Position numbers and translations under genes: made by a program. From assembly GCA_964562545.1 (NCBI GenBank), contig CAZLTV010000001.1, positions 7,796 through 71,795 on the forward strand: a stretch of DNA of 64,000 nucleotides. Direction: 5' to 3'. The DNA comes from an uncultured Mycobacterium sp. (GTDB taxonomy: Bacteria > Actinomycetota > Actinomycetes > Mycobacteriales > Mycobacteriaceae). Positions 1 through 64,000 of the stretch are shown here, piece after piece. Below the pieces are notes generated by a model. That model ran no database searches. It was given only the letters and a program-made list of their open reading frames with translations, and was not told where the DNA came from. Numbering within the stretch: position 1 is the stretch's first letter; each line of letters starts with the position of its first letter.

Positions 1-551
1 CCGCGATCGCCCCTGAGGGCATCGTCTACATCTCGCCCGAAACCGTCACCGAGGCAGCCAAGCTGCTCAAGAACGCCCTCCTGTCGAACGGTGAGCGCGT
101 GACTGCCTATCACTACCCACTCGACGAAGAGTTCGCCATGCCGTCCTTCGTACCTCCGTTCGGACCTTCGCTGCTCGGCGAAGACACCTTCCGCCAGCTG
201 CGCACGCTGCTCGAAGAAGAGAGCGAAGCCGCTGTTGCCATGTTTGACACGATCGTCGAGCTCGGCCTCCAAATCTCGCTTTCAGGCGAAGACTATCTCG
301 GCTCGCGCCTCAAGGGCGTAAACGGCGTCGCCGACGAGGTCGAGATCAACCGCTCGTCGGGTAATCTCTACGAGATGTTCCGCCAGCTCGGCGTCGATTA
401 CGACGGCCCCGCCGGATACGGCGAGATCGAACTCACCAAGTTCGAAGCCGCCGTCGAACAGAACGGCTGGCGCACTGACATGCCCGATCGCCTCGAAGCG
501 TTCATCGCCTGTGCCAAACGCCAAGGCGCAACCAACGTCCACTGGGCCTAA
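1..551 (+). CDS. hypothetical protein, 5'-truncated by window edge; paralog of 1638..2240
   Basis: Frame is open from base 3 (AIAPEGIVYISPETV...). It aligns by eye with 1638..2240 (FGPSLL/FGPALL, IVELGLQI/IVELGIQI, FIACAKRQGATNVHWA/FIECAKRHNASTIYWA). Confidence 0.8.
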   Translation, partial: AIAPEGIVYISPETVTEAAKLLKNALLSNGERVTAYHYPLDEEFAMPSFVPPFGPSLLGEDTFRQLRTLLEEESEAAVAMFDTIVELGLQISLSGEDYLGSRLKGVNGVADEVEINRSSGNLYEMFRQLGVDYDGPAGYGEIELTKFEAAVEQNGWRTDMPDRLEAFIACAKRQGATNVHWA

Positions 552-576
552 TCAGATCCAACCACTCAACTCCCCT

Positions 577-610
577 AAAGCGGGGCCGCCACCAAGCGGC
601 CCCGCTTTCT
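577..610 (+). terminator. intrinsic terminator
   Basis: AAAGCGGGGCCGC / GCGGCCCCGCTTT inverted repeat followed by a T-rich tail, just after the stop at 551. Confidence 0.75.
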
Positions 611-650
611 AATTTCTGCTGCCTGAAGCCAGCAAATCTATAGGAAGGAA

Positions 651-1229
651 ATGTCTATGGGCACGTTCTCGTGGCTGACTGCCGACACCAACGAATCCAT
701 TCCCGCCACCTGCTCCTCGCGCGGAGCCCGCGATGTGTATCTCCTGCAGCCCGGCGATGAACCGCCGATCAAGGAAGACGATTACGAAGGATACGGCGTC
801 TTCGGCGGCGTCAAAGCTTACGAGTGGCTCGCGAAGCGTAATCTGACCGAAGGGCAGCAGCAGGCTGCTATCGAAGTCTGCGGCAACCTCTACATGGTTG
901 GCGTTGCGCTCGAACTCGGCGGCTGGTTCGAACATTCCAAGACCGGCGAGTATTATACGATCTTCCATCGTTTCCCGCCGATCGCCGACAGGCCTATCAC
1001 CCATCTCGAGGCGACCTACGCCCAGCCGCTCGAAATCTTAGACGGCCTAACTGCCAACGAGGCCGTGAAGGCCGGGCTTCTCATCCGGCGCCGCCAGGAG
1101 CCCGAATTTCCCTTGAAGTTCTCCTTCAACCCCGATGCGGACTATGCCTCGCTTCCTGCCTCGACCCCCTGCCCCAAGCAGGGCGTCTATTACGACGAAG
1201 ATGAAGACGAGGGCGACGAGGAGGCCTAG
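651..1229 (+). CDS. conserved hypothetical protein (phage/plasmid-like family)
   Basis: AGGAAGGAA RBS; MGxFSWxTADT, YEGYGVFGG and CPxQG motifs recalled from MGE hypothetical proteins; acidic tail. Confidence 0.75.
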   Translation: MSMGTFSWLTADTNESIPATCSSRGARDVYLLQPGDEPPIKEDDYEGYGVFGGVKAYEWLAKRNLTEGQQQAAIEVCGNLYMVGVALELGGWFEHSKTGEYYTIFHRFPPIADRPITHLEATYAQPLEILDGLTANEAVKAGLLIRRRQEPEFPLKFSFNPDADYASLPASTPCPKQGVYYDEDEDEGDEEA

Positions 1230-1276
1230 GGCCTCTTCCGCTCTCCCCTGCTCTCCCTTCTCTTCAGGACACGGCC

Positions 1277-1543
1277 ATGACCGGCACCATCGTCTTACGC
1301 AAAGCATCCCCTGTCGCCTTCACCTCTGTCGATGATGCCTATGAGCAGATCTTCGAGAACAACCTTGATTTCGAGGCAGCTCAAGACATCACAGATCGCG
1401 AGACGGCGAAGCACGTCCTCGATGCGATATCGCGCCGCCGTGAAGAGCTCGATGGTGCCAATCAGGATGCCCTCGGCACCATCTATGCTCACGCCTCGCT
1501 GCACGAAATGTTTTCGACTGTCTCGAAGGCTTGGGACATCTAG
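1277..1543 (+). CDS. hypothetical protein
   Basis: AGGA RBS, 88 aa, co-oriented, codon style matches neighbours. Confidence 0.65.
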   Translation: MTGTIVLRKASPVAFTSVDDAYEQIFENNLDFEAAQDITDRETAKHVLDAISRRREELDGANQDALGTIYAHASLHEMFSTVSKAWDI

Positions 1544-1560
1544 CCCCAACCGCTCACATT

Positions 1561-1640
1561 CCGCCCGGGCGCCCAGGCGCCGGGCGGCTTCCCCTCAATG
1601 TCGACAGGGCGACAGTGAACAGACAAGGGGAATGAAAATG
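1561..1640 (+). repeat. leading-region double-hairpin repeat, copy 1 (covariant)
   Basis: CCGCCCGG-G-CGCC-CA-GGCG-CCGGGCGG, then CTTCCCCTCAATGTCG..CGACAGTGA..AGGGGAATGAAAATG. Confidence 0.85.
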
Positions 1641-2240
1641 TCGACCACGCTCTATCACACCTCCGCCTCGAAGCCTGACGCCGCGGCTCTCTGGAGCAAG
1701 GTCACCGCGATCGCCAAGGAAGGTGTCGTTCCCCTCTCCGATACGACCGTCTACAAGGCAGCATCGCTACTCCACAGCGCCGCCCTCGCCAACGGCCAAC
1801 GGGTGACCGCATACGCCTGGAAAGACGATTTCTCCTTCGTCAGCGCCTTCGGCCCGGCACTTCTGGAAGAGGCGACCCTCACCCAGCTGCGCCACATCCT
1901 CTCCAGCGACGGTGAAACCGCGGCAAGCATGCTCGACATCATCGTAGAACTTGGCATTCAGATCGAGCTCGTCGATGACGAAGACCAGCCGCCTCATCTC
2001 AAGGCCGTCAATTGGGCAGCCGACGATGTCGACTTCCGTCTCGCCAACGGCCAGTTCGACGCCCTTCTCACCGTCCTCGGCATCCAGCAGGAACGGAACA
2101 CCGAGGTCGGAAAAGTCGATCTCGCCACCTTCGAAGCAGCCGTCGCTGAGAATGGTCACGACACTGGCCACAGCGGGAAGCTCAAGGCCTTCATCGAGTG
2201 CGCCAAACGGCACAACGCCAGCACGATCTACTGGGCCTGA
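1638..2240 (+). CDS. hypothetical protein (paralog of 1..551)
   Basis: Starts at the ATG ending repeat copy 1 (MSTTLY...); similarity to the first ORF. Confidence 0.8.
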   Translation: MSTTLYHTSASKPDAAALWSKVTAIAKEGVVPLSDTTVYKAASLLHSAALANGQRVTAYAWKDDFSFVSAFGPALLEEATLTQLRHILSSDGETAASMLDIIVELGIQIELVDDEDQPPHLKAVNWAADDVDFRLANGQFDALLTVLGIQQERNTEVGKVDLATFEAAVAENGHDTGHSGKLKAFIECAKRHNASTIYWA

Positions 2241-2343
2241 CCTTCACGCCCCAGATGCCCTGAGGCGGAGCGGCCCATATCGCGGCAACTCCGCCGTCAA
2301 CGCTCCGATCGCTGCCACACCGTAGATTTCCGATGTGGCCTGC

Positions 2344-2460
2344 CCGGCTGGCCCCTGACATGACCCGGCCCGATTGCGCCTGGGATCTCACGCCCCAGCC
2401 GGCTCCATCCCCACTGCCTTGAAGACCTCCGGTACATCCGGACATGGGAATGAAAAAATG
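2344..2460 (+). repeat. degenerate copy of double-hairpin repeat
   Basis: CCGGCTGG...CCAGCCGG arms with a long insert, ending GGGAATGAAAAAATG. Confidence 0.5.
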
Positions 2461-2736
2461 AAGACCTTTCAGCACATCTGCGCCAGCGCCACACAACCCG
2501 GCCCCGGCATCGTGATCTTTCTGATCACATGGATTGCCATGGTGGCCCTCAGCTCTTCCGTAGTCGCTGTAGGATACAGCTTCTTCGGCGTTCTGTGTGC
2601 CCTCCTCGCCCCGTTCTTCGCTACCGAGTTCATCATCCACATCGGCCGTGGATCGCGCATCAATGCTTTCGTCACCTTCGTCGCGGCTGCTCTCGCAACC
2701 GACCAACTCGTAATGATCTTCACCGCCGCTTCCTGA
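2458..2736 (+). CDS. small membrane protein
   Basis: Start after GGGAA; 2-3 hydrophobic segments. Confidence 0.65.
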   Translation: MKTFQHICASATQPGPGIVIFLITWIAMVALSSSVVAVGYSFFGVLCALLAPFFATEFIIHIGRGSRINAFVTFVAAALATDQLVMIFTAAS

Positions 2737-2784
2737 GGCTCGGAACCGAGCACCCCACAACCCGAAACACGGGAGTACGCACTT

Positions 2785-5328
2785 ATGCGCAAGATGCTTA
2801 TCGTCCGCGGCCCCCAGGCCTCAGGCAAGACCCACCTCGTTCGCGCTCTCGATCTCGAGGGCCACCGCCTTTCCGCCGACCTCATTCGTGAAGCTCACCG
2901 CGGCCGCGTGCTGAACCTCAAGGGCCAGCTCGTCATCGATCAGGAGAACGCCCACCAGATCTGGGACCTTGTGCGCGTCTCCCTCGAGCATCGCATCTCG
3001 CGCGGCGAGTTCGTGGTTCTCGACGCCACCTTCTCCGTGCCGACCCACTACGAAAGCATCATCGCAGCCGCCTATGCGGCTGGCTACGAGATCGGCCTCG
3101 TCGACCTCTATGGCACAAACGAAGACCTGCTCTTCGAGCGCAATGCTCAGCGCGCTCCACATGAACTCGTCCCGGAGAAATCGATGCGCCGCATGCTCAA
3201 GGCATACGAACCGCACCCCGAGGATGATCACCGCATCACTGCCCGCTTCGATTTCATCAGCTCCACCGATGAAATCGGCCAGTGGCTGCGCGCCCACACC
3301 GCCAATCTCGATGAGTACGAACGCATCGTCCATATCGGCGACCTGCAGGGCGTCTTCGAAGCCGCCTTCGCCGGCGCCTCGCCGCTCGAGAAAGAGCTGC
3401 GCGACGACACCTTCTACATCTTCGTCGGAGACGCGCTCGATCGCGGCCTCGAAAATGCTCAGGTGCTCGACTGGATTATCGACCAAGTAACGCCGCGCCT
3501 CGGCAAGAACGTCGTCTGGATCGAGGGCAATCACGAACGCCACCTCGCCGACATGGTCGCCGGCCGCGACATCGTGAGCCGCGAGTTCGAGAACCGGACC
3601 CTGATGCAGCTCATCGAGACCAATCCGAAATTCGATGACATCCGGGCCTTCCTTGCAGGCATGAGCGAGTACTTCCTCTATGACCACGCCGGCCAGAGCG
3701 TCATTGTCACCCATGCTGGCCTGCCAGCCGTCCCGGGCAACCTGACCCTCGTGCCTGGCCACCAGGCCATGCACGGCGCAGGCGGCTTCGGGGCCGACGT
3801 CGACGAGGACTTCGCCCAGTGGGCATCCCAGCAGGACCGCCCGTGGCGGCAGGTGCATGGCCACCGCAACCGCAAGATGCATCCCTCGCGCGTCAACGAA
3901 TACTCCTTCAACCTTGAAGGACAGGCTGAATTCGGGGGCCATGTTCGCTTCGCCGTGAAGACCCGCTTCGGCTGGGAGACCATGGACGTGCGCAATGGCC
4001 TGTTCCGCACGCCGCGCGAGTGGGCATCCATCGACGAAGAGGAGAAGCGGAAGCCGTTCTCCCGCCGAATGCCCATCCCTGCATGGCAGCATCGCTTTGC
4101 CGCGGAAGGCTATCTCTCGGAAAAGACTCTCGAGGCCTACCGCGAGCACAAGCACGTCAACATCCGCACGCAGGAATCGCGGCCGCACATCGACACCATC
4201 GCCTTCGCCAAGTCGGCCTTCTACGGCCAGCATTGGGACGGCATGACGAACAAGGCACGCGGCCTCTTCATCGACAACCGCGACCGCCGGATCATCGCCC
4301 GCTCCTACGAGAAGTTCTTCAACCTCGGAGAGCGCCCGGAGACCGAGCTCGACTACATCGCCGAGAACTGGACCTTCCCGATGACCATGAGCCGCAAGGA
4401 CAACGGCTACCTCGGCCTCGTCTCATGGGACCATGAGCGCGGCGAGATCGTGTTCTCGTCGAAGGGCTCGATGGACAATGACTTCGCTGCCCTTTTCGAG
4501 CAGATCGCCAGCCGTGTTCTCGGCTCGGCTGGTATCGAGCGCCTCGGCCGCGCAGTGCGCGACCTTCAAGGCACCGCCACCTTCGAAGTCATCTCGCCTA
4601 CGGAAGATCCGCACATCGTCGAATACGACGAAGAACGTCTCGTCCTCCTCGACTTCGTCCACAACTCCGAAGAGTTCGAGAAGCTCGACTACAAGAAGCT
4701 CGTCCAGCTGGCGAAGTACATCGACGTCGAGCACCGCGAGCTGCTGGGCAACCTCCCAAACCGCCAGGCTCTTGCCTCCATCGTCGAAAAGCTCCGCAAC
4801 CCCGACAGCGGCCTCTACAAGATGCACATCGAAGGCGTCGTCATCGAGGACGCGGCTGGACGCCACGTCAAGGTGAAGTCCGGCTGGTACGACCACTGGA
4901 AGCATGCCCGCCGCCTCGTCGAGCGGCTGGCGCTCCAGCGGCGTCGCAACCAAGAGATCGACCTACGCACCCCAGCCGAGCTCGAAGACTTCATGGCATG
5001 GATCGAGAAGCAGGCCGATGAGATCACCGGCCTGCCCATCGTCGAACTCCGCCGGCGTTTCATCGAAACGCCGGATGAACTTCTCGTCATCGATCGCGAA
5101 GCTCTCGAAGCCGAAAAGCTCGCTGCCCGGATTGCCTCCTCTCAGGAGAAGGAGATCACCGGGTTCATGAGCGGATACGATGCCCTGCTCTCACAAGTGC
5201 GCGCAGGGACCGCATCCCCCGAGAGCGTCGAGCGTCTTCTCAATCGTGGGCGTGCCGAACCACACCTGCGGCAGGCCCTCGAAGCCAGATCTGACTATTC
5301 GGAGATGGCTGGCTACGAATCCCGTTGA
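2785..5328 (+). CDS. RNA repair enzyme: polynucleotide kinase - metallophosphoesterase - T4 Rnl1-like RNA ligase fusion (Pnkp-like)
   Basis: N-terminal P-loop GPQASGKT with DAT and RNAQR; calcineurin-like motifs GDLQG, GDALDRG, GNHE, HAG, HGH; ligase motifs ARGLFID, RSYEKFFN, KDNG, EGVV, KVK. Confidence 0.85.
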   Translation: MRKMLIVRGPQASGKTHLVRALDLEGHRLSADLIREAHRGRVLNLKGQLVIDQENAHQIWDLVRVSLEHRISRGEFVVLDATFSVPTHYESIIAAAYAAGYEIGLVDLYGTNEDLLFERNAQRAPHELVPEKSMRRMLKAYEPHPEDDHRITARFDFISSTDEIGQWLRAHTANLDEYERIVHIGDLQGVFEAAFAGASPLEKELRDDTFYIFVGDALDRGLENAQVLDWIIDQVTPRLGKNVVWIEGNHERHLADMVAGRDIVSREFENRTLMQLIETNPKFDDIRAFLAGMSEYFLYDHAGQSVIVTHAGLPAVPGNLTLVPGHQAMHGAGGFGADVDEDFAQWASQQDRPWRQVHGHRNRKMHPSRVNEYSFNLEGQAEFGGHVRFAVKTRFGWETMDVRNGLFRTPREWASIDEEEKRKPFSRRMPIPAWQHRFAAEGYLSEKTLEAYREHKHVNIRTQESRPHIDTIAFAKSAFYGQHWDGMTNKARGLFIDNRDRRIIARSYEKFFNLGERPETELDYIAENWTFPMTMSRKDNGYLGLVSWDHERGEIVFSSKGSMDNDFAALFEQIASRVLGSAGIERLGRAVRDLQGTATFEVISPTEDPHIVEYDEERLVLLDFVHNSEEFEKLDYKKLVQLAKYIDVEHRELLGNLPNRQALASIVEKLRNPDSGLYKMHIEGVVIEDAAGRHVKVKSGWYDHWKHARRLVERLALQRRRNQEIDLRTPAELEDFMAWIEKQADEITGLPIVELRRRFIETPDELLVIDREALEAEKLAARIASSQEKEITGFMSGYDALLSQVRAGTASPESVERLLNRGRAEPHLRQALEARSDYSEMAGYESR

Positions 5329-5398
5329 GATGAGGAAATGGAGGGCCCCAAGGGCCCTCACCTCGCTTCACCCAACTCACCACATCAAGGATCACCGC

Positions 5399-5659
5399 AT
5401 GGCCGACTGGACTGACCTCATCTCGATGGCCCTCATCGACGCGGAAATCCGCGCCGACAAATACGACCACTCGCTCGCGGTCGCATTCGTGGGTGACGAA
5501 CCGGTCAAGAGCCGGCCCGCCTCCACTCGCAACCGCCCCTGCGTCCTCGTCACTGTCAGCAGCCCCTTCAAGGGCTGCCGCGTGACTGCGGTGAACGGCG
5601 TCGAAGAAGCCTCCCGCGTCCCCAGCAAAGACAGTGAGGCTAGCCTCCAGTCAGCCTGA
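5399..5659 (+). CDS. hypothetical protein
   Basis: AAGGA RBS before ATG 5399 (MADWTDL...). Confidence 0.55.
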   Translation: MADWTDLISMALIDAEIRADKYDHSLAVAFVGDEPVKSRPASTRNRPCVLVTVSSPFKGCRVTAVNGVEEASRVPSKDSEASLQSA

Positions 5660-5709
5660 CAGACGCCGGCGTCACCAGACGGCTTGTCCCAGCAAGACTT
5701 CGAAAAGGA

Positions 5710-6168
5710 ATGAAAATGCCCCACCCGAGCTTCTCGATCACACACCGCGGCTTTCAGATCGACCCAGTCAAAGCCGTGGGCGAGGATTGGCCCGTCTGCT
5801 ACCCATGGGAGGCAGAGGGCTTTCTCATCTATCCTGCCGTTATCGACGTGCCCAAGCTCGACGAATTCCCCAAAACCCTCAAGGCAGCCTTCGAACTCAT
5901 CGACCAGCATCTCGCTCAGCTCGAAGCGGCCGAAGGCGCAGACGATGAACTCAGCACTGCACGCTATTCCGTCATCGTTACCCGGGACACGACCGAATCC
6001 GTCACGATCCTCGTCGATGCCGTCGACGAAGACGAGGCCGAAGACAAGGCCATCGCCGCCAGCCGTGATCCGAACCTCAAATGGGAACAGGACTGCACCC
6101 CCAATGCCAGCAAGGAGCATTATACCAACGGTGCCGACCTGATCGAAGACGAGCTCGTCCCGGCATGA
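5710..6168 (+). CDS. acidic hypothetical protein with DpnD/PcfM-like segment
   Basis: Starts in the GGAATGAAAATG context; YSVIVTRDTTESVTILVDAVDEDEAEDKA motif. Confidence 0.65.
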   Translation: MKMPHPSFSITHRGFQIDPVKAVGEDWPVCYPWEAEGFLIYPAVIDVPKLDEFPKTLKAAFELIDQHLAQLEAAEGADDELSTARYSVIVTRDTTESVTILVDAVDEDEAEDKAIAASRDPNLKWEQDCTPNASKEHYTNGADLIEDELVPA

Positions 6169-6364
6169 CCATCCAATCCCCGAAGCGGATCTCCGGGATT
6201 GACCATCCCTGCCACCCTGCGCGGCTGGACATAGAGGACTGCCGGGACTGGTCCGATTTCGACCCTTCCTCCACGAAGTTCCTCAAGATCGAGAGATGGT
6301 CGACAACCCGGGGCCGCCAAGGGGATAACGACTAGCCCCAACAGTGGCTTGTCCTCTCCCCTTT

Positions 6365-6431
6365 CGCCTGGACGCTCTCGCGCCAGCCGTGCTCTACCAT
6401 CCGACATTCTGTCGAAAGGATCGCATCCATG
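6365..6431 (+). repeat. degenerate copy of double-hairpin repeat
   Basis: CTGG-A-CGC-TCTC-GCG-CCAG stem, then CGACA-TTC-TGTCG hairpin, AAAGGA and ATG 6429. Confidence 0.55.
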
Positions 6432-6914
6432 TTCTTCCTCATCTGCCCCGAGAGTTACCAGCACCCCAACGGCGAGGGCAAAACCGTCGCCTACTACCTC
6501 TTCGATGCCGAGACATGGGACCCGACCCGCGATATCTACGAGCAGGGTTACGTCCTCGAGGTCTGGGAACTGGACGGGCGCACTCAGTTCTATCTGCTCG
6601 ACGGGAACGTCGAGAGCACCTTCACCGACTTCGGTGAAGCTCTCAAGGCCCTGCGCAAGAACATGCGCTCCTACGGCGCCATCGTCTCTCACGACACCGA
6701 GGAGAGCCTCCAAGTCGAATACGACACCTACCTCGAGTCCGAGAACCTCCCCCAGTTCTCGATCGAGGACCTCCTCGCTGAAACAAACCTCCATGCCCAC
6801 CAGCGGCGCATGCTCTCTCAATACCTGCTTCGCTGGCAGGCCATGGAAGCAGCCAACAACAGTGAGGATGACCGCACCATGGATGCCGATCCCGGCGAGG
6901 AGACCGACCGATGA
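6429..6914 (+). CDS. acidic hypothetical protein
   Basis: AAAGGA RBS; ATGA overlap with the next gene. Confidence 0.7.
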   Translation: MFFLICPESYQHPNGEGKTVAYYLFDAETWDPTRDIYEQGYVLEVWELDGRTQFYLLDGNVESTFTDFGEALKALRKNMRSYGAIVSHDTEESLQVEYDTYLESENLPQFSIEDLLAETNLHAHQRRMLSQYLLRWQAMEAANNSEDDRTMDADPGEETDR

Positions 6915-7426
6915 AGAAGTACAAGGTGAAGCTGCGCCGCGACGTCCCTGAGGTGACCACCGTCGAAATCTGGGCCGATGACTATCGCGACGCCATGGCC
7001 AAGGCTCCCCGCGCCGTCCAGAAGAACACCCGCTGGGAGCCTCAGGGCGACGAGGATCACAAGAACCTCATGGAGATCGAGGTCGACGATATCGAAGAGA
7101 TCGATCTCGGAGATCCCCTCGCCCCAGCCCTCTACGAAAAGGGATGGGAGCGCCTCCACACCGGCGGCGGCTGCTGGTCGCTCCTGTGGCAGATCGAACC
7201 CGATGGCCCCTACTATCTCATCTCCGACCAAGATTCCGGCATCGAGATCTACGAGAAGGAATGGAGCTTCGGCCATTATGACGCCGAAGGCTGCCAGACT
7301 TGGTTCGTCACCAGCGATCAGTTCCCGGCGCTCACTCTCACCGATTTCCTCGCCTCACTCAATCTGCCCGAACGCGAGCCGAACCAGTACGAGCTCGGAG
7401 GCGGCGATGATGATGCCTCGTCGTAA
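6911..7426 (+). CDS. hypothetical protein with N-terminal DpnD/PcfM-like segment
   Basis: GAGGAG RBS; KYKVKLRRDVPEVTTVEIWADDYRDAMAKA. Confidence 0.7.
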   Translation: MKKYKVKLRRDVPEVTTVEIWADDYRDAMAKAPRAVQKNTRWEPQGDEDHKNLMEIEVDDIEEIDLGDPLAPALYEKGWERLHTGGGCWSLLWQIEPDGPYYLISDQDSGIEIYEKEWSFGHYDAEGCQTWFVTSDQFPALTLTDFLASLNLPEREPNQYELGGGDDDASS

Positions 7427-7600
7427 ATTCCTCGGCCTTTCCGAAGTCTGGCGCGACAACGGGACCGGGACCAAGGACTTCTACGTCCTCTGGATCCGCG
7501 TCTGGCGATCAGACTTCCACCATTCCACCACTTGGTTGCCCTGACCGGCTGGCCCCGTCCGGCCCCTGTCTCATCTTTTCTCTCTCTGGAGCTATTGCCC

Positions 7601-8014
7601 ATGAACCTCGCAACCCTCGTCTATGTCTCGTCGGAACAGGTCAGCACGACTGTCCACGACAGCCGACGCATCGCTCTCGAATACGTGGCCTCCGACCACA
7701 AACTCGATATCCCCGAAGGTCTCGACGACGATGCCCTCGAAGCGTGGCTCGACACCAACGCTTCCTCGAGCTTCCATGTCGAGGAGCACCTCATCGACGT
7801 TCCGCCTGTGGTCGTCACCGTCGATGCCGGTTGCGTCAACCAGGTTGCCGCAAGCTTCCCGCTCGATGTCCTCGTCATCGACAAGGACACGGACTACGCC
7901 GAGGAGGATGACATCATCACTCTCCCCGACGGCTCTACCGCCACCCATGAATGGGAGAGCGCGGAAATCGACGCTGAGTATGTCGCCAACGTCATCTCGC
8001 TCGCGGACGCCTGA
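7601..8014 (+). CDS. highly acidic hypothetical protein
   Basis: GGAG RBS before ATG 7601; very D/E rich with few K/R. Confidence 0.7.
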   Translation: MNLATLVYVSSEQVSTTVHDSRRIALEYVASDHKLDIPEGLDDDALEAWLDTNASSSFHVEEHLIDVPPVVVTVDAGCVNQVAASFPLDVLVIDKDTDYAEEDDIITLPDGSTATHEWESAEIDAEYVANVISLADA

Positions 8015-8022
8015 ATCCCCTG

Positions 8023-8107
8023 CCGGCTGGACGCCCCAGGGCGCCAGCCGGTCTTCTCCCTCAATCTCGGCTCGGCCGAATTGATACGATCAAGGGGAAT
8101 GAAAATG
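8023..8107 (+). repeat. leading-region double-hairpin repeat, full copy
   Basis: CCGGCTGGACGCCCCAGGGCGCCAGCCGGTCTTCTCCCTCAATCTCGGCTCGGCCGAATTGATACGATCAAGGGGAATGAAAATG. Confidence 0.95.
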
Positions 8108-9391
8108 GCCTTCGCCGACCACTACACGCTCATCAACTTCGCAGCGATCGCCGACGCCGCATGGTGGCGCACGAGCGATTTCGGAATGGTGGCCGATGAC
8201 CGCGAAGGCTATGAGGCAGCGGCTGAAGCCGACAAAGCCGACCGCGTCCGCCTCGACGAGCACAAGGTGAAGCTCAAGGCGGCCCTCACTGCACATCTCG
8301 AAGACCTCCGCGCGGCTGGCGCGCTGGGTGCCGCCTCGGGCCTCGGCGGCCGCGACATTCCCAACGCTGAAGCGTGGAATGCCTTTGTCGCCGATGGTCA
8401 CACCTCCCCTTCCTTCGACTGGCTTCTCGACAGCCTCGCATCCGTCTGGACCGCATTCTTCGTTCGCATGGACAAGGACTTCTACGCGCGCCGCAAGCTC
8501 GATGACTATGTCCCGGGCTCACACCAGCCGCCCAGCCCTGATGATATCCGCACCGCATACGAGCGCATCTGCAATGCCTACGACACCGGCACCAGCTTCT
8601 CCGAAGAAGGCCCGCTCGACGACTGGCGCATCGAGGCGCATGACCGCATCACGGGCGACCGCTGCGAACTAAACTTCGTCAGTTGGAAAGCCATGCTCAC
8701 CAAGCGCGACGATGACTACAAGCCCGTCCTCGTCGAAGACGTCACCCCCATGGGCGTTGTCACCGCCAGCTTCGACATGCCCACTGGCAAGATGCTCCTC
8801 ACCGACATCCTGCGTCTCGAATCCTTCGACGAGGGAACCTCGTTCGATGCAGACCGCGAGTACGGCGAGCTCAGCCTCGGCAATGCCCTCGGGCGCAACA
8901 ACCTCGTCGCTGCTCATGCCAGTGAACACCAGATCGCCTTCACCCAGACCGACAACACCTCTGTCGCCGTCCTGCGCGATGCGGCTGGCCGTCTCCTGAT
9001 CACCGAGCGCTTCAGCGAAGAGCACCAGAACGACGATGGCGATCTCGCCGTCCCCGGCTGGGAAGTCGTCGGCACCATCTCCTGCGATGTGTGGCGCTTC
9101 ATGGCCTTCGACCGCGAGAGCGTCCTTGCTCGCATGACGGCTGGCGGCGCTGAAGACGCCGCTGCCGAGCTCGACCGCTATCTCGCCATGGCTGACACCC
9201 TGCCCGACTCTGCCAACCACAAGGCCCATCACGAGGCTTGCTACGCGGCCAACATCGTCCATCTCGACGTCGAGCCTGGCCAGTGGCAGATCCACGGCGG
9301 AGAGAACTTCGACGATCTCACCGATCGCGAAGCCCTCAACCTGCCCCAAGACATCCACCTATGGTGTCTGCTTGAGAAGCAGGCCGCCTAA
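8105..9391 (+). CDS. hypothetical protein (428 aa)
   Basis: Long ORF starting at the ATG of the repeat; no motif recognised. Confidence 0.8.
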   Translation: MAFADHYTLINFAAIADAAWWRTSDFGMVADDREGYEAAAEADKADRVRLDEHKVKLKAALTAHLEDLRAAGALGAASGLGGRDIPNAEAWNAFVADGHTSPSFDWLLDSLASVWTAFFVRMDKDFYARRKLDDYVPGSHQPPSPDDIRTAYERICNAYDTGTSFSEEGPLDDWRIEAHDRITGDRCELNFVSWKAMLTKRDDDYKPVLVEDVTPMGVVTASFDMPTGKMLLTDILRLESFDEGTSFDADREYGELSLGNALGRNNLVAAHASEHQIAFTQTDNTSVAVLRDAAGRLLITERFSEEHQNDDGDLAVPGWEVVGTISCDVWRFMAFDRESVLARMTAGGAEDAAAELDRYLAMADTLPDSANHKAHHEACYAANIVHLDVEPGQWQIHGGENFDDLTDREALNLPQDIHLWCLLEKQAA

Positions 9392-9399
9392 GTCATCTT

Positions 9400-9486
9400 C
9401 CGGCTGGACGCCCCAGGGCGCCAGCCGGTCTTCCCCCTCAATGTCGGCTGAGCCGAATTGGAACCAATAGAGGGAATGAAAAGATG
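9400..9486 (+). repeat. leading-region double-hairpin repeat, full copy
   Basis: CCGGCTGGACGCCCCAGGGCGCCAGCCGGTCTTCCCCCTCAATGTCGGCTGAGCCGAATTGGAACCAATAGAGGGAATGAAAAGATG. Confidence 0.95.
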
Positions 9487-9861
9487 ACCGAACAGATGAG
9501 CGAACTCAGCCTGCGCCCGCTCGACCTCAACGAAGAGCTCCGGCCCGCCAGCATGGAAAACCTCGCCGCCGAGATCAGCAACAACGACAGCCTCGCCTCG
9601 CTTGGCATGAACGTCTTGCTCGTCCATGCCCACAACGACGGCGGATCCCAGCGCTGGGCTGGTCTCGCCTCGCTTGGCGAGGATCTCGTCCATGAACTTG
9701 CAGAAAACGACATCGGCTACGCGTTCCTCACCGACGATGACTTCGCCTCGATCTACAAACAGCTCGACGGCGACCTTGTCGACGAAACCCTCCTGACCAT
9801 CGACCTCCGCCTCTACAAGCAAGGCTGCCTTGTCGCTCGCTACAGCAACGAGCGGCGATGA
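9484..9861 (+). CDS. acidic hypothetical protein
   Basis: Starts at the repeat ATG; ATGA overlap with the next gene. Confidence 0.7.
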   Translation: MTEQMSELSLRPLDLNEELRPASMENLAAEISNNDSLASLGMNVLLVHAHNDGGSQRWAGLASLGEDLVHELAENDIGYAFLTDDDFASIYKQLDGDLVDETLLTIDLRLYKQGCLVARYSNERR

Positions 9862-10139
9862 GTTTCATCGTAGAACCGCACATGGACATCCAGATCGACA
9901 AGCTCTCCGGCGGCTATGCGCGATGCATCGTCAACAACCGCGCATCCTTCGACCAAGGCTTCGCGGCACAGACCCGCTGCACGGCCGCTGGCCATGCCTG
10001 CGGCAACCCGGAGTCCAGGGGCACCGATCCATATCGCGCCTTCGAGATCGGCAAGGACTTCGCCCTCGTCAAAATCGGCGAGCCGACGCCCCATCTCCTG
10101 ACCTCCACCCGTGAGGCCATCGAGCGCGCTCTCAGCTGA
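9858..10139 (+). CDS. hypothetical protein
   Basis: Translationally coupled to the upstream ORF; followed by a terminator. Confidence 0.6.
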   Translation: MSFIVEPHMDIQIDKLSGGYARCIVNNRASFDQGFAAQTRCTAAGHACGNPESRGTDPYRAFEIGKDFALVKIGEPTPHLLTSTREAIERALS

Positions 10140-10151
10140 GCCACACCGAAG

Positions 10152-10188
10152 AAGCGGAGCCGTCTCACCCCTGACGGCTCCGCTTTTT
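10152..10188 (+). terminator. intrinsic terminator
   Basis: AAGCGGAGCCGTC / GACGGCTCCGCTT followed by TTT. Confidence 0.8.
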
Positions 10189-10205
10189 CATTGCCCATCG
10201 ATCTG

Positions 10206-10285
10206 CCGCCTGGACGCTTCGCGCCAGCCGGTCTTCCCCCTCAATGTCGGCTGGGCCAAATTGAAGCCATGAAGGGAACGAAATG
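10206..10285 (+). repeat. leading-region double-hairpin repeat, full copy
   Basis: CCGCCTGGACGCTTCGCGCCAGCCGGTCTTCCCCCTCAATGTCGGCTGGGCCAAATTGAAGCCATGAAGGGAACGAAATG. Confidence 0.9.
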
Positions 10286-10807
10286 AACAAGATCGCACTC
10301 GTCGCTGCCGCCTCCGCCGCTGCTCTCTCCTTCGCTGCTCAGGACACCGGCCCCTATAGCGCCGACAAGTTCCCCCTCCTCGCTGCGGCTGGCTTCACCT
10401 TCACAAAGGAAGGCGCCCTCGCGCCTGGCGGCGACGAACCCATCCGCCGCCTCGCCACGCTCGAGAAGCTCGAGGGTCGTCTCGCCAACGTGCGCTACAT
10501 GGCCGCAGCCATGGACGAGTTCGACATCGGCTCCACCGACCAGCCGAACGATGCCAACGGCCGCCGTCAGTTCGAGCACCTCATGAACCCCAGCTTCCCC
10601 GATCGCTGGACCGGCTACATCTACGTCGCCATGCGCCGCTTCCAGCGCGACGGCGAGCTCGCCAAGCTCTCCCTGATGCTCGGCATGCTCGTCGCCTACG
10701 AGGACAAGCTCGTCTCCGGCCGCGCCCTGCTCGATACCATCGCAATCGATCTCGTCCAGATGGCCGACCTCCGGGATGACGACGGAGAGAAAGGCCGGGG
10801 AGCCTAA
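10283..10807 (+). CDS. hypothetical protein
   Basis: Starts at the repeat ATG; 174 aa. Confidence 0.7.
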   Translation: MNKIALVAAASAAALSFAAQDTGPYSADKFPLLAAAGFTFTKEGALAPGGDEPIRRLATLEKLEGRLANVRYMAAAMDEFDIGSTDQPNDANGRRQFEHLMNPSFPDRWTGYIYVAMRRFQRDGELAKLSLMLGMLVAYEDKLVSGRALLDTIAIDLVQMADLRDDDGEKGRGA

Positions 10808-10980
10808 GGCCCCAATACATCCCCGGCTGGACACCATCCGGCTGGGGCCCCTATCTACGAATTCCCCATAAGGGGATGACACCGCGAAGCCGACGCAACT
10901 CGGGCGAAAATGCCTGAACGAATGATCGTCTTGCACACACCGGCGGCACACCGCCGCCCTGCAATCGAAAGACGACCATT

Positions 10981-11241
10981 ATGACTACACCCAAGGGCGA
11001 CTATGCCCGTCACCCCTATCCTTACATCGTCGCCTACTGCCGCATCATGAGCAGCAACGAGCGATACCAGCGTGACGAGGTCGAACGGGCTCGCAAGCGC
11101 AACGCTCCCAAGGATTGCTATACCTGCTACATCGGGGAAGAGCCGCGCCTGGCGCGCGACCTTCCCGAGACAGCAATGCTCCGTGGTCGGCTCGAAAACT
11201 ACACAGGCATTCCCATAGACGATCTCATCACTCGCTCCTGA
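10981..11241 (+). CDS. hypothetical protein
   Basis: 86 aa, co-oriented, stop immediately before the next repeat copy. Confidence 0.6.
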   Translation: MTTPKGDYARHPYPYIVAYCRIMSSNERYQRDEVERARKRNAPKDCYTCYIGEEPRLARDLPETAMLRGRLENYTGIPIDDLITRS

Positions 11242-11256
11242 CAATCCCATCCCCTG

Positions 11257-11344
11257 CCGGCTGGACGCCCCCAAGGCGCCAGCCGGTCTTCCCCCTCAAT
11301 GTCGGCAAAGCCGAATTGAAACCAGATAGGGGAATGAAAAGATG
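11257..11344 (+). repeat. leading-region double-hairpin repeat, full copy
   Basis: CCGGCTGGACGCCCCCAAGGCGCCAGCCGGTCTTCCCCCTCAATGTCGGCAAAGCCGAATTGAAACCAGATAGGGGAATGAAAAGATG. Confidence 0.95.
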
Positions 11345-11596
11345 TGCGACTTCGCCAAGACCCACACCCTCGGACAGGCATACAACATCTCCATCGATGC
11401 CAAGCGCTCGAGCACCGCACGACTCTTCTGGGCACTCGACCGCTTCGACTTCGACCGCCACGAGCTAACCGACGCGGGCCATCGCGAAGGCCGCCTCCAC
11501 GCAAGCCAAGCCTGCGCCCTCGAACTCGACGCTCGCGGTGTGTCGATGCACGACCCGACCAAGCCGATCGACTTCCCGCGAGACATGCCCGCCTAG
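11342..11596 (+). CDS. hypothetical protein
   Basis: Starts at the repeat ATG. Confidence 0.65.
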   Translation: MCDFAKTHTLGQAYNISIDAKRSSTARLFWALDRFDFDRHELTDAGHREGRLHASQACALELDARGVSMHDPTKPIDFPRDMPA

Positions 11597-11639
11597 CACT
11601 CAGCCAAGCGCCGACACAGAACCATCGAAGGGAACGACA

Positions 11640-11855
11640 ATGCAGCCTGACACAATCGCCGCCCTGATCTTCACCATCGGCTGCTTCATTGCAGCTGGCA
11701 CCCTCCTAAAGGGTCTATCAGCCGACACCTTCGCCACTCACCCGAAGAGCGATAGAGACCGGTCTGGCCCTGATGCAGAAAAGGTTGCTGCCTCGGCTCC
11801 AAGCCTTCAACAAATGCGCAAACTCTGGGCCGAGGTCGACGCCCAATACAGCTAA
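11640..11855 (+). CDS. small protein with N-terminal TM helix
   Basis: AAGGGAA RBS, ATG 11640, IAALIFTIGCFIAAG. Confidence 0.55.
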   Translation: MQPDTIAALIFTIGCFIAAGTLLKGLSADTFATHPKSDRDRSGPDAEKVAASAPSLQQMRKLWAEVDAQYS

Positions 11856-11903
11856 CCAGCCTAGCCATCGACCAACCTTCCCCATCCTTCCGACTAGCCC
11901 GAT

Positions 11904-11987
11904 CCGGCTGGACGCCCAGGGCGCCAGCCGGGCTTCCCCCTCAATGTCGGCTGAGCCGAATTGAAACTAGACAGGGGAATGAAAATG
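11904..11987 (+). repeat. leading-region double-hairpin repeat, full copy
   Basis: CCGGCTGGACGCCCAGGGCGCCAGCCGGGCTTCCCCCTCAATGTCGGCTGAGCCGAATTGAAACTAGACAGGGGAATGAAAATG. Confidence 0.95.
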
Positions 11988-12560
11988 GCTCGCACCAACA
12001 CGCTCACCTTCCGCAACCGCGTCTTCAAGCAGCTCCGCGCTGCGGGCCTCAACAGCGTGAAGGCCAAGGCCGCTCGCACCGCTATCCTCGCTGGCGCTTA
12101 TGCGGCTGGCTACCCCGAGATCGCAGACGACTACGCCGCCCGCGTCTCGTTCGACAGCGAAGACTTCCAGAGCGTCTATGTCGACGACAACGGCATCGCT
12201 CGCTTCGGCTCGCCGCTCCGCGATGAACTCCAGCCGCTCGTCAGCACCGCCCCCACGGAAGAGCAGAACAAGCTCTCCGCCGAGCTGCTCGAAATGCTCC
12301 CCGACCTCTACTCCGCTGAAGGCGAAGAGAAGGATCGGCTGAACGCGATCTACAGCGCGAAGCGTGACGCGATCCTCGCGATCAACCCGCACGTTCACGC
12401 CTTCGTCGCCGACCCCGATGGCGGCGAATACTTCCACAATCTGCACAAGGCAGAATACGGTTTCCGTCCGCGCGGCTTCCGCACCTACGCACAGATGCGC
12501 GAGGAGATCGACCTCATCATCCGCACCGCGCAGAACGTCGAGTTCGACGTCGCGGCCTGA
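11985..12560 (+). CDS. hypothetical protein with phage-like LHKxxYGFRPR motif
   Basis: Starts at the repeat ATG; C-terminal NLHKAEYGFRPRG. Confidence 0.75.
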   Translation: MARTNTLTFRNRVFKQLRAAGLNSVKAKAARTAILAGAYAAGYPEIADDYAARVSFDSEDFQSVYVDDNGIARFGSPLRDELQPLVSTAPTEEQNKLSAELLEMLPDLYSAEGEEKDRLNAIYSAKRDAILAINPHVHAFVADPDGGEYFHNLHKAEYGFRPRGFRTYAQMREEIDLIIRTAQNVEFDVAA

Positions 12561-12632
12561 GGCCCCAACCACTCCTCTCCCCTGCCAGTCGCGCGAGCGG
12601 CTGGCCCTGCCATTCTTCGAAAGGACAGCCCC

Positions 12633-13118
12633 ATGGGACACCGTTCGCGCAACACCAATGCTCGCTTCCACTTCTCCGGATATTGGCGCACTTGGTCGCT
12701 CCTCCTGAGCACCGATTGCGAGGCCACGCCCGGCTCCGGCCCGACCGTTGAGATCGACCTCTCGCCGATCAACAATGACCACTCGCGCGTGCGGCTCCTG
12801 AACGTTCGCCGCCACTGCACCGAGCTTGGTCGAGGGGACCGCCGCACCAACGTACTCCCCGTCGAAATCGCTGAAGAGTTCGTTCACATCGTCGGCGAGG
12901 ACGTCGCAAGCTTCATCCTCAATACCGAAGCCGCCGAGCTTCTCTCGCTCATCGATTTCGAGAAGTATCACGCCGTCCGGAATGGTGGCGCTTCCCTCTA
13001 TAATGTCATCAGCGACGACGTCGCGCACCTGCTGCCGAAGCCCGCCGCGACCACCACTCGCATCCATGCCATCGCCGGTACAAGACCGTCGAAGCATCAC
13101 GCGCGCTACTCGCGCTGA
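12633..13118 (+). CDS. hypothetical protein
   Basis: AAAGGA RBS; 161 aa. Confidence 0.65.
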   Translation: MGHRSRNTNARFHFSGYWRTWSLLLSTDCEATPGSGPTVEIDLSPINNDHSRVRLLNVRRHCTELGRGDRRTNVLPVEIAEEFVHIVGEDVASFILNTEAAELLSLIDFEKYHAVRNGGASLYNVISDDVAHLLPKPAATTTRIHAIAGTRPSKHHARYSR

Positions 13119-13131
13119 CCGGAGATACCCG

Positions 13132-13419
13132 ATGCTGAAAATCGACGAAGCTAATCGCACCGTCACCCTCGTCACCACGCTCGGTCACGGCATTGGCAAA
13201 TACATGGAGACTTGGTTCGAGGTCGACATGAAGGAACCCTTCGAATTCACAACCAACATCCATGTCGTTCCCGATAGCGATAAGGACGAGTTCGAGGATT
13301 TCTGGAACGCCATTTACAGCGTCCAGCTTGAGAAGGTTTCGATCGTCTGTGACGTCGACGACCACGGCGCTCTCACCAGTTCACCCTCCAAGATCACAAT
13401 CCTCGAAACGAAGGACTGA
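13132..13419 (+). CDS. hypothetical protein
   Basis: GGAG RBS before ATG 13132 (MLKIDE...). Confidence 0.65.
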   Translation: MLKIDEANRTVTLVTTLGHGIGKYMETWFEVDMKEPFEFTTNIHVVPDSDKDEFEDFWNAIYSVQLEKVSIVCDVDDHGALTSSPSKITILETKD

Positions 13420-13424
13420 CCCTC

Positions 13425-13868
13425 ATGGCCGAACCGAATTTCCTCAACGCACTTCGCGCTGCTCAAGCACATCTCGAAGCCTCTGCCGCTGCCGAGAAAC
13501 TCGCCACCATTCGCCTCCACCTCAGCGGAGGCATCACGTACAACGTGCTCTGGTTCACGCACATTCCTCCGCGCGGCCTTAGCGTCATCGAAGCGATCGT
13601 CGACACACCCAATGGTCCTGTCCGCAGCACCATCGCAGTGACTTCGCTTCACTCCGTCGAGATGCCCGACAAGTCAGTCATCATTCCCACTCGGCGCAGC
13701 GCCGAAGCTTCGCGGATCGCCAACAAACTCGCCGATAACCTCGGCAACTTTGTCACCGAAGACATGCGCGCCAATCTAGAAAATTCGCTGCTCCAAACCT
13801 ATCGCCCCTACATCTCCGAAGAGGAGTGGATCGATAGCTGTGAAGCGACATCCCAACTCGCCGCATAG
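13425..13868 (+). CDS. hypothetical protein
   Basis: AAGGA RBS; 147 aa. Confidence 0.65.
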   Translation: MAEPNFLNALRAAQAHLEASAAAEKLATIRLHLSGGITYNVLWFTHIPPRGLSVIEAIVDTPNGPVRSTIAVTSLHSVEMPDKSVIIPTRRSAEASRIANKLADNLGNFVTEDMRANLENSLLQTYRPYISEEEWIDSCEATSQLAA

Positions 13869-13885
13869 GCTCGTTTAGAACTGTT

Positions 13886-13969
13886 CCGGCTGAGCGCCCA
13901 GGGCGCCAGCCGGGCTACCCCCTCAATCTCGATGAATCGAAATTGAAACTCAAAAGGGGAATGAAAATG
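13886..13969 (+). repeat. leading-region double-hairpin repeat, full copy (covariant)
   Basis: CCGGCTG-A-GCGCCC-A-GGGCGC-CAGCCGG, GCTACCCCCTCAATCTCGA-TGAA-TCGAAATTGAAACTCAAAAGGGGAATGAAAATG. Confidence 0.9.
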
Positions 13970-14164
13970 GCCGCTTGTCTGCAGACCCAGCGCGACGAAC
14001 TTCTGACCGAACGCAGTCACCTCGTGAACCGCATCGACGAACTCCACACGCAGCCCGTGAGCGACGATCGCGACCGCGCCATCTGGGCTCTCGAAGAGAA
14101 CCGCGACCTTCTCGATTTCGCACTCGACCAGACCGAGGCAGCGCTTCGGGCCCAGCACAACTAA
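13967..14164 (+). CDS. small coiled-coil protein
   Basis: Starts at the repeat ATG; heptad-like leucine pattern. Confidence 0.65.
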   Translation: MAACLQTQRDELLTERSHLVNRIDELHTQPVSDDRDRAIWALEENRDLLDFALDQTEAALRAQHN

Positions 14165-14192
14165 GGCCCCTTCAACCGCCTCTCCCCGAAGG

Positions 14193-14241
14193 CCCCGACG
14201 CGAGCTCGGCAATGCCGTTTCTCGCGTCGGGGTTTCTCTTT
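14193..14241 (+). terminator. intrinsic terminator
   Basis: CCCCGACGCGAG / CTCGCGTCGGGG followed by TTTCTCTTT. Confidence 0.6.
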
Positions 14242-14287
14242 CCATCACTCTTCGTGTTCTGAAATCGAACCATTCCGGAGACATGAA

Positions 14288-14695
14288 ATGCCCGAGCCCG
14301 AAGGTCTCGACAAAGCGTATGCCACGCTTCTCCCCTACCTCCTCAACGGCACTCACGGCATCACCCTTGCCGTCGCTGAAGAAGCCACACAAAACGCTCC
14401 GGGCGCCACTCAAATCGCCAAGCCCAAAGGTCACTTCGTAGCTCATTGGAACGATAGCTTTCCTGTCGAAAGTCTCAAGCCCGGTGACCACGTTCGACAC
14501 CCCGAAATGGTCGGGTACGAGCGCATCGTAAAATCGATCAAGCCGCATCCAAACGGCGGCGTTCAGATCAAGACGACCCCCGCTTGGAACTACGCCAATC
14601 GCTGCGAAAATCCCGACGGGAAGGTGCTCAAGGCTCACATAACCGGACGCTGCCAGCGCTGGGATGGTTATACCAAGATCGAGCGCACTCGCTAA
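14288..14695 (+). CDS. hypothetical protein
   Basis: GGAG upstream; 135 aa. Confidence 0.6.
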   Translation: MPEPEGLDKAYATLLPYLLNGTHGITLAVAEEATQNAPGATQIAKPKGHFVAHWNDSFPVESLKPGDHVRHPEMVGYERIVKSIKPHPNGGVQIKTTPAWNYANRCENPDGKVLKAHITGRCQRWDGYTKIERTR

Positions 14696-14743
14696 CGCCT
14701 TTCGCTCCACTCAACCATCGCCTGCGGCTTCACAGCCCTGCCT

Positions 14744-14782
14744 AAAAAAAGCCCCGACTGGTTCAACCAGCCGGGGCTTTTC
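14744..14782. terminator. bidirectional terminator
   Basis: A7-GCCCCGACTGG / CCAGCCGGGGC-T4 between convergent genes. Confidence 0.8.
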
Positions 14783-14813
14783 TCGTCCAACATCCTCCCA
14801 CAGGAGGTGAGCA

Positions 14814-15683
14814 TCAATCCTTCGTTTCGAAGCCTTCGAGGACTTCCTTGAAGCCCTTCGCACCCTCTGGATTAATCGACGACATCATCCTCTGCACGGA
14901 CCGTCGTCGGCCGCCAGAATTGATAACCTCATCATGGCGATCTGAGAACTCGTCCACCACAGACTTTATCGCGCCGCGAAGTCGCTTCTCGAACTCTTCG
15001 TGACCAGAGAAGAGATCCAACGCGACCTGTATCTGCGCAGCTTCATCAGCATACTCTTGGCGAACCTTCCCAGCCTCCTTCACCTTCTCTTTCCCATCAA
15101 AGAAGGCGGTCAGTTCCTCGACATGGCTCTCGGGTGCCGTGCCGGTAATCGACCGAAGGATCGTCCATGCTGGACCCATCGCAAACACTGGGCCAACAAG
15201 CGACAAGAGTTGGTCTGTAACATGCCAATGAAGCGCTGCCTTCTCCATCGCTTCAACCTTGGCGAGCTTCACTCTATCAGCCTCATTTGCCTCCTCTCTC
15301 TGGCGTATCTTATCGCGCAATGAGGACACGCGTTCCGACGCTCGGAACAGCGTCTGAGAGGGGCGCTCTTTCCCCACACCAGTCTTTTGGAGCTTGCCAT
15401 CTCCGAACGGAGATTGACCCCCTCCTATCCAATCGATCCAAGGTGCCGAATTGACGCCGCTAGGGCAGACGGCATCAACCAAATATTCTAGCAGCAAAGG
15501 CCTCTCTTCGGACCTCCGCAGAGAGATCTGGAATTTCGCGTTCTCGCTCAATTCTCCATCTGACCCCAAAGCGACAGCAGCAATATGCTGCGCGATCTGA
15601 GAGATAGCCTCACCGCTTTCCTCGACGCCTCCGGACGGACCTTCCAGGCCGCCATCGGCCACTTCTTCATTCTTCGCTGACAT
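14814..15683 (-). CDS. hypothetical protein divergent from relaxase (possible relaxosome accessory)
   Basis: AAGGGGAA RBS before ATG 15683; coiled-coil segments; function inferred from position only. Confidence 0.65.
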   Translation of the reverse strand: MSAKNEEVADGGLEGPSGGVEESGEAISQIAQHIAAVALGSDGELSENAKFQISLRRSEERPLLLEYLVDAVCPSGVNSAPWIDWIGGGQSPFGDGKLQKTGVGKERPSQTLFRASERVSSLRDKIRQREEANEADRVKLAKVEAMEKAALHWHVTDQLLSLVGPVFAMGPAWTILRSITGTAPESHVEELTAFFDGKEKVKEAGKVRQEYADEAAQIQVALDLFSGHEEFEKRLRGAIKSVVDEFSDRHDEVINSGGRRRSVQRMMSSINPEGAKGFKEVLEGFETKD

Positions 15684-15920
15684 GACCAAATTCCCCTTCG
15701 GGTGAAGCACGCCGGGTTACATCCCGGCCTCTCCCATTACGGTCGAGAAACTAGGAACCTGCTTCAAGCTCGTCAACGAGCCATTTCAGAAACCACCCAA
15801 ACTCCCTGTTACCGATATCCGGAGATCCTCACGGACCCCGAAAACGGTAACAAGAGTCGTCCAGAAATCCCAGATTTCTCCAATTCGACGGTAACAAAAC
15901 CCACGTTTGTTACCTTTCTT

Positions 15921-15965
15921 GGAATTGGCGCAATACCGTTAAAGTGGCCAGCCACGTTTAACCGG
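15921..15965 (-). other. oriT: candidate oriT (MOBQ/RSF1010-like), predicted nic between 15929 and 15928 on the minus strand
   Basis: Minus strand reads CCGGTTAAACGTGGCTGGCCACTTTAACGG-TATTGCG^CCAATTCC: an inverted repeat abutting a TAxxGCG^CC core, as in RSF1010 (IR-TAAGTGCG^CCCT); it lies upstream of the relaxase. Confidence 0.55.
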
Positions 15966-16200
15966 GGTTTTTCCGGCACGAACTGCCTTGAAACAACCCC
16001 TTATGCGCTCTCCGAGGGTGCAGTCGAAAAACCGCGGGACCGGTTTTGTCTCCTTTTTCGTCGCTCGCGCTCCGGGGCCTCTGATGAGCCTTCGCTCATT
16101 TCCGGCAGGGATTCTCTGGAAGTTTTGAGTTGACCTGGATAACGCTTGCCAGCACATCCTGTATCTCCGATAATTCTCCCACCAACGGTGGAAAAATCTC

Positions 16201-19200
16201 ATGGCAAAATCGTCAATCAGCGCCGACGTAAAGGCGGCCAACTCTAAACTTGCTCAGTTCCTGCGTCGGCAGGAAGAGGAGGAGATGCTCCTCCAGATCG
16301 GCAAGACAAAACCGAAGCGGGAGCGCGAGGAAAAACGCATGCCCGCCGGCCGTGCTCGCTGGTCCGCGCAACCCGACTTCAAGGTTCCTACTTGCATGGT
16401 CGACCGACCTCGCACAGCCGATGGTGCGACGTCCTTCCACTTCTCATACATCAGCATCAGCAAAGAGGCTGTCCCTACCCTCAAGGGCAAGCCACTCGAG
16501 GGCGTCTTCGGCCGGAAGAAGCAACCGGCTCTGGACCACGCCAAGTACATCGAACGTGATGGCGCCGCCGAGGTCTCCGAAGGCGTCCAGCACGCTGACT
16601 ACATCGAGCGGCCGGACGCTATTGAAGCGGTCGATCCGAGCGCTCTCGTTGCTGAGTCGATTGAGCGTCAGCTTGCCGCGGTCTACAACGAAACTCCAAC
16701 AGAAGAGGAGGCATCCCTCCTCGGTGTTCAAGCCGTGGCCCCCGAGGGTGTCCCCTCTGTCTTCAGCAACATCTCAGACGACCCCTTCGAGCGCCAGGAA
16801 TATTGGCGTGCGGTTGAACGCTCAGAGCGTGAGCCTCGCTCTCACAAGCTACTATTCGATCCCGAAGTATCCCCTCGCTGGTGGGCCGCAGTCGAGCAGA
16901 GCGATGGGTTGGACCCCACCTTCAAAGCCCACCTTCTTCATGTCGCAGAAGAGTACCGCCAACATATCCAGGCGCCCACAGAAAACGACGCTGCTAAAGA
17001 ACCGTTTAGGCCTACCGCCTATCCCCCACCTGGCAGCAAAGCACGCCTCTCAGCAGAGCAGGCCGGCAGACTTCTGCAGCAGGCAGTCAGCCTTCCCGGC
17101 TTCGACTACTCGCAGCCTCCAATCGAGTTCAAATCCGGCCGCGGCGGTAGAGTGCAAATCCGCTTCGTCGCGGAGTTGCCCCATGAGCTGTCCGCGGAGG
17201 ATCGTGCTCTTATCGTGCAGAATTTCTGCGATCGGTTGAGTTCGCTTGAAACGCGGATACAACCCGACGGAACCGAGAAGCCAGTCGGCATGATGTATAC
17301 CGCTGTGATACATGCTCCGGATGCTCACAACGACGACAGAAACTACCACCTCCACATCGTCGCGAACGACCGTCCTGCGAAGTACCTAGACGAACACGGT
17401 ATGTGGGACTTTGAGGTCCCAGAAGTCTTCAGTCGGCCCGGCAGCGGTTCACTCCGAACTCGCTATCCCTTTCGCCAAAACAAGATCGGGGAAGTCACCC
17501 AGCATTCGTCTCGCACCGGCAAGGAAAATTCTGGGAGGGATTTCATCCCAGCGATGCGCCGCGACTTCGCAAAGATCACCAACACGGTCCTCAAAGCTCG
17601 CGGCGTCCAACGGCAGTATGATCCACGTCGCTATACTGAGATGGGCATCGACCGTACGCCGACCGACCACCTCGGCACCAAGGCTGCCGCCCTTGAGGCA
17701 ATCGGTGTTCCCACAACTGTTGGACAGCTCAACGCCATTGCCATCTGGAGCGACGCTGAGCGCAACATTGAACGGCAGGCTCAGCAAGCCGATCGCAGCT
17801 ACAAGATTGAGCAGAGCCGCATCGAGTCTGTAGTTCGCCACGCTGCCGCCAAGAACACTTCCCACCCATCTCTCACCGAACTCCGCAAGCTGATGGTCGA
17901 GCGTGACCGTCTGACGAAATCGCTGGCCGAGGACCGCCGCGCGATCATGGCCTTCGACAACATGGAAGCGAAGGCCAAGTCGCGTGCAGTCAGGACACGT
18001 CAGACCTGTCTCGCCTACCTTGGCGAAATCGAAAAGGGTGTTGCCGATGGCACCACCCGCGTCATGAAGTTTTCGATCGAAGCTCGCTTCAAAGATGCTC
18101 AGGAGCACATCAACAAAATCGACGCAGCGCTCGCTCCTCATCGGGACGTACTCATCCAGGCCGCCCAAGACGTAGAGCGGCGCGAAGCGCGCGTGCTCGA
18201 GATCGATCGGATCACCGCGCCGATCACTGCCGATCTCCGAGACCAGCTCGGTGTCGATGCAGAAAAGTCGGCCAAGGAAGCTTCACCTCGGCATGCCGCC
18301 CCTGCCCCAACTCCTGACCTTGCCGAGCCTCAAAATATCCCGGCCAAAGGTCGGAAGAAGAAGGCCAAGAAGCCTTCCGCCGAGGCCCAGGCTCAGGAGG
18401 ACGTCAAGATCAACGGGCCCTCAAAAGCCGGCGCCTCTGAGAGCGCCAAAGAGGCCATCGATCCAGAGGCCGAAGAAGTCCAAGCTCCTGCAAACGCAGG
18501 TCGGGTTACGATGGAGGGCCTTCCAATCACGGAAGGCACTATCCAGCCTTCGCAGAAAGACAAGCCTGCGCCCCAGTCCATCGAAGGCCCTGCTCCAACC
18601 CCTGAGGGTCTCGAACCTCTGCGGCCTGAAGTCCGTGAGCCCAAGAAGCCTGTCGAACCAGAAACTGTTATCACTGATCTCGATCGCGATGACCGTCAGG
18701 ATAATTCGTCGAGGCCCGCCTCTCTCAACAACGAGAAGCCTCAGCCACACTCATCGAACACTGCTGGAACTGAACGCTCGGACCGGCCGAATGCTCAGCC
18801 CGCAGAAAAGCCAAATCGCGCTCCAGATCCGAGCGACGTTGAAGCCGCGCCAGCCGAGGGTCGCCAGCCCAAGAACCGAGCGACCCCTGATGCACAGACC
18901 TCCGGCCATCAGCAAAATAACCAGCCGCAAGAGGCGCCGCGCTCTGCATCATACGATGAAGAATCCGGAGCTTCCAAGAAGGCCGAGAAATCGCCTGCTG
19001 ATGCTTCAAGCGAGAAATCCGACAACCGCAGCAAACAGGATGACCCCACACTCTTCGAGCTTCCCAAACAGGAAGCCCCAGTGAAGCCTGGTACCAAGAA
19101 AGCTGAGCATGCGGATTGGGACGCACTCATGAACCGCATCGTGAAAGAACGCATCCCGATCAAACTCGAGACCACCCGAAGCGGCAAACCCAAATACACG

Positions 19201-19833
19201 GTCCCTGCCCTCAACGAGGAAGATCAGCAGACGCTGAAAACTCGTCGCTTCTCCTATCGGACTGCGGTGCGGCTTGAGTCGGTCTATGACCGTCAGCAGC
19301 AAGAAATCAAACGCCTCGGCCGCTGGATCAAAGAGCAGGGTCAGGATCCGGAAAAGCTCATCCTCGAGAACAGAACCGCCAAGCTTGGTGATGTTCGCCC
19401 AGCCGTGAAAACTCTTATGCGCAACTGGGGTCGCCATCCCGATATCCTTGCGGCGGTCCGAGCCGAAAACGCTCGCCGTATCGAAGCGGCCCAAGCTAGG
19501 GACAAAGCTGTCGAAGCGAAGCCGTCTCTCGACGCTGGTGAGCAGAAACCAGTCAAGGATATTGCGGCCCAGCGCAAGGAAGCCGAGGTTAAATATCCTG
19601 ACCCTGACACCGTTCATACCAAAGCCGTCGCGGACTTCGCTCGGTTGCTGCGGCAGGTTGCTCCGGAGGAGAAACTGCGCGAAGCCGCAGACAAGATCTA
19701 TGCAGGACCCAAGGCTCGGGACGACGTTCATCGCTATGGCTCGGCACTTGCCCTTGCCTATGACCAATACGTCGAAGGCGTCCAGCAGCGCGAGGCACTT
19801 CGTCATCGCAGCGATCGAGGTGGTCGAGGATAA
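16201..19833 (+). CDS. MobA/MobL-family (MOBQ) conjugative relaxase with long C-terminal extension
   Basis: SFHFS, HAKYIER, RFVAELPHEL, 3H motif IHAPDAHNDDRNYHLH, YDPRRYTEMGID..PTDHLG. Confidence 0.85.
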   Translation: MAKSSISADVKAANSKLAQFLRRQEEEEMLLQIGKTKPKREREEKRMPAGRARWSAQPDFKVPTCMVDRPRTADGATSFHFSYISISKEAVPTLKGKPLEGVFGRKKQPALDHAKYIERDGAAEVSEGVQHADYIERPDAIEAVDPSALVAESIERQLAAVYNETPTEEEASLLGVQAVAPEGVPSVFSNISDDPFERQEYWRAVERSEREPRSHKLLFDPEVSPRWWAAVEQSDGLDPTFKAHLLHVAEEYRQHIQAPTENDAAKEPFRPTAYPPPGSKARLSAEQAGRLLQQAVSLPGFDYSQPPIEFKSGRGGRVQIRFVAELPHELSAEDRALIVQNFCDRLSSLETRIQPDGTEKPVGMMYTAVIHAPDAHNDDRNYHLHIVANDRPAKYLDEHGMWDFEVPEVFSRPGSGSLRTRYPFRQNKIGEVTQHSSRTGKENSGRDFIPAMRRDFAKITNTVLKARGVQRQYDPRRYTEMGIDRTPTDHLGTKAAALEAIGVPTTVGQLNAIAIWSDAERNIERQAQQADRSYKIEQSRIESVVRHAAAKNTSHPSLTELRKLMVERDRLTKSLAEDRRAIMAFDNMEAKAKSRAVRTRQTCLAYLGEIEKGVADGTTRVMKFSIEARFKDAQEHINKIDAALAPHRDVLIQAAQDVERREARVLEIDRITAPITADLRDQLGVDAEKSAKEASPRHAAPAPTPDLAEPQNIPAKGRKKKAKKPSAEAQAQEDVKINGPSKAGASESAKEAIDPEAEEVQAPANAGRVTMEGLPITEGTIQPSQKDKPAPQSIEGPAPTPEGLEPLRPEVREPKKPVEPETVITDLDRDDRQDNSSRPASLNNEKPQPHSSNTAGTERSDRPNAQPAEKPNRAPDPSDVEAAPAEGRQPKNRATPDAQTSGHQQNNQPQEAPRSASYDEESGASKKAEKSPADASSEKSDNRSKQDDPTLFELPKQEAPVKPGTKKAEHADWDALMNRIVKERIPIKLETTRSGKPKYTVPALNEEDQQTLKTRRFSYRTAVRLESVYDRQQQEIKRLGRWIKEQGQDPEKLILENRTAKLGDVRPAVKTLMRNWGRHPDILAAVRAENARRIEAAQARDKAVEAKPSLDAGEQKPVKDIAAQRKEAEVKYPDPDTVHTKAVADFARLLRQVAPEEKLREAADKIYAGPKARDDVHRYGSALALAYDQYVEGVQQREALRHRSDRGGRG

Positions 19834-19891
19834 TTCAGGAAGATGGAATAAATTTGTTTTCAGCTTCTGAAAGCATCCCTATACTTCCTGA

Positions 19892-20344
19892 ATGACCACC
19901 GCTCAGATTGAAAAACCCGCCACCGGCGGGGCTGCTCTTGCGCGCCTGCTTAGGAACGATGGAGCCGTTCGCCGCCTTTCGTTGAGGAGCGGCGTGTCAG
20001 CCGTCACCCTCCGCTCGATCGCAACATCTGGAGCCGTGAATAGCTACGTGACGGCGATGGCGATCGAGATCGCCACAGACGGCGCTATCAAGGCCGAGAG
20101 CATCACCACCGATGCGACAAAAGGCGCTGACCTCTATCGGCGCCAGCCGGCTCGTGCACTGTTGCTCAAGGCCTTCGAGGAAGAGGTCACAATTGCTCGG
20201 CTGCTCGCTCGCTACGACCTCACACAGAGCGATCTCTGGAACTATATGAACTCTCCTCCCGGGAAGTATGAGGGAGCCAAGCTTAAGCTCCAGAGTGCTC
20301 TTCAGGACTTGTCCATTCCAGACGGTCAGGAGGATAACCGGTGA
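19892..20344 (+). CDS. Cro/YdaS-like HTH protein
   Basis: AMAIEIATDGAIKAESI resembles the YdaS/Cro C-terminal motif; HTH-like VRRLSLRSGVSAVTL. Confidence 0.55.
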   Translation: MTTAQIEKPATGGAALARLLRNDGAVRRLSLRSGVSAVTLRSIATSGAVNSYVTAMAIEIATDGAIKAESITTDATKGADLYRRQPARALLLKAFEEEVTIARLLARYDLTQSDLWNYMNSPPGKYEGAKLKLQSALQDLSIPDGQEDNR

Positions 20345-20889
20345 GCGCAGTAGCAGCTATCCATTCGGACCACGACGAATGGTCCCGCCAGCCGACCGCG
20401 CTTGAGGTCGCCCATTATAATGCAATGCTAAAGCGCCGCGCAGACGACGCCTCGCTTCGAGCTCGTCGGATCTTCGGCGATTGCCTTCACAAGCTCACGC
20501 AACTTGGGATGAAGGAGGTTCAAGCTCGATCTATGCTCGGCAAATGGAGGGCCGAGGCGAAGGATGATGACCTGCTAATCCGCACAGTCGGCAAGGCCCA
20601 CGAGATTTCCTCTCCCGACCCGGTTTCCTATGTCACGAAATCGCTCAAGACAGCCAAGTCGAGGGCGACGAAAACTACCGCTCTGCAAAAATCTGCGTGG
20701 ACCCTGCTTGGCTGGGAGGCTCCTACCCTCACACCAGCCGGTCCCAAGTACAAAAAGGGAGAAAGAGGTGAGGTGTGGCGCGATCCCTTTGGCAAGGAGG
20801 TTATTCTGCCGGCCAAGTCGGGCACAACCCTCCCCAGCCATGAGGAAGAACCTGGCTACACCATCAAGAGGAAAAACAAGGCAGCATGA
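20341..20889 (+). CDS. phage-like replication/helicase-loader-associated protein
   Basis: RSMLGKW...DPVSYV resembles the C-terminus of alphaproteobacterial phage replication proteins; coupled to DnaB. Confidence 0.4.
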   Translation: MSAVAAIHSDHDEWSRQPTALEVAHYNAMLKRRADDASLRARRIFGDCLHKLTQLGMKEVQARSMLGKWRAEAKDDDLLIRTVGKAHEISSPDPVSYVTKSLKTAKSRATKTTALQKSAWTLLGWEAPTLTPAGPKYKKGERGEVWRDPFGKEVILPAKSGTTLPSHEEEPGYTIKRKNKAA

Positions 20890-22094
20890 GCGAACCTCGT
20901 CCAGTAGAAGTCCAGCTCGCAGCTGAGGCTTCAATCCTAGGGTCCACTCTCTCCAAGAGGGAGTATCTTCGGGACCTTGGGGGCATCACCCCTGAGCACT
21001 TCGTCGAAAGCGCCTACGCGAACGCCTGGCGCCGGATCACTGACGATTCAGGAATCTGCGACGTCCTTTCCCTTCGCTTGAACGGTCCGGACCTCAACGA
21101 TAGTCTGGTTGGGCGCATCACGGCGTCGAGCTACGGCCGGGACACCGTCATTCGAGCTCGCGATTATCTGATCGAGTCGAAGCGGAAGCGCGAGTTGCGC
21201 AAGATAGCAGCCGACGCGCTCTCCGATCTCGACAACGGTGAGGCGACGTCTGAAGCAATTGCGCTGCGACTCGGCCGCGCGATCGAAACATTGGACGGCG
21301 TTCAAACCCACGCAATATCTGCTCAGGATGTCGCCTGCGGCCTGTACGACAAGGGGAACTCCCCTCCTATCTCTACAGGCATCCGCAGTCTCGACTACGT
21401 GATGCATGGCGGATTGCATCCAGGATCGCTCAACGGGCTTTTTGCGCGCTTCAAGCATGGCAAGACGCTCATGCTATCTACCATTGGCAATAACCTCGAG
21501 AAGAGGGGCATCCCTACTCTCATGGTCACCCTCGAGCGGCGCCAAGGCGACGTTGAGCGCTTTATCGTTGCCCGCTCACTCAACATCGACAAGCAAGACC
21601 TCGACTTTGAGGACGCAGCGCACGCTGATTTCTGGGAGGAGTACCGGCGCACTGAGCGGTCGCTTCATTATCTGCACCAGCCTGGCATCACTGCCTCTGA
21701 ACTGCGCACACAGATCCTTGCCGCGTATTATCAACACGGCGTGAAAGTCGTGCTGGTGGACTACTGGCAGCTCATCAAACTCGCTGGTGGCCGCGAAAGC
21801 CGAGAAGAGAAGCAAGCCGAAAGCGCGCAAATGCTCGCCGATCTGGCTTCGGAACTAGACATCGCGATCGTTCTCACAGGACAGCTCAACCAGGATGGCG
21901 CCCCGCGCGGCGGCGAAGGTGTCTTAGCATCTGCTGGGATCGTCGTCCGCCTCATTCGCCTTGAAGACACTCTTGATGTCGTCTTTGACACACTGGTCAG
22001 CAACCAGGGCCCAGAGAGATCCAAGGGCACTCCCAACGAACCTGCGGCTTCGATTTCCCTGCCCGGGCCTCACTTCGCAGATCCAGAATCTTGA
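20886..22094 (+). CDS. dnaB: DnaB-like replicative helicase
   Basis: AEASILG N-domain, TGIRSLD, Walker A ARFKHGKT, TLE, VDYWQLI, GQLNQ. Confidence 0.8.
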   Translation: MSEPRPVEVQLAAEASILGSTLSKREYLRDLGGITPEHFVESAYANAWRRITDDSGICDVLSLRLNGPDLNDSLVGRITASSYGRDTVIRARDYLIESKRKRELRKIAADALSDLDNGEATSEAIALRLGRAIETLDGVQTHAISAQDVACGLYDKGNSPPISTGIRSLDYVMHGGLHPGSLNGLFARFKHGKTLMLSTIGNNLEKRGIPTLMVTLERRQGDVERFIVARSLNIDKQDLDFEDAAHADFWEEYRRTERSLHYLHQPGITASELRTQILAAYYQHGVKVVLVDYWQLIKLAGGRESREEKQAESAQMLADLASELDIAIVLTGQLNQDGAPRGGEGVLASAGIVVRLIRLEDTLDVVFDTLVSNQGPERSKGTPNEPAASISLPGPHFADPES

Positions 22095-22277
22095 TTCTGG
22101 TGCGCTGGAACAATTAACAAGCGCTCAAAATATCCTCAAAACATCCAGCCTATCAGGTAAAAAACGGTTGGCGGGTCCTCAAAGTCCCGATACTATGACC
22201 TTATCGGTTGGCGGGGGCCCTCGATAAATTCTGTCTCCACGGCCTAATCGGTAGGTAGTTCAACAGGAGTTCCTCAA

Positions 22278-22610
22278 ATGAAGTTTCGCTTTCCCAATTT
22301 CTTGCCGAACGCGGCATCGACCATGAAATTTGCCAGTCTCGCCCTCGTCGCCGGCCTCGTGCTTCTCGCGCCCAACGAAGCCATGGCGCAGGATCCGTTC
22401 GCCAATGCCAGCAAGGGTGCGGAAACGTTCCGCCAGTCGCTCACGACCTTCGCTCTCGCCGTCGGCGGCATCGGCATGGTCTCCTGCCTTCTTCTCGGCT
22501 TCTTCGGCAAGCTGAACTGGAAGTGGGTCGCTACCGGCGTCGGCGTTTCGTTCGGCCTCGCTGTGGTCCCCGGTGCCATCACCTGGCTTTCGACGCTCGC
22601 TGGCGCCTGA
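22278..22610 (+). CDS. virB2: VirB2/TrbC pilin
   Basis: Signal peptide ending AMA-Q plus two TM helices; first gene of the T4SS operon. Confidence 0.8.
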   Translation: MKFRFPNFLPNAASTMKFASLALVAGLVLLAPNEAMAQDPFANASKGAETFRQSLTTFALAVGGIGMVSCLLLGFFGKLNWKWVATGVGVSFGLAVVPGAITWLSTLAGA

Positions 22611-22649
22611 TCGCCGAATTCTGACAATCTACCGACGCTAAGGACGAGC

Positions 22650-22940
22650 ATGCTGCGATCTCCGCTTCTCAAATATGTCGCCGGACCGCAGACGTTCGCT
22701 TACATGCCGCCGCTCCTGGGAGCAGTTTCTCTGAGCGGCGGCATGCTCCTATGGTTTGCCGGGATGGCTGCTGGCTTCGGACCTATTCCCGGCATCATCC
22801 TTGGCATCCTTGGTTGCATCTATTCGGTCGCCCAGGGTTTCAAGGATCCTCACCTGCACAATATCCTGCTCGCCCGCCAGAAATTCATGCATGGCACGAA
22901 GGGCATCATAAAATCCAAGGGCAAAACCTATGTCGCTTGA
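22650..22940 (+). CDS. virB3: VirB3-like membrane protein
   Basis: Small two-TM protein with KDP motif between virB2 and virB4. Confidence 0.7.
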   Translation: MLRSPLLKYVAGPQTFAYMPPLLGAVSLSGGMLLWFAGMAAGFGPIPGIILGILGCIYSVAQGFKDPHLHNILLARQKFMHGTKGIIKSKGKTYVA

Positions 22941-25371
22941 CGTCGGCTCCATGATCTTCACTCCCGGTTCCATCGGGCCAGTTATCGCCACCGCTGGTGC
23001 ACTTCTTTCCACCGCGGCGGCAATCTCCCTCATGGTCCCGAAGATCTCGCGTAAGCTGATGCCTCTTCCCAAGGAAACGCGCCTGGTCGACTACCTGCCG
23101 TTTCTCAGCATGCTGCCTGATAAGAAGACGATACTCACCAAGCGTGGTGATCTGATGCAGGTCGTCAAAATCGCTGGCGCTGAGCTCCAGGTGACCAACG
23201 AGAACGAGCATATGGGCTTGTTCACCGCTCGTAGGACTTGGCTCAGCCAGATCGCAGAGCGGAAGGCTCGTGCTCGTGTCTTCACGATCCGAACCGCGAT
23301 CAAGCCCGGCCAGTTAATGGATCATCCGATTCCCCACTTGGCAAAGCTAGCCAAGCAATGGGAGGCTGGATTTGAGGAAAACTCATTCCACACCGACCAT
23401 TATGCTCTGATTTCCGTCGAGAAGGACGGTGGTCGAGCTGCGCTCGAGGAGGCGGTCTCGCTCACCAAAGCGTCCCTTTCTCCCTTCAAGCCCGAAGTAC
23501 TCTCCGCGGCGGAAGGCGAAAGCCCACTGAAAATTCTGGGGCGACTGGCCTCGCCCATTACCCGCCCCTCGCCCAAATACATTCCCGGGGCGAGTGTCTC
23601 CGAGCAGATCACGGCTGACACCGTCGAGTTTGCCGACGACAAAACGGGTCTCATCACCTGGACGTCCGGCAATAAGACCCGCTACCAAGCTGCCATCGGC
23701 GTCAAGACATGGGGTGACGTCACCGAGGAGCAGATGCTTGCCGACCTCGCGTCTCTGCCCTTCGACTATACCATCTATCACTACATCGAGCCGCTCAACC
23801 GCGCCAAGGCGACGGCTGCGCTCGACATCCAGTACCGCCTAGCTCGCACCACGCTCATGAGCGATGCTTCCCAGCAGCAGTTTGCCGACGTAGGCGAAAT
23901 CGTCGCTGGCGGTGGAACCGACACACAGGTCCTCTGCAACTACGGCTTGAACCTTCTCGTCGAAGCTTCAAGTGAGGAGGAGCTCGAAAAACGAGTTGCT
24001 CAGATCACCACTATCGCAGCCCAATACGAAGTCACGACCGTTCGTGAGGGTGCGGTTAGCCAGGCTATCTGGTGGTCTCAGTTCCCCACCTTCGACACCC
24101 TTCCGCGTCCCTGGAAGCCGTTGGCGGCGAATGTCTCAACGCTGCTCGCCATGCAGCGCAATCACAAAGGCGCTGACCGGTCGGTTTGGGGGCCGAGCCC
24201 GGTGACCATCCTGAAAACATCCACCGGCAGCCCGTACAACTTCGTTTTCCACGATACATCTGACCCAGGCAACAAAGAGCCTCTTGGGCACATGCTTGTC
24301 ATCGGCCCTTCTGGATCAGGTAAAACGGTGACCACCTCGTGGCTGTCGACGATGGCGATGCGGTATCCTGAGCTGCGCGTTTTCTTCTTCGATCGCTTCT
24401 ATGGCACCGAAGTTGTCACCCGAATGAGTGGTGGCAACTACGTCAGGTTCGACGATGACAGCTGTGCGATGAACCCGCTCCAGATGGAGTTGAACCCTCG
24501 CAACCGCGACTACCTGTCGACCTGGCTCAAGCTTATTTCCGGCCTGACCGACGACAAGAGCTCAGAGGAGTTTGGCCAGGCTCTCGATATGCTCGAGCTG
24601 CTTGAGCCTGCTGATCGCAATCTGAAGAAGCTTTGGAGCACAGCGTTCTCGCCGGACTCGCCCGCGCGCGGCGCACTGCGGCCCTGGATCAGTGAGAACC
24701 AGCACGGTCATGTCTTCAACGCGATTGAGGACAGTCTCGATCTCGGCGCGCGGATGACGTCTTTCGACTTCACCAACGTGCTGAATGACGAGCGGACCGA
24801 CGCCTTGGGCCCTGCTGTTGTTTCGTACATCATGCACCGAACGATGGATGTCTCGGTGAACCAGGGATACCCTGCGCTCTACTTCGTCGACGAAACCGCA
24901 CCGTTGCTGCGCAACGACTTCTTCGCTGCGAAGTTTGCTGCCGGCCTTCAGGAAGGTCGTAAACTAGGCCAGATCTTCATTTGTGCCTTCCAACGACCGA
25001 ATGCGATCGAGGAAACGCCACACGCGCAGACGATCATCGGACAGTGTGCGACGCAGATCTTCTTCCGCAACGTCAAGGCCAAGGCCGAGGACTTCAAGAT
25101 TTTCGGTCTGACCGAGCGCGAGCTAGATTTCGTCCTCGGCCGCAGCCACGGGCATCTGCAGCGGGCCTTCCTCCTGCGTCGCATGTCCGAGACTGACGGC
25201 GTGGAATCGGTCATCATCGACAACAACATGGCCCCATTGGGTGACGGACTTCAGACCTTCGCATCGGGCAACGCTAGCGTTCGCCTGATCCGGGAGCTTG
25301 CTGCGAAGGATCCAGAGAACTTCCGGAATCTCTACATGGAGAGGATCGCGGCCGACCGGATGGCTGCCTAA
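22930..25371 (+). CDS. virB4: VirB4 T4SS ATPase
   Basis: GHMLVIGPSGSGKT, FFFDR, MNPLQ, YFVDE, RKLG, CATQIFF. Confidence 0.9.
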   Translation: MSLDVGSMIFTPGSIGPVIATAGALLSTAAAISLMVPKISRKLMPLPKETRLVDYLPFLSMLPDKKTILTKRGDLMQVVKIAGAELQVTNENEHMGLFTARRTWLSQIAERKARARVFTIRTAIKPGQLMDHPIPHLAKLAKQWEAGFEENSFHTDHYALISVEKDGGRAALEEAVSLTKASLSPFKPEVLSAAEGESPLKILGRLASPITRPSPKYIPGASVSEQITADTVEFADDKTGLITWTSGNKTRYQAAIGVKTWGDVTEEQMLADLASLPFDYTIYHYIEPLNRAKATAALDIQYRLARTTLMSDASQQQFADVGEIVAGGGTDTQVLCNYGLNLLVEASSEEELEKRVAQITTIAAQYEVTTVREGAVSQAIWWSQFPTFDTLPRPWKPLAANVSTLLAMQRNHKGADRSVWGPSPVTILKTSTGSPYNFVFHDTSDPGNKEPLGHMLVIGPSGSGKTVTTSWLSTMAMRYPELRVFFFDRFYGTEVVTRMSGGNYVRFDDDSCAMNPLQMELNPRNRDYLSTWLKLISGLTDDKSSEEFGQALDMLELLEPADRNLKKLWSTAFSPDSPARGALRPWISENQHGHVFNAIEDSLDLGARMTSFDFTNVLNDERTDALGPAVVSYIMHRTMDVSVNQGYPALYFVDETAPLLRNDFFAAKFAAGLQEGRKLGQIFICAFQRPNAIEETPHAQTIIGQCATQIFFRNVKAKAEDFKIFGLTERELDFVLGRSHGHLQRAFLLRRMSETDGVESVIIDNNMAPLGDGLQTFASGNASVRLIRELAAKDPENFRNLYMERIAADRMAA

Positions 25372-25448
25372 ATAATCCTGCGACCCCATCTAGGCGTCAG
25401 GATATTTCCAGTATAATATTCTCAAGTTCCACCCATTTTACTCAGGGG

Positions 25449-26204
25449 ATGATCATGTTCGTGAAAAAGTCTCGTACTCTCTTTGCTGCGACGCTCGCGG
25501 CCAGTGTTGCCTTCACTGCGTCCCCGGCCAATGCAGGCATCCCCGTCATCGACCCGACAGCTATTGCGCGGATCCGTGAGGTCGTTTCGACCGCAAGCCA
25601 ACAGCTCGCCCAGATTCGCCAGCAGGTTCAGCAGGTCAACCAGATGCGCAACACGATCGGACAGGTCGGAAAGGGCCAGCTCGATTCTATCATGCAGCAG
25701 TCCGGTATCGACATGGCCGGCGCCAAGGGCGTGCTCCGCGATGTCCAGACCCTCGGTTCCACAACCGCCAACCTTGGCGATGCCGTCAAGGGGCTGAAGA
25801 TCGACGGTGAAGGAGCTCTCAACATTCCTTCCATCGACAGCCTTGCCGCAGGTCGCGATGCGGCCGGCAAAATCTTCTTCTACGGCGGTGACGGTGCAAT
25901 GAGCATGCAGACCGTGAAGAAGCTGCGCGATCGCCGAAACATTGCGCTGCGCGAAACGGCTGTCACTGGCTTCGGCGCTGCAGCCTCCTTCAAGTCCGAT
26001 CTCGCCGAGACCCAGCAGATCGCGGACAAGCTCACTGCGCAGGCATCGGACTCCCCCGATCTGCGTACCGACGTGCAGGTCAACACGGCCACCTTGCTGG
26101 CCATGTATGCCGAGCTTCAGAAGCAAACCGCCATCCAGGCGCAGCTGCTCGAGCTGGACGCGTCGCGCACGCTCGCCGGCGACGCAACCGCAAAGCGGAA
26201 CTAA
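25449..26204 (+). CDS. virB5: VirB5/TrbJ-like protein
   Basis: Signal peptide then GIPVIDPTAI and a Q-rich coiled coil. Confidence 0.75.
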   Translation: MIMFVKKSRTLFAATLAASVAFTASPANAGIPVIDPTAIARIREVVSTASQQLAQIRQQVQQVNQMRNTIGQVGKGQLDSIMQQSGIDMAGAKGVLRDVQTLGSTTANLGDAVKGLKIDGEGALNIPSIDSLAAGRDAAGKIFFYGGDGAMSMQTVKKLRDRRNIALRETAVTGFGAAASFKSDLAETQQIADKLTAQASDSPDLRTDVQVNTATLLAMYAELQKQTAIQAQLLELDASRTLAGDATAKRN

Positions 26205-26207
26205 GGC

Positions 26208-27767
26208 ATGCGGACCCGCATGCTAGGGGGCGCGGCTGCTATTGCAGCCGTTTGCCTCATCGCCCCATCGCAGGCATCCGCCCAGCTCGGACCCTGTCCA
26301 TCCCCTATCATGCCGCCGCCTTGCATCATTGCAGATCCCGGCAAGATCGCGGGCACCGTTGCGGAGATTGCTGAGAAGAAGAAGCAGCTCGACGCTGCGA
26401 TCCAGCAAGTCAAAGAGTACACCGATCTAAACAATGCGCTTGGGAAGATCGGCACCCTCGCCCCTGAGCTTACTGCTGCAATTTCGCCTTCGCAGAATGG
26501 CGGCTTCGCTCCACTGAGTGAAGGGCCGCGTGTAACAGTGAGCGAAGCCAGCAACGCGTTTGATGCTTCTCTTCGTGGATTCGGCAACACCCAGCAGGGT
26601 GGTGCTGATGCTGCACGGGCCTCTCGCTTGCGCCTGCGAGCAACTGCCGGCGAAGGTTATGCCATGGCCCTCGCCACCAAGCAGAAGCTCACGCGCATGA
26701 ACGAAGAGGCAGACCGCCTCACCAGGCTCATGCAAGGTGTCGGCACCAACAGTGCCGATGTCCGCACCGCTTGGAGCATCAACCAGGGTGCCAAGCGGCT
26801 CGTATTCGATGCCATGATGGCCAATCGAGAAGTCCAAGCAGCGCGCATGCAACTTTCCGCGGTCATTGCCCTCCCGGCAAGCATCCACGGCGGAGCTAAA
26901 GGGCCGCGTCGCGAAGCCCCGCCGACAGAACCGGTTGTTGCCCCGGCCTATGCTGAAGACCTCGGGAGCCTCGCAAACGCTGCTGCGAAGTTGGCCGCCC
27001 TGCTCAATGCAAAGAACATCGTGACAGGCTTCACCGCAGGCATCGAAGGTGCCCGCCAAACCCAAGCCGAATACGGGCAGATGCAGATGGCCGCCCGGCA
27101 GGCTCAACGCAGCGTCGCGGACATCGCAGCCAAGGATGGACGCAAGAAGGGAGTTTCGGCTTCTCGCCTCATTGGCGCTGCAGATGGATACATGGCGCGC
27201 TACGATCGCACGACGTGGGACAACCCGAACAAGGGCAAATCAGCTGAGAACGCTGCCCGGGCTGCAGAGAAGGTTCTAGATCGGATGGTTTCCGGCGACG
27301 TCGATGACGGCTGGAGCAAACGTCTCGAGCGCCGTGCTGAAGCCTATAAGCAGGAAGCCTTCTTCCGGCCCATCGCCGCAGATGCTGCAAAGATGGAAGC
27401 GCAGACGCGGGAGGCCCTTGCCGATTACGAGACCTCGATCGGCGTCAACGCCTCCGACCCGGGCGCTCTTGCTTCAGCCATCGCCAAGGCTCAAGCCGAA
27501 GTAGACGCCCTCACGAACAAACTCGCAGACGCCCCTGCAGGTATCGTCAGAAAGCGGGACCAAATCCTTGCATCGAGCGGTCTAGACGCAGCGCGGTCAC
27601 TGCCCAACTTCGTTTATCCGCTTCCGGGCGACAAGGGGCTTCCGGGAACATCTGCTCCGAATGACCCGCGCACACCTGCCGGCCCTCGAAATCCGTCGAA
27701 TCCCCGACGTCCGAGTGATCCAAGAGATCCGTTCGACCCGCGCTCAGTCCCACGCGATCATTATTGA
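26208..27767 (+). CDS. extended VirB5-like secreted protein with Pro-rich tail
   Basis: Signal peptide; IIADPGKI and SADVRTAWSIN segments parallel the preceding VirB5; PxD/NPR repeats at the C-terminus. Confidence 0.55.
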   Translation: MRTRMLGGAAAIAAVCLIAPSQASAQLGPCPSPIMPPPCIIADPGKIAGTVAEIAEKKKQLDAAIQQVKEYTDLNNALGKIGTLAPELTAAISPSQNGGFAPLSEGPRVTVSEASNAFDASLRGFGNTQQGGADAARASRLRLRATAGEGYAMALATKQKLTRMNEEADRLTRLMQGVGTNSADVRTAWSINQGAKRLVFDAMMANREVQAARMQLSAVIALPASIHGGAKGPRREAPPTEPVVAPAYAEDLGSLANAAAKLAALLNAKNIVTGFTAGIEGARQTQAEYGQMQMAARQAQRSVADIAAKDGRKKGVSASRLIGAADGYMARYDRTTWDNPNKGKSAENAARAAEKVLDRMVSGDVDDGWSKRLERRAEAYKQEAFFRPIAADAAKMEAQTREALADYETSIGVNASDPGALASAIAKAQAEVDALTNKLADAPAGIVRKRDQILASSGLDAARSLPNFVYPLPGDKGLPGTSAPNDPRTPAGPRNPSNPRRPSDPRDPFDPRSVPRDHY

Positions 27768-27799
27768 AGGCTCATCGAGAACCCACTTTGAGGATAAAC

Positions 27800-27826
27800 A
27801 AAGGGCGGCCTGCGGGTCGCCCTTTT
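27800..27826 (+). terminator. intrinsic terminator
   Basis: AAAGGGCGGCC / GGTCGCCCTTTT. Confidence 0.7.
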
Positions 27827-28015
27827 CCGTTTAAGGAAAAATGAGGGACTTTGTTTCCTGTTGGAACAAAGGATGCAGGGAAAAGTTGTTGACGATTCCT
27901 GCCCGCCTAGTAAATATATCCAGACAAGTTCCAGGGGGCATCTGGATCAGGACCGAGCGCGCCAAGATCGTGGGCCAATCTGATTCATAAACCCCAAACA
28001 AGACGGAGTTTTTAT

Positions 28016-28219
28016 ATGCGTCCCGCTCTCGCGGCCCTTTCGCTCGCCCTACTCTCGGGTTGCGCCACGACCGGCAACTTCCAAGACAGTGCCGTTGGCG
28101 TTGGTGGTGGTCCCAACAAGCTCAAACGCACTCCTTGTGCGTGCCTGGAGAAGCGGCAGCCAGAAGGGCTGCCGAGCTTCCTGCAGGAAGCCTCTGCACC
28201 ACAGGAAGCTCTGGCGTAA
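28016..28219 (+). CDS. virB7: VirB7-like lipoprotein
   Basis: Lipobox LLSGC, 67 aa, directly before virB8 (TAATG overlap). Confidence 0.7.
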   Translation: MRPALAALSLALLSGCATTGNFQDSAVGVGGGPNKLKRTPCACLEKRQPEGLPSFLQEASAPQEALA

Positions 28220-28974
28220 TGGGCAAGGGCAAGGAACCTGCCGCAAAGACTTCGGCGTCCGAAGACTCGACCTCCGCAACAGCCGCCGCTGATGCGGCCG
28301 CCGACAAGGTTGGCGCATTTCCGCAGGACTACGACACCGATGCATTGCCCGAGCGGCGCATGGCCGCATTTGCTCGGATGATGTCAGTCATCGCGGTCGT
28401 AGAGGCTTTTTGCATCGCTGCACTGTGCTTCACCCTGATGGCGCTCATGCCGCTTCAGAAGGTCGTCCCGATGGTCGTCGCCAGTAATGACAAGGGCGAT
28501 GAGATCATCCGCCTCAACCCTTCGTCGCTCGAAAGCCCAACCGTCGATTACGTCTCCGAAATCGGCCTGCGCAATTACGTCATCAAGCGGTACTCGATTG
28601 TCGGCTCAGACGCCGAACAAGCGATCAACTGGGGTGGTGGCTCGGTCGTGGAGCTCATGACAACCCCTGAGGCTTATGCCTCCTTTATGACGGCTGCGCG
28701 CGCCGAGCACGAGAAGCTTCGCCAAGCAGGGATGATCCGCAAAGTTCGGATCGATTCGGTCCGAAAGATCGGCGAGAACACTTGGCAGGTCGAATTCGTG
28801 ACCACCGATATGGCTGAAGAGACCCCCTTCGCACCCGCATCGCAGGGTACTTCGCGCACCTGGATCAGCACCTTCGAAGTCGCTTTCGAGCCGAAGAATG
28901 TCGCCTATTCCGATCGCCTCAACAATCCCTTCGGCATGACCGTCAAGTCCGTCAACGACGCTCGCCGCGACTAA
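28219..28974 (+). CDS. virB8: VirB8
   Basis: Single TM, LMPLQKVVP, YVIKR, WQVEF, RLNNPFGMTV. Confidence 0.85.
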   Translation: MGKGKEPAAKTSASEDSTSATAAADAAADKVGAFPQDYDTDALPERRMAAFARMMSVIAVVEAFCIAALCFTLMALMPLQKVVPMVVASNDKGDEIIRLNPSSLESPTVDYVSEIGLRNYVIKRYSIVGSDAEQAINWGGGSVVELMTTPEAYASFMTAARAEHEKLRQAGMIRKVRIDSVRKIGENTWQVEFVTTDMAEETPFAPASQGTSRTWISTFEVAFEPKNVAYSDRLNNPFGMTVKSVNDARRD

Positions 28975-29000
28975 AACCACATATTGGTCAGGAAATCGAT

Positions 29001-30299
29001 ATGAAGCACACTATCAATATCGCCATCGCTGCTGTTTTCGCGGCGGCCATCACTCCCTCGGCCGCCGCGCAGTCGTCTCAGCAAAAGGCTCAGGCGGCCG
29101 GCGATTACGGAGCTCTCGACAAATCGTACCTTGAGCCTGTGGGGGCGATCCAGAAGGCATGGGATAACCCAGCGACCAGCATGGGTGTCAGCCAGGAGAC
29201 TCCGGGTTACTCTCGCTTCGAGTATCAGCCTGACCGGATCATCCCGCTGCGCTTGCGCGAGGCTATGAATACCACGATTCGCTTCCCGGCCGATGAGCTG
29301 ATCGAAGACGTTTACGTATCCGATCCGGTTTCCTTCGAGGCCATCATTCCCCGCTCGAATGTCGTGATGATCCGCGTCATCCGACCAGGCGCCGACGGAA
29401 ACGTCGTTGCGATGGGCAAATCCGGAAACCTCTACCAGTTCTACGTTCGAGGCGAAGGGGCCAACACAAAGACCATCACCGATATCTCGGTCGACATAAT
29501 GGTCACGCGACGCGCCCAAGCGATGCCCGCGTCGATGGGAGGGATGTCTCGGAGCGCATCAGCCTCGGATCTGAAGGTCGAGGCCGACTGGCTGCGCTCT
29601 ATCGGCTTTCGGCCTGAGAACATCATCCATGACCTCGGAATTTTCGTTCCGGAAGGTCACTCGGCCGGCATTCCGCCCGAGCGTGTATTTCGCGATGGTC
29701 AGTACACCTACATCGACTACGGTGCCAATGCCGATGCAATCAACGAGTGGCCTGTAGCCAGCTTGGTCGTCCAAGGCGTAGAATCGCCCGTGAACGTCCG
29801 GACTGCTGGTCCCAACGGCCGAATGCTCGTCGTCGAAGGCGTCGGCGACATCGTTTTGCGCAACGGCCTGAAGTTCGTCTGCATCAAGCAGCGCAAAGGA
29901 AGCAGCGTTCCCAACATCGCCACCTTCAACCAGGCGGTAACAACCCCCGCCGCCACTCAGCGTGTCGACAATGGCGTCGTTCAGAGCAACATGCCCCCCG
30001 CCCTCGCTTCGCCTTCCACTGGACGGAAATACGAAGTCGATCTCGGCTCTGGCTCGCGTGCAGAGATGGAGCGCGCCTACGTGACCCTCAAAGCTCAGAA
30101 TGCCAACCTGATCGGCAACGCTGAAGCTCGCTTTCCGGACGCGGCATCACTCCGCACAGGCGGCACTCTCGATGCCGATCCCAACCCCGGCGATGTCCGC
30201 CTTCGCGTCGGGCCATTCTTTGGGCTCGCCGAGGGAGTAAGGGTCTGCAAGGCCATGACCGCTGCAGGAAAATCCTGCGCCGTCATCTCTGCGAGCTAA
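29001..30299 (+). CDS. virB9: VirB9/TrbG with C-terminal SPOR-like domain
   Basis: TTIRFPADELI, PERVFRDGQYTYIDY, ESPVNVR; C-terminal RLRVGPF..C..C. Confidence 0.85.
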   Translation: MKHTINIAIAAVFAAAITPSAAAQSSQQKAQAAGDYGALDKSYLEPVGAIQKAWDNPATSMGVSQETPGYSRFEYQPDRIIPLRLREAMNTTIRFPADELIEDVYVSDPVSFEAIIPRSNVVMIRVIRPGADGNVVAMGKSGNLYQFYVRGEGANTKTITDISVDIMVTRRAQAMPASMGGMSRSASASDLKVEADWLRSIGFRPENIIHDLGIFVPEGHSAGIPPERVFRDGQYTYIDYGANADAINEWPVASLVVQGVESPVNVRTAGPNGRMLVVEGVGDIVLRNGLKFVCIKQRKGSSVPNIATFNQAVTTPAATQRVDNGVVQSNMPPALASPSTGRKYEVDLGSGSRAEMERAYVTLKAQNANLIGNAEARFPDAASLRTGGTLDADPNPGDVRLRVGPFFGLAEGVRVCKAMTAAGKSCAVISAS

Positions 30300-30368
30300 C
30301 CGGACCAAGCCGCCCTCCACGCCGCTAGACACTCCAACACGCGCACTCTCGCGTCCGAGGACATTTTC

Positions 30369-31955
30369 GTGAAACTCACTGACCAGCAGAAGAAGTATTT
30401 GACGATAGGCTCCGTCGGTCTCGGCGCCCTCGTCACCATAGGGGGCCTCGCATGGGTGATTTCCGCAACTGGCGATGACACCGGTTCAGATACGACATTC
30501 GAGAACAATACTCCGACCCTAACCGGCGCTGCCAATCATCCGGGAGACGTCTCGATATTCCCGCAGCAGATCTCGATGACTGCAGGGCCGGACGGCGTGG
30601 AAACCGGCACTGCCACGATCACGGCGATGTATCACGATTTCAACGCCACCAGTATCACGCTGCGTGGCGATCCTCGCCTCAAGTGGGAATCTGACTGCAT
30701 AGAAATAGGCCAGATCCTGCCGGCCAATGAAAGCTGTGAGATAACTCTCTCCTACGGGAAAACTTTCGCCGCAGCTCCTACTGACTCAATGGTCGTTCCC
30801 CAGCTTGTGGTCGTGGGGAACTCGCGCACTGCGGGCGGGGATGCAAAGCCTGTTGAAGCCTCCGCAACCATTGGCGGCGCAATGCCCAACGGGACCCCCG
30901 TCGATGGCGCCGGGGATATGCTCACATCTACCGGCTCGGACGTTGATCCCTACGGCCCAGCTCCCGCCGCTCCGCCTGTCGACTATTCTCAAGCTCCCGT
31001 ACGTGAAGTTCAGCCGAGTCTCTCGCCGCGCGAAAGATTTCTCCTGTCACGTCGACAAGCTGTGTTCGGAGGCGCAAGTCCCAGAATTGGAGATCGCCGC
31101 TCCGCTCGGCCCTCCGGTGGCTGGGATGAATTGAATATCCCAACTTCGACCTCGTCGATGCCCCAGAACATGACGCGTGTCGTCACAATGGACCGGGTCA
31201 TCACTGCTGCCCTCGTCCGCCCCTACGACAGCCGCTCTGCCCAGCAGGTCGTCGCCCAGGTCGATCGAAACGTCTACGGGGGCCACGGCCGCACTATCCT
31301 GATACCCCGTGGCTCGAAGCTCATCGGCGTTGCTCAGGGTGGAACAGAACGTGTCGCCATTTCATGGACGCAACTCATCCGCCCCGATGGCGCTCGTTTC
31401 ATCATTCAGGCCGAAAGCGGCGATGCCATGGGGCAAGCTGGAGTGCCCGGGAAGATCAATCAGCGACTCCTAAAGCGGTATGGCTCAATCCTGCTGGGAA
31501 CCACCCTGAACGCTGGTATTGCGAAGGTCTTCGATGCTGAAGAGACCGCTGGAACAGGCGACCTATCTCCGCCGGCGCGGAACAATGGCGCCATCATTAG
31601 CGACATCGTCCGCGCCGACCTTGAGAAAATCGCGAACGACATCGTTCAACGCAACTCGCGCGTTCAACCTATCGTCACTGTTCCTGCAGGCACCCGCATA
31701 ACCGTCATCCCGACCATGGATCTCGTCTTGCGACCCGCTTCGCGCAAACAAGTCCAGGCGCGCGCTTATCCGCGGCCTCAGAACGCGGGCGCTCAGGCTC
31801 CGGCCTATGCCGATCCAGCTTCGTCGGAGCAGGGCGGCGACAGTCCTTCGATAAACTTCGACGAATCTTCGGGGAATTACACCACCACTCCCGACGATCT
31901 GCCCTCGAGAGAAGCGCCGCCAACCTCCTCTACGCCTCCATGGGAGACGAATTGA
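30369..31955 (+). CDS. virB10: VirB10/TrbI
   Basis: VAQVDRNVYG, LIPRGSKLIG, DAMGQAGVPG, PIVTVPAGTRI. Confidence 0.9.
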   Translation: MKLTDQQKKYLTIGSVGLGALVTIGGLAWVISATGDDTGSDTTFENNTPTLTGAANHPGDVSIFPQQISMTAGPDGVETGTATITAMYHDFNATSITLRGDPRLKWESDCIEIGQILPANESCEITLSYGKTFAAAPTDSMVVPQLVVVGNSRTAGGDAKPVEASATIGGAMPNGTPVDGAGDMLTSTGSDVDPYGPAPAAPPVDYSQAPVREVQPSLSPRERFLLSRRQAVFGGASPRIGDRRSARPSGGWDELNIPTSTSSMPQNMTRVVTMDRVITAALVRPYDSRSAQQVVAQVDRNVYGGHGRTILIPRGSKLIGVAQGGTERVAISWTQLIRPDGARFIIQAESGDAMGQAGVPGKINQRLLKRYGSILLGTTLNAGIAKVFDAEETAGTGDLSPPARNNGAIISDIVRADLEKIANDIVQRNSRVQPIVTVPAGTRITVIPTMDLVLRPASRKQVQARAYPRPQNAGAQAPAYADPASSEQGGDSPSINFDESSGNYTTTPDDLPSREAPPTSSTPPWETN

Positions 31956-31957
31956 CA

Positions 31958-33001
31958 ATGGATATGAAGCTCCTCGAGCGGATGCTGGCTCCGCTCGCAG
32001 AATACTACGAGGCTGAGGACTACGAAGAGGTTGCTATCAACCAGCCTGGAGAGATCTGGTGTCGGCGGCACAAGGTCGACACCCAGGGCAGGATTTGGGT
32101 CCGAATCCCCGACGAGCGCTTCACCCTCAAATTTCTCACGCTCATCTGTCGAGCCGTCGCCAATACCTTTGATCAGAAATTCGATCCCAGTGACCCGACG
32201 CGGCCTTCGACGGTATTCGCTACCCTGCCACCCTATGAGCATCGTTTCGGCGCGATCGCGGGCATGAACATCGTCTACGATCAAACCATTCCGGAGGGCG
32301 GCATCGCCCTGTGTATCCGTAAGGGCGCTGGGGCCAAGCGCGTTCATGCCGTCGACTTCAAGGACTGGGGTCTCGAGGAAGGCAAGGGTGTCCAGAAGGG
32401 CCACGAACACATCGCCAAGCTCTCAGATCCGAACGAGGACGCCATCCGATGTCTGCGAGACGCAGTCCAGCAAGGCTGTAACATCCTGATTTCGGGCGGC
32501 ACCTCGACTGGTAAAACCACCCTCTTCAACCGGATCATCGAAGAAGTCGATGAGCGAACCCGCATAATCACGGTGGAGGATACGCGTGAAATCAAGCTGG
32601 GCGCCCACCCCAATCACGCCCACCTTATCCTCTCCAGAACCGACCGAAATTCCATCTTCACATATGACGATGCGATCGACGTCATCATGCGCTTCACCCC
32701 TGACATTGTCCTGGTCGGCGAAATCTCAACCACCAACGCAGGCACACTCTGGAGGCTCACCGGTACCGGGCATGGAGCAATGATGACGACCATCCACGCG
32801 TCGACGGTCGATCATTGCTACGACGTCCTTTTCGAACGAATCTCCGCGAACATACCGAACATGGATCGCGAAAAGACCATACAGAAGATCCGCGAGAACT
32901 TCTGCATCATCCAGATGAGCCGGGACATGAACGGGAATCGCGTCATTACTGACATCGCCGCCCCCATTCCTGCGCAAGTGCCGGCGAACAAGGCCGCTTA
33001 G
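31958..33001 (+). CDS. virB11: VirB11 ATPase
   Basis: NILISGGTSTGKTT, ITVEDTRE, MRFTPDIVLVGE, TGHG, TIHA. Confidence 0.9.
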   Translation: MDMKLLERMLAPLAEYYEAEDYEEVAINQPGEIWCRRHKVDTQGRIWVRIPDERFTLKFLTLICRAVANTFDQKFDPSDPTRPSTVFATLPPYEHRFGAIAGMNIVYDQTIPEGGIALCIRKGAGAKRVHAVDFKDWGLEEGKGVQKGHEHIAKLSDPNEDAIRCLRDAVQQGCNILISGGTSTGKTTLFNRIIEEVDERTRIITVEDTREIKLGAHPNHAHLILSRTDRNSIFTYDDAIDVIMRFTPDIVLVGEISTTNAGTLWRLTGTGHGAMMTTIHASTVDHCYDVLFERISANIPNMDREKTIQKIRENFCIIQMSRDMNGNRVITDIAAPIPAQVPANKAA

Positions 33002-33052
33002 TGCGGTCCGAGCCGATGCCGCCCACGCCTAAGAACCAACCCGAGAGCAGCC

Positions 33053-35146
33053 ATGTCAATTCAGTCTGAGACCTACAGCCCCGAACACATGCGCGCCGAA
33101 AAGGAGGCGTGGACGAAGTGGGTCATCGGTACAATCGGCCTCTGGGTCGTGACGTTCTGCCTTTTCATGGCCTTCTCGCCGCTGGTCTACTGGGCTGCAG
33201 AACACCCCTTTGACCAAACTGCATGGGGCGTAGTCTCGAATTACCTTTCACACATCGGCGAGCCGAACTTCGTCGCCAACGCGCACGATTCCTTATGGCG
33301 CATGCACTGGTCCGCTGGCCTGGCGACCTTCGGAATGAGCTTCCTCGCTTCGCTTTTCGTTGCGGCCATCTTCTACGCCCTGTGCCCCTACAAGTCATAT
33401 GAGATGACCCATGGTGATGTTCGCTGGGCCGTCGACAAAGACATCCGGAACATGGAAAACCGGCGGCAAATTGGAATCCGCGGCGGGTACGTCGGCATTC
33501 TCGGAAAGTGGAAAGACGGCAAGTACATCCGCTTGATCGAGCCGATCTCCGTCGCCTGCTCGGCGCCTCCAGGCACCGGTAAAACCGCAGCACTGGTCGT
33601 CCCCTCCATCGTTGAGTCGCCGAACGTCTCAATGATCGTGAACGATCCCAAGCCCGAGCTCGCGGAAATGACCTCGGGCTATCGCGCGGAAATCGGCAAC
33701 GTCTTCATCATCGACTGGTCCGCGACAGACAAGCCTCATCAAGGGCTCTTCTATCCCCGGTTCAACTTCCTCTCGAGCGACCTGGTTCCCCCTCCGAATA
33801 CCGCTGAACGGGATACCTATCTCGATGCCGTCGCCAAGGTCCTCATTCCCGACACCGGGAAAGGAGACAAATATTTCGTCGACAAGGGCCGTGATTGCCT
33901 GACCGGCTTTATGCACTACCTCGTCAGCCACGTGAACGACGCAGGAAGCGAGGAAGGCGTTCCGACTGAATGGAAGGGCATGGAGGCATCATTCCCCATG
34001 CTAGTCGACTGGATCGCAGATGCGCAGTTCCAAGCTGGCAAGAAGGCCGAGGAAGCGAATGCTCAAGCCGCGGCCAATAAGCAGCTGCCCAATGCCGATG
34101 GCATGAAGATGTTCTTGTCGGGGCTCGCCGACCAGATCAAAGCCAACAACTACTCGGAGCGCGCGTTCACCTCGCTCGCGCCGCTTATCGACATGGCAGA
34201 CAAGGAGCGCTCGGGTGTTCTCGGTACAATGGACCAGGCTCTGCTTCCCTTCAAAAACCGCGCCGTCAAAGAGCGCACGTCGGCCTGTGACTTCACGCCG
34301 GCCGATCTTAGGGGGATGCAGGATCCAGAAACAGGCGAATGGCTTCCTGTTACCCTCTACATCTGCGTCAACCAGGCTGAAGCACAAGCTTTCGCCAACA
34401 TCACGGCCCTCCTCTACGAGGTCCTCAGCCGTGAGTTCCTATCCTACGGGCCGAACGAAATCGACAAGCGCGGTCGCAAGATGGGGCCCATGACCATCTG
34501 CTTCATGATGGACGAGTTCGCGAAACTTCCCAAATCCGAAACGGTCCTCACCGGACCCGATCTCGGCCGTTCGAAGAAAGTCAGCTACTGGCTCATCTTC
34601 CAGGCCCGCTCCCAGATCATCAAAACGTACTCGAAGGAAGACGGCACCACGATCGATTCCACATGCGGCGTGACAGTGTTGCTCTCCCAGAACGATGCCG
34701 AAACCGCCTCTCACTATGTGAAGACTGTCGGCAAGACGACTATCCGCAAGGAAAGCCATTCGCGGCAAGTCGGCTTCTCGAAGGCGTCCAATCCTTTCTC
34801 CAAAAACCAGAGTATCGCCAGTGAAGGCGTGGACTTCCTTCGCATGGAAGACATCACTGCCATGAAGCCCGGCACGCACTTGATCCTTCCGCAGAACTTC
34901 CTCAACCGTCCAATGAAGGTCGATAGCCCCTTCTTTTTCGAAGACGACAACATGCTCGCGAAGGTTTTGAATGCCCGAACCGGGAAAGGGCCCCCTCCGG
35001 CAAAGCCACTGCCGGAGCACATTCGCCTTAAGCGACGCGAAGAGTGGATCGCAAAGCTTCGCAAACAGCAGGACATGGACGCTGCCAAGCAAGCCGAAGG
35101 CCTCAAGGAGGTCGCAGTTGCCGGCGTCCAAGAAGACGCCGCCTAA
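33053..35146 (+). CDS. virD4: VirD4/TraG type IV coupling protein
   Basis: N-terminal TMs, HGDVRWA, APPGTGKT, NDPKPE, MDEFAKLP. Confidence 0.9.
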   Translation: MSIQSETYSPEHMRAEKEAWTKWVIGTIGLWVVTFCLFMAFSPLVYWAAEHPFDQTAWGVVSNYLSHIGEPNFVANAHDSLWRMHWSAGLATFGMSFLASLFVAAIFYALCPYKSYEMTHGDVRWAVDKDIRNMENRRQIGIRGGYVGILGKWKDGKYIRLIEPISVACSAPPGTGKTAALVVPSIVESPNVSMIVNDPKPELAEMTSGYRAEIGNVFIIDWSATDKPHQGLFYPRFNFLSSDLVPPPNTAERDTYLDAVAKVLIPDTGKGDKYFVDKGRDCLTGFMHYLVSHVNDAGSEEGVPTEWKGMEASFPMLVDWIADAQFQAGKKAEEANAQAAANKQLPNADGMKMFLSGLADQIKANNYSERAFTSLAPLIDMADKERSGVLGTMDQALLPFKNRAVKERTSACDFTPADLRGMQDPETGEWLPVTLYICVNQAEAQAFANITALLYEVLSREFLSYGPNEIDKRGRKMGPMTICFMMDEFAKLPKSETVLTGPDLGRSKKVSYWLIFQARSQIIKTYSKEDGTTIDSTCGVTVLLSQNDAETASHYVKTVGKTTIRKESHSRQVGFSKASNPFSKNQSIASEGVDFLRMEDITAMKPGTHLILPQNFLNRPMKVDSPFFFEDDNMLAKVLNARTGKGPPPAKPLPEHIRLKRREEWIAKLRKQQDMDAAKQAEGLKEVAVAGVQEDAA

Positions 35147-35173
35147 ACCCTCATTCGCTTATCTTCGGTTCCT

Positions 35174-35312
35174 AGAGGGGGCGTCGCAAGGCGCCCCCTT
35201 TCATGTCCAGATCGACGCTTCGGGCAATGCTCAATAGCAAGCTCACTCTAGACCTCGAGCAGTCTGCTCCATTCACCGGCACAAAAAAGGGGGCGCCCAA
35301 AGGCGCCCCCTT
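35174..35312. terminator. pair of terminators between convergent genes
   Basis: GGGGGCG..CGCCCCCTTT for the + strand and A6-GGGGGCGCC..GGCGCCCCC for the - strand. Confidence 0.7.
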
Positions 35313-35336
35313 CCCGTCCCAGCAATGCTGGATTGA

Positions 35337-36473
35337 TTATCGACCGCGTCCGTTGTTCTGCTCGAACGCAGCGGCCATCATCGCGAAATCTGCATCCTGC
35401 GACTGGTCCTTGTCGATCTTTGCAGGACCCTTGCTGCGAGTCTGGCTCTGAGCCTTGTCGTTCGTCTGGCTCTGGCCCTTCTCCTGATCGCCTCGCTCTT
35501 GGCTCTGCTCGGCGCTCTTGTTCCGGATGCCACGACCTTCGAGCTCGGCATTGATCGCCCGGATGCCACGCGACAGCTGCATGTTCGCCGAAAAGTCGTC
35601 GCCCACGAGACCGACAGGTTTGCCGTCCTTTTCAGCGATCTTCTTCTGATCGGCAAACGACATCGCCTTGACCTGGTCGACCGAAATGCCAGCCGCATCC
35701 GCGCGCATGTTCGCTTCCTTGTCGCGAAGCTCAGTCATGATGTCGCGGCTCTTTCCGATGACAGCAAGCAGCTGCGGCGTCGTAGCCGAAGCCATCTGGT
35801 TCAGCTGCTTCTGGTGATTGTCGCGATCGTTCTTCGGATCACCCAGGCGGAAACCGCGGTCCTGGTACTGGGCCATGAACGCCTTCGACTCCCGCTTACG
35901 CGCTTCATCGCGAGCAATTTCGGTGTTCTCGTAGCTGTTCGTTTTCGGCGCGCCGCCGCGTTCTTCGTATTCCCGGATGAAGCGCTTTTCGGCTTCCTCA
36001 CCCATGTATGCCGAGAAGCGCTCCGGCTCCATCGTGCGCACACGGAAATGCGCCTTGTGGTTCTTCGTCTCCGCCTGATAGGCACTCGACGAGGCCGTTT
36101 CACGCAGAAGCTTGCGGAAATCCGCTTTCTGCGAATGGGCCGGGAACATCTGGTAGGTGTCCGGATCGTTTGCACGAACCTTCTTCGGTTCTTGCGTGGT
36201 GCCTTCGCGCTTTTTTGCTTCCGCGCGCAATGCATCCTTTGCAGCGAGCACCTGTTCACGGTCAGCCGCCCAGGCCTTCCGTGCGGCGTCACCACGATAT
36301 TCGCCGAGCTGCTCCTTCTTGGCCGCGACATCTTCCTTCGACATGCCTTCGGTCTTCATCCGGTAGGCCCCGCGGTCCCGATCGAACTCGATCGGCATAC
36401 CGGCCTTTGCCGCATCAGCCTTCAGCTTCTGATTGTCTTCCTGCTTCGAATACAGATATTCGGGTCGCGCCAT
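35337..36473 (-). CDS. hypothetical charged protein with relaxase-like C-terminal tail
   Basis: AGGAG RBS before ATG 36473; ends DADFAMMAAAFEQNNGRGR. Confidence 0.75.
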   Translation of the reverse strand: MARPEYLYSKQEDNQKLKADAAKAGMPIEFDRDRGAYRMKTEGMSKEDVAAKKEQLGEYRGDAARKAWAADREQVLAAKDALRAEAKKREGTTQEPKKVRANDPDTYQMFPAHSQKADFRKLLRETASSSAYQAETKNHKAHFRVRTMEPERFSAYMGEEAEKRFIREYEERGGAPKTNSYENTEIARDEARKRESKAFMAQYQDRGFRLGDPKNDRDNHQKQLNQMASATTPQLLAVIGKSRDIMTELRDKEANMRADAAGISVDQVKAMSFADQKKIAEKDGKPVGLVGDDFSANMQLSRGIRAINAELEGRGIRNKSAEQSQERGDQEKGQSQTNDKAQSQTRSKGPAKIDKDQSQDADFAMMAAAFEQNNGRGR

Positions 36474-36652
36474 TTTCTCATCTCCTACGGTCCGACTGAT
36501 CGAGGCCTTATGCCCCGCCAACTACCGCGTGCTATTATTGTGCACGGGTTCCTCACACATCCGCAAGGGGTGATCTCGATTTTTCGGAATTTCCTCCCGA
36601 ACGGAGGAAGAACGCTTTGCGAAACATCCAGAACCTCCCTACAAAGATCCTC

Positions 36653-38584
36653 ATGAGATTGTGGATAGCCGAAAAACCTGACGCTGGTCGTCAAATCGCC
36701 AAGGCTCTGGGCGGAGGTCATGGATCTAACGGACAGATCACCTTGTCCAATGGTGACATCGTCACCTGGGCAATCGGGCACCTCCTAGAATCCTACATGC
36801 CACAGGACTACAACGAGGATTACAAGAAGTGGGATCTCGATCACCTTCCCATTCTCCCAGAACGGTTCCTTCGGAAGCCTGAGAAGAGCAAGGCCGGTCA
36901 GCTCAAAACCATCGTCCGGCTAATCAAGCAAGCCAGCGAAGTCGTCATCGCGACTGACGCCGGGCGTGAGGGGGAATTCATTGCATGGTCCATCCTCGAT
37001 TACGCCGGCTGGAAAGGCCCAACTCTTCGCTTCTGGACAAGCTCTCTCAATGAAAGCCACCTGAAAAAGGCGGTTCATCAGCTCATCGATGATGCAGAGA
37101 AGAAGCCCCTCTACGTTGCAGCGCGCATCAGGTCCTCAATGGACTGGGCGGATGGGATCAACTGGAGCCGATACTACAACCTGCGCAGCGGCAACTATGG
37201 AGATGCGCCCCTGTCGCTTGGCCGCGTCCAGACTGCCACACTCGCAATCCTCGTTGATCGTGACGAGGAAATCGACAACTTCAAGCCTTCCCCATACTAT
37301 GAGCTGAAAGCCACCATGGACGTCCCTCAGGGTAAGCTGGAGCTCATGCATGCTCCGCCCGAGGAAAAGCGGATCACTGACGCAGCGGTAGCGCAGGACA
37401 TCGCGCGTCGTACCGAGGGTGTTCCGACTAACCTCAAGGTCGAGAAGAAGCCGAAAACCTTCTCACCTCCCCCACCTTTCAGCCTCCCCGAACTGCAGAT
37501 GACTGCGTCTTCGCGTTGGGGGTGGTCCGCTAAGAAAACCCTCGATGTCCTCCAGCAGCTCTATGAGAAGGGCGCAGTCACCTATCCCCGTACCGATAGC
37601 GGCTACCTCACCGAAGAGATGGTCGACGACATGCCAAAACACCTCGGCGCGCTGCGACAGCATCCGAAGTTCCGCGAGATGGCGTCGATCGATCCGGTCA
37701 TTCGCAAGAAGATCTTCGATTCCAAGAAGGTCGAAGACCACCACGGGATTATCCCTACCGAAGAACACGTCGATATCTCCAGCCTCGGTCCCGAAGCCGA
37801 GAACCTTTTCGAGGTCATCGCCCGCCGCTTCGTTGCCGCGCTCATGCCGGATGCCCAAGGCTCAACAACCAGCATCAGCGCGACCATCGATGGAGTTCTC
37901 TTCAAGACCTCCGGGACCATCATCTCTGTCCCTGGCTGGAAAGCCGTTTGGGATGACAAGCCCGATGAGGACGAGAAGAAAGGCGGCGAGGAAGACACCA
38001 ACCGGGTTCTGCCGCCGGTCGAGGATGGCCAGACTACTCGAGCCAGCCGGGTCGAAGTCCTCAATAAAATGACCCGGCCGCCGCCGCACTTCACCGAAGG
38101 CACGCTGCTCAAGGCCATGATGGCCGCCGGATCGAAGAACGACGACAAGGAAATTCGCGAGCTTCTGTCCAATGGAGGGCTTGGGACACAGGCTACCCGT
38201 CAGGACATCCTCGAAAAACTAAAGAAGCGCACATTTGCCGTTCTCAAGGGCAAAAAGTTTCTCTCGACGCCCCGAGCTCGCGAGTTCATTAAGATCATTC
38301 GCGATGATGGAAACCGGCTCGCGGACGTTGTCGCAACTGCGAATTTGGAACGTGAGCTCCGCCAGATCGAGAAAGACCCTTCCTCGGCGCTTCGGATCTG
38401 GACCAGATACACTCAAACCCTGATCGGCGAGATTTCCCATCTCAAATCCGGCCCGGCACCGCGCAAGCTCACGCCGGCTCCGCGAAGGTCGGGAGGCAAA
38501 GGGTCTGCCGGTGGTGCACGCAAGGCAGCACGCAAGTTCTCATCGTCCAAGAGTAGCTCAAAGAGAAAGAGTGCGAGAGGCTAA
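36653..38584 (+). CDS. topB: type IA DNA topoisomerase III (TopB/TraE-like)
   Basis: IAEKP, TWAIGHL, ATDAGREGE, SLGRVQT, TYPRTD, HHGIIPT, GLGTQATR. Confidence 0.9.
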   Translation: MRLWIAEKPDAGRQIAKALGGGHGSNGQITLSNGDIVTWAIGHLLESYMPQDYNEDYKKWDLDHLPILPERFLRKPEKSKAGQLKTIVRLIKQASEVVIATDAGREGEFIAWSILDYAGWKGPTLRFWTSSLNESHLKKAVHQLIDDAEKKPLYVAARIRSSMDWADGINWSRYYNLRSGNYGDAPLSLGRVQTATLAILVDRDEEIDNFKPSPYYELKATMDVPQGKLELMHAPPEEKRITDAAVAQDIARRTEGVPTNLKVEKKPKTFSPPPPFSLPELQMTASSRWGWSAKKTLDVLQQLYEKGAVTYPRTDSGYLTEEMVDDMPKHLGALRQHPKFREMASIDPVIRKKIFDSKKVEDHHGIIPTEEHVDISSLGPEAENLFEVIARRFVAALMPDAQGSTTSISATIDGVLFKTSGTIISVPGWKAVWDDKPDEDEKKGGEEDTNRVLPPVEDGQTTRASRVEVLNKMTRPPPHFTEGTLLKAMMAAGSKNDDKEIRELLSNGGLGTQATRQDILEKLKKRTFAVLKGKKFLSTPRAREFIKIIRDDGNRLADVVATANLERELRQIEKDPSSALRIWTRYTQTLIGEISHLKSGPAPRKLTPAPRRSGGKGSAGGARKAARKFSSSKSSSKRKSARG

Positions 38585-38699
38585 GGCACTCGCAGGGATA
38601 GTAGGAAAACATGACCCAGGTCATCTCGGCTTCGAGGCAATTCTGCCCTCGAAGCCGCTCCTGCCAACCAGCCGAGCCGTCTGACATTGGAGAAGAGCT

Positions 38700-39716
38700 A
38701 TGCAAAGCACTGCTGGCGCCAAGGGGCCCGTCGATTATGCCAACGAATTGAGCACGCCGTTCTTTACGCGCGGCCAGCTTCTGGCCTTCCGACACCCTCC
38801 TTCCCAATCGGCCATCGAGAAGGTCCTCAAGGCGGGCAGCCACGATTACATCCCGCACGAGTACATCCGAGCCGTTCTTGACAGGTATATCGGAACCGGC
38901 CGCTGGGAATTCTCTGCGACGCTCCACTCCCTCGACAAAGAGGTCCTGACCAAAGAAGACCGCGGCACCGAAGTCCAGATGCTCGCGCTGACCGCCAGCG
39001 TGAACGTTGATCTTCGCATTCACGCCCGCGATGGGTCGGGGCAGACGCTTACTTACAGTGCAATTGGCTCCAGCACCCATCAGGCCGGCGTTGAAAAAGG
39101 ATACGGCTCGATCACGGCAAACGCGATCGGCTCGGCAGAATCGCTTGGCCTCAAGCGGGCGGCATCCAATCTCGGCAAGGCATTCGGCTTCGACCTGAAA
39201 TCGAAGGTCAAGAAGGAAGACCTCCCTCCCCCACTCGACCATTTCAACCAGAAGGTGAATGAGCACTACGCGAACAAGTTCGGCACTCCTCTCCCCTTCG
39301 AGATCGAACAAAACCCACCCTCGGAAAGGCTCCGGATAACCAGTGATCCTTCTCCTTCGGCTGCCGATGCCCAGGAAAGCAACGTCAGTCCTATACGCGC
39401 TGAAGAAAGCGAGAAACCAGCGCACGACGAGAAGGCCACCGACGATGCCTGGGACCTCTCCAAGGTTCCGGATGACTTCCCCGGCTGGCTATCCTGCCTC
39501 GAAACGCTCATCGGTCAGCTCAGCAATCTTTCCAACGAGCGGGAGATTAAGACCTTCGTTCGCCGCAACAAGAAGGTGATCGGAAAGCTTCCCACGCTCC
39601 CTGCTGAAAATGGTCATCCCGAGCGCGACTTCGTCAAGCGCTGGGAGCGCAAGCTCGCCGAACGCTACGACGAGCTCGGCATCAAACGCCCCAAAGAAAT
39701 CGAAAAGGCAGCCTGA
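38700..39716 (+). CDS. Rad52/Rad22-family ssDNA annealing protein (Sak-like)
   Basis: YIPHEYIRAVLDRYIG..WEF and AESLGLKRAASNLGKAFG match the Rad52 core. Confidence 0.75.
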   Translation: MQSTAGAKGPVDYANELSTPFFTRGQLLAFRHPPSQSAIEKVLKAGSHDYIPHEYIRAVLDRYIGTGRWEFSATLHSLDKEVLTKEDRGTEVQMLALTASVNVDLRIHARDGSGQTLTYSAIGSSTHQAGVEKGYGSITANAIGSAESLGLKRAASNLGKAFGFDLKSKVKKEDLPPPLDHFNQKVNEHYANKFGTPLPFEIEQNPPSERLRITSDPSPSAADAQESNVSPIRAEESEKPAHDEKATDDAWDLSKVPDDFPGWLSCLETLIGQLSNLSNEREIKTFVRRNKKVIGKLPTLPAENGHPERDFVKRWERKLAERYDELGIKRPKEIEKAA

Positions 39717-39718
39717 AT

Positions 39719-40378
39719 ATGCTTCTTTCCTTCCCGCCAGGTTGGAACCTCAAGGTGCCAGTTGGTACTGTTCTTGTTCGTGTGGATGTCGTCATGAACA
39801 CACGGCCTGGTGCCGGTGGCTACGCTGCGATCCTCGAAGCCGCCGATCAGAAAGAAAGCGTGCTGCTGCGAGGGGGCATCCCCGAGACCAACACCGAGCA
39901 CATGATAAAGATGCTCGGCATACGGCTGGCGGAAGAAATTCAGGGAAACCGTGCAGTGATCCTCACTCGCAGCAGCATCATGTATTCGTCGCTCAGCATG
40001 GTCTTCAAGCCATACAAACTGATCCGCCTGCTCGGCAATTCTCCCCTCGCGGTCGCCGATGCCACTCGGCACGCTCATGTCATGGCTGAGCGGGCCCTGT
40101 GCCGCGAGGAAGCTTCCGAAGAGCGGATGATGATGGCTCGGTTTGAGCCAAGCAAAGAAGAGTTCCACAACAACCAGGACACAAAGACTGCTCACGCAGC
40201 CCTGCAGACCTTACTGGATACCGTCGGGGTCTCGGATCTGAAGAGTCCCTCCGTTCAGAAGGCGGTGCAAGAGGTTCTCGAGGCCACCGAGAACGAGGTC
40301 GTGGCCTTTCACCGTGACGCCATTCGCCAATGCACTGCGAATGACATCCCAAAGCCTACTCGAGAGAAAGAAAATTAA
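39719..40378 (+). CDS. degenerate RNase HI-like protein
   Basis: VD....RPGAGGYAAIL...GG..ETN..M pattern of RNase HI; later catalytic acids appear lost. Confidence 0.5.
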   Translation: MLLSFPPGWNLKVPVGTVLVRVDVVMNTRPGAGGYAAILEAADQKESVLLRGGIPETNTEHMIKMLGIRLAEEIQGNRAVILTRSSIMYSSLSMVFKPYKLIRLLGNSPLAVADATRHAHVMAERALCREEASEERMMMARFEPSKEEFHNNQDTKTAHAALQTLLDTVGVSDLKSPSVQKAVQEVLEATENEVVAFHRDAIRQCTANDIPKPTREKEN

Positions 40379-40381
40379 GTC

Positions 40382-41416
40382 GTGACGACTCTCACAGCAG
40401 CAAGCATCGCCGACAGTCTGAACAGCGGCCGCGCTCGAACGAAGCAGCATGGGCAGGGCTACATGGCCCTCTGCCCAAATCATGATGACATCAACCCTTC
40501 CCTTTCGGTCCGCGAAACCGAGAAGGGCCGCATCCTCCTTCACTGCTTCGGCACGAGCTGCCCCGACCAGCGCCAAGTCTATGCAGCCGTTGAGGGAGCA
40601 CTGGGCCTCGAGCCTGGGGCGCTCAACGGCCCGGGCGAAGACTATACGCCCTCGCCCATCCGGCGCGATACCGTGCGCAAGCGCCGCGCCGACGTCGATC
40701 ATATCTGTCCGGTGCCCGACGATGCGCCTCCCATCGCACGCAAGGCGAAAACGAAGAAGTTCGGCAAGCCGACTAAGATCTGGACATACAAGAACGCCGA
40801 AGGCCGCGTGATGGGTCACATTGCGCGGTATGACATTCCCGCGACCGAGACCGATCCTGCAGACAAGGTCATCTGGCCGTGGACTTTCGGGATCCGAGAA
40901 GGTCGCCGGGAGTGGTGCGTGAGCGCGATGCCTGAGCCTCGCGTTCTCTACAACCTCGACAAGATCGCCAAGAACCCGAACGCTCCCATTGTCATTCATG
41001 AAGGCGAGAAGGCCTGTGACGCCGGAGAAGAGCTCTTCCCCAACTGGATTCACACCACTCCCGTCGGTGGCGGCAAGGCGCCCCATATGAGTGACTTCAA
41101 GCCCCTCGCTGGGCGCCAGGTTATCATCGCTCCCGATAATGATTGCGCTGGGGTGGAATTCATCGCCCAGGTCTCGGAGATCCTGCTCGAGCTCGACACC
41201 ACGCCAATGATCCTGCGTTTCCCGACTTCGTACATCGTCGAGGATGGTGCGCTGAAGAAGGAACACTACGCCATGCGTCAGGGCGACGACATGGCTGATC
41301 ACGCCGCGCGCGGCTGGACAACCGACCTCATCCGCGAGGCCGTATCGCTCAGCGGCTATCCGCTCACATGGGCAGTCGAGGACTGGCCTCAGGATAATTC
41401 AGAAGCGGAGACGTAA
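40382..41416 (+). CDS. DNA primase (Zn-finger + TOPRIM)
   Basis: CPNHDDINPSLSV..LHCFGTSC, LYNL, HEGEKAC, PDND, GDDMAD. Confidence 0.8.
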   Translation: MTTLTAASIADSLNSGRARTKQHGQGYMALCPNHDDINPSLSVRETEKGRILLHCFGTSCPDQRQVYAAVEGALGLEPGALNGPGEDYTPSPIRRDTVRKRRADVDHICPVPDDAPPIARKAKTKKFGKPTKIWTYKNAEGRVMGHIARYDIPATETDPADKVIWPWTFGIREGRREWCVSAMPEPRVLYNLDKIAKNPNAPIVIHEGEKACDAGEELFPNWIHTTPVGGGKAPHMSDFKPLAGRQVIIAPDNDCAGVEFIAQVSEILLELDTTPMILRFPTSYIVEDGALKKEHYAMRQGDDMADHAARGWTTDLIREAVSLSGYPLTWAVEDWPQDNSEAET

Positions 41417-41521
41417 GGCAAGCAGAATATTTGAGGGAGTTTCAGGATTTTTCTGGAAGGCTAGTTGCATTCGGAATGCAGTTAGTGGGACAATTGGAGT
41501 GTCCAATGGAGGAAAATTCTC

Positions 41522-44500
41522 ATGACCGCTTATTCTTACAAGTCTTTCGCTACTCGCGAGCAGGTGGCCGGGCAGCAGATTCCGCTGATCACCGTCCCCC
41601 ACGGGCACGCGCTCAATAACGAGCATCGTGCCCCGTTTTCGTCGGGCACCACTGCAGCACGCGCCCTGATGGTTCACGCCCAGCGCGAACTTTCCGATCC
41701 GGTGCGCGGTCCCGACTACTTCAACCGCCTCCGCACCATGTACGACAGCGCGTCGATCAACAGCCAGAGCGTCAAGCGTCGCCTTCGCATGCGCCAGCAG
41801 CGCGCCGCGGCCGCCCTCGCCAACAGCGACGTCGAGCTTAGCGCCGAGCAGCTGCAGACCGTTGCCGATATCGCCATGGTCCAGGCTGAAATCGGCCAGG
41901 CCCTTCTCCCTGAAGTGCTGGCGAGCGGCCAGCCTGCCGAGAAGGTCATCGAAGAAATCGACGACATCACGCGTCAGGCCCTGCGTTCGGCGACCCTCCT
42001 CCGCACGGAACAGCAGATCGGCAAGGAAGTCGACCCCAATGCCTGGACGCGTGAACTGAGCGATCGCCTCGCCAATGCACCGCAGGCAGACAACAGCGAA
42101 ACCGCGGCAGAAGCCCGCGCTGAACTCGTCACGCGTTTCAGCGGCCTCGTCTACCAGCTCGAAGAGCAGCTCCCCGTCGCAATCGATCGTGACGAGCCCC
42201 TCTATGACATCGACGACGCGATGGATCCCGAGGCTGTTGCCACCACGGTCAACAGCCTCTCGGAAGCCATGGGCGAGGCATTCAATCCCGACGACCTCGA
42301 GCAGAACGAAGAGCTCACCTACCAGGCTCGCCAGTCGATCTGGCAGAGCATGTCGATGGATGAGCGCACGTTCGCTGCCACCAAGATCGCGCTGACGCCC
42401 GCTCAGCGCGTCGAAGTCGGCATGTCCATCGCCAACTCGACGCCGCCAGCCATCCGTCTTCCCGAGCAGGAACTCGGCACCGGTCGCTTCGACGTCCGTA
42501 TGTCGACCGAAGAAGAAGCCCGCGCCATGGAGAGCCTTCTGCGCTTCGCCGGCGAAGAGCGCACCTACCCCGGTCCGGAGAAGGCTGCTCAGCACATCGA
42601 ATCCCTGAAGGAGCTTTCGATGCCGGCTGGCCAGCAGGGCCGGATGACGATCGGCTTCGCTGTTGCCAACAACCCGGCCGCGGTCGAACACGCCAAGGGA
42701 CTGATCGAACGTCTCAGCCAGCGCGATGATGCCCGCATCATCCTCCACGCTGAGAACCCGCAGGTCGCTGAAGAGCTCCAGGCTGCCCGCAAAGCCGCCC
42801 TCGAGGCCAACGGCCATTCCTTCAAGCCGTTCAAGGATGGCGCCGACGCAACTCGTGAGCTGGGCGGCTGGACCCTCCCCGACAACGGCGAAGACCGCAT
42901 CCTCGGCAAGGACAAGCGCGACGCGGAAGTCTTCGTCGCCAATACCGACAAGGTATGGGCGTACAACAACGCGGTCGACCTCGAAATCACCTCGCAGAGC
43001 GAAGCGATGACCAACATCGTGAACGCCCAGCGTGCTGCCAATGCTCGCGAGAACGACGTCAAAACCGCGCGCGAAGCCATGCTCGCATCCCGCGATCCGG
43101 CGCTGGTCCAGAAGGCTGTTGAACTGGCTGAAGCAGGCCAGAGCGACAAGCAGGCTCGAGCAGCTGCCAACGACAGCGCTGACAAGCAGCTCGTCAAGGA
43201 GCTGACCGACCTGGAAGGCAAGTCCCGCAAGGCTTACGCTGCCCTCGAAGCTGCCAAGCAGCATATGGAGAAGATCGAGCGGCAGGCCGCTCAGGACGCG
43301 TATCGCCAGTCGGCTCCCGGCGACGTCGCCCGAGCAACGATCGTCGATCTCGCACAGCAGCAGGGCAAGCTTTCCAAGGTCTACGTCCCGGGCAACCCCG
43401 CCAAGGGGGCGGTCATCGAAACGTCCAAGGGTGCACTCGCGGAGCAGCGTGAATACGTCGCCCAGCGTTACGCACAGCGCCTGCGCAATGGCACCGCTTC
43501 GGAGCGCGGCAACCTTCGCCGCCTCTTCCATGCAGAACGCGGCGTCAACGCGACCCTCGTCGACGGCTCGAACTACTATCGCGAGAGCAAGGGTGCGCAG
43601 AAGGGCTTCGAAGCACTGCGCGGCCGCATCGCGGGCCTTTCGAAGTCGGGCGTCATCCTGACCAGCCACAACCCGAAGAACGAGATCTCCGCTGAAATCG
43701 TCAACAAGTCGGGTCGTCCGGCCCTGATGGCAACCGCATGGCGCGTGAGCGAACATTCGACGCCGACCGATCTTAACGGCCGCCAGGTCACCCTGTCGGA
43801 ACGCAAGACCGAACTCGACCTCGGCTTCGCCGCAGTCGGCGGGAAGGACAGCAATGCCTCCAAGGCCCGCGAATGGTCGCACAAGGAGCTGAAGGGCGCC
43901 GTCATCACTGTCACCGGTGGTGGCTCGATGACCCGCGAAACCTATGACGCCATCCAGGATCTTGCCGTCAAGAAGGGAACCAAGGGCCACTCGCTCAATG
44001 CCGACGAAGTCGGCAAGCTGTACGAAGAGCTCCTCCACGACGGCAAGGGCCATCTCGAGGCACCCAAGTTCGCGAACACTCAGCTGTCGCGTGCAATCGC
44101 ACAGGAAGCTCTGGTCGACTACTCGTCGCAGGCGATCCTCGCCACCGACATGGGCAAGGACTATCACTCGGCGAACCTGATCCGTCAGGCCATCGACGCG
44201 GATAAGCTTGCTGCTGTCATCGACAAGGACGGCAAGCCCGTCCCCATCGAAGCGGCTCGCGAGCACAGCATGCAGTTCGCTCAGTCGATCGCTGACAACA
44301 CGCGCAAGGATCTCGATCTCAACGTCTCGACCGCGAGTGAGTTCGGCCAGCTGGTCCTCACCGGCCTGCCCGGCGTCAACTCCGAGCGCGCAGAGCGCAT
44401 GGGTGAAACCTACAACACCCTCAACGACGTGATGATGGCGGCAGAAGCCGGCGAAGCTTCGGCATCGCTCCCGAAGACGCTTCATCACGACCTGTCGCGC

Positions 44501-45718
44501 CCTGCAAACTGGGCGAGCGCCGAGGCTCGTGCTCACGAGATCGAGAATGCAGCCGACAAGGCAAACATGGATGCAATCGCGGTCACCAACCCGATGTACC
44601 CCAAGACCTTGAAGGACGCCGGCAGCCGCGAAATGCTCTACACCATGGGCGATGTGGACCTCAACGTCCCTACCGTCGCGATGATCGTGGGCGAGAAGAC
44701 GAAGACGCACGACGCCGACGTCGAGGCAGCCCTCGCAGTCGCATCCGAAGCAAAGCAGAAGAACTGGGCGGTCTCGCTCCACCTCTCCGGCGAAACTTCG
44801 GCTTCCATGGCCAAGGCCATCGCAGAGATGCCGGAGGCCGAACGCCCCCGCATCCTGCTCGTCGGCGACGGCCACATGGGCGCAGCCAAGGACGCCAAGG
44901 TGCGCGAAGCGATCACCGCAGTTGGCCATGCAGGTGGCGGCTATGTCACCCGCACCGCACCGACTGAAAAGGCGGACGCGGGCATGGACGGCGAAGTCAG
45001 CTACAAGACTGACCGTCGCGCTGCGATCGAGCTTCAGGGTCGCCAGGCCAGTGCAGCTGTGGTCATGAAGAGCAACGGCAACGACATGGAAATGCTCGCT
45101 CTGCGAACTGCATTGCAGACCGGCAAGCCCATCGCCGCAGTCGGCCCCTCAAACCGCGAAGACCCCACCATGGACGACCTTCGCTTCCGCGGCGCCGGCT
45201 ATAGCGCGAACCAGCGCCTCCTCCAGGGCGGTGATCGTGTCTCGGTGATGCTCGAAACCCGCAACACGGCATTCCAGCCCAACTTCATTCCGGATATGAC
45301 CGAGCAGACGAAGGACAACTACATTCCCTTCGAAGGCTCGACTGCCGGCATGCAGAATGCTCCGAATGATCCGAAGCGCGAAAACGACATCGATCACTCG
45401 GCTGTCGAAAGCGGTCAGCGTATGTCGGCCAGCATATCCTGGCGCGAACCGGCAGAGTACATGCCTGCCGGCAAGGGCCTCGCCGAATTCCTCGACAACG
45501 TCGAGGCAGGCAACGCCCGTGACATTGCCTCGAAGGAAGCAGACATCGTCGCACAAGCTCGCGCAAACGATGCCAAGTTCCTCGATGTTTCGAGCCGGAT
45601 GAACACTCGAGCCGATGTTGCCGCCGTGTTTGGTGAAATCAGCGACCGCTCGCAGGATGCGATCGACGCCGACACCCAGCAGCACTTCCTGCAGCAGCGC
45701 GCAGGGATGGGCCGCTAA
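41522..45718 (+). CDS. giant protein with C-terminal DprA-like (SLOG) domain and further SLOG-like domains
   Basis: GAGGA RBS; LTGLPGV (HhH), YPKTL...LYTMGD...VAMIVG, AVVM..ALQTGKPIAAV, NQRLLQGG as in DprA. Confidence 0.6.
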   Translation: MTAYSYKSFATREQVAGQQIPLITVPHGHALNNEHRAPFSSGTTAARALMVHAQRELSDPVRGPDYFNRLRTMYDSASINSQSVKRRLRMRQQRAAAALANSDVELSAEQLQTVADIAMVQAEIGQALLPEVLASGQPAEKVIEEIDDITRQALRSATLLRTEQQIGKEVDPNAWTRELSDRLANAPQADNSETAAEARAELVTRFSGLVYQLEEQLPVAIDRDEPLYDIDDAMDPEAVATTVNSLSEAMGEAFNPDDLEQNEELTYQARQSIWQSMSMDERTFAATKIALTPAQRVEVGMSIANSTPPAIRLPEQELGTGRFDVRMSTEEEARAMESLLRFAGEERTYPGPEKAAQHIESLKELSMPAGQQGRMTIGFAVANNPAAVEHAKGLIERLSQRDDARIILHAENPQVAEELQAARKAALEANGHSFKPFKDGADATRELGGWTLPDNGEDRILGKDKRDAEVFVANTDKVWAYNNAVDLEITSQSEAMTNIVNAQRAANARENDVKTAREAMLASRDPALVQKAVELAEAGQSDKQARAAANDSADKQLVKELTDLEGKSRKAYAALEAAKQHMEKIERQAAQDAYRQSAPGDVARATIVDLAQQQGKLSKVYVPGNPAKGAVIETSKGALAEQREYVAQRYAQRLRNGTASERGNLRRLFHAERGVNATLVDGSNYYRESKGAQKGFEALRGRIAGLSKSGVILTSHNPKNEISAEIVNKSGRPALMATAWRVSEHSTPTDLNGRQVTLSERKTELDLGFAAVGGKDSNASKAREWSHKELKGAVITVTGGGSMTRETYDAIQDLAVKKGTKGHSLNADEVGKLYEELLHDGKGHLEAPKFANTQLSRAIAQEALVDYSSQAILATDMGKDYHSANLIRQAIDADKLAAVIDKDGKPVPIEAAREHSMQFAQSIADNTRKDLDLNVSTASEFGQLVLTGLPGVNSERAERMGETYNTLNDVMMAAEAGEASASLPKTLHHDLSRPANWASAEARAHEIENAADKANMDAIAVTNPMYPKTLKDAGSREMLYTMGDVDLNVPTVAMIVGEKTKTHDADVEAALAVASEAKQKNWAVSLHLSGETSASMAKAIAEMPEAERPRILLVGDGHMGAAKDAKVREAITAVGHAGGGYVTRTAPTEKADAGMDGEVSYKTDRRAAIELQGRQASAAVVMKSNGNDMEMLALRTALQTGKPIAAVGPSNREDPTMDDLRFRGAGYSANQRLLQGGDRVSVMLETRNTAFQPNFIPDMTEQTKDNYIPFEGSTAGMQNAPNDPKRENDIDHSAVESGQRMSASISWREPAEYMPAGKGLAEFLDNVEAGNARDIASKEADIVAQARANDAKFLDVSSRMNTRADVAAVFGEISDRSQDAIDADTQQHFLQQRAGMGR

Positions 45719-45742
45719 TCTCAGCACAAGCTGGGCCAAGAA

Positions 45743-45777
45743 CAGCCCCGCCGGTTCTCCGGCGGGGCTTTTTCTTT
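45743..45777 (+). terminator. intrinsic terminator
   Basis: AGCCCCGCCGG / CCGGCGGGGCT followed by TTTTCTTT. Confidence 0.85.
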
Positions 45778-46077
45778 GACCAAGAATGATTGGAAGGCTG
45801 CGCTTCAATGCGCCGAGAAGGGGAAAGACCGAGCCCAACCGACCTCACAGTTCAACACAAAGGTCAGCAGGGCAGGAGGAGCACAGGCTCCTCAAGTTAG
45901 AACTTCCTCGAATCAGCAGGAGACCTAGACGGCAGATCCACGGAAGGATATTGAGACGCGGGGAAAAGTTCCCCGAATTTAGGGAAAAAAGAAAGATTTC
46001 CCTGAAAGGTGCCACATAATCGTTTGACCTGAGGGCTCGCCAACCCTCACAATATGCAAAACTTCCACGGAGATCCT

Positions 46078-46527
46078 ATGAATCGCGCCATTCTCGTCGG
46101 CACGGTTGTGTCCCAGCCCAGAGTGCTTGAGCTCGAGAACAACAGCTCGATCACCAAGTTCCGCGTCCAGACCACCGACGTATATCATGTGGACGGCGAT
46201 CTGCGCGAACGCTCGCAGACCCATCTCATCGATGTCTGGAATGCACAGTTGCAAAGGGACGTCACCCCCGGCCTCTCGAAGGGCGATTTCGTATCGATCG
46301 TGGGAGCCATGGAGTCCCGGAAAATCAATGGTGACGACGGTCCCAGGTGGGTCACCTCCATTGTCATCCGCAACAGCGGATCCATTCAAGTCTTCGGCGG
46401 CCCTGGCTCGAACGTATCGACCCACGCGGAAGCTGGCGAATACGGTGTGAACGTAGATCACCGCCGCAAGCCGGACCAGGAGCCCGACGATTACGATCAT
46501 GAAGATCGCCAGCCTGACCTTCACTGA
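46078..46527 (+). CDS. ssb: single-stranded DNA-binding protein
   Basis: MNRAILVG, LSKGDFVSIVGAMESR, OB-fold pattern, acidic tail. Confidence 0.8.
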   Translation: MNRAILVGTVVSQPRVLELENNSSITKFRVQTTDVYHVDGDLRERSQTHLIDVWNAQLQRDVTPGLSKGDFVSIVGAMESRKINGDDGPRWVTSIVIRNSGSIQVFGGPGSNVSTHAEAGEYGVNVDHRRKPDQEPDDYDHEDRQPDLH

Positions 46528-46568
46528 AACCTCGAATTATCCAGAAACGCTCACACAAGGACACTCTC

Positions 46569-46976
46569 ATGAGCCAAGACCAGAACAAGCGCCGCGTCAT
46601 CGTTCGCGCCCCGATCACCATGTCGATTGGCCCCGTGCCTGACACAGTCGAAAAGACAGAAGAATTCGTCACCTTCGGCATCGCCAATCTACAGGCCGTC
46701 CTGCGCGACAAAGGCATCAGCGCAAAGGTCGACGCCGAGCAGATCATCGCAACCGTCGTCGACGGTTCCGAGAAGGCTGAGACCTTCACTGCCAACGGCC
46801 TACAGCTGCTCGATGAGCGCGCTTACCGGGTGCAGTCGAATGGCAAACAGCACAACCTCGAGTTCAGCACCGATCTCGGGAACTCCTTCAACGTCGTCGG
46901 CACCTTCTCCAACGAAGCCTTCGCCAACGCAATTGGCGCAGCATGGGTCGAGGGCCGCGTAGAAAGCGTCGGCTAA
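46569..46976 (+). CDS. hypothetical protein
   Basis: AAGGA RBS; 135 aa. Confidence 0.7.
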   Translation: MSQDQNKRRVIVRAPITMSIGPVPDTVEKTEEFVTFGIANLQAVLRDKGISAKVDAEQIIATVVDGSEKAETFTANGLQLLDERAYRVQSNGKQHNLEFSTDLGNSFNVVGTFSNEAFANAIGAAWVEGRVESVG

Positions 46977-47227
46977 TGCACCCCTGTCGATTTGGTTGGT
47001 ATGAGCGCGGCCGGGTCACACGTTTCGTGTCCGGCCGCCGTAAGGCGGAGATCCCCGCTGACGAACCGTCGGCACCCGCCCAACTCAAAGCCGGTCCGAA
47101 CGGCATCCGCGTCGTCGAAGCAGATATCGACGGCGAACAGTGGTTCGGCCGCCTCACATCCCGGCGCAAGGGTCTCAACGAAGGCCCCGTCGTCCTTTTC
47201 AAACTACCCTTGCTGCCAAAAGCATAA
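46976..47227 (+). CDS. hypothetical protein
   Basis: TAATG overlap with the upstream gene; fills the gap before nrdA. Confidence 0.5.
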   Translation: MHPCRFGWYERGRVTRFVSGRRKAEIPADEPSAPAQLKAGPNGIRVVEADIDGEQWFGRLTSRRKGLNEGPVVLFKLPLLPKA

Positions 47228-47240
47228 ACGGAGCTCACTC

Positions 47241-49295
47241 ATGAACGCCCAGACCGCCCTCGCCCCAAGCGAATACGATCAGGACTCGCCCAGCCTCGAC
47301 CTCGTAGTCGATCGGCCAGACACCCAAGCGCGCTACGCTGACAGCCAGGTCTGGGCAGAGCGCCGGCTCGCGTTCAACCAGCTCGTCGAGAAATACGGCC
47401 ACGACAAGGCTCTCAACAAGATCCTCCCATCGCTCCGGCCCAAGAGCAAGCACTGGAGCGAAGTGATCGAGGTCGACTACGGTCGCAACGAGCTGCTTAC
47501 CGCGCAGGGCATCGATGCGCTGAAAGATCGGTACTGGTGTAAGGGCGACCGGCCGGACGATTCCGACGAGCCCGCCGACCCGCAGCATATCTTCGCCCGC
47601 GTGGCCTGGGCGGGTGCTGACGACGAAGAACATGCCCGGCGCCTCTACGACTACATCAGCCGTCACTGGTTCATGCCCGCAACCCCGGTCCTCTCGAACC
47701 TCGGCACTCCTCGTGGCCTGCCCATCAGCTGCTACCTGCAGTCGGTCGGCGACAGCCTCAGCGATATTCAGAACACCTTCGACGAGATCATCGCCATGGG
47801 TTCGAACGGTGGTGGCATCGGCACCTACTGGGGTGACCTTCGCGAAATCGGCCGTCCGGCCGGCCTCAACGGCAAGACCTCCGGCATCATTCCGTTCGTG
47901 AAGATCCAGGACTCCCTCACTCAGGGCATCAACCAGGGCGGCGTTCGCCGGGGTTCGGCTGCAGCCTATCTCGATATCAGCCATCCCGAAATTCAGGAAT
48001 TCGTCGCGATCCGCAAGCCGACCGGCGACTTCAACCGGAAGGCGTTGAACCTGCATCACGGTGTCCTCATCACCGACGAGTTCATGAACTGCGTCGACAA
48101 GGGTGAACCGTTCCCGCTCCGCTCGCCGATGGACGGCACGATCGTGAAAGAAATCGATGCTCGCGAGCTTTTCCAGCAGATCGTCGAAACTCGTCTCGAA
48201 ACCGGCGAGCCCTACATCATCTTCATCGATCGCGTGAACGAGAGCCGGCCGGCGCACCACGTCAAGCTCAACCTAATGGTTTCGACCTCGAACCTTTGTT
48301 CGGAAATCACCCTTCCGACCGGCAGGGATCACCTCGGCCGACAGCGCTCGGCGGTCTGCTGCCTCTCGTCGCTCAACCTGAACCACTGGGACGAATGGAA
48401 CGGTGACGATTTCTTCTATGAGGATATCTACCGCTTCCTCGACAACGTCATGAGCGATTACATCCGCAAGGCGCCGGAAGGCATGCGCAATGCCATCTAC
48501 TCCGCATGGCGTGAGCGCTCCGTCGGTCTCGGCGTCATGGGCTTTCACTCGTTCTTGCAGTCCCATTCGATTCCCTGGGAGTCGGTGCCCGCAAAATCCT
48601 TCAACCGGATGATCTTCAAGAAAATCCGGGCCCAGGCAGACCGCTGCTCGAAGCTTCTCGCTGAAGAGCGCGGGCCCTGCCCCGATGCAGTGGATGGCGG
48701 CGCCATGGAGCGGTTCAGCTACAAGCTTGCCATCGCTCCTACGGCATCGATCTCGATCATCGCCGGCGGCGCTTCGCCCTGCATCGAGCCATCGACTGCG
48801 AATGCGTTCAACCACAAGACGCTCTCGGGCAACCACGCCATCCGCAATCCGTATCTCAAGAAGCGGCTGGCTGAGCTCGAAATGGACACTCCTGAGGTCT
48901 GGACCTCGATCCTCGCAAACGGCGGCTCGGTACAGCACCTCGCTGACCTCGATGACCATACGAAGAAGGTCTTCAAGACCTGGATGGAAATCGACCCGAA
49001 GTGGCTGCTCGACTTCATGGGCGACCGCGCACCATACGTCGACCAGGCGATCTCGAACAATCTGAGCCTCGAGGCCAACCTCGACAAATGGGACCTCATG
49101 AAGCTCCACATGATGGCCTGGAAGAAGGGCCTGAAGTCGCTTTACTACCTCCGCTCGAAAAGCGTTCAGCGTGCCGGCAACCTCTTCGAAGGACGCCGCG
49201 GTGACGTCTCGTCCGATAACACCATGCGGCCGAGCCAGGCGTTCATTCCGGCTCAGAACGACGACGCGTACGAAACCTGCGATGCATGTCAGTAG
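47241..49295 (+). CDS. nrdA: ribonucleoside-diphosphate reductase alpha subunit (class Ia)
   Basis: PATPVLSN, PISCY, GGGIG, SNLCSEI, VCCLSS, APTASIS, KSLYYLRS, C-terminal CDACQ. Confidence 0.95.
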   Translation: MNAQTALAPSEYDQDSPSLDLVVDRPDTQARYADSQVWAERRLAFNQLVEKYGHDKALNKILPSLRPKSKHWSEVIEVDYGRNELLTAQGIDALKDRYWCKGDRPDDSDEPADPQHIFARVAWAGADDEEHARRLYDYISRHWFMPATPVLSNLGTPRGLPISCYLQSVGDSLSDIQNTFDEIIAMGSNGGGIGTYWGDLREIGRPAGLNGKTSGIIPFVKIQDSLTQGINQGGVRRGSAAAYLDISHPEIQEFVAIRKPTGDFNRKALNLHHGVLITDEFMNCVDKGEPFPLRSPMDGTIVKEIDARELFQQIVETRLETGEPYIIFIDRVNESRPAHHVKLNLMVSTSNLCSEITLPTGRDHLGRQRSAVCCLSSLNLNHWDEWNGDDFFYEDIYRFLDNVMSDYIRKAPEGMRNAIYSAWRERSVGLGVMGFHSFLQSHSIPWESVPAKSFNRMIFKKIRAQADRCSKLLAEERGPCPDAVDGGAMERFSYKLAIAPTASISIIAGGASPCIEPSTANAFNHKTLSGNHAIRNPYLKKRLAELEMDTPEVWTSILANGGSVQHLADLDDHTKKVFKTWMEIDPKWLLDFMGDRAPYVDQAISNNLSLEANLDKWDLMKLHMMAWKKGLKSLYYLRSKSVQRAGNLFEGRRGDVSSDNTMRPSQAFIPAQNDDAYETCDACQ

Positions 49296-49390
49296 TCTGA
49301 CGTAACATACTGATATTGCGCCGTATTCTGCCCGGTCAGTATTACTGGCCGGGTGGAATTGCAAGGCTCCAAACGAAAGAAAATTAGACC

Positions 49391-50221
49391 ATGGATCTCA
49401 AGCTTCAGGGCTCATCGATCACATTCGCGCAGGAAGACGTGGTGCTTGGCGACAATCGCCTCGCGCTTCTCGCTGACATCGATTCAATCGAAACGATCAA
49501 GCCCGGGCATTTTGCCCGAATCACTACTCCGATCGCATTCAGCGGCGACGGTTCCACTATCGCACTCATCGATATGCACGCGGGACGCCTCTCCCACGCT
49601 CTCGACGATCATGAAGAGAGCGCTCCCGCCCAAGGCGAGTACTTTCTTCCCCCGATCGGCGAAGAAACCACCGTGTCAGTAGACGTGGTCAACGAAACCG
49701 GTGCAACCCTCATGATCCGCCCGGGCATGGCGATCGGCGTGATGACCTTGGTCAACCTGGGAGCTTCTCTATCTCCGAGTGTCCAGGAGACCCAGGAGCC
49801 TCCTGCCAACGCCATTTCGATTTCAGCCGCCTTCGAACCGGAGTTCATCAGCGGAGATCTCATTCCCACACCAAGCGATGGGCTCAATCCCGGCGTAGAG
49901 CTTCGCGCAGACATCGAAGAGCCCTTTACGCTTCCTGCTGGCGCAACCCGCTCGTTCTTCACTGGCTTCTATCCAGAAGTCCCTGAAGGTTACGAAGCCC
50001 AGGCTCGCATTGGCGACCTAGATGAGCGCGTCATGCCGACCCTTGGCAAACAGATTGCCGACCGCCCGGCCGTGATCTTCCTCAACAACCTCACAGGCGC
50101 TGAGGTCACGATTGAACCGGCCGATATCATCGCCCGCATTGTTATCACTCCCGTCGCAAGCGCCGCCTACAACTTCAGCGCAATCGCGGCACAGCCGTCG
50201 ACCGCAGCAGCCGCGCGATAA
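49391..50221 (+). CDS. tandem degenerate dUTPase-fold protein
   Basis: Two units of L.ADI....I.PG/LPAG....T.....V.N.TG....I.P...IA; catalytic motifs not seen. Confidence 0.55.
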   Translation: MDLKLQGSSITFAQEDVVLGDNRLALLADIDSIETIKPGHFARITTPIAFSGDGSTIALIDMHAGRLSHALDDHEESAPAQGEYFLPPIGEETTVSVDVVNETGATLMIRPGMAIGVMTLVNLGASLSPSVQETQEPPANAISISAAFEPEFISGDLIPTPSDGLNPGVELRADIEEPFTLPAGATRSFFTGFYPEVPEGYEAQARIGDLDERVMPTLGKQIADRPAVIFLNNLTGAEVTIEPADIIARIVITPVASAAYNFSAIAAQPSTAAAAR

Positions 50222-50242
50222 CCGAAATTCCAGGAGACCCCA

Positions 50243-51316
50243 ATGACCGACACCACTGAACGCGGCTTCGCGCCGCCCGCAACCACAAACCTCGATCCCT
50301 TCGCCCTTCGCGAAGATCTCCAGCACATCCGCATGTGCCAGCCTTCCGAAACCTACAAGCCGCTTCTCTATCCCTGGGCGCACGAAGCTTGGAAGCGCCA
50401 GCGCCAGATCGATTGGCCGCCGGAAGAAATCACGATGGGCTACGACGCCCGCGACTACGCCACCCTCGATGAAGCCGAACGCAGCCTCATCGACAACATC
50501 CTGAAGCTGTTCACTCAGTCGGACATCGACGTCGCGAACAACTACATGATGCTCTACATGCCGATCTTCCGGAACAACGAAATCGCCCGGATGCTTCGCC
50601 GCTTCGCGTCGATGGAAGACACCCACGTCGAGGCGTACTCCCTTCTTCTCGAAACGCTCGGCTTCCCCGACAGCCACTACAATGCGTTCCTCGAAGTCGA
50701 AGAAATGCGCGAGAAGCACGACCTTCTTACCGGCTACCAGATGCGCGACACCAAGGAGATCGCGACCAGCCTCGCCCTGATCGGCGCATTCGGCGAGGGC
50801 CTGCAGCTCTTCTCGTCGTTCGCCATGCTGCTCAACTTCTCGGCCAACCTGAACAAGATGAAGGGCATGGGCCAGGTCATCACATGGTCGATCCGTGACG
50901 AAACGCTGCACGTCGCCAGCATCATCAAGCTCTTCCACGAATTTCGCGAAGAAGCCGGCCTCGATCTCGCCGATCTCAAGGAAGGGATCATGCAGGGCCT
51001 TCACAAGGTCGTGATGCTCGAAGACGCCTTCATCGATCGCGCTTTCGAAGTCGGTCCCGTCCGGGGCTCCACTCCCGAGGACTTCAAAAACTACGTCCGC
51101 TGGACCGCAAACTTCCGCCTCGAGCAACTCGGCCTCGATCCGATCTACGACATCGAGACACACCCGCTGCCTTGGCTCGAAAACGAACTGAACGGTGTCG
51201 AACATGCCAACTTCTTCGAGACCCGCGCGACCGAATACTCGAAGGGCGCGACCACCGGGGACTGGGGCGACGTCTGGACCAAGCACGACGGAGCCCGCGA
51301 GAAAGCGGCAGCATGA
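50243..51316 (+). CDS. nrdB: ribonucleoside-diphosphate reductase beta subunit
   Basis: YPWA, W.PEEI, FTQSD, EDTHVEAY, EGLQLFSSF, RDETLH, NFFETRATEY. Confidence 0.95.
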   Translation: MTDTTERGFAPPATTNLDPFALREDLQHIRMCQPSETYKPLLYPWAHEAWKRQRQIDWPPEEITMGYDARDYATLDEAERSLIDNILKLFTQSDIDVANNYMMLYMPIFRNNEIARMLRRFASMEDTHVEAYSLLLETLGFPDSHYNAFLEVEEMREKHDLLTGYQMRDTKEIATSLALIGAFGEGLQLFSSFAMLLNFSANLNKMKGMGQVITWSIRDETLHVASIIKLFHEFREEAGLDLADLKEGIMQGLHKVVMLEDAFIDRAFEVGPVRGSTPEDFKNYVRWTANFRLEQLGLDPIYDIETHPLPWLENELNGVEHANFFETRATEYSKGATTGDWGDVWTKHDGAREKAAA

Positions 51317-51467
51317 ACGTCGGGCGCCGCTCAAAACTGAGCGGCGCCTCCAGGCTCTACGAGCCAAGAGCCTAAATGGATTTGAGAAGAAGTGATGCCT
51401 GTATGGGCATGATGAAAGTCTCCTGACAGGGCCTCGCCGGACGGTGTCACCCGGCGGGGCCCATTTC

Positions 51468-53636
51468 ATGACAAAGGATGGATCCAGTCAAATGCTCGGT
51501 CGCTACGACAGCTACGATTCCTTCGACCCCTGGCTGGACGACGCCGGCGTCAATCCCGACGACTACTGCGACGGCTCGCTTCGTGATCGGGTCGACGCCG
51601 CAATGGCGGCCGCGCATCCCACAAACAACCAGCAGCGCCTCATCAAGCTCGTCGAAGGCATGACGCCTTCGCAGTTCGATGCCGCAACCTATGATGGCAC
51701 ACCCCTGGTCATCCTTGCCGGAGCAGGAACCGGCAAGACCAAGACGCTGACCTCCCGCATTGCGCTCCTGGTCACCGCCGGCATGGCTCAGCCGAGCGAG
51801 ATCCTCGCCCTCACTTTCACCAACAAAGCTGCCAAGGAAATGGCCACCCGCATCGCTCAAATGCTCGAGCTGGATGCGGTCTCAGTCACTGCAACCACCT
51901 TCCATGCGTTCTGCGCAAAGATGCTCCGCGACTACGGCGGCGAACTGGGATGGTCCACCGACTGGACCATCCTCGATTCCGACGACACACGAAAGATGAT
52001 GCGCATTGGCTGGAAGGAGCGCTTCGGAAGTCCTCCGGACCGTGAGACCCTTGATGACATCCAGGATGCACACGACAAGATCTACTGCACCTCCGACACG
52101 CCCGTAGAAAAGCTGCAGCTCATCGAGAAGCCCATCCGTGACGCGGCTGCCGACTATCAGCGCCGCAAATCGGCTGAGAACGTCAAGGATTTCTCCGACC
52201 TGATCACCGAGATGAACCAGCTCCTTCAGGAGTCCGAGTTCGTACGCGGCGAGATCCAACAGCGCTTCAGCTACGTGCTGGTCGACGAGTACCAGGATAC
52301 AGACAGTCGCCAGGAGGCGCTGCTACGCAGCATCATGGGCGACAACCCCAACCTGACCGTCGTCGGAGACGAAGACCAGCTCGTTTATACCTGGCGCCAC
52401 GCCAAGATCGACAACATCCTCCAGTTCGAGAAACGCTGGGGCGCACATCGCATCATGCTCGAGCAGAACTTCCGGTCGAGCCAGAACATCCTCGATGCAG
52501 CGAACCGCTTGATCTGCGTCAACAAGAACCGGCTCGGCAAAGAGCTCTACACCTATGACGACCCGGGCGCTGACGTCGAGCAGGAGTTCTTCGAACAGGC
52601 GATCCACGAAGCCGATTGGATCGTCGAGAAAATCGCAGAGGACATCGCAGCTGGCGTTCCTCGGGAAGAGATCGCAGTCCTAGTCCGCGCAAGCCATGCG
52701 CTGAACTTCGTCGAAAGCGCCCTCAACCAGCGCGGCATTCGATACACGCTGTCTGGCGGGAAGAAGTTCCAAGACCGGCAGGAGATCAAAGACATCTCCG
52801 CCTACCTACGGCTCATCGCCAACGCCCATGACCGCATGGCCTTCGAGCGCGCGATCGCAGCACCAAAACGCAACGTTGGCGCCACTCTTCTCGAAGACAT
52901 CGAGAAGGCCGCCAAACGCATGCGCACAGACATCAGTGACGCAGCCCGGCGCATGGCTCATGGCGGCATCATGCCTCAGCCCGCCCGCGAGCCCGTCCTC
53001 GAGTTCTGCCGCGTCATCCAAGACATGGCAGCCGACGCTGTTCACGGTGCTACGGCCGACATCATCGTCACCAAAATCGTCGACGACACTGGCTACCGTG
53101 CATCGATCCAAGACGATCTCAAGGAAGCCCTCAACAACGGCGAAAAGGATGCCGTCGAGGCTCTCACGACCCGCCTGTCCAACATCGACGACCTCATCAA
53201 TATCGCCAAGGGCAAAACACTCGCTGAGTTCCTCGATCACTTGGGCCTTTCTGAGGACGCTCGACGCGACCAGGGCAAGGGCGTCTGGATCGGAACCATC
53301 CATGCTGCGAAGGGCCTTGAGTTCTTCAACGTCTACCTACCGGCATGGGAGCAAGGCGTTCTCCCTTCAAGTCAGGCAATTCGCGGCGACGGGGATCTCG
53401 AAGAGGAGCGCCGGCTCGGCTACGTGGCGATCACACGCGCTCGGAAGAAATTGTGCATCACCCGATCTTCACTCCGGTTTGGGAAAGATGCATCGCCATC
53501 GCTCTTCCTCGCTGATCTGGGCTTCGTGAGCCCAGATCTCTTCGAAGAATTTCATACCCTACAGGCTGAGATCGGCGCCGAAAACGGCGAGCAATTCGAA
53601 AGCCTCGAAGCTCTCGAATCCGAAGTTCCCTTCTAG
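51468..53636 (+). CDS. uvrD: UvrD/PcrA/Rep superfamily 1 helicase
   Basis: AGAGTGKT, TFTNKAA, TFHA, VDEYQD, VGDEDQ, LEQNFRS, TIHAAKGLEF, EERRL.YVAITRA. Confidence 0.9.
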   Translation: MTKDGSSQMLGRYDSYDSFDPWLDDAGVNPDDYCDGSLRDRVDAAMAAAHPTNNQQRLIKLVEGMTPSQFDAATYDGTPLVILAGAGTGKTKTLTSRIALLVTAGMAQPSEILALTFTNKAAKEMATRIAQMLELDAVSVTATTFHAFCAKMLRDYGGELGWSTDWTILDSDDTRKMMRIGWKERFGSPPDRETLDDIQDAHDKIYCTSDTPVEKLQLIEKPIRDAAADYQRRKSAENVKDFSDLITEMNQLLQESEFVRGEIQQRFSYVLVDEYQDTDSRQEALLRSIMGDNPNLTVVGDEDQLVYTWRHAKIDNILQFEKRWGAHRIMLEQNFRSSQNILDAANRLICVNKNRLGKELYTYDDPGADVEQEFFEQAIHEADWIVEKIAEDIAAGVPREEIAVLVRASHALNFVESALNQRGIRYTLSGGKKFQDRQEIKDISAYLRLIANAHDRMAFERAIAAPKRNVGATLLEDIEKAAKRMRTDISDAARRMAHGGIMPQPAREPVLEFCRVIQDMAADAVHGATADIIVTKIVDDTGYRASIQDDLKEALNNGEKDAVEALTTRLSNIDDLINIAKGKTLAEFLDHLGLSEDARRDQGKGVWIGTIHAAKGLEFFNVYLPAWEQGVLPSSQAIRGDGDLEEERRLGYVAITRARKKLCITRSSLRFGKDASPSLFLADLGFVSPDLFEEFHTLQAEIGAENGEQFESLEALESEVPF

Positions 53637-53717
53637 CGTCTTTCCAAAACAAGAACCTCGAAACGAGGCATCTGAGGACGGCTGACCACCACTACTCCTC
53701 CAGCTTCATCACCTACG

Positions 53718-53763
53718 AAAAGGGGCGGCTCTCCATCGAGAACCGCCCCTCTTTTTTTGTTTT
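53718..53763. terminator. bidirectional terminator
   Basis: AAAAGGGGCGG / CCGCCCCTCTTTTTTT between convergent genes. Confidence 0.75.
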
Positions 53764-53772
53764 GCTGGGGAG

Positions 53773-55086
53773 CTATCGACCACCCAAGTCCGCAGTGCCA
53801 GCAGCTCGCTTCGCTGCCATCGCAGCTGTCCCCACTTTCATGCCCGCGGAACCCACTCCTTTAAGAGCCGATCCCGTACCAGTCAGCAGCTTCTTCCCTG
53901 CATACCCAGTGCCAAGTGCAGCTGTCGCCGCGCCAGCAGCCAAAGTACCGGCACCGGCACCGCCAACATTGCCCATGCTACCTTGGAAGCCAGCGAATTC
54001 AGTTGCAATCGAGCCAGCCTGCTTGATAAACGCAGCCATGCCACACGCCGTCGCGATGAGAACCATAAAACTTGCCCCATCGAGCGGCCCGAAGAAGCTA
54101 TCGACACTTTCTGCCGAAAGATTATCCAACACCGGTTGGGTCACCCGCGAAAGAAGCGCGACAGAAATTCCAACCGCGATTGATGTGAACAGAAAAGTCA
54201 GAGCCGCAGCCAGCACCGAAGTCGCTGCCTGTTTAGTGAACCCCCTTGTCGGCTTAAACTGATACGCCAAAACGGCGACCGGGAGGATCACTGCAGTGAC
54301 CCCGAGCCGTATCATCGCATCAAACAGCCGAAACGGGAGCATGATCATCATTAGACCGAAAGCGAGCATAATGATGAGCCCGCCGATGAGTTGCAGCGGC
54401 TCGAAGTTACCTCCCGGCAATATGTTCATCTCCGCATCATCGATTAGCCACGCCCCAAGGCCCATTCCGCGACCCATCTGGATGTGCATTTTACAGATCA
54501 AGGCTGAGCCTGACTGGGCGTACTCATTGCCACCGCCTGAACTACATCCGCCAGGCCCATCAACCAAGCGGCTGGATACATCCATGACCCCATTCATTGC
54601 TTGAGTCACGTAACCGCCCGGTCCCATGAACGTCGAGAAAGTTCCGGCATGAAGTATCGTGAGAAGGATAATCATCAATACGATGCGCTGGAATATTGTA
54701 TCGATTGATTGAGCCGGTCCGTTGGCAAACGAGGGGCTCAAGAGAAGATAGAGCTGCCACACAACCCACAAACCCATGAAGGCGCTAATTGCTCTGATAG
54801 CGCCACTCTTGAACATGTCTTCGCCCTTCTGGCCGACCTCCATAGTCACATCCGCCATGTTCGCGTAAAGCGTACAACCCCAGCAAGCACTCGGCATTGA
54901 GAATGTCTGCTGCCACTCCTCAAGGTTCTTCTCAGTATCTTCGTCACTGTCCTCGTAGAACCACGACGTCCACCCAGAACCCTCCCTAGGCCCTTCCTCG
55001 GATTGCGCAAAGGCTGGCGAGCCGGTCCCAAATAGCGATGCCATCAAGCCCAGAGCTAGAAACCACGCGCGGAAAGCCTTCTTCAT
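53773..55086 (-). CDS. VirB6/TrbL-like polytopic membrane protein
   Basis: Signal peptide, CWGC, multiple TM helices, Gly/Ala-rich tail; virB6 is missing from the main operon. Confidence 0.65.
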   Translation of the reverse strand: MKKAFRAWFLALGLMASLFGTGSPAFAQSEEGPREGSGWTSWFYEDSDEDTEKNLEEWQQTFSMPSACWGCTLYANMADVTMEVGQKGEDMFKSGAIRAISAFMGLWVVWQLYLLLSPSFANGPAQSIDTIFQRIVLMIILLTILHAGTFSTFMGPGGYVTQAMNGVMDVSSRLVDGPGGCSSGGGNEYAQSGSALICKMHIQMGRGMGLGAWLIDDAEMNILPGGNFEPLQLIGGLIIMLAFGLMMIMLPFRLFDAMIRLGVTAVILPVAVLAYQFKPTRGFTKQAATSVLAAALTFLFTSIAVGISVALLSRVTQPVLDNLSAESVDSFFGPLDGASFMVLIATACGMAAFIKQAGSIATEFAGFQGSMGNVGGAGAGTLAAGAATAALGTGYAGKKLLTGTGSALKGVGSAGMKVGTAAMAAKRAAGTADLGGR

Positions 55087-55113
55087 GCCAATTATCCTTC
55101 GAGAGTTTTGGTG

Positions 55114-55413
55114 TTATCGCGAATGGTCACTGCCGAGATCCCGGGTGCCATCCTGAGCCCCCGAGTTCCCATCCTCGTCATTTGCGACGCCGCGATGCTC
55201 CAGCGTCACCACTGAACTCTCTTCATCAGCAGAGGCCCGGAACAACCTGATCTTCATTCCCCGAAAGAGTATCAGATATGCAAAAAGGCCTATTACGACA
55301 GACCAGATCAGAACCAGAAAAATATCCAGCGCTTGGCCCAAGCCATTTCCGACTTCCGAGAGCAAAAGAAACAAGCCCCCAAGAACAATGAACGGGCCAT
55401 AACGCTGGAACAT
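55114..55413 (-). CDS. small membrane protein
   Basis: Two TM helices (MFQRYGPFIVLGG...), same operon as the VirB6-like gene. Confidence 0.55.
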   Translation of the reverse strand: MFQRYGPFIVLGGLFLLLSEVGNGLGQALDIFLVLIWSVVIGLFAYLILFRGMKIRLFRASADEESSVVTLEHRGVANDEDGNSGAQDGTRDLGSDHSR

Positions 55414-55415
55414 AT

Positions 55416-55796
55416 TCAGCCTTCCGAACCGCTGTTGCGCATCGAGATTTCGCTCGAGATCGATTTCGGCGTGGCCACGATGCACCCGCCGCGCTGAACC
55501 ATTTCGAGGGTGTGGTCATCCGCACCCTGGGCCGCCCAAACGTCGAGCGCGACATCGTGCGGATTCCGCAGCTTCGGCTTGCCATTCACAAGCACCGGAA
55601 CGCGATCCTCGTCGAGCTCCCATACAGAAGTGCGAACACGAATATGGTCGCCGGTCACTTCGTCCTTCAGGTAGACGGCGTAATAGTCGCTTTCCTTCGC
55701 ATATCTCTCATCGAGAGACTGCTGCTCTTTCACGGTCATGATCGATTTTGCTTCGATCACCTGTACTTTCGGCTTCGCCGCGGCTTCCATTTCCAT
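55416..55796 (-). CDS. hypothetical protein
   Basis: AGGGA RBS; first gene of the minus-strand operon. Confidence 0.6.
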   Translation of the reverse strand: MEMEAAAKPKVQVIEAKSIMTVKEQQSLDERYAKESDYYAVYLKDEVTGDHIRVRTSVWELDEDRVPVLVNGKPKLRNPHDVALDVWAAQGADDHTLEMVQRGGCIVATPKSISSEISMRNSGSEG

Positions 55797-56076
55797 AATT
55801 TTTCCCTGTCAAAAAATTGCCCAAGCATCTTTTACGCTGAAAAATCCAGCGTGTCAGCGAAAACTTTCAAAAATTCTGGAACCCACAGGATATTGAAGCC
55901 GCAGTCAGATCTTTCCCGCCCTCTCGCTCGCGTTTATCCTCATCCTTCCCCCGGAGGCTGGAAATTTATAGTAGGTGTGTGCGCATCGGCCCGACCGATT
56001 GCAAATAGAAACGAAGGAAAAAGGCTCCGGGGCCCATCTCAACTCCCAGAGCTTCACCCTTTTGAGGCGATCCAGA

Positions 56077-58335
56077 ATGAATGCACCAGCCGAAGGGCTT
56101 CCACTTCCGCTCAACGCCGGCCATGAGGCATCCCTCGAAGGCCGCGTGACGCGGATGATCTTCGATGCTCCGGACGGAAGCATGCGCGTCTTCCAGATCC
56201 AGCTCGACGATCGGTCCCTAATGACCGTTCGCCAGTACGATGATCTGCAACCCTTGAAGAAAGACGACCAGATCAAGATCCTTGGGAAGATCGTCCAACA
56301 TCAGCGCTACGGTCGGCAATTCCATGCGCGTGATGTTCTGCGCCGAATGCCGAGCAGTCCCGAGGGAGTAGCGAAGGTCCTAGCTGGAAAGGAATTCAAG
56401 GGCATCGGCCCGAAGATGGCTCAAAAACTCGCGGACACGCTTGGGTCGGAAATCATCTCCATCCTGAACCGGGGCGACCCCGGCCAACTCATCTCTGGCA
56501 TCATCGGATCCAAGAAGGCGGAATCCCTTCTCTCTGCCTGGGCGCAGGACATGCAGATCCATGCCGCGCACGCAATCCTCGCTGACCTCGAAGTTGGCCC
56601 TCATCTTCGAAAGAAGATCATCGAGACAATTCCAGATTTCGAAGAAGTCATCCAAACCCAGCCGTATCGGATATCCAAAGAAATCGAAGGCGTTGGCTTC
56701 AAAACCGCAGATGACTTGGCCAAACGTGCCGGCACCTTTCGGCACGACTCTCCAGAGCGGCTCGAAGTCGGCATTCAGCATGCCCTCGATCTAGCGGCTC
56801 AAAACGGCCACACCGGACTGTCCTATGCTCAACTGCTAGACAGCGCCGCTGACGTACTCGACTTCGGCGGACGCGAAGATCGAAAGCTTCTCAAGGCTAT
56901 CATCGATCAGGAGATCGAAGATGGGTCTCTCCTCGAGAGCCCCAACAAGCTCATCCAGAAGCCGTCTCTGGCGCGGCTAGAGACGCGGCTTGCTCGCTTT
57001 CTCACCAAACTTGCCCGCTCTCAGCCTCACCCCTTCAACCCAGTGTCGGTCACCAAAACCCTCAAGTCTCTAAAACGTGACTATGGCGTCTCTGACGAGC
57101 AATTCGAAGCCGTCAACGCCGCTCTCAGCAACTCTCTGAGCGTCCTCACGGGCGGGCCCGGCACTGGCAAAACCTTCACCATCAAAGCCATAATCGAAAC
57201 CTTCAAGAAGTTGATGCAGGAGCGCCAAAGGGAGCCCCGCATCCTCCTCATGGCTCCGACAGGCCTGGCTGCTGACCGCATGCAGGACTCTACTGGATAT
57301 GAAGCTCGGACCATTCACATGGCACTCCAGTTCGATCCCGAAACCCAGGGATTCGTCCATAACGATCAGAACCCATTCCCATACGACTTGATCGTTGCTG
57401 ATGAATTCTCGATGGCGGACACTCGGCTGGCTGACGCAGTCATCCGCGCAGTCGCCGGTGGAAAGACCCGCCTCATTATCGTGGGAGATCCTGACCAGCT
57501 TCCCTCCGTCGACGCTGGCCGGGTCCTTCACGATATTATCCAGTCGGATATATGCCACGTCACGAAGCTCACCATCGTTCGCCGGACAGGTGAAGGATCC
57601 GCGATCGCCCTCGGTGCAGAGCGCATCAAGCATGGCAAGATGCCCGAATTTGGACAGCCAGGGCAATCTGATCTCGTCTTCATCGAAATGAATGACAAAG
57701 AGGCCGCAGCCGACCGGATTGTCGAAATGGTTTCCGAGAAGATCCCGAATAACATCGGACACCCTTCCGAGAATATTCAGGTGCTCAGCCCCGGTAAAAA
57801 CTCAAGCGTCGGCGTGCTCGCCCTCAATACCGCTCTCCAGAACGCGCTGAACCCGGCCGAACCCATCAAGGTCGCCGGCAACGACAATGACCGTGTCGTT
57901 ATCCGCAATGGCCACCAGGCCCGCCTCGGTGACCGCATCATGTGTATGAGAACCAACTACGATCTCAACATCTATAATGGCGACGCTGGAACAATCACCG
58001 ACTGCGAGGTAGACCCTGAACACAACGCCTACCTCCTAAATCACTTCGGCAAGAAGGACGTCGCGCTCGAACGCGCTTACTGGGCAAATCTCGATCTTGC
58101 CTACGCCCTCACCGTTCACAAAAGCCAAGGTTCCGAATACGATGTCGTCGTAATCCCTATGACGACAAGCCATTGGATCATGCTCAAACGGAACCTGCTC
58201 TACACGGGCGTGACACGGGCCAAAAAACTATGCGTCATCGTCGGATCCAAAGAGGCGCTCAAGCGCGCATTGGAAACTCTCGATGGAACTTCTCGACAAA
58301 CTGGCCTACTTTCCCGTATTAAGGCTGCTGCATAA
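56077..58335 (+). CDS. recD2: RecD2/TraA-family helicase
   Basis: H.RYG.QF, KGIGPKMA, PYRI..I.GVGFKTAD, GGPGTGKT, APTG.AA, DEFSM, GDPDQLPSV, YALTVHKSQGSE, YTGVTRAK. Confidence 0.9.
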   Translation: MNAPAEGLPLPLNAGHEASLEGRVTRMIFDAPDGSMRVFQIQLDDRSLMTVRQYDDLQPLKKDDQIKILGKIVQHQRYGRQFHARDVLRRMPSSPEGVAKVLAGKEFKGIGPKMAQKLADTLGSEIISILNRGDPGQLISGIIGSKKAESLLSAWAQDMQIHAAHAILADLEVGPHLRKKIIETIPDFEEVIQTQPYRISKEIEGVGFKTADDLAKRAGTFRHDSPERLEVGIQHALDLAAQNGHTGLSYAQLLDSAADVLDFGGREDRKLLKAIIDQEIEDGSLLESPNKLIQKPSLARLETRLARFLTKLARSQPHPFNPVSVTKTLKSLKRDYGVSDEQFEAVNAALSNSLSVLTGGPGTGKTFTIKAIIETFKKLMQERQREPRILLMAPTGLAADRMQDSTGYEARTIHMALQFDPETQGFVHNDQNPFPYDLIVADEFSMADTRLADAVIRAVAGGKTRLIIVGDPDQLPSVDAGRVLHDIIQSDICHVTKLTIVRRTGEGSAIALGAERIKHGKMPEFGQPGQSDLVFIEMNDKEAAADRIVEMVSEKIPNNIGHPSENIQVLSPGKNSSVGVLALNTALQNALNPAEPIKVAGNDNDRVVIRNGHQARLGDRIMCMRTNYDLNIYNGDAGTITDCEVDPEHNAYLLNHFGKKDVALERAYWANLDLAYALTVHKSQGSEYDVVVIPMTTSHWIMLKRNLLYTGVTRAKKLCVIVGSKEALKRALETLDGTSRQTGLLSRIKAAA

Positions 58336-58366
58336 ATCCTCAAATATCCTGCCGGGGGGCAAGAAA

Positions 58367-59404
58367 ATGGTTCGAACAGTCGTGGCGACCCTCATGGGTG
58401 CTAGCGCAATCGTGGGTCTTTCAGGAACAGCGCAGGCCCGTACTGCGCAGGAATCTGGATACACCTGCTCAACCATGATCGCCGAAGTCGAGCAACGCCG
58501 GAAAATTCCTCGAGGCTTGCTTATGGCGATCGCCATAACCGAATCCGGAAATGGCGGACAGCCCAGCCCCTATGCGATGAATATTGCTGGTCGCAGCCAC
58601 TTCGCAGACAGCAAAGCGGAAATGGCGAAGATCATCAGCGCGAATTGGAGCCGAGGCGTCAAGTCAATCGATGTCGGCTGCATGCAGGTGAACCTCAAAT
58701 ACCACGGTCAGAAGTTCGGCAGGCTGACTGACCTTCTCGATTCCCAAACAAACGTGGAATACGGCGCAGGATATCTCATCAAGCTCGCTCATGACCGCGG
58801 CTCCTGGCGAGAAGGCGTCATGGATTACCACAACAAGAAGGTGAAACGCCGCCGGAACTGGTATGGCTGCAAGGTCTGGAACAACTACCTTCGCATTACC
58901 CACGCCAGAACCGGTTTCGTTCAATGTCCGAAAACCCCGACAGGGTCATCCGTCGCTTCACGTGACAGCATCAAAACTACGCCCCTGGTGATCCCCGGAT
59001 ACAACGACAGTCGCGCAACATTGGCTGCAGTTCAATCCGGCATGAACCGGCAGCCAGCAATGGGCGGGCCCGCTCAGGCATTGAGCGCGAACGTCACACA
59101 GGTTCCTACTGGAAGCCCTCTCGATCCGGGGATTACAAGCGCTCCCGCTAACATCATACGGGCCGCTGCTGCGGAACCAGTCCACCCCCAGAAGCAGCGA
59201 GAGCGGGTGATGGGCACCATCGAGCTGGCGAGCGCCGAAGAATCACTCGCGGATGTGACGACGTCCTCGGACCCGCGTGCGAGTGCTTTCCAATCGGTTC
59301 GTCCTCAGGACTGGTCAGAACGTCAGCGTGCAGTCGCTTCGGCCGAGGCGCCAGGCGCTACGAGCAACACGCAGGGAGGCTTCGCTCGCATCGGCTCCGA
59401 CTAG
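58367..59404 (+). CDS. lytic transglycosylase (VirB1-like SLT)
   Basis: Signal peptide; LLMAIAITESG, SIDVGCMQVN, NVEYGAGYL. Confidence 0.85.
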   Translation: MVRTVVATLMGASAIVGLSGTAQARTAQESGYTCSTMIAEVEQRRKIPRGLLMAIAITESGNGGQPSPYAMNIAGRSHFADSKAEMAKIISANWSRGVKSIDVGCMQVNLKYHGQKFGRLTDLLDSQTNVEYGAGYLIKLAHDRGSWREGVMDYHNKKVKRRRNWYGCKVWNNYLRITHARTGFVQCPKTPTGSSVASRDSIKTTPLVIPGYNDSRATLAAVQSGMNRQPAMGGPAQALSANVTQVPTGSPLDPGITSAPANIIRAAAAEPVHPQKQRERVMGTIELASAEESLADVTTSSDPRASAFQSVRPQDWSERQRAVASAEAPGATSNTQGGFARIGSD

Positions 59405-59413
59405 GTCGTCCGC

Positions 59414-59719
59414 TCACTCTCCAAACCAGATCCAGAAGACTGCGAAGATCACGCCTCCCGCCGCAATCATCCAGTAGGTTTCGTTCGCGTACCCCATTGA
59501 CGACATCACGCCTGCCACAAACGACGGCGTGAACCGCATGATGGAAAAACTCGTCTTTCCACCGGAGGTCATGAAGACTCCGAACATGAGCATCCCGACG
59601 ATGATGAAGTATCGGAAAATTTCCTCCGCGCTCGTTGCATTCGCCATCTGCCAAATCGGCATCCAGGCGAACAGCGCATAGAGAGAAAACCCTGAGAGAA
59701 TTGCGCCAATCTGGATCAT
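59414..59719 (-). CDS. small membrane protein
   Basis: Three to four hydrophobic segments. Confidence 0.55.
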   Translation of the reverse strand: MIQIGAILSGFSLYALFAWMPIWQMANATSAEEIFRYFIIVGMLMFGVFMTSGGKTSFSIMRFTPSFVAGVMSSMGYANETYWMIAAGGVIFAVFWIWFGE

Positions 59720-59886
59720 TGTCAGTACCCCTGTGGAAGTTTATGGATTGGGGGTTCCAGTGAGCGTTGTCAAATCCAGAATCATCCAGCAGGGAAAAGA
59801 TTATTCAGGGTCGTCATAAATCATAGACCCCTTCTACACTAAGCAATGGGCCGGCCCTGTCGGCCGGAAAACTGGAGATAAGAAAA

Positions 59887-60213
59887 ATGGCTGATACCCC
59901 TCCCGTGCGCGTTCTCCTCATCAAGGACGGCGAAAAATTCTATATGCGCCCCCTCGGCGACCAGCCCCCAGTGCATGTCGCTTACATCGATACAGCGAAC
60001 AACAAGCCCAACGGACAGGGGGAAATTAGCTCACTTATCCCTGGCGGGGGAAGTGAAGCGGAGGTTTTGAGCCTGCTCGATCTCGCAGCCAAAGACATGG
60101 AAGCCTACGTCCAATCCGGCAACTTCGATCGAGACAGGCTGATCGCCGAGCAAAATCAAGAGATCGCTCGACTGAGCCAGGCCAGCCAGCCGGTTCCAGC
60201 TAACGGAGTCTGA
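59887..60213 (+). CDS. hypothetical protein
   Basis: GGAG RBS; 108 aa. Confidence 0.65.
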   Translation: MADTPPVRVLLIKDGEKFYMRPLGDQPPVHVAYIDTANNKPNGQGEISSLIPGGGSEAEVLSLLDLAAKDMEAYVQSGNFDRDRLIAEQNQEIARLSQASQPVPANGV

Positions 60214-60214
60214 T

Positions 60215-60541
60215 ATGGACATGGCAAGCGCCCCCACCATCCGGAATGAGCGAGAGGCCCGCCGGATCGTCGAAACCATCATGCAGCGCAAGCTCTCGAA
60301 CCTCGAATTCGAGTACAATTCGCTCCTGGGGAAAGACGTTTATCCGCTCGAGATCGAGGGAGACTATCTCCACCTCGACGCCCACGAGATCCGGAACGTT
60401 GGCGCCTGCGCCATCATCGGCGTCATGCGTTTCGAGATCGCCGAACTTCCTGACATGGACGAGGGCACGATCGAAAGCGCTTGTCATCGCCAGATGGGCA
60501 AATTCGCAATGCAAACCCTTATGGCACCTGGTCGACTATGA
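60215..60541 (+). CDS. hypothetical protein
   Basis: GGAG RBS; ATGA overlap with rseP. Confidence 0.65.
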   Translation: MDMASAPTIRNEREARRIVETIMQRKLSNLEFEYNSLLGKDVYPLEIEGDYLHLDAHEIRNVGACAIIGVMRFEIAELPDMDEGTIESACHRQMGKFAMQTLMAPGRL

Positions 60542-61602
60542 TCGACCTTCTCGTCGCATTTGTCGCATTCATTCTGATGGTCTCGACAATTGTGACCATC
60601 CATGAATTCGGGCACTATATCGTCGCCAGATCTTTCGGGCTCGTCGCCACTCACTTCTCGGTTGGCTTTGGCCGCCCCCTCCTCGCACGAACCGACAAGA
60701 AGGGGACGGAATGGCGCATCGCTCCATTCCTCCTGGGCGGCTACGTCAAGTTTGCAGGCGATGATGATGACGCCCCGCTGAGGCCCGGACAGAAACGCTT
60801 GGTCGACCTTCCTCGTTGGCCTCGAGCCTGCGTTGTCGCTGCCGGTCCAGCCATCAACTTCATACTTGCTGGCTTCCTCCTTGCGGGCATCGCCTACTTC
60901 TATGGCTATCCAGCCGGACAGCCAGTCGTTGAGTCAGTTATTCCCGATACACCGGCAGCTGAAGCTGGCATCCTGGATGGAGACGAGGTCACTGCCTTCG
61001 ACGGTGCCGAAATCGTCACCGCTTACGACATTCGACAGCGAATCATGATCGCGCCCGGCGATGAAGTTCTCATCGAACTCGAGCGGAACGGCGAGCCACT
61101 AACCGTCACCGCACAGCTCAATGCCGTCACCCATGACGATGGACTCGGCAACGTCAGCCGCATCGGCCAGCTCGGCATCAACCTTCCCCACGCCTTTGAG
61201 AAATCGCCCACTATTGGCGCCGCGGTCACCGAAGGCATCAGCCAAGGCCTGTTCGTTACCTACAGCCAGATCATGGCCCTCAAGCAAATCGGCACCGGTC
61301 AGAGGCCCGTCACCGAACTTTCCGGACCGGTACGCATTGCCAAAATGTCAGGTCAGACGATCTCGATGGGTATCATGCCCTTTCTCTACATGATGGCCAT
61401 CCTGTCTATCGGCATCGGGCTTCTCAATCTTCTGCCCATCCCAGCGCTCGATGGCGGACACCTTGCCACCTATGCCCTCGAGGGCATCATTGGGCGCGAC
61501 CTCAACCCCCAGATCGCAAAGGGTGCCGCCGTTGTGGGCCTTACGATCATCGTACTCCTAGGCGTGCTGGGTCTCACTCTGGACGCCGTCGCACTATCAT
61601 GA
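60538..61602 (+). CDS. rseP: RseP-like M50 intramembrane zinc protease with PDZ domain
   Basis: HEFGH, FSVGFG, GGYVKF, AGPAIN, PDZ, NLLPIPALDGG. Confidence 0.9.
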   Translation: MIDLLVAFVAFILMVSTIVTIHEFGHYIVARSFGLVATHFSVGFGRPLLARTDKKGTEWRIAPFLLGGYVKFAGDDDDAPLRPGQKRLVDLPRWPRACVVAAGPAINFILAGFLLAGIAYFYGYPAGQPVVESVIPDTPAAEAGILDGDEVTAFDGAEIVTAYDIRQRIMIAPGDEVLIELERNGEPLTVTAQLNAVTHDDGLGNVSRIGQLGINLPHAFEKSPTIGAAVTEGISQGLFVTYSQIMALKQIGTGQRPVTELSGPVRIAKMSGQTISMGIMPFLYMMAILSIGIGLLNLLPIPALDGGHLATYALEGIIGRDLNPQIAKGAAVVGLTIIVLLGVLGLTLDAVALS

Positions 61603-62393
61603 CCAAAACACAGAACACCGCCGCGGCACATCCCACGCCAAGCAAGCACGAAACACGCTCCGGGCCCGGCTGGTTTGCGCTGATCGCTTCTTCAGGCCTC
61701 TTCTTCGCGGCCGGATGGGGATCTGCAACTCTCGCAATCGACTCAGCCGCCGCGATCGATGCCTACAAAGGCCGTTCCATTCAGGCGGAGGCCCCTCCAC
61801 CTCCTCTCGAGCTCGTCAGCTTCGATGAGCCCGGCATCAATTCGAAGCCTCAATGGTTTCCAGAAACCAACCGCATCGATTGGTCCATCTCCCTAAGGCC
61901 CGGCGTCTCCACCACACCGGTCAAAATCGACAATCTCGCGGAACGCGAGAACCACCGCGTTCTCTTCCAGGTTATCAGCGAAGATCGCGACCCCCAGCTT
62001 GCCGCCGTCCTCTTCGTGCGCGCCAATGGGCGCGCGGCAATCCAGTTGCCACCGGCAGAATACCGCCTTGATGTCGTATCAACTCCCATCGATATGGCCT
62101 GGTCTATCGCGAAGGAGCAGTACGCATCTCCGCGCATGAAGCTTGAGATCGAGGCAAAGCGCTCGTCGATCATCGGACAAGAGCATCTTGAGATCAGCGA
62201 CGGAGGCACCTTGAGGCCGCGCAAGTCCCAAACGATCCGCATCACCAAAGCTTCGGCGCATCCTGCTCCTTCACCATCTGAAGCGGCCGACCCGGTTCCG
62301 GGCGTCAATGAGGATGCGACCAAAGAGCCTCTAGAGGTCGACTACGGCGCCATCGAGATCGGCAGCCCGAACTCATCTCGTCCCGAAACCTAA
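61599..62393 (+). CDS. single-TM protein, paralog of 62807..63607
   Basis: TM helix; WFP..W.IS.RPG..P..I.NL, L.VRA..A.I.LP..Y. Confidence 0.7.
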   Translation: MTKTQNTAAAHPTPSKHETRSGPGWFALIASSGLFFAAGWGSATLAIDSAAAIDAYKGRSIQAEAPPPPLELVSFDEPGINSKPQWFPETNRIDWSISLRPGVSTTPVKIDNLAERENHRVLFQVISEDRDPQLAAVLFVRANGRAAIQLPPAEYRLDVVSTPIDMAWSIAKEQYASPRMKLEIEAKRSSIIGQEHLEISDGGTLRPRKSQTIRITKASAHPAPSPSEAADPVPGVNEDATKEPLEVDYGAIEIGSPNSSRPET

Positions 62394-62806
62394 CACTTCA
62401 TCTCAAATCTCGCTGCGCGCTCTTGCCTTCCGCCCTCCTCTATGACGAAAGCCCCCCAAACAGCGAAGGGCGGATTCGCCCTTGGAATGCCATCAAAGCC
62501 AGAGAGAGACCCGTGCAGGAACAGCGCCGCAAGCAAAATCTATTGAACTCCGCGATGCGCCGTGGAGCCGCCAGATTTGCACGCCGGTCGCATAAGCATC
62601 TGCTTCGCGAGACCCCGCGGCTCGAGGTGTACCTTCAGCACAGCTAACCCCCAATCGAACGACGCGAAATGCATCGCGACCTGCGATTCTGCACGCTTCG
62701 CCGAGCCACTCCGACCAGATCGAAACTCTGCCTCCGCTTCTGCATTCCCATCCACAAGCTCTCTCGAAAGCGAGAGACAGGGAGAAGCAGAATTGTCTGA
62801 GGTATC

Positions 62807-63607
62807 ATGCGGAGCTCGGTTCGTTCACAACAACGCAAGAAGGCACCAGCCAGCCGTTCTATAAAGGTGGGGGCGGCCGCTGTTTTGCTAACGTTTAGCG
62901 GAGCAGCTGCAGGCATGCTCATGGATGGCGTTTCTGAAACCATCCTCACCTTTCGCGATGACCAAGCTTCCAAGCCTGTCTCCCCGCTGCCTCCATCGGT
63001 CAAAGAACCGAGCAAAACTGCCGCTCCTCCAGCCCCTATCCACCCGGTAGTCCAACCTGAGCCCGCTTGGTTTCCTGCCAATAACGCAGCACAATGGGCC
63101 ATATCCGTGCGGCCCGGACAACCAACGATCCCGCTCAATATCGAAAATCTCAAAAGCAAGCAGAACGGGCTTGTTCGCTTCTATCGCGCTACCGGGTCGC
63201 CATCCTCACCCTGGCAGCGAGCCGCCACCCTACACGTCCGAGCAGAGAACAGCGCCACGATCCGGCTCCCTCAGGGGCATTATCTTGTTGCCCGCACAGC
63301 AGCGCCGGCCACTCTACAGTACGACGAAATAGCCAAGCGGGAGCCCGACGAGACAGTACAATTGACCGTAGGAACACTTGGACACTCTCCGATCAGGATC
63401 GCCATCGACCGCACCGATGCCATGCCTATCCAGAATCCAACGGCACCTCACCGCTACGCACTTGCCTCAAGTCGGCGGAACGATGCTCGATCAACCTACC
63501 GGTCGTCACATCCACTGAAACCAGTACGATCTGTCGCCAGCGTCCAGCCGACGCTTGACGAAGAAGAATACGCAGGCCTCGTCGAAGCCGCACTCGACGA
63601 GACCTGA
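62807..63607 (+). CDS. single-TM protein, paralog of 61599..62393
   Basis: GAGG RBS; same motif set as the upstream paralog. Confidence 0.7.
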   Translation: MRSSVRSQQRKKAPASRSIKVGAAAVLLTFSGAAAGMLMDGVSETILTFRDDQASKPVSPLPPSVKEPSKTAAPPAPIHPVVQPEPAWFPANNAAQWAISVRPGQPTIPLNIENLKSKQNGLVRFYRATGSPSSPWQRAATLHVRAENSATIRLPQGHYLVARTAAPATLQYDEIAKREPDETVQLTVGTLGHSPIRIAIDRTDAMPIQNPTAPHRYALASSRRNDARSTYRSSHPLKPVRSVASVQPTLDEEEYAGLVEAALDET

Positions 63608-63696
63608 TCTCGAAAAAAAGACGTCCTCATCGTCCGGATTACCCCGGACGGTTCTACGAACCTATCGGTACGTGAACTGAAATTCGTGAGGAAAGA

Positions 63697-64000
63697 ATGG
63701 CCAAGCCAAAGAAGCGGTACGTTTGCTCGGCATGCGGATCCACCACCACCAAATGGGCCGGGCAATGCGCTGACTGCCAGGAATGGAACTGCATGACCGA
63801 GGATACCGGTTCCAACGTAACGCCTTTCTCAGCCAAGCATGATCTTTCGAGCGGTGGCTCGAAACTCTCCATGTCACCTCTCAACACTCAGGTCGTCATG
63901 CCTGACCGCCTCCGAACAGGCATCGCAGAACTGGATACAGTGCTCGGTGGCGGCATCGTCCACGGCTCTGCCACTCTCCTTGGCGGCGAACCGGGAATTG
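63697..64000 (+). CDS. radA: DNA repair protein RadA/Sms (3'-truncated by window)
   Basis: Own translation: MAKPKKRYVCSACG...KWAGQCADCQEWN...RTGIAELDTVLGGGIVHGSATLLGGEPGI. Confidence 0.9.
   Translation, partial: MAKPKKRYVCSACGSTTTKWAGQCADCQEWNCMTEDTGSNVTPFSAKHDLSSGGSKLSMSPLNTQVVMPDRLRTGIAELDTVLGGGIVHGSATLLGGEPGI

What the first reader, a model, noticed from the sequence alone, without database searches (positions are those of the whole stretch)
1561..13969. Conserved ~85-nt covarying double-hairpin element heading gene cassettes across the predicted leading region
Seen: seven full copies (1561, 8023, 9400, 10206, 11257, 11904, 13886) and degenerate ones (2344, 6365, 10823; tail only at ~5706). 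All are on the same strand and I saw none elsewhere in the window. Each full copy ends at a start codon, and most begin about 8-17 nt after the previous stop, so the element fills the whole intergenic space. Hairpin 1 is CCGGCTGG-A-CGCC(C)-loop-(G)GGCG-CCAGCCGG with one bulged purine. Copy 1561 has double compensatory changes (CCGCCCGG/CCGGGCGG), and copy 13886 shifts the bulge by one base while keeping the stem. Hairpin 2 is TTCCCC-CTCAAT-N-TCGGC-NNN-GCCGA-ATTGA-N7-8-AGGGGAA. Its apical stem also covaries (TCGA/TCGA, TGTCG/CGACA), and its asymmetric bulge keeps its length but not its sequence. Structure is therefore under selection. Known analogues are F/ColIb Frpo/ssi ssDNA promoters, pKM101 CUP repeats, pLS20 EGeRS and integron attC sites with extrahelical bases, but I do not recognise this sequence as any of them. 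Inference: a new establishment-gene control element (ssDNA promoter, priming site or RNA switch) that may also act as a cassette-shuffling site.
Basis: partly seen in the sequence, partly recalled or inferred. Interest (0 to 1): 0.9.

Follow-up and report, generated by a model that had tools for sequence, protein, structure and literature searches.

The report
Twin-hairpin single-strand DNA promoter repeats
An 85-base twin-hairpin repeat sits in front of a dozen or more genes in the predicted first-transferred part of three large conjugative plasmids and likely folds on the entering single DNA strand to switch those genes on early, although it lacks the standard promoter boxes of the known single-strand promoters.

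Summary
The element is real: seven full and three partial copies in the window, more upstream on the same contig, and 14 and 12-19 copies on two related sphingomonad megaplasmids. All lie on one strand, nearly all within about 45 kb of an RSF1010-like nick site beside the MOBQ relaxase. That site makes the window's minus strand the predicted transferred strand and the template of these genes. Stems covary. Hairpin 1 tolerates G·T and G(N1-3)A mini-hairpin loops on the transferred strand but not on the mRNA strand; this bias is moderate and weaker for hairpin 2. In Sphingosinicella most copies directly follow a terminator-like hairpin, so the element likely carries the start signal. It rebuilds no sigma-70 -35/-10 box, unlike Frpo/ssi; the invariant parts are 5'-TTTCRT at the stem foot and a GC/GCG hairpin tip. 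Best reading: a new, compact class of single-stranded-DNA promoter that also hides the ribosome site in read-through mRNA. One cassette gain or loss is bounded exactly by two copies; no integrase goes with the array. No Rfam match, nothing found in print. Function is untested.

The parts
1561..1637 (+). Full copy (hairpin 1, hairpin 2 with SD), heads ORF 1638-2240; predicted to fold on the minus strand
8023..8104 (+). Full copy, heads ORF 8105-9391
9400..9483 (+). Full copy, heads ORF 9484-9861
10206..10282 (+). Full copy, heads ORF 10283-10807; folds only on the minus strand; the one full window copy with a GAA mini-hairpin tip
11257..11341 (+). Full copy, heads ORF 11342-11596; left boundary of a cassette missing from the E. 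aureus plasmid
11904..11984 (+). Full copy, heads ORF 11985-12560; right boundary of that cassette
13886..13966 (+). Full copy nearest the predicted nick (about 2 kb), heads ORF 13967-14164
2369..2457 (+). Degenerate copy, heads ORF 2458-2736, upstream of the kinase-phosphatase-RNA ligase gene
   Evidence: E 0.003; minus-strand z -3.1 for 2338-2462
6357..6428 (+). Degenerate copy (hairpin 1 plus short hairpin 2), heads ORF 6429-6914
   Evidence: E 0.006; minus-strand z -3.5
5648..5715 (+). Tail-only remnant before ORF 5716-6168
   Evidence: E 0.02; no significant fold
10821..10880 (+). Variant with a hairpin-1-like stem and a short CCCC/GGGG hairpin; not matched by the model; resembles the second Sphingosinicella subtype
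10153..10188 (+). Terminator-like hairpin with T tract directly before copy 10206
15920..15965 (-). Predicted oriT: inverted repeat plus core GTATTGCG/CC; predicted nick between 15929 and 15928 on the minus strand
   Evidence: RSF1010 nic in PMC4814116
16201..19833 (+). MobA/MobL (MOBQ) relaxase, followed by DnaB-like helicase and VirB/VirD4 genes
2785..5328 (+). Kinase-phosphoesterase-RNA ligase (PNKP-like) cargo gene in the array
   Evidence: PF13671, PF00149, PF09511

Best explanation
The repeat likely acts as a compact single-stranded-DNA promoter: when the plasmid's minus strand enters a recipient from the predicted nick at 15929, each copy would fold into two adjacent hairpins that RNA polymerase likely uses to start the gene behind it, until second-strand synthesis would remove the fold. 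Shown: position, orientation, copy number, covariation, SD and start codon at the 3' end, terminator-like hairpins before most Sphingosinicella copies. Inferred: the nick and transferred strand (by likeness to RSF1010); folding on that strand; a start inside hairpin 2, which would leave the anti-SD arm out of the mRNA while read-through RNA from double-stranded DNA keeps the SD paired; recognition through the hairpin-1 tip and TTTCRT rather than sigma-70 boxes; host holoenzyme as the default enzyme. The copies also likely serve as homologous-recombination points for cassette gain and loss.
For: Confinement: 14 of 14 matches on the 408-kb E. aureus plasmid lie 2-40 kb upstream of the relaxase; 17 of 19 on the 347-kb Sphingosinicella plasmid lie 2-44 kb upstream (two weak ones, E 0.02 and 0.06, elsewhere); 12 of 12 in G000 on C1 and the adjoining C57; all on one strand (the strong matches are training copies). 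Nick core with a covarying inverted repeat on the minus strand in 8 of 16 relaxase loci scanned, invariant in the 7 aligned. Per-copy strand-neutral count: G·T 38 against A·C 3 on the minus strand, hairpin 1 alone 14:1 (36 copies); 49 terminator-like hairpins of the same regions lean the other way, 15:8 on the mRNA strand. Hairpin-1 loop is G(N1-3)A on the minus strand in 15 of 33 parsed copies, ten different loops, 0 of 33 on +; such mini-hairpins are more stable as DNA than RNA and occur at G4, ssiA and N4 initiation sites (PMC13037366). Composition-controlled DNA fold favours the minus strand in 31 of 41. Terminator-like hairpin before 6 of 13 Sphingosinicella copies by a strict rule, 9 of 13 by eye. 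SD unpaired probability 0.22 in read-through RNA, 0.47 if started at the hairpin-2 loop, 0.35 for 27 control sites (39 copies).
Against: No -35/-10 box is rebuilt and no column of the bulge keeps the A expected at -11; every ssDNA promoter in the papers read has such boxes. The strand bias shrinks when counted in fixed alignment columns: 89:49 overall, 57:43 in hairpin 2 (partly misaligned), 32:6 in hairpin 1; column sign tests are not significant (15:7 and 10:3). Hairpins taken alone, or RNA parameters, show no significant z-score bias (21-24 of 41). The whole contig is G+T-rich on the minus strand. Some hairpin-2 changes favour the mRNA fold (8023, 9400). Only 1 of the 7 full window copies has the G..A tip. 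A separate terminator precedes only 1 of 12 C1 and 2 of 15 E. aureus copies. Three plasmids, related copies, no expression data.
Confidence: 0.5

Rival explanations
1. An mRNA leader switch: the genes are read through from upstream and hairpin 2 hides the SD until a protein or RNA that binds the invariant UGAAA, or an antiterminator, opens it.
For: SD is paired in + strand RNA folds and is less accessible than control sites; RNA z-scores show no strand preference; several hairpin-2 changes keep G·U on the mRNA; most window copies have no terminator before them.
Against: Hairpin 1 carries A·C mismatches and no stable loop on the mRNA strand; copy 10206 does not fold as + RNA; terminator-like hairpins directly precede most Sphingosinicella copies; seven copies of a second subtype keep the motif but have their own SD further on.
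Confidence: 0.17
2. A priming signal (ssi type) on the transferred strand, read by the plasmid's own primase or a host primosome, with TTTCRT as start site; the short RNA or the SD placement is secondary.
For: Mini-hairpins mark G4 and RSF1010 ssiA priming sites (PMC13037366); the plasmid encodes a primase (40382-41416), DnaB-like helicase and SSB; TTTCRT lies unpaired or frayed 5' of the stem; Frpo transcripts also prime (bioRxiv 2026.01.09.698686).
Against: Priming sites need not sit only before start codons, after terminators, or only in the first tenth of a 350-400 kb strand.
Confidence: 0.12
3. A repeated double-stranded promoter-operator (CUP, p576 or PeSL style) read by the plasmid's divergent sigma factor or held off by a plasmid repressor, giving zygotic induction.
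For: All three plasmids encode the same divergent sigma-70-family protein; fixed 12-14 nt spacing between TTTCRT and TNCRNT; precedent in p576 (PMC6294495 abstract).
Against: No sigma-70 consensus site in any window copy; bulges, loop lengths of 3-7 and a variable hairpin-1 to hairpin-2 distance suit a fold, not a duplex site; the sigma has homologues in 36 of 401 sampled sphingomonad-order genomes, and 34 of 35 of them had no element match (one weak single match, only 121 candidates scored each); its gene lies far from the leading end.
Confidence: 0.12
4. A site-specific recombination site (attC-like) folded on one strand, with gene expression incidental.
For: Strand-biased fold with extrahelical bases; one cassette bounded by two copies.
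Against: No tyrosine recombinase on the Sphingosinicella plasmid or on C1/C57, one 170 kb away on E. aureus; gene order is largely collinear with E. aureus and only 1 of 6 content differences is copy-to-copy.
Confidence: 0.04
5. A short antisense RNA made leftwards from TTTCRT-N13-TNCRNT folds hairpin 1 and pairs with the anti-SD arm.
For: An antisense RNA has the minus-strand sequence, so it explains the G·T bias of hairpin 1; the two motifs have promoter-like fixed spacing.
Against: Several tip loops (three-base loops, GTTA, GTCA, GGTA) are DNA mini-hairpins, not GNRA tetraloops; no known sigma consensus recalled for these boxes.
Confidence: 0.05

Closest known systems
Frpo1/2, ssi1-3 and class 2-3 ssDNA promoters (ssp1-3) of F, ColIb-P9 and pESBL (PMC9849209, PMC12672017, PMC13478746; passages read)
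   Same: Intergenic, in the leading region, on the transferred strand as template, directly before cargo genes, repeated, GC-rich fold.
   Different: Those are single long hairpins that rebuild -35 and -10 boxes, up to six per plasmid, in enterobacterial IncF/IncI1. Here 85 nt, two short hairpins, no boxes, 12-19 copies, SD inside the stem, MOBQ megaplasmids of sphingomonads, no BLAST similarity.
N4 early hairpin promoter, RSF1010 ssiA and G4 origin mini-hairpins (PMC13037366, passages read)
   Same: Short C-closed G(N)A or G(NN)A DNA hairpin on a single template strand next to a conserved unpaired stretch.
   Different: No cognate single-subunit polymerase or RepB'-type primase identified; second hairpin with SD; tip motif in under half of the copies.
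PeSL cassettes of phages RB49 and phi1 (PMC2839356, passages read)
   Same: About 100-nt intergenic repeat from stop codon to ATG with stem-loop and SD, heading ORFans; a gene flanked by two copies is replaced by one copy in a relative.
   Different: PeSLs hold strong sigma-70 double-stranded promoters and an AT-rich tract; none here.
EGeRS1 of pLS20 and EGeRS2/Reg576 of p576 (PMC8708921 passages; PMC6294495 abstract)
   Same: Repeated structured or conserved heads of establishment operons; EGeRS1 has no consensus promoter and blocks read-through.
   Different: EGeRS1 is 420-750 bp and its transferred strand is the non-template; EGeRS2 is a consensus promoter with operators.

Membership tests
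Frpo/ssi ssDNA promoters (classes 1-3) | In the leading region, with the transferred strand as template | tested here: met
   the nick is predicted from likeness to RSF1010, not mapped
Frpo/ssi ssDNA promoters (classes 1-3) | Stable stem-loop on the transferred strand | tested here: met
   Predicted; covariation
Frpo/ssi ssDNA promoters (classes 1-3) | One long hairpin that rebuilds canonical -35 and -10 boxes | tested here: not met
   Two short hairpins; no conserved TTG or -11A in the fold; no consensus site in the copies
Frpo/ssi ssDNA promoters (classes 1-3) | Sequence similarity to F/IncI1 members | tested here: not met
   blastn of one copy against 72,556 plasmids: only two records below E 1e-5, both sphingomonad; Frpo itself was not aligned directly
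Frpo/ssi ssDNA promoters (classes 1-3) | Active on single-stranded, silent on double-stranded DNA | not testable with these tools
   Needs transcription assays
N4-type hairpin promoter or ssiA-type priming signal | Mini-hairpin tip on the template strand | tested here: inconclusive
   15 of 33 parsed copies, 1 of 7 full window copies
N4-type hairpin promoter or ssiA-type priming signal | Dedicated element-encoded polymerase or primase | tested here: inconclusive
   Primase present; no RNAP beta domain on the two complete plasmids; the T7-type search rang nowhere, so it shows nothing; 1398-aa neighbour unidentified
PeSL cassettes | Strong sigma-70 double-stranded promoter | tested here: not met
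PeSL cassettes | Gene between two copies replaced by one copy in a relative | tested here: met
   11257-11904 against E. aureus, 1 of 6 content differences
EGeRS1 | 420-750 bp; transferred strand is the non-template | tested here: not met
   85 nt; predicted transferred strand is the template
Integron attC sites | Integron integrase with the array; R and L boxes (features recalled) | tested here: not met
   no invariant AAC/GTT at either stem foot
Rfam RNA families | Match at gathering score | tested here: not met
   0 in the window; six sub-threshold matches in 1400-14300, none covering a copy beyond the terminator flank of 10206

The most novel reading that the evidence does not exclude
A box-less, shape-read initiation signal on incoming plasmid DNA: the folded transferred strand is read, as at the N4 hairpin promoter or RSF1010 ssiA, through the hairpin-1 tip and TTTCRT by a factor the plasmid delivers itself (its divergent sigma, its primase or an unrecognised protein), so one enzyme fires 12-19 establishment cassettes at once while the same sequence silences them as mRNA afterwards.
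Probability: 0.2. Interest if true: 0.92.

Novelty: new variant of a known kind. Interest (0 to 1): 0.72.

Why it matters
In the papers read, ssDNA promoters are shown only in enterobacterial IncF and IncI1 plasmids and are found by looking for long hairpins with -35/-10 boxes. A short box-less class on a MOBQ alphaproteobacterial megaplasmid would be missed by such screens and would show another way to start transcription on single DNA. With 40 or more natural variants and a few invariant bases it is easy to test. It also tags a dozen unknown genes per plasmid as likely establishment or anti-defence factors, beside ArfA and an RNA-repair enzyme.

Tried and rejected
Rfam: nothing. Exact-pattern scans: 0 in viral contigs; 14 single matches in metagenome contigs, none with the rest of the element. 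Phages: only 23-nt chance matches. A Sphingosinicella copy against plasmids: only itself at full length. Relaxase not found in 400 sampled genomes of the own order, VirB4 not in 401 of the sphingomonad-centred sample; single-protein and viral locus scans empty. 22 relaxase loci from GTDB gave no element; the two closest (G401, G402; 50% identity, same nick core) carry only the relaxase and its divergent neighbour and no copy, nor do G403-G405, G806; G807 has one weak match. Sigma-70, RpoH, sigma-54 and leaderless readings failed on spacing or on missing conserved bases (consensus motifs recalled). The first ATG of ATGAAA is not a consistent start (0-4 nt to the gene's ATG). A plain mini-hairpin pattern count did not separate the strands (19 against 17 of 41) because the + matches lie in the stem arm. 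The 1398-aa protein matched nothing. No RNA holder listed. Contigs of four DNA runs show related plasmids, but their joints at copies are ambiguous. No structure or complex was folded. The two-hairpin layout of the M13 minus-strand origin is recalled; one search confirmed only that it is a promoter-like template.

Full report
Observation. A covariance model adds partial copies at 2369, 5648 and 6357 and finds none in the window beyond 13,972. An HMM over the whole 4.1-Mb assembly gave, at E below 0.1, ten matches on C1 and one on C57; C57 continues the same plasmid upstream. Rfam has no match.

Setting. C1 is 222 kb at 59% GC against 63-67% for the other large contigs. The window holds a MobA/MobL relaxase at 16201, a VirB/VirD4 system, primase, helicases and SSB. 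Two complete relatives exist among 72,556 plasmids: Erythrobacter aureus NZ_CP031358 and Sphingosinicella NZ_CP035502 (relaxase 81% and 58%). About 270 nt before the relaxase, on the minus strand, an inverted repeat is followed by GTATTGCG/CC. This was found in 8 of 16 relaxase loci scanned, the core is invariant in the 7 aligned and the repeat arms covary. It matches the layout of the RSF1010 nic site, where the part 3' of the nick stays on the relaxase (PMC4814116, table passage). Inference: the minus strand is transferred, window 15,928 to 1 enters first, and that strand is the template of every gene behind a copy.

Distribution. On the whole E. aureus plasmid 14 of 14 matches lie 2-40 kb upstream of the relaxase; on Sphingosinicella 17 of 19 lie 2-44 kb upstream and two weak ones elsewhere; all are on the predicted transferred strand (the strong ones trained the model). 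Relaxase relatives that lack the array lack the element. Genes behind copies are mostly unknown; ArfA follows a copy in both complete plasmids.

Anatomy, on the minus strand 5' to 3': start codon complement, 0-4 nt, TTTCRT, an outer C-rich/G-rich stem, a 7-8 nt bulge, an inner stem starting TNCRNT, a short linker, then hairpin 1 with a GC/GCG tip. Across 36 copies the invariant columns are TTTC.T and the tip G-C pair; TTTCRT to the inner C is 20-22 nt. Pairs covary (19 of 26, 0 of 500 shuffles; only 4 of 29 in the close subset). A second Sphingosinicella subtype of seven copies keeps TTTCATCCCC at a stem foot but has its own SD further on, so the motif is more than an SD spacer.

Which strand folds. 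For: a strand-neutral per-copy count gives G·T 38 and A·C 3 on the minus strand, 14:1 in hairpin 1, against 62% expected from composition; terminator-like hairpins lean the other way, 15:8 (49 hairpins, some spurious); the hairpin-1 loop is G(N1-3)A in 15 of 33 parsed copies with ten different loops, 0 of 33 on + (three unparsed, two misparsed), the DNA mini-hairpin motif of G4, ssiA and N4 sites (PMC13037366, passages); shuffle-controlled DNA folding favours the minus strand in 31 of 41. Against: fixed-column counts give 89:49, with 57:43 in hairpin 2 and 32:6 in hairpin 1, and column sign tests are not significant; hairpins alone and RNA parameters show no bias; some hairpin-2 changes suit the mRNA; copies are related. 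Verdict: moderate support for hairpin 1 as transferred-strand DNA; hairpin 2 may be selected on both strands.

Promoter or leader. In Sphingosinicella a repeated terminator-like hairpin with T tract ends a few bases before hairpin 1 in 9 of 13 copies by eye, 6 of 13 by a strict rule, leaving no room for another promoter. In C1 and E. aureus this holds for only 1 of 12 and 2 of 15, and there hairpin 1 is usually a longer perfect stem. No sigma-70 site lies in any window copy and the fold rebuilds none. A transcript starting at the hairpin-2 loop would have a freer SD (0.47) than read-through RNA (0.22; controls 0.35).

Mechanism, committed at 0.5. The entering strand folds; polymerase, by default the host's, binds hairpin 1 as upstream duplex and the bulged hairpin 2 as a pre-opened site, starts inside hairpin 2 and makes an mRNA without the anti-SD arm; second-strand synthesis ends this, and terminators plus SD pairing keep the genes quiet later. 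Every step after position and fold is inferred. All three plasmids carry a divergent sigma-70-family gene, but its homologues occur in 36 of 401 sampled genomes, 34 of 35 tested without an element match, so a link is open.

Shuffling. Against E. aureus, the block 11257-11904 is missing with both ends inside copies; of six content differences in window 1-15.2 kb one is copy-to-copy, one adds a terminator-plus-copy unit, two end at a copy on one side and two do not. No integrase accompanies the array. This fits PeSL-like homologous exchange (PMC2839356, passages).

Comparison. It works like Frpo/ssi by position and strand (PMC9849209, PMC12672017, PMC11541004, PMC13478746, bioRxiv 2026.01.09.698686; passages) but fails the defining single hairpin with -35/-10 boxes, so it is not filed in classes 1-3. 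It is not EGeRS1 or 2. PMC7948647 (passages) added little. CUP and attC features are recalled. Searches for prior description found none: (0 papers with ssDNA promoter, Alphaproteobacteria and plasmid); the library lacks most subscription papers. Earlier scan notes describe other, longer candidate hairpins and nothing like this sequence.

Score. New variant of a known kind; interest 0.72. The architecture is distinct and cheap to test, but function rests on three plasmids and no expression data.

Noticed in passing
G000 C1 about 112-153 kb (L054-L056): The plasmid contig carries a large Caulobacter-type flagellar gene cluster (motAB, fliP/O/R/G/H/L/M, flhAB, flg genes, fliX, flbT, a sigma-54 activator).
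   Followed up: no
L056:4649-5698 (C1 about 155.6 kb): Divergent sigma-70-family protein (349 aa, region 2 only detected), shared by all three plasmids and by 36 of 401 sampled sphingomonad-order genomes.
   Followed up: partly
G000 C1 71-221 kb and window 36-59 kb: Near-autonomous replication and nucleotide kit: DnaE, DnaN, NAD ligase, ribonucleotide reductase, ThyA, DHFR, two UvrD, RecD2, topoisomerase, plus several methylases, a Mom-family protein and a 5-hmdU DNA kinase helical domain, which hints at DNA modification.
   Followed up: no
window 41522-45718: 1398-aa protein between primase and SSB, conserved in about 20 relatives including both complete plasmids, no family or structure match.
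   Followed up: partly
L002 37,000-46,400: Second repeat subtype, seven copies, with a short CCCC/GGGG hairpin ending in TGAAA and a separate SD; heads near-identical small genes.
   Followed up: partly
window 12584-12605: Gene header with a hairpin-1-like stem that folds better on the + strand and has a GCGA loop, the opposite polarity to the element.
   Followed up: partly
window 99-551, 1638-2240; L001 and L002: A roughly 200-aa unknown protein family ending in YWA/HWA sits behind a copy twice in G000, twice in E. aureus and once in Sphingosinicella.
   Followed up: partly
L001 35881-36024; L002 7757-7909; window 2785-5328: ArfA ribosome-rescue genes behind copies and a PNKP-like RNA-repair gene suggest protection against RNA-cutting defences.
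   Followed up: no
window 14746-14785: Hairpin with A tract before and T tract after, a likely two-way terminator closing the leading array.
   Followed up: no
G000: The host bin is 65% complete and its other contigs are GC-richer than C1; the closest plasmids are from sphingomonads, so the plasmid may be mis-binned or have a wide host range.
   Followed up: no
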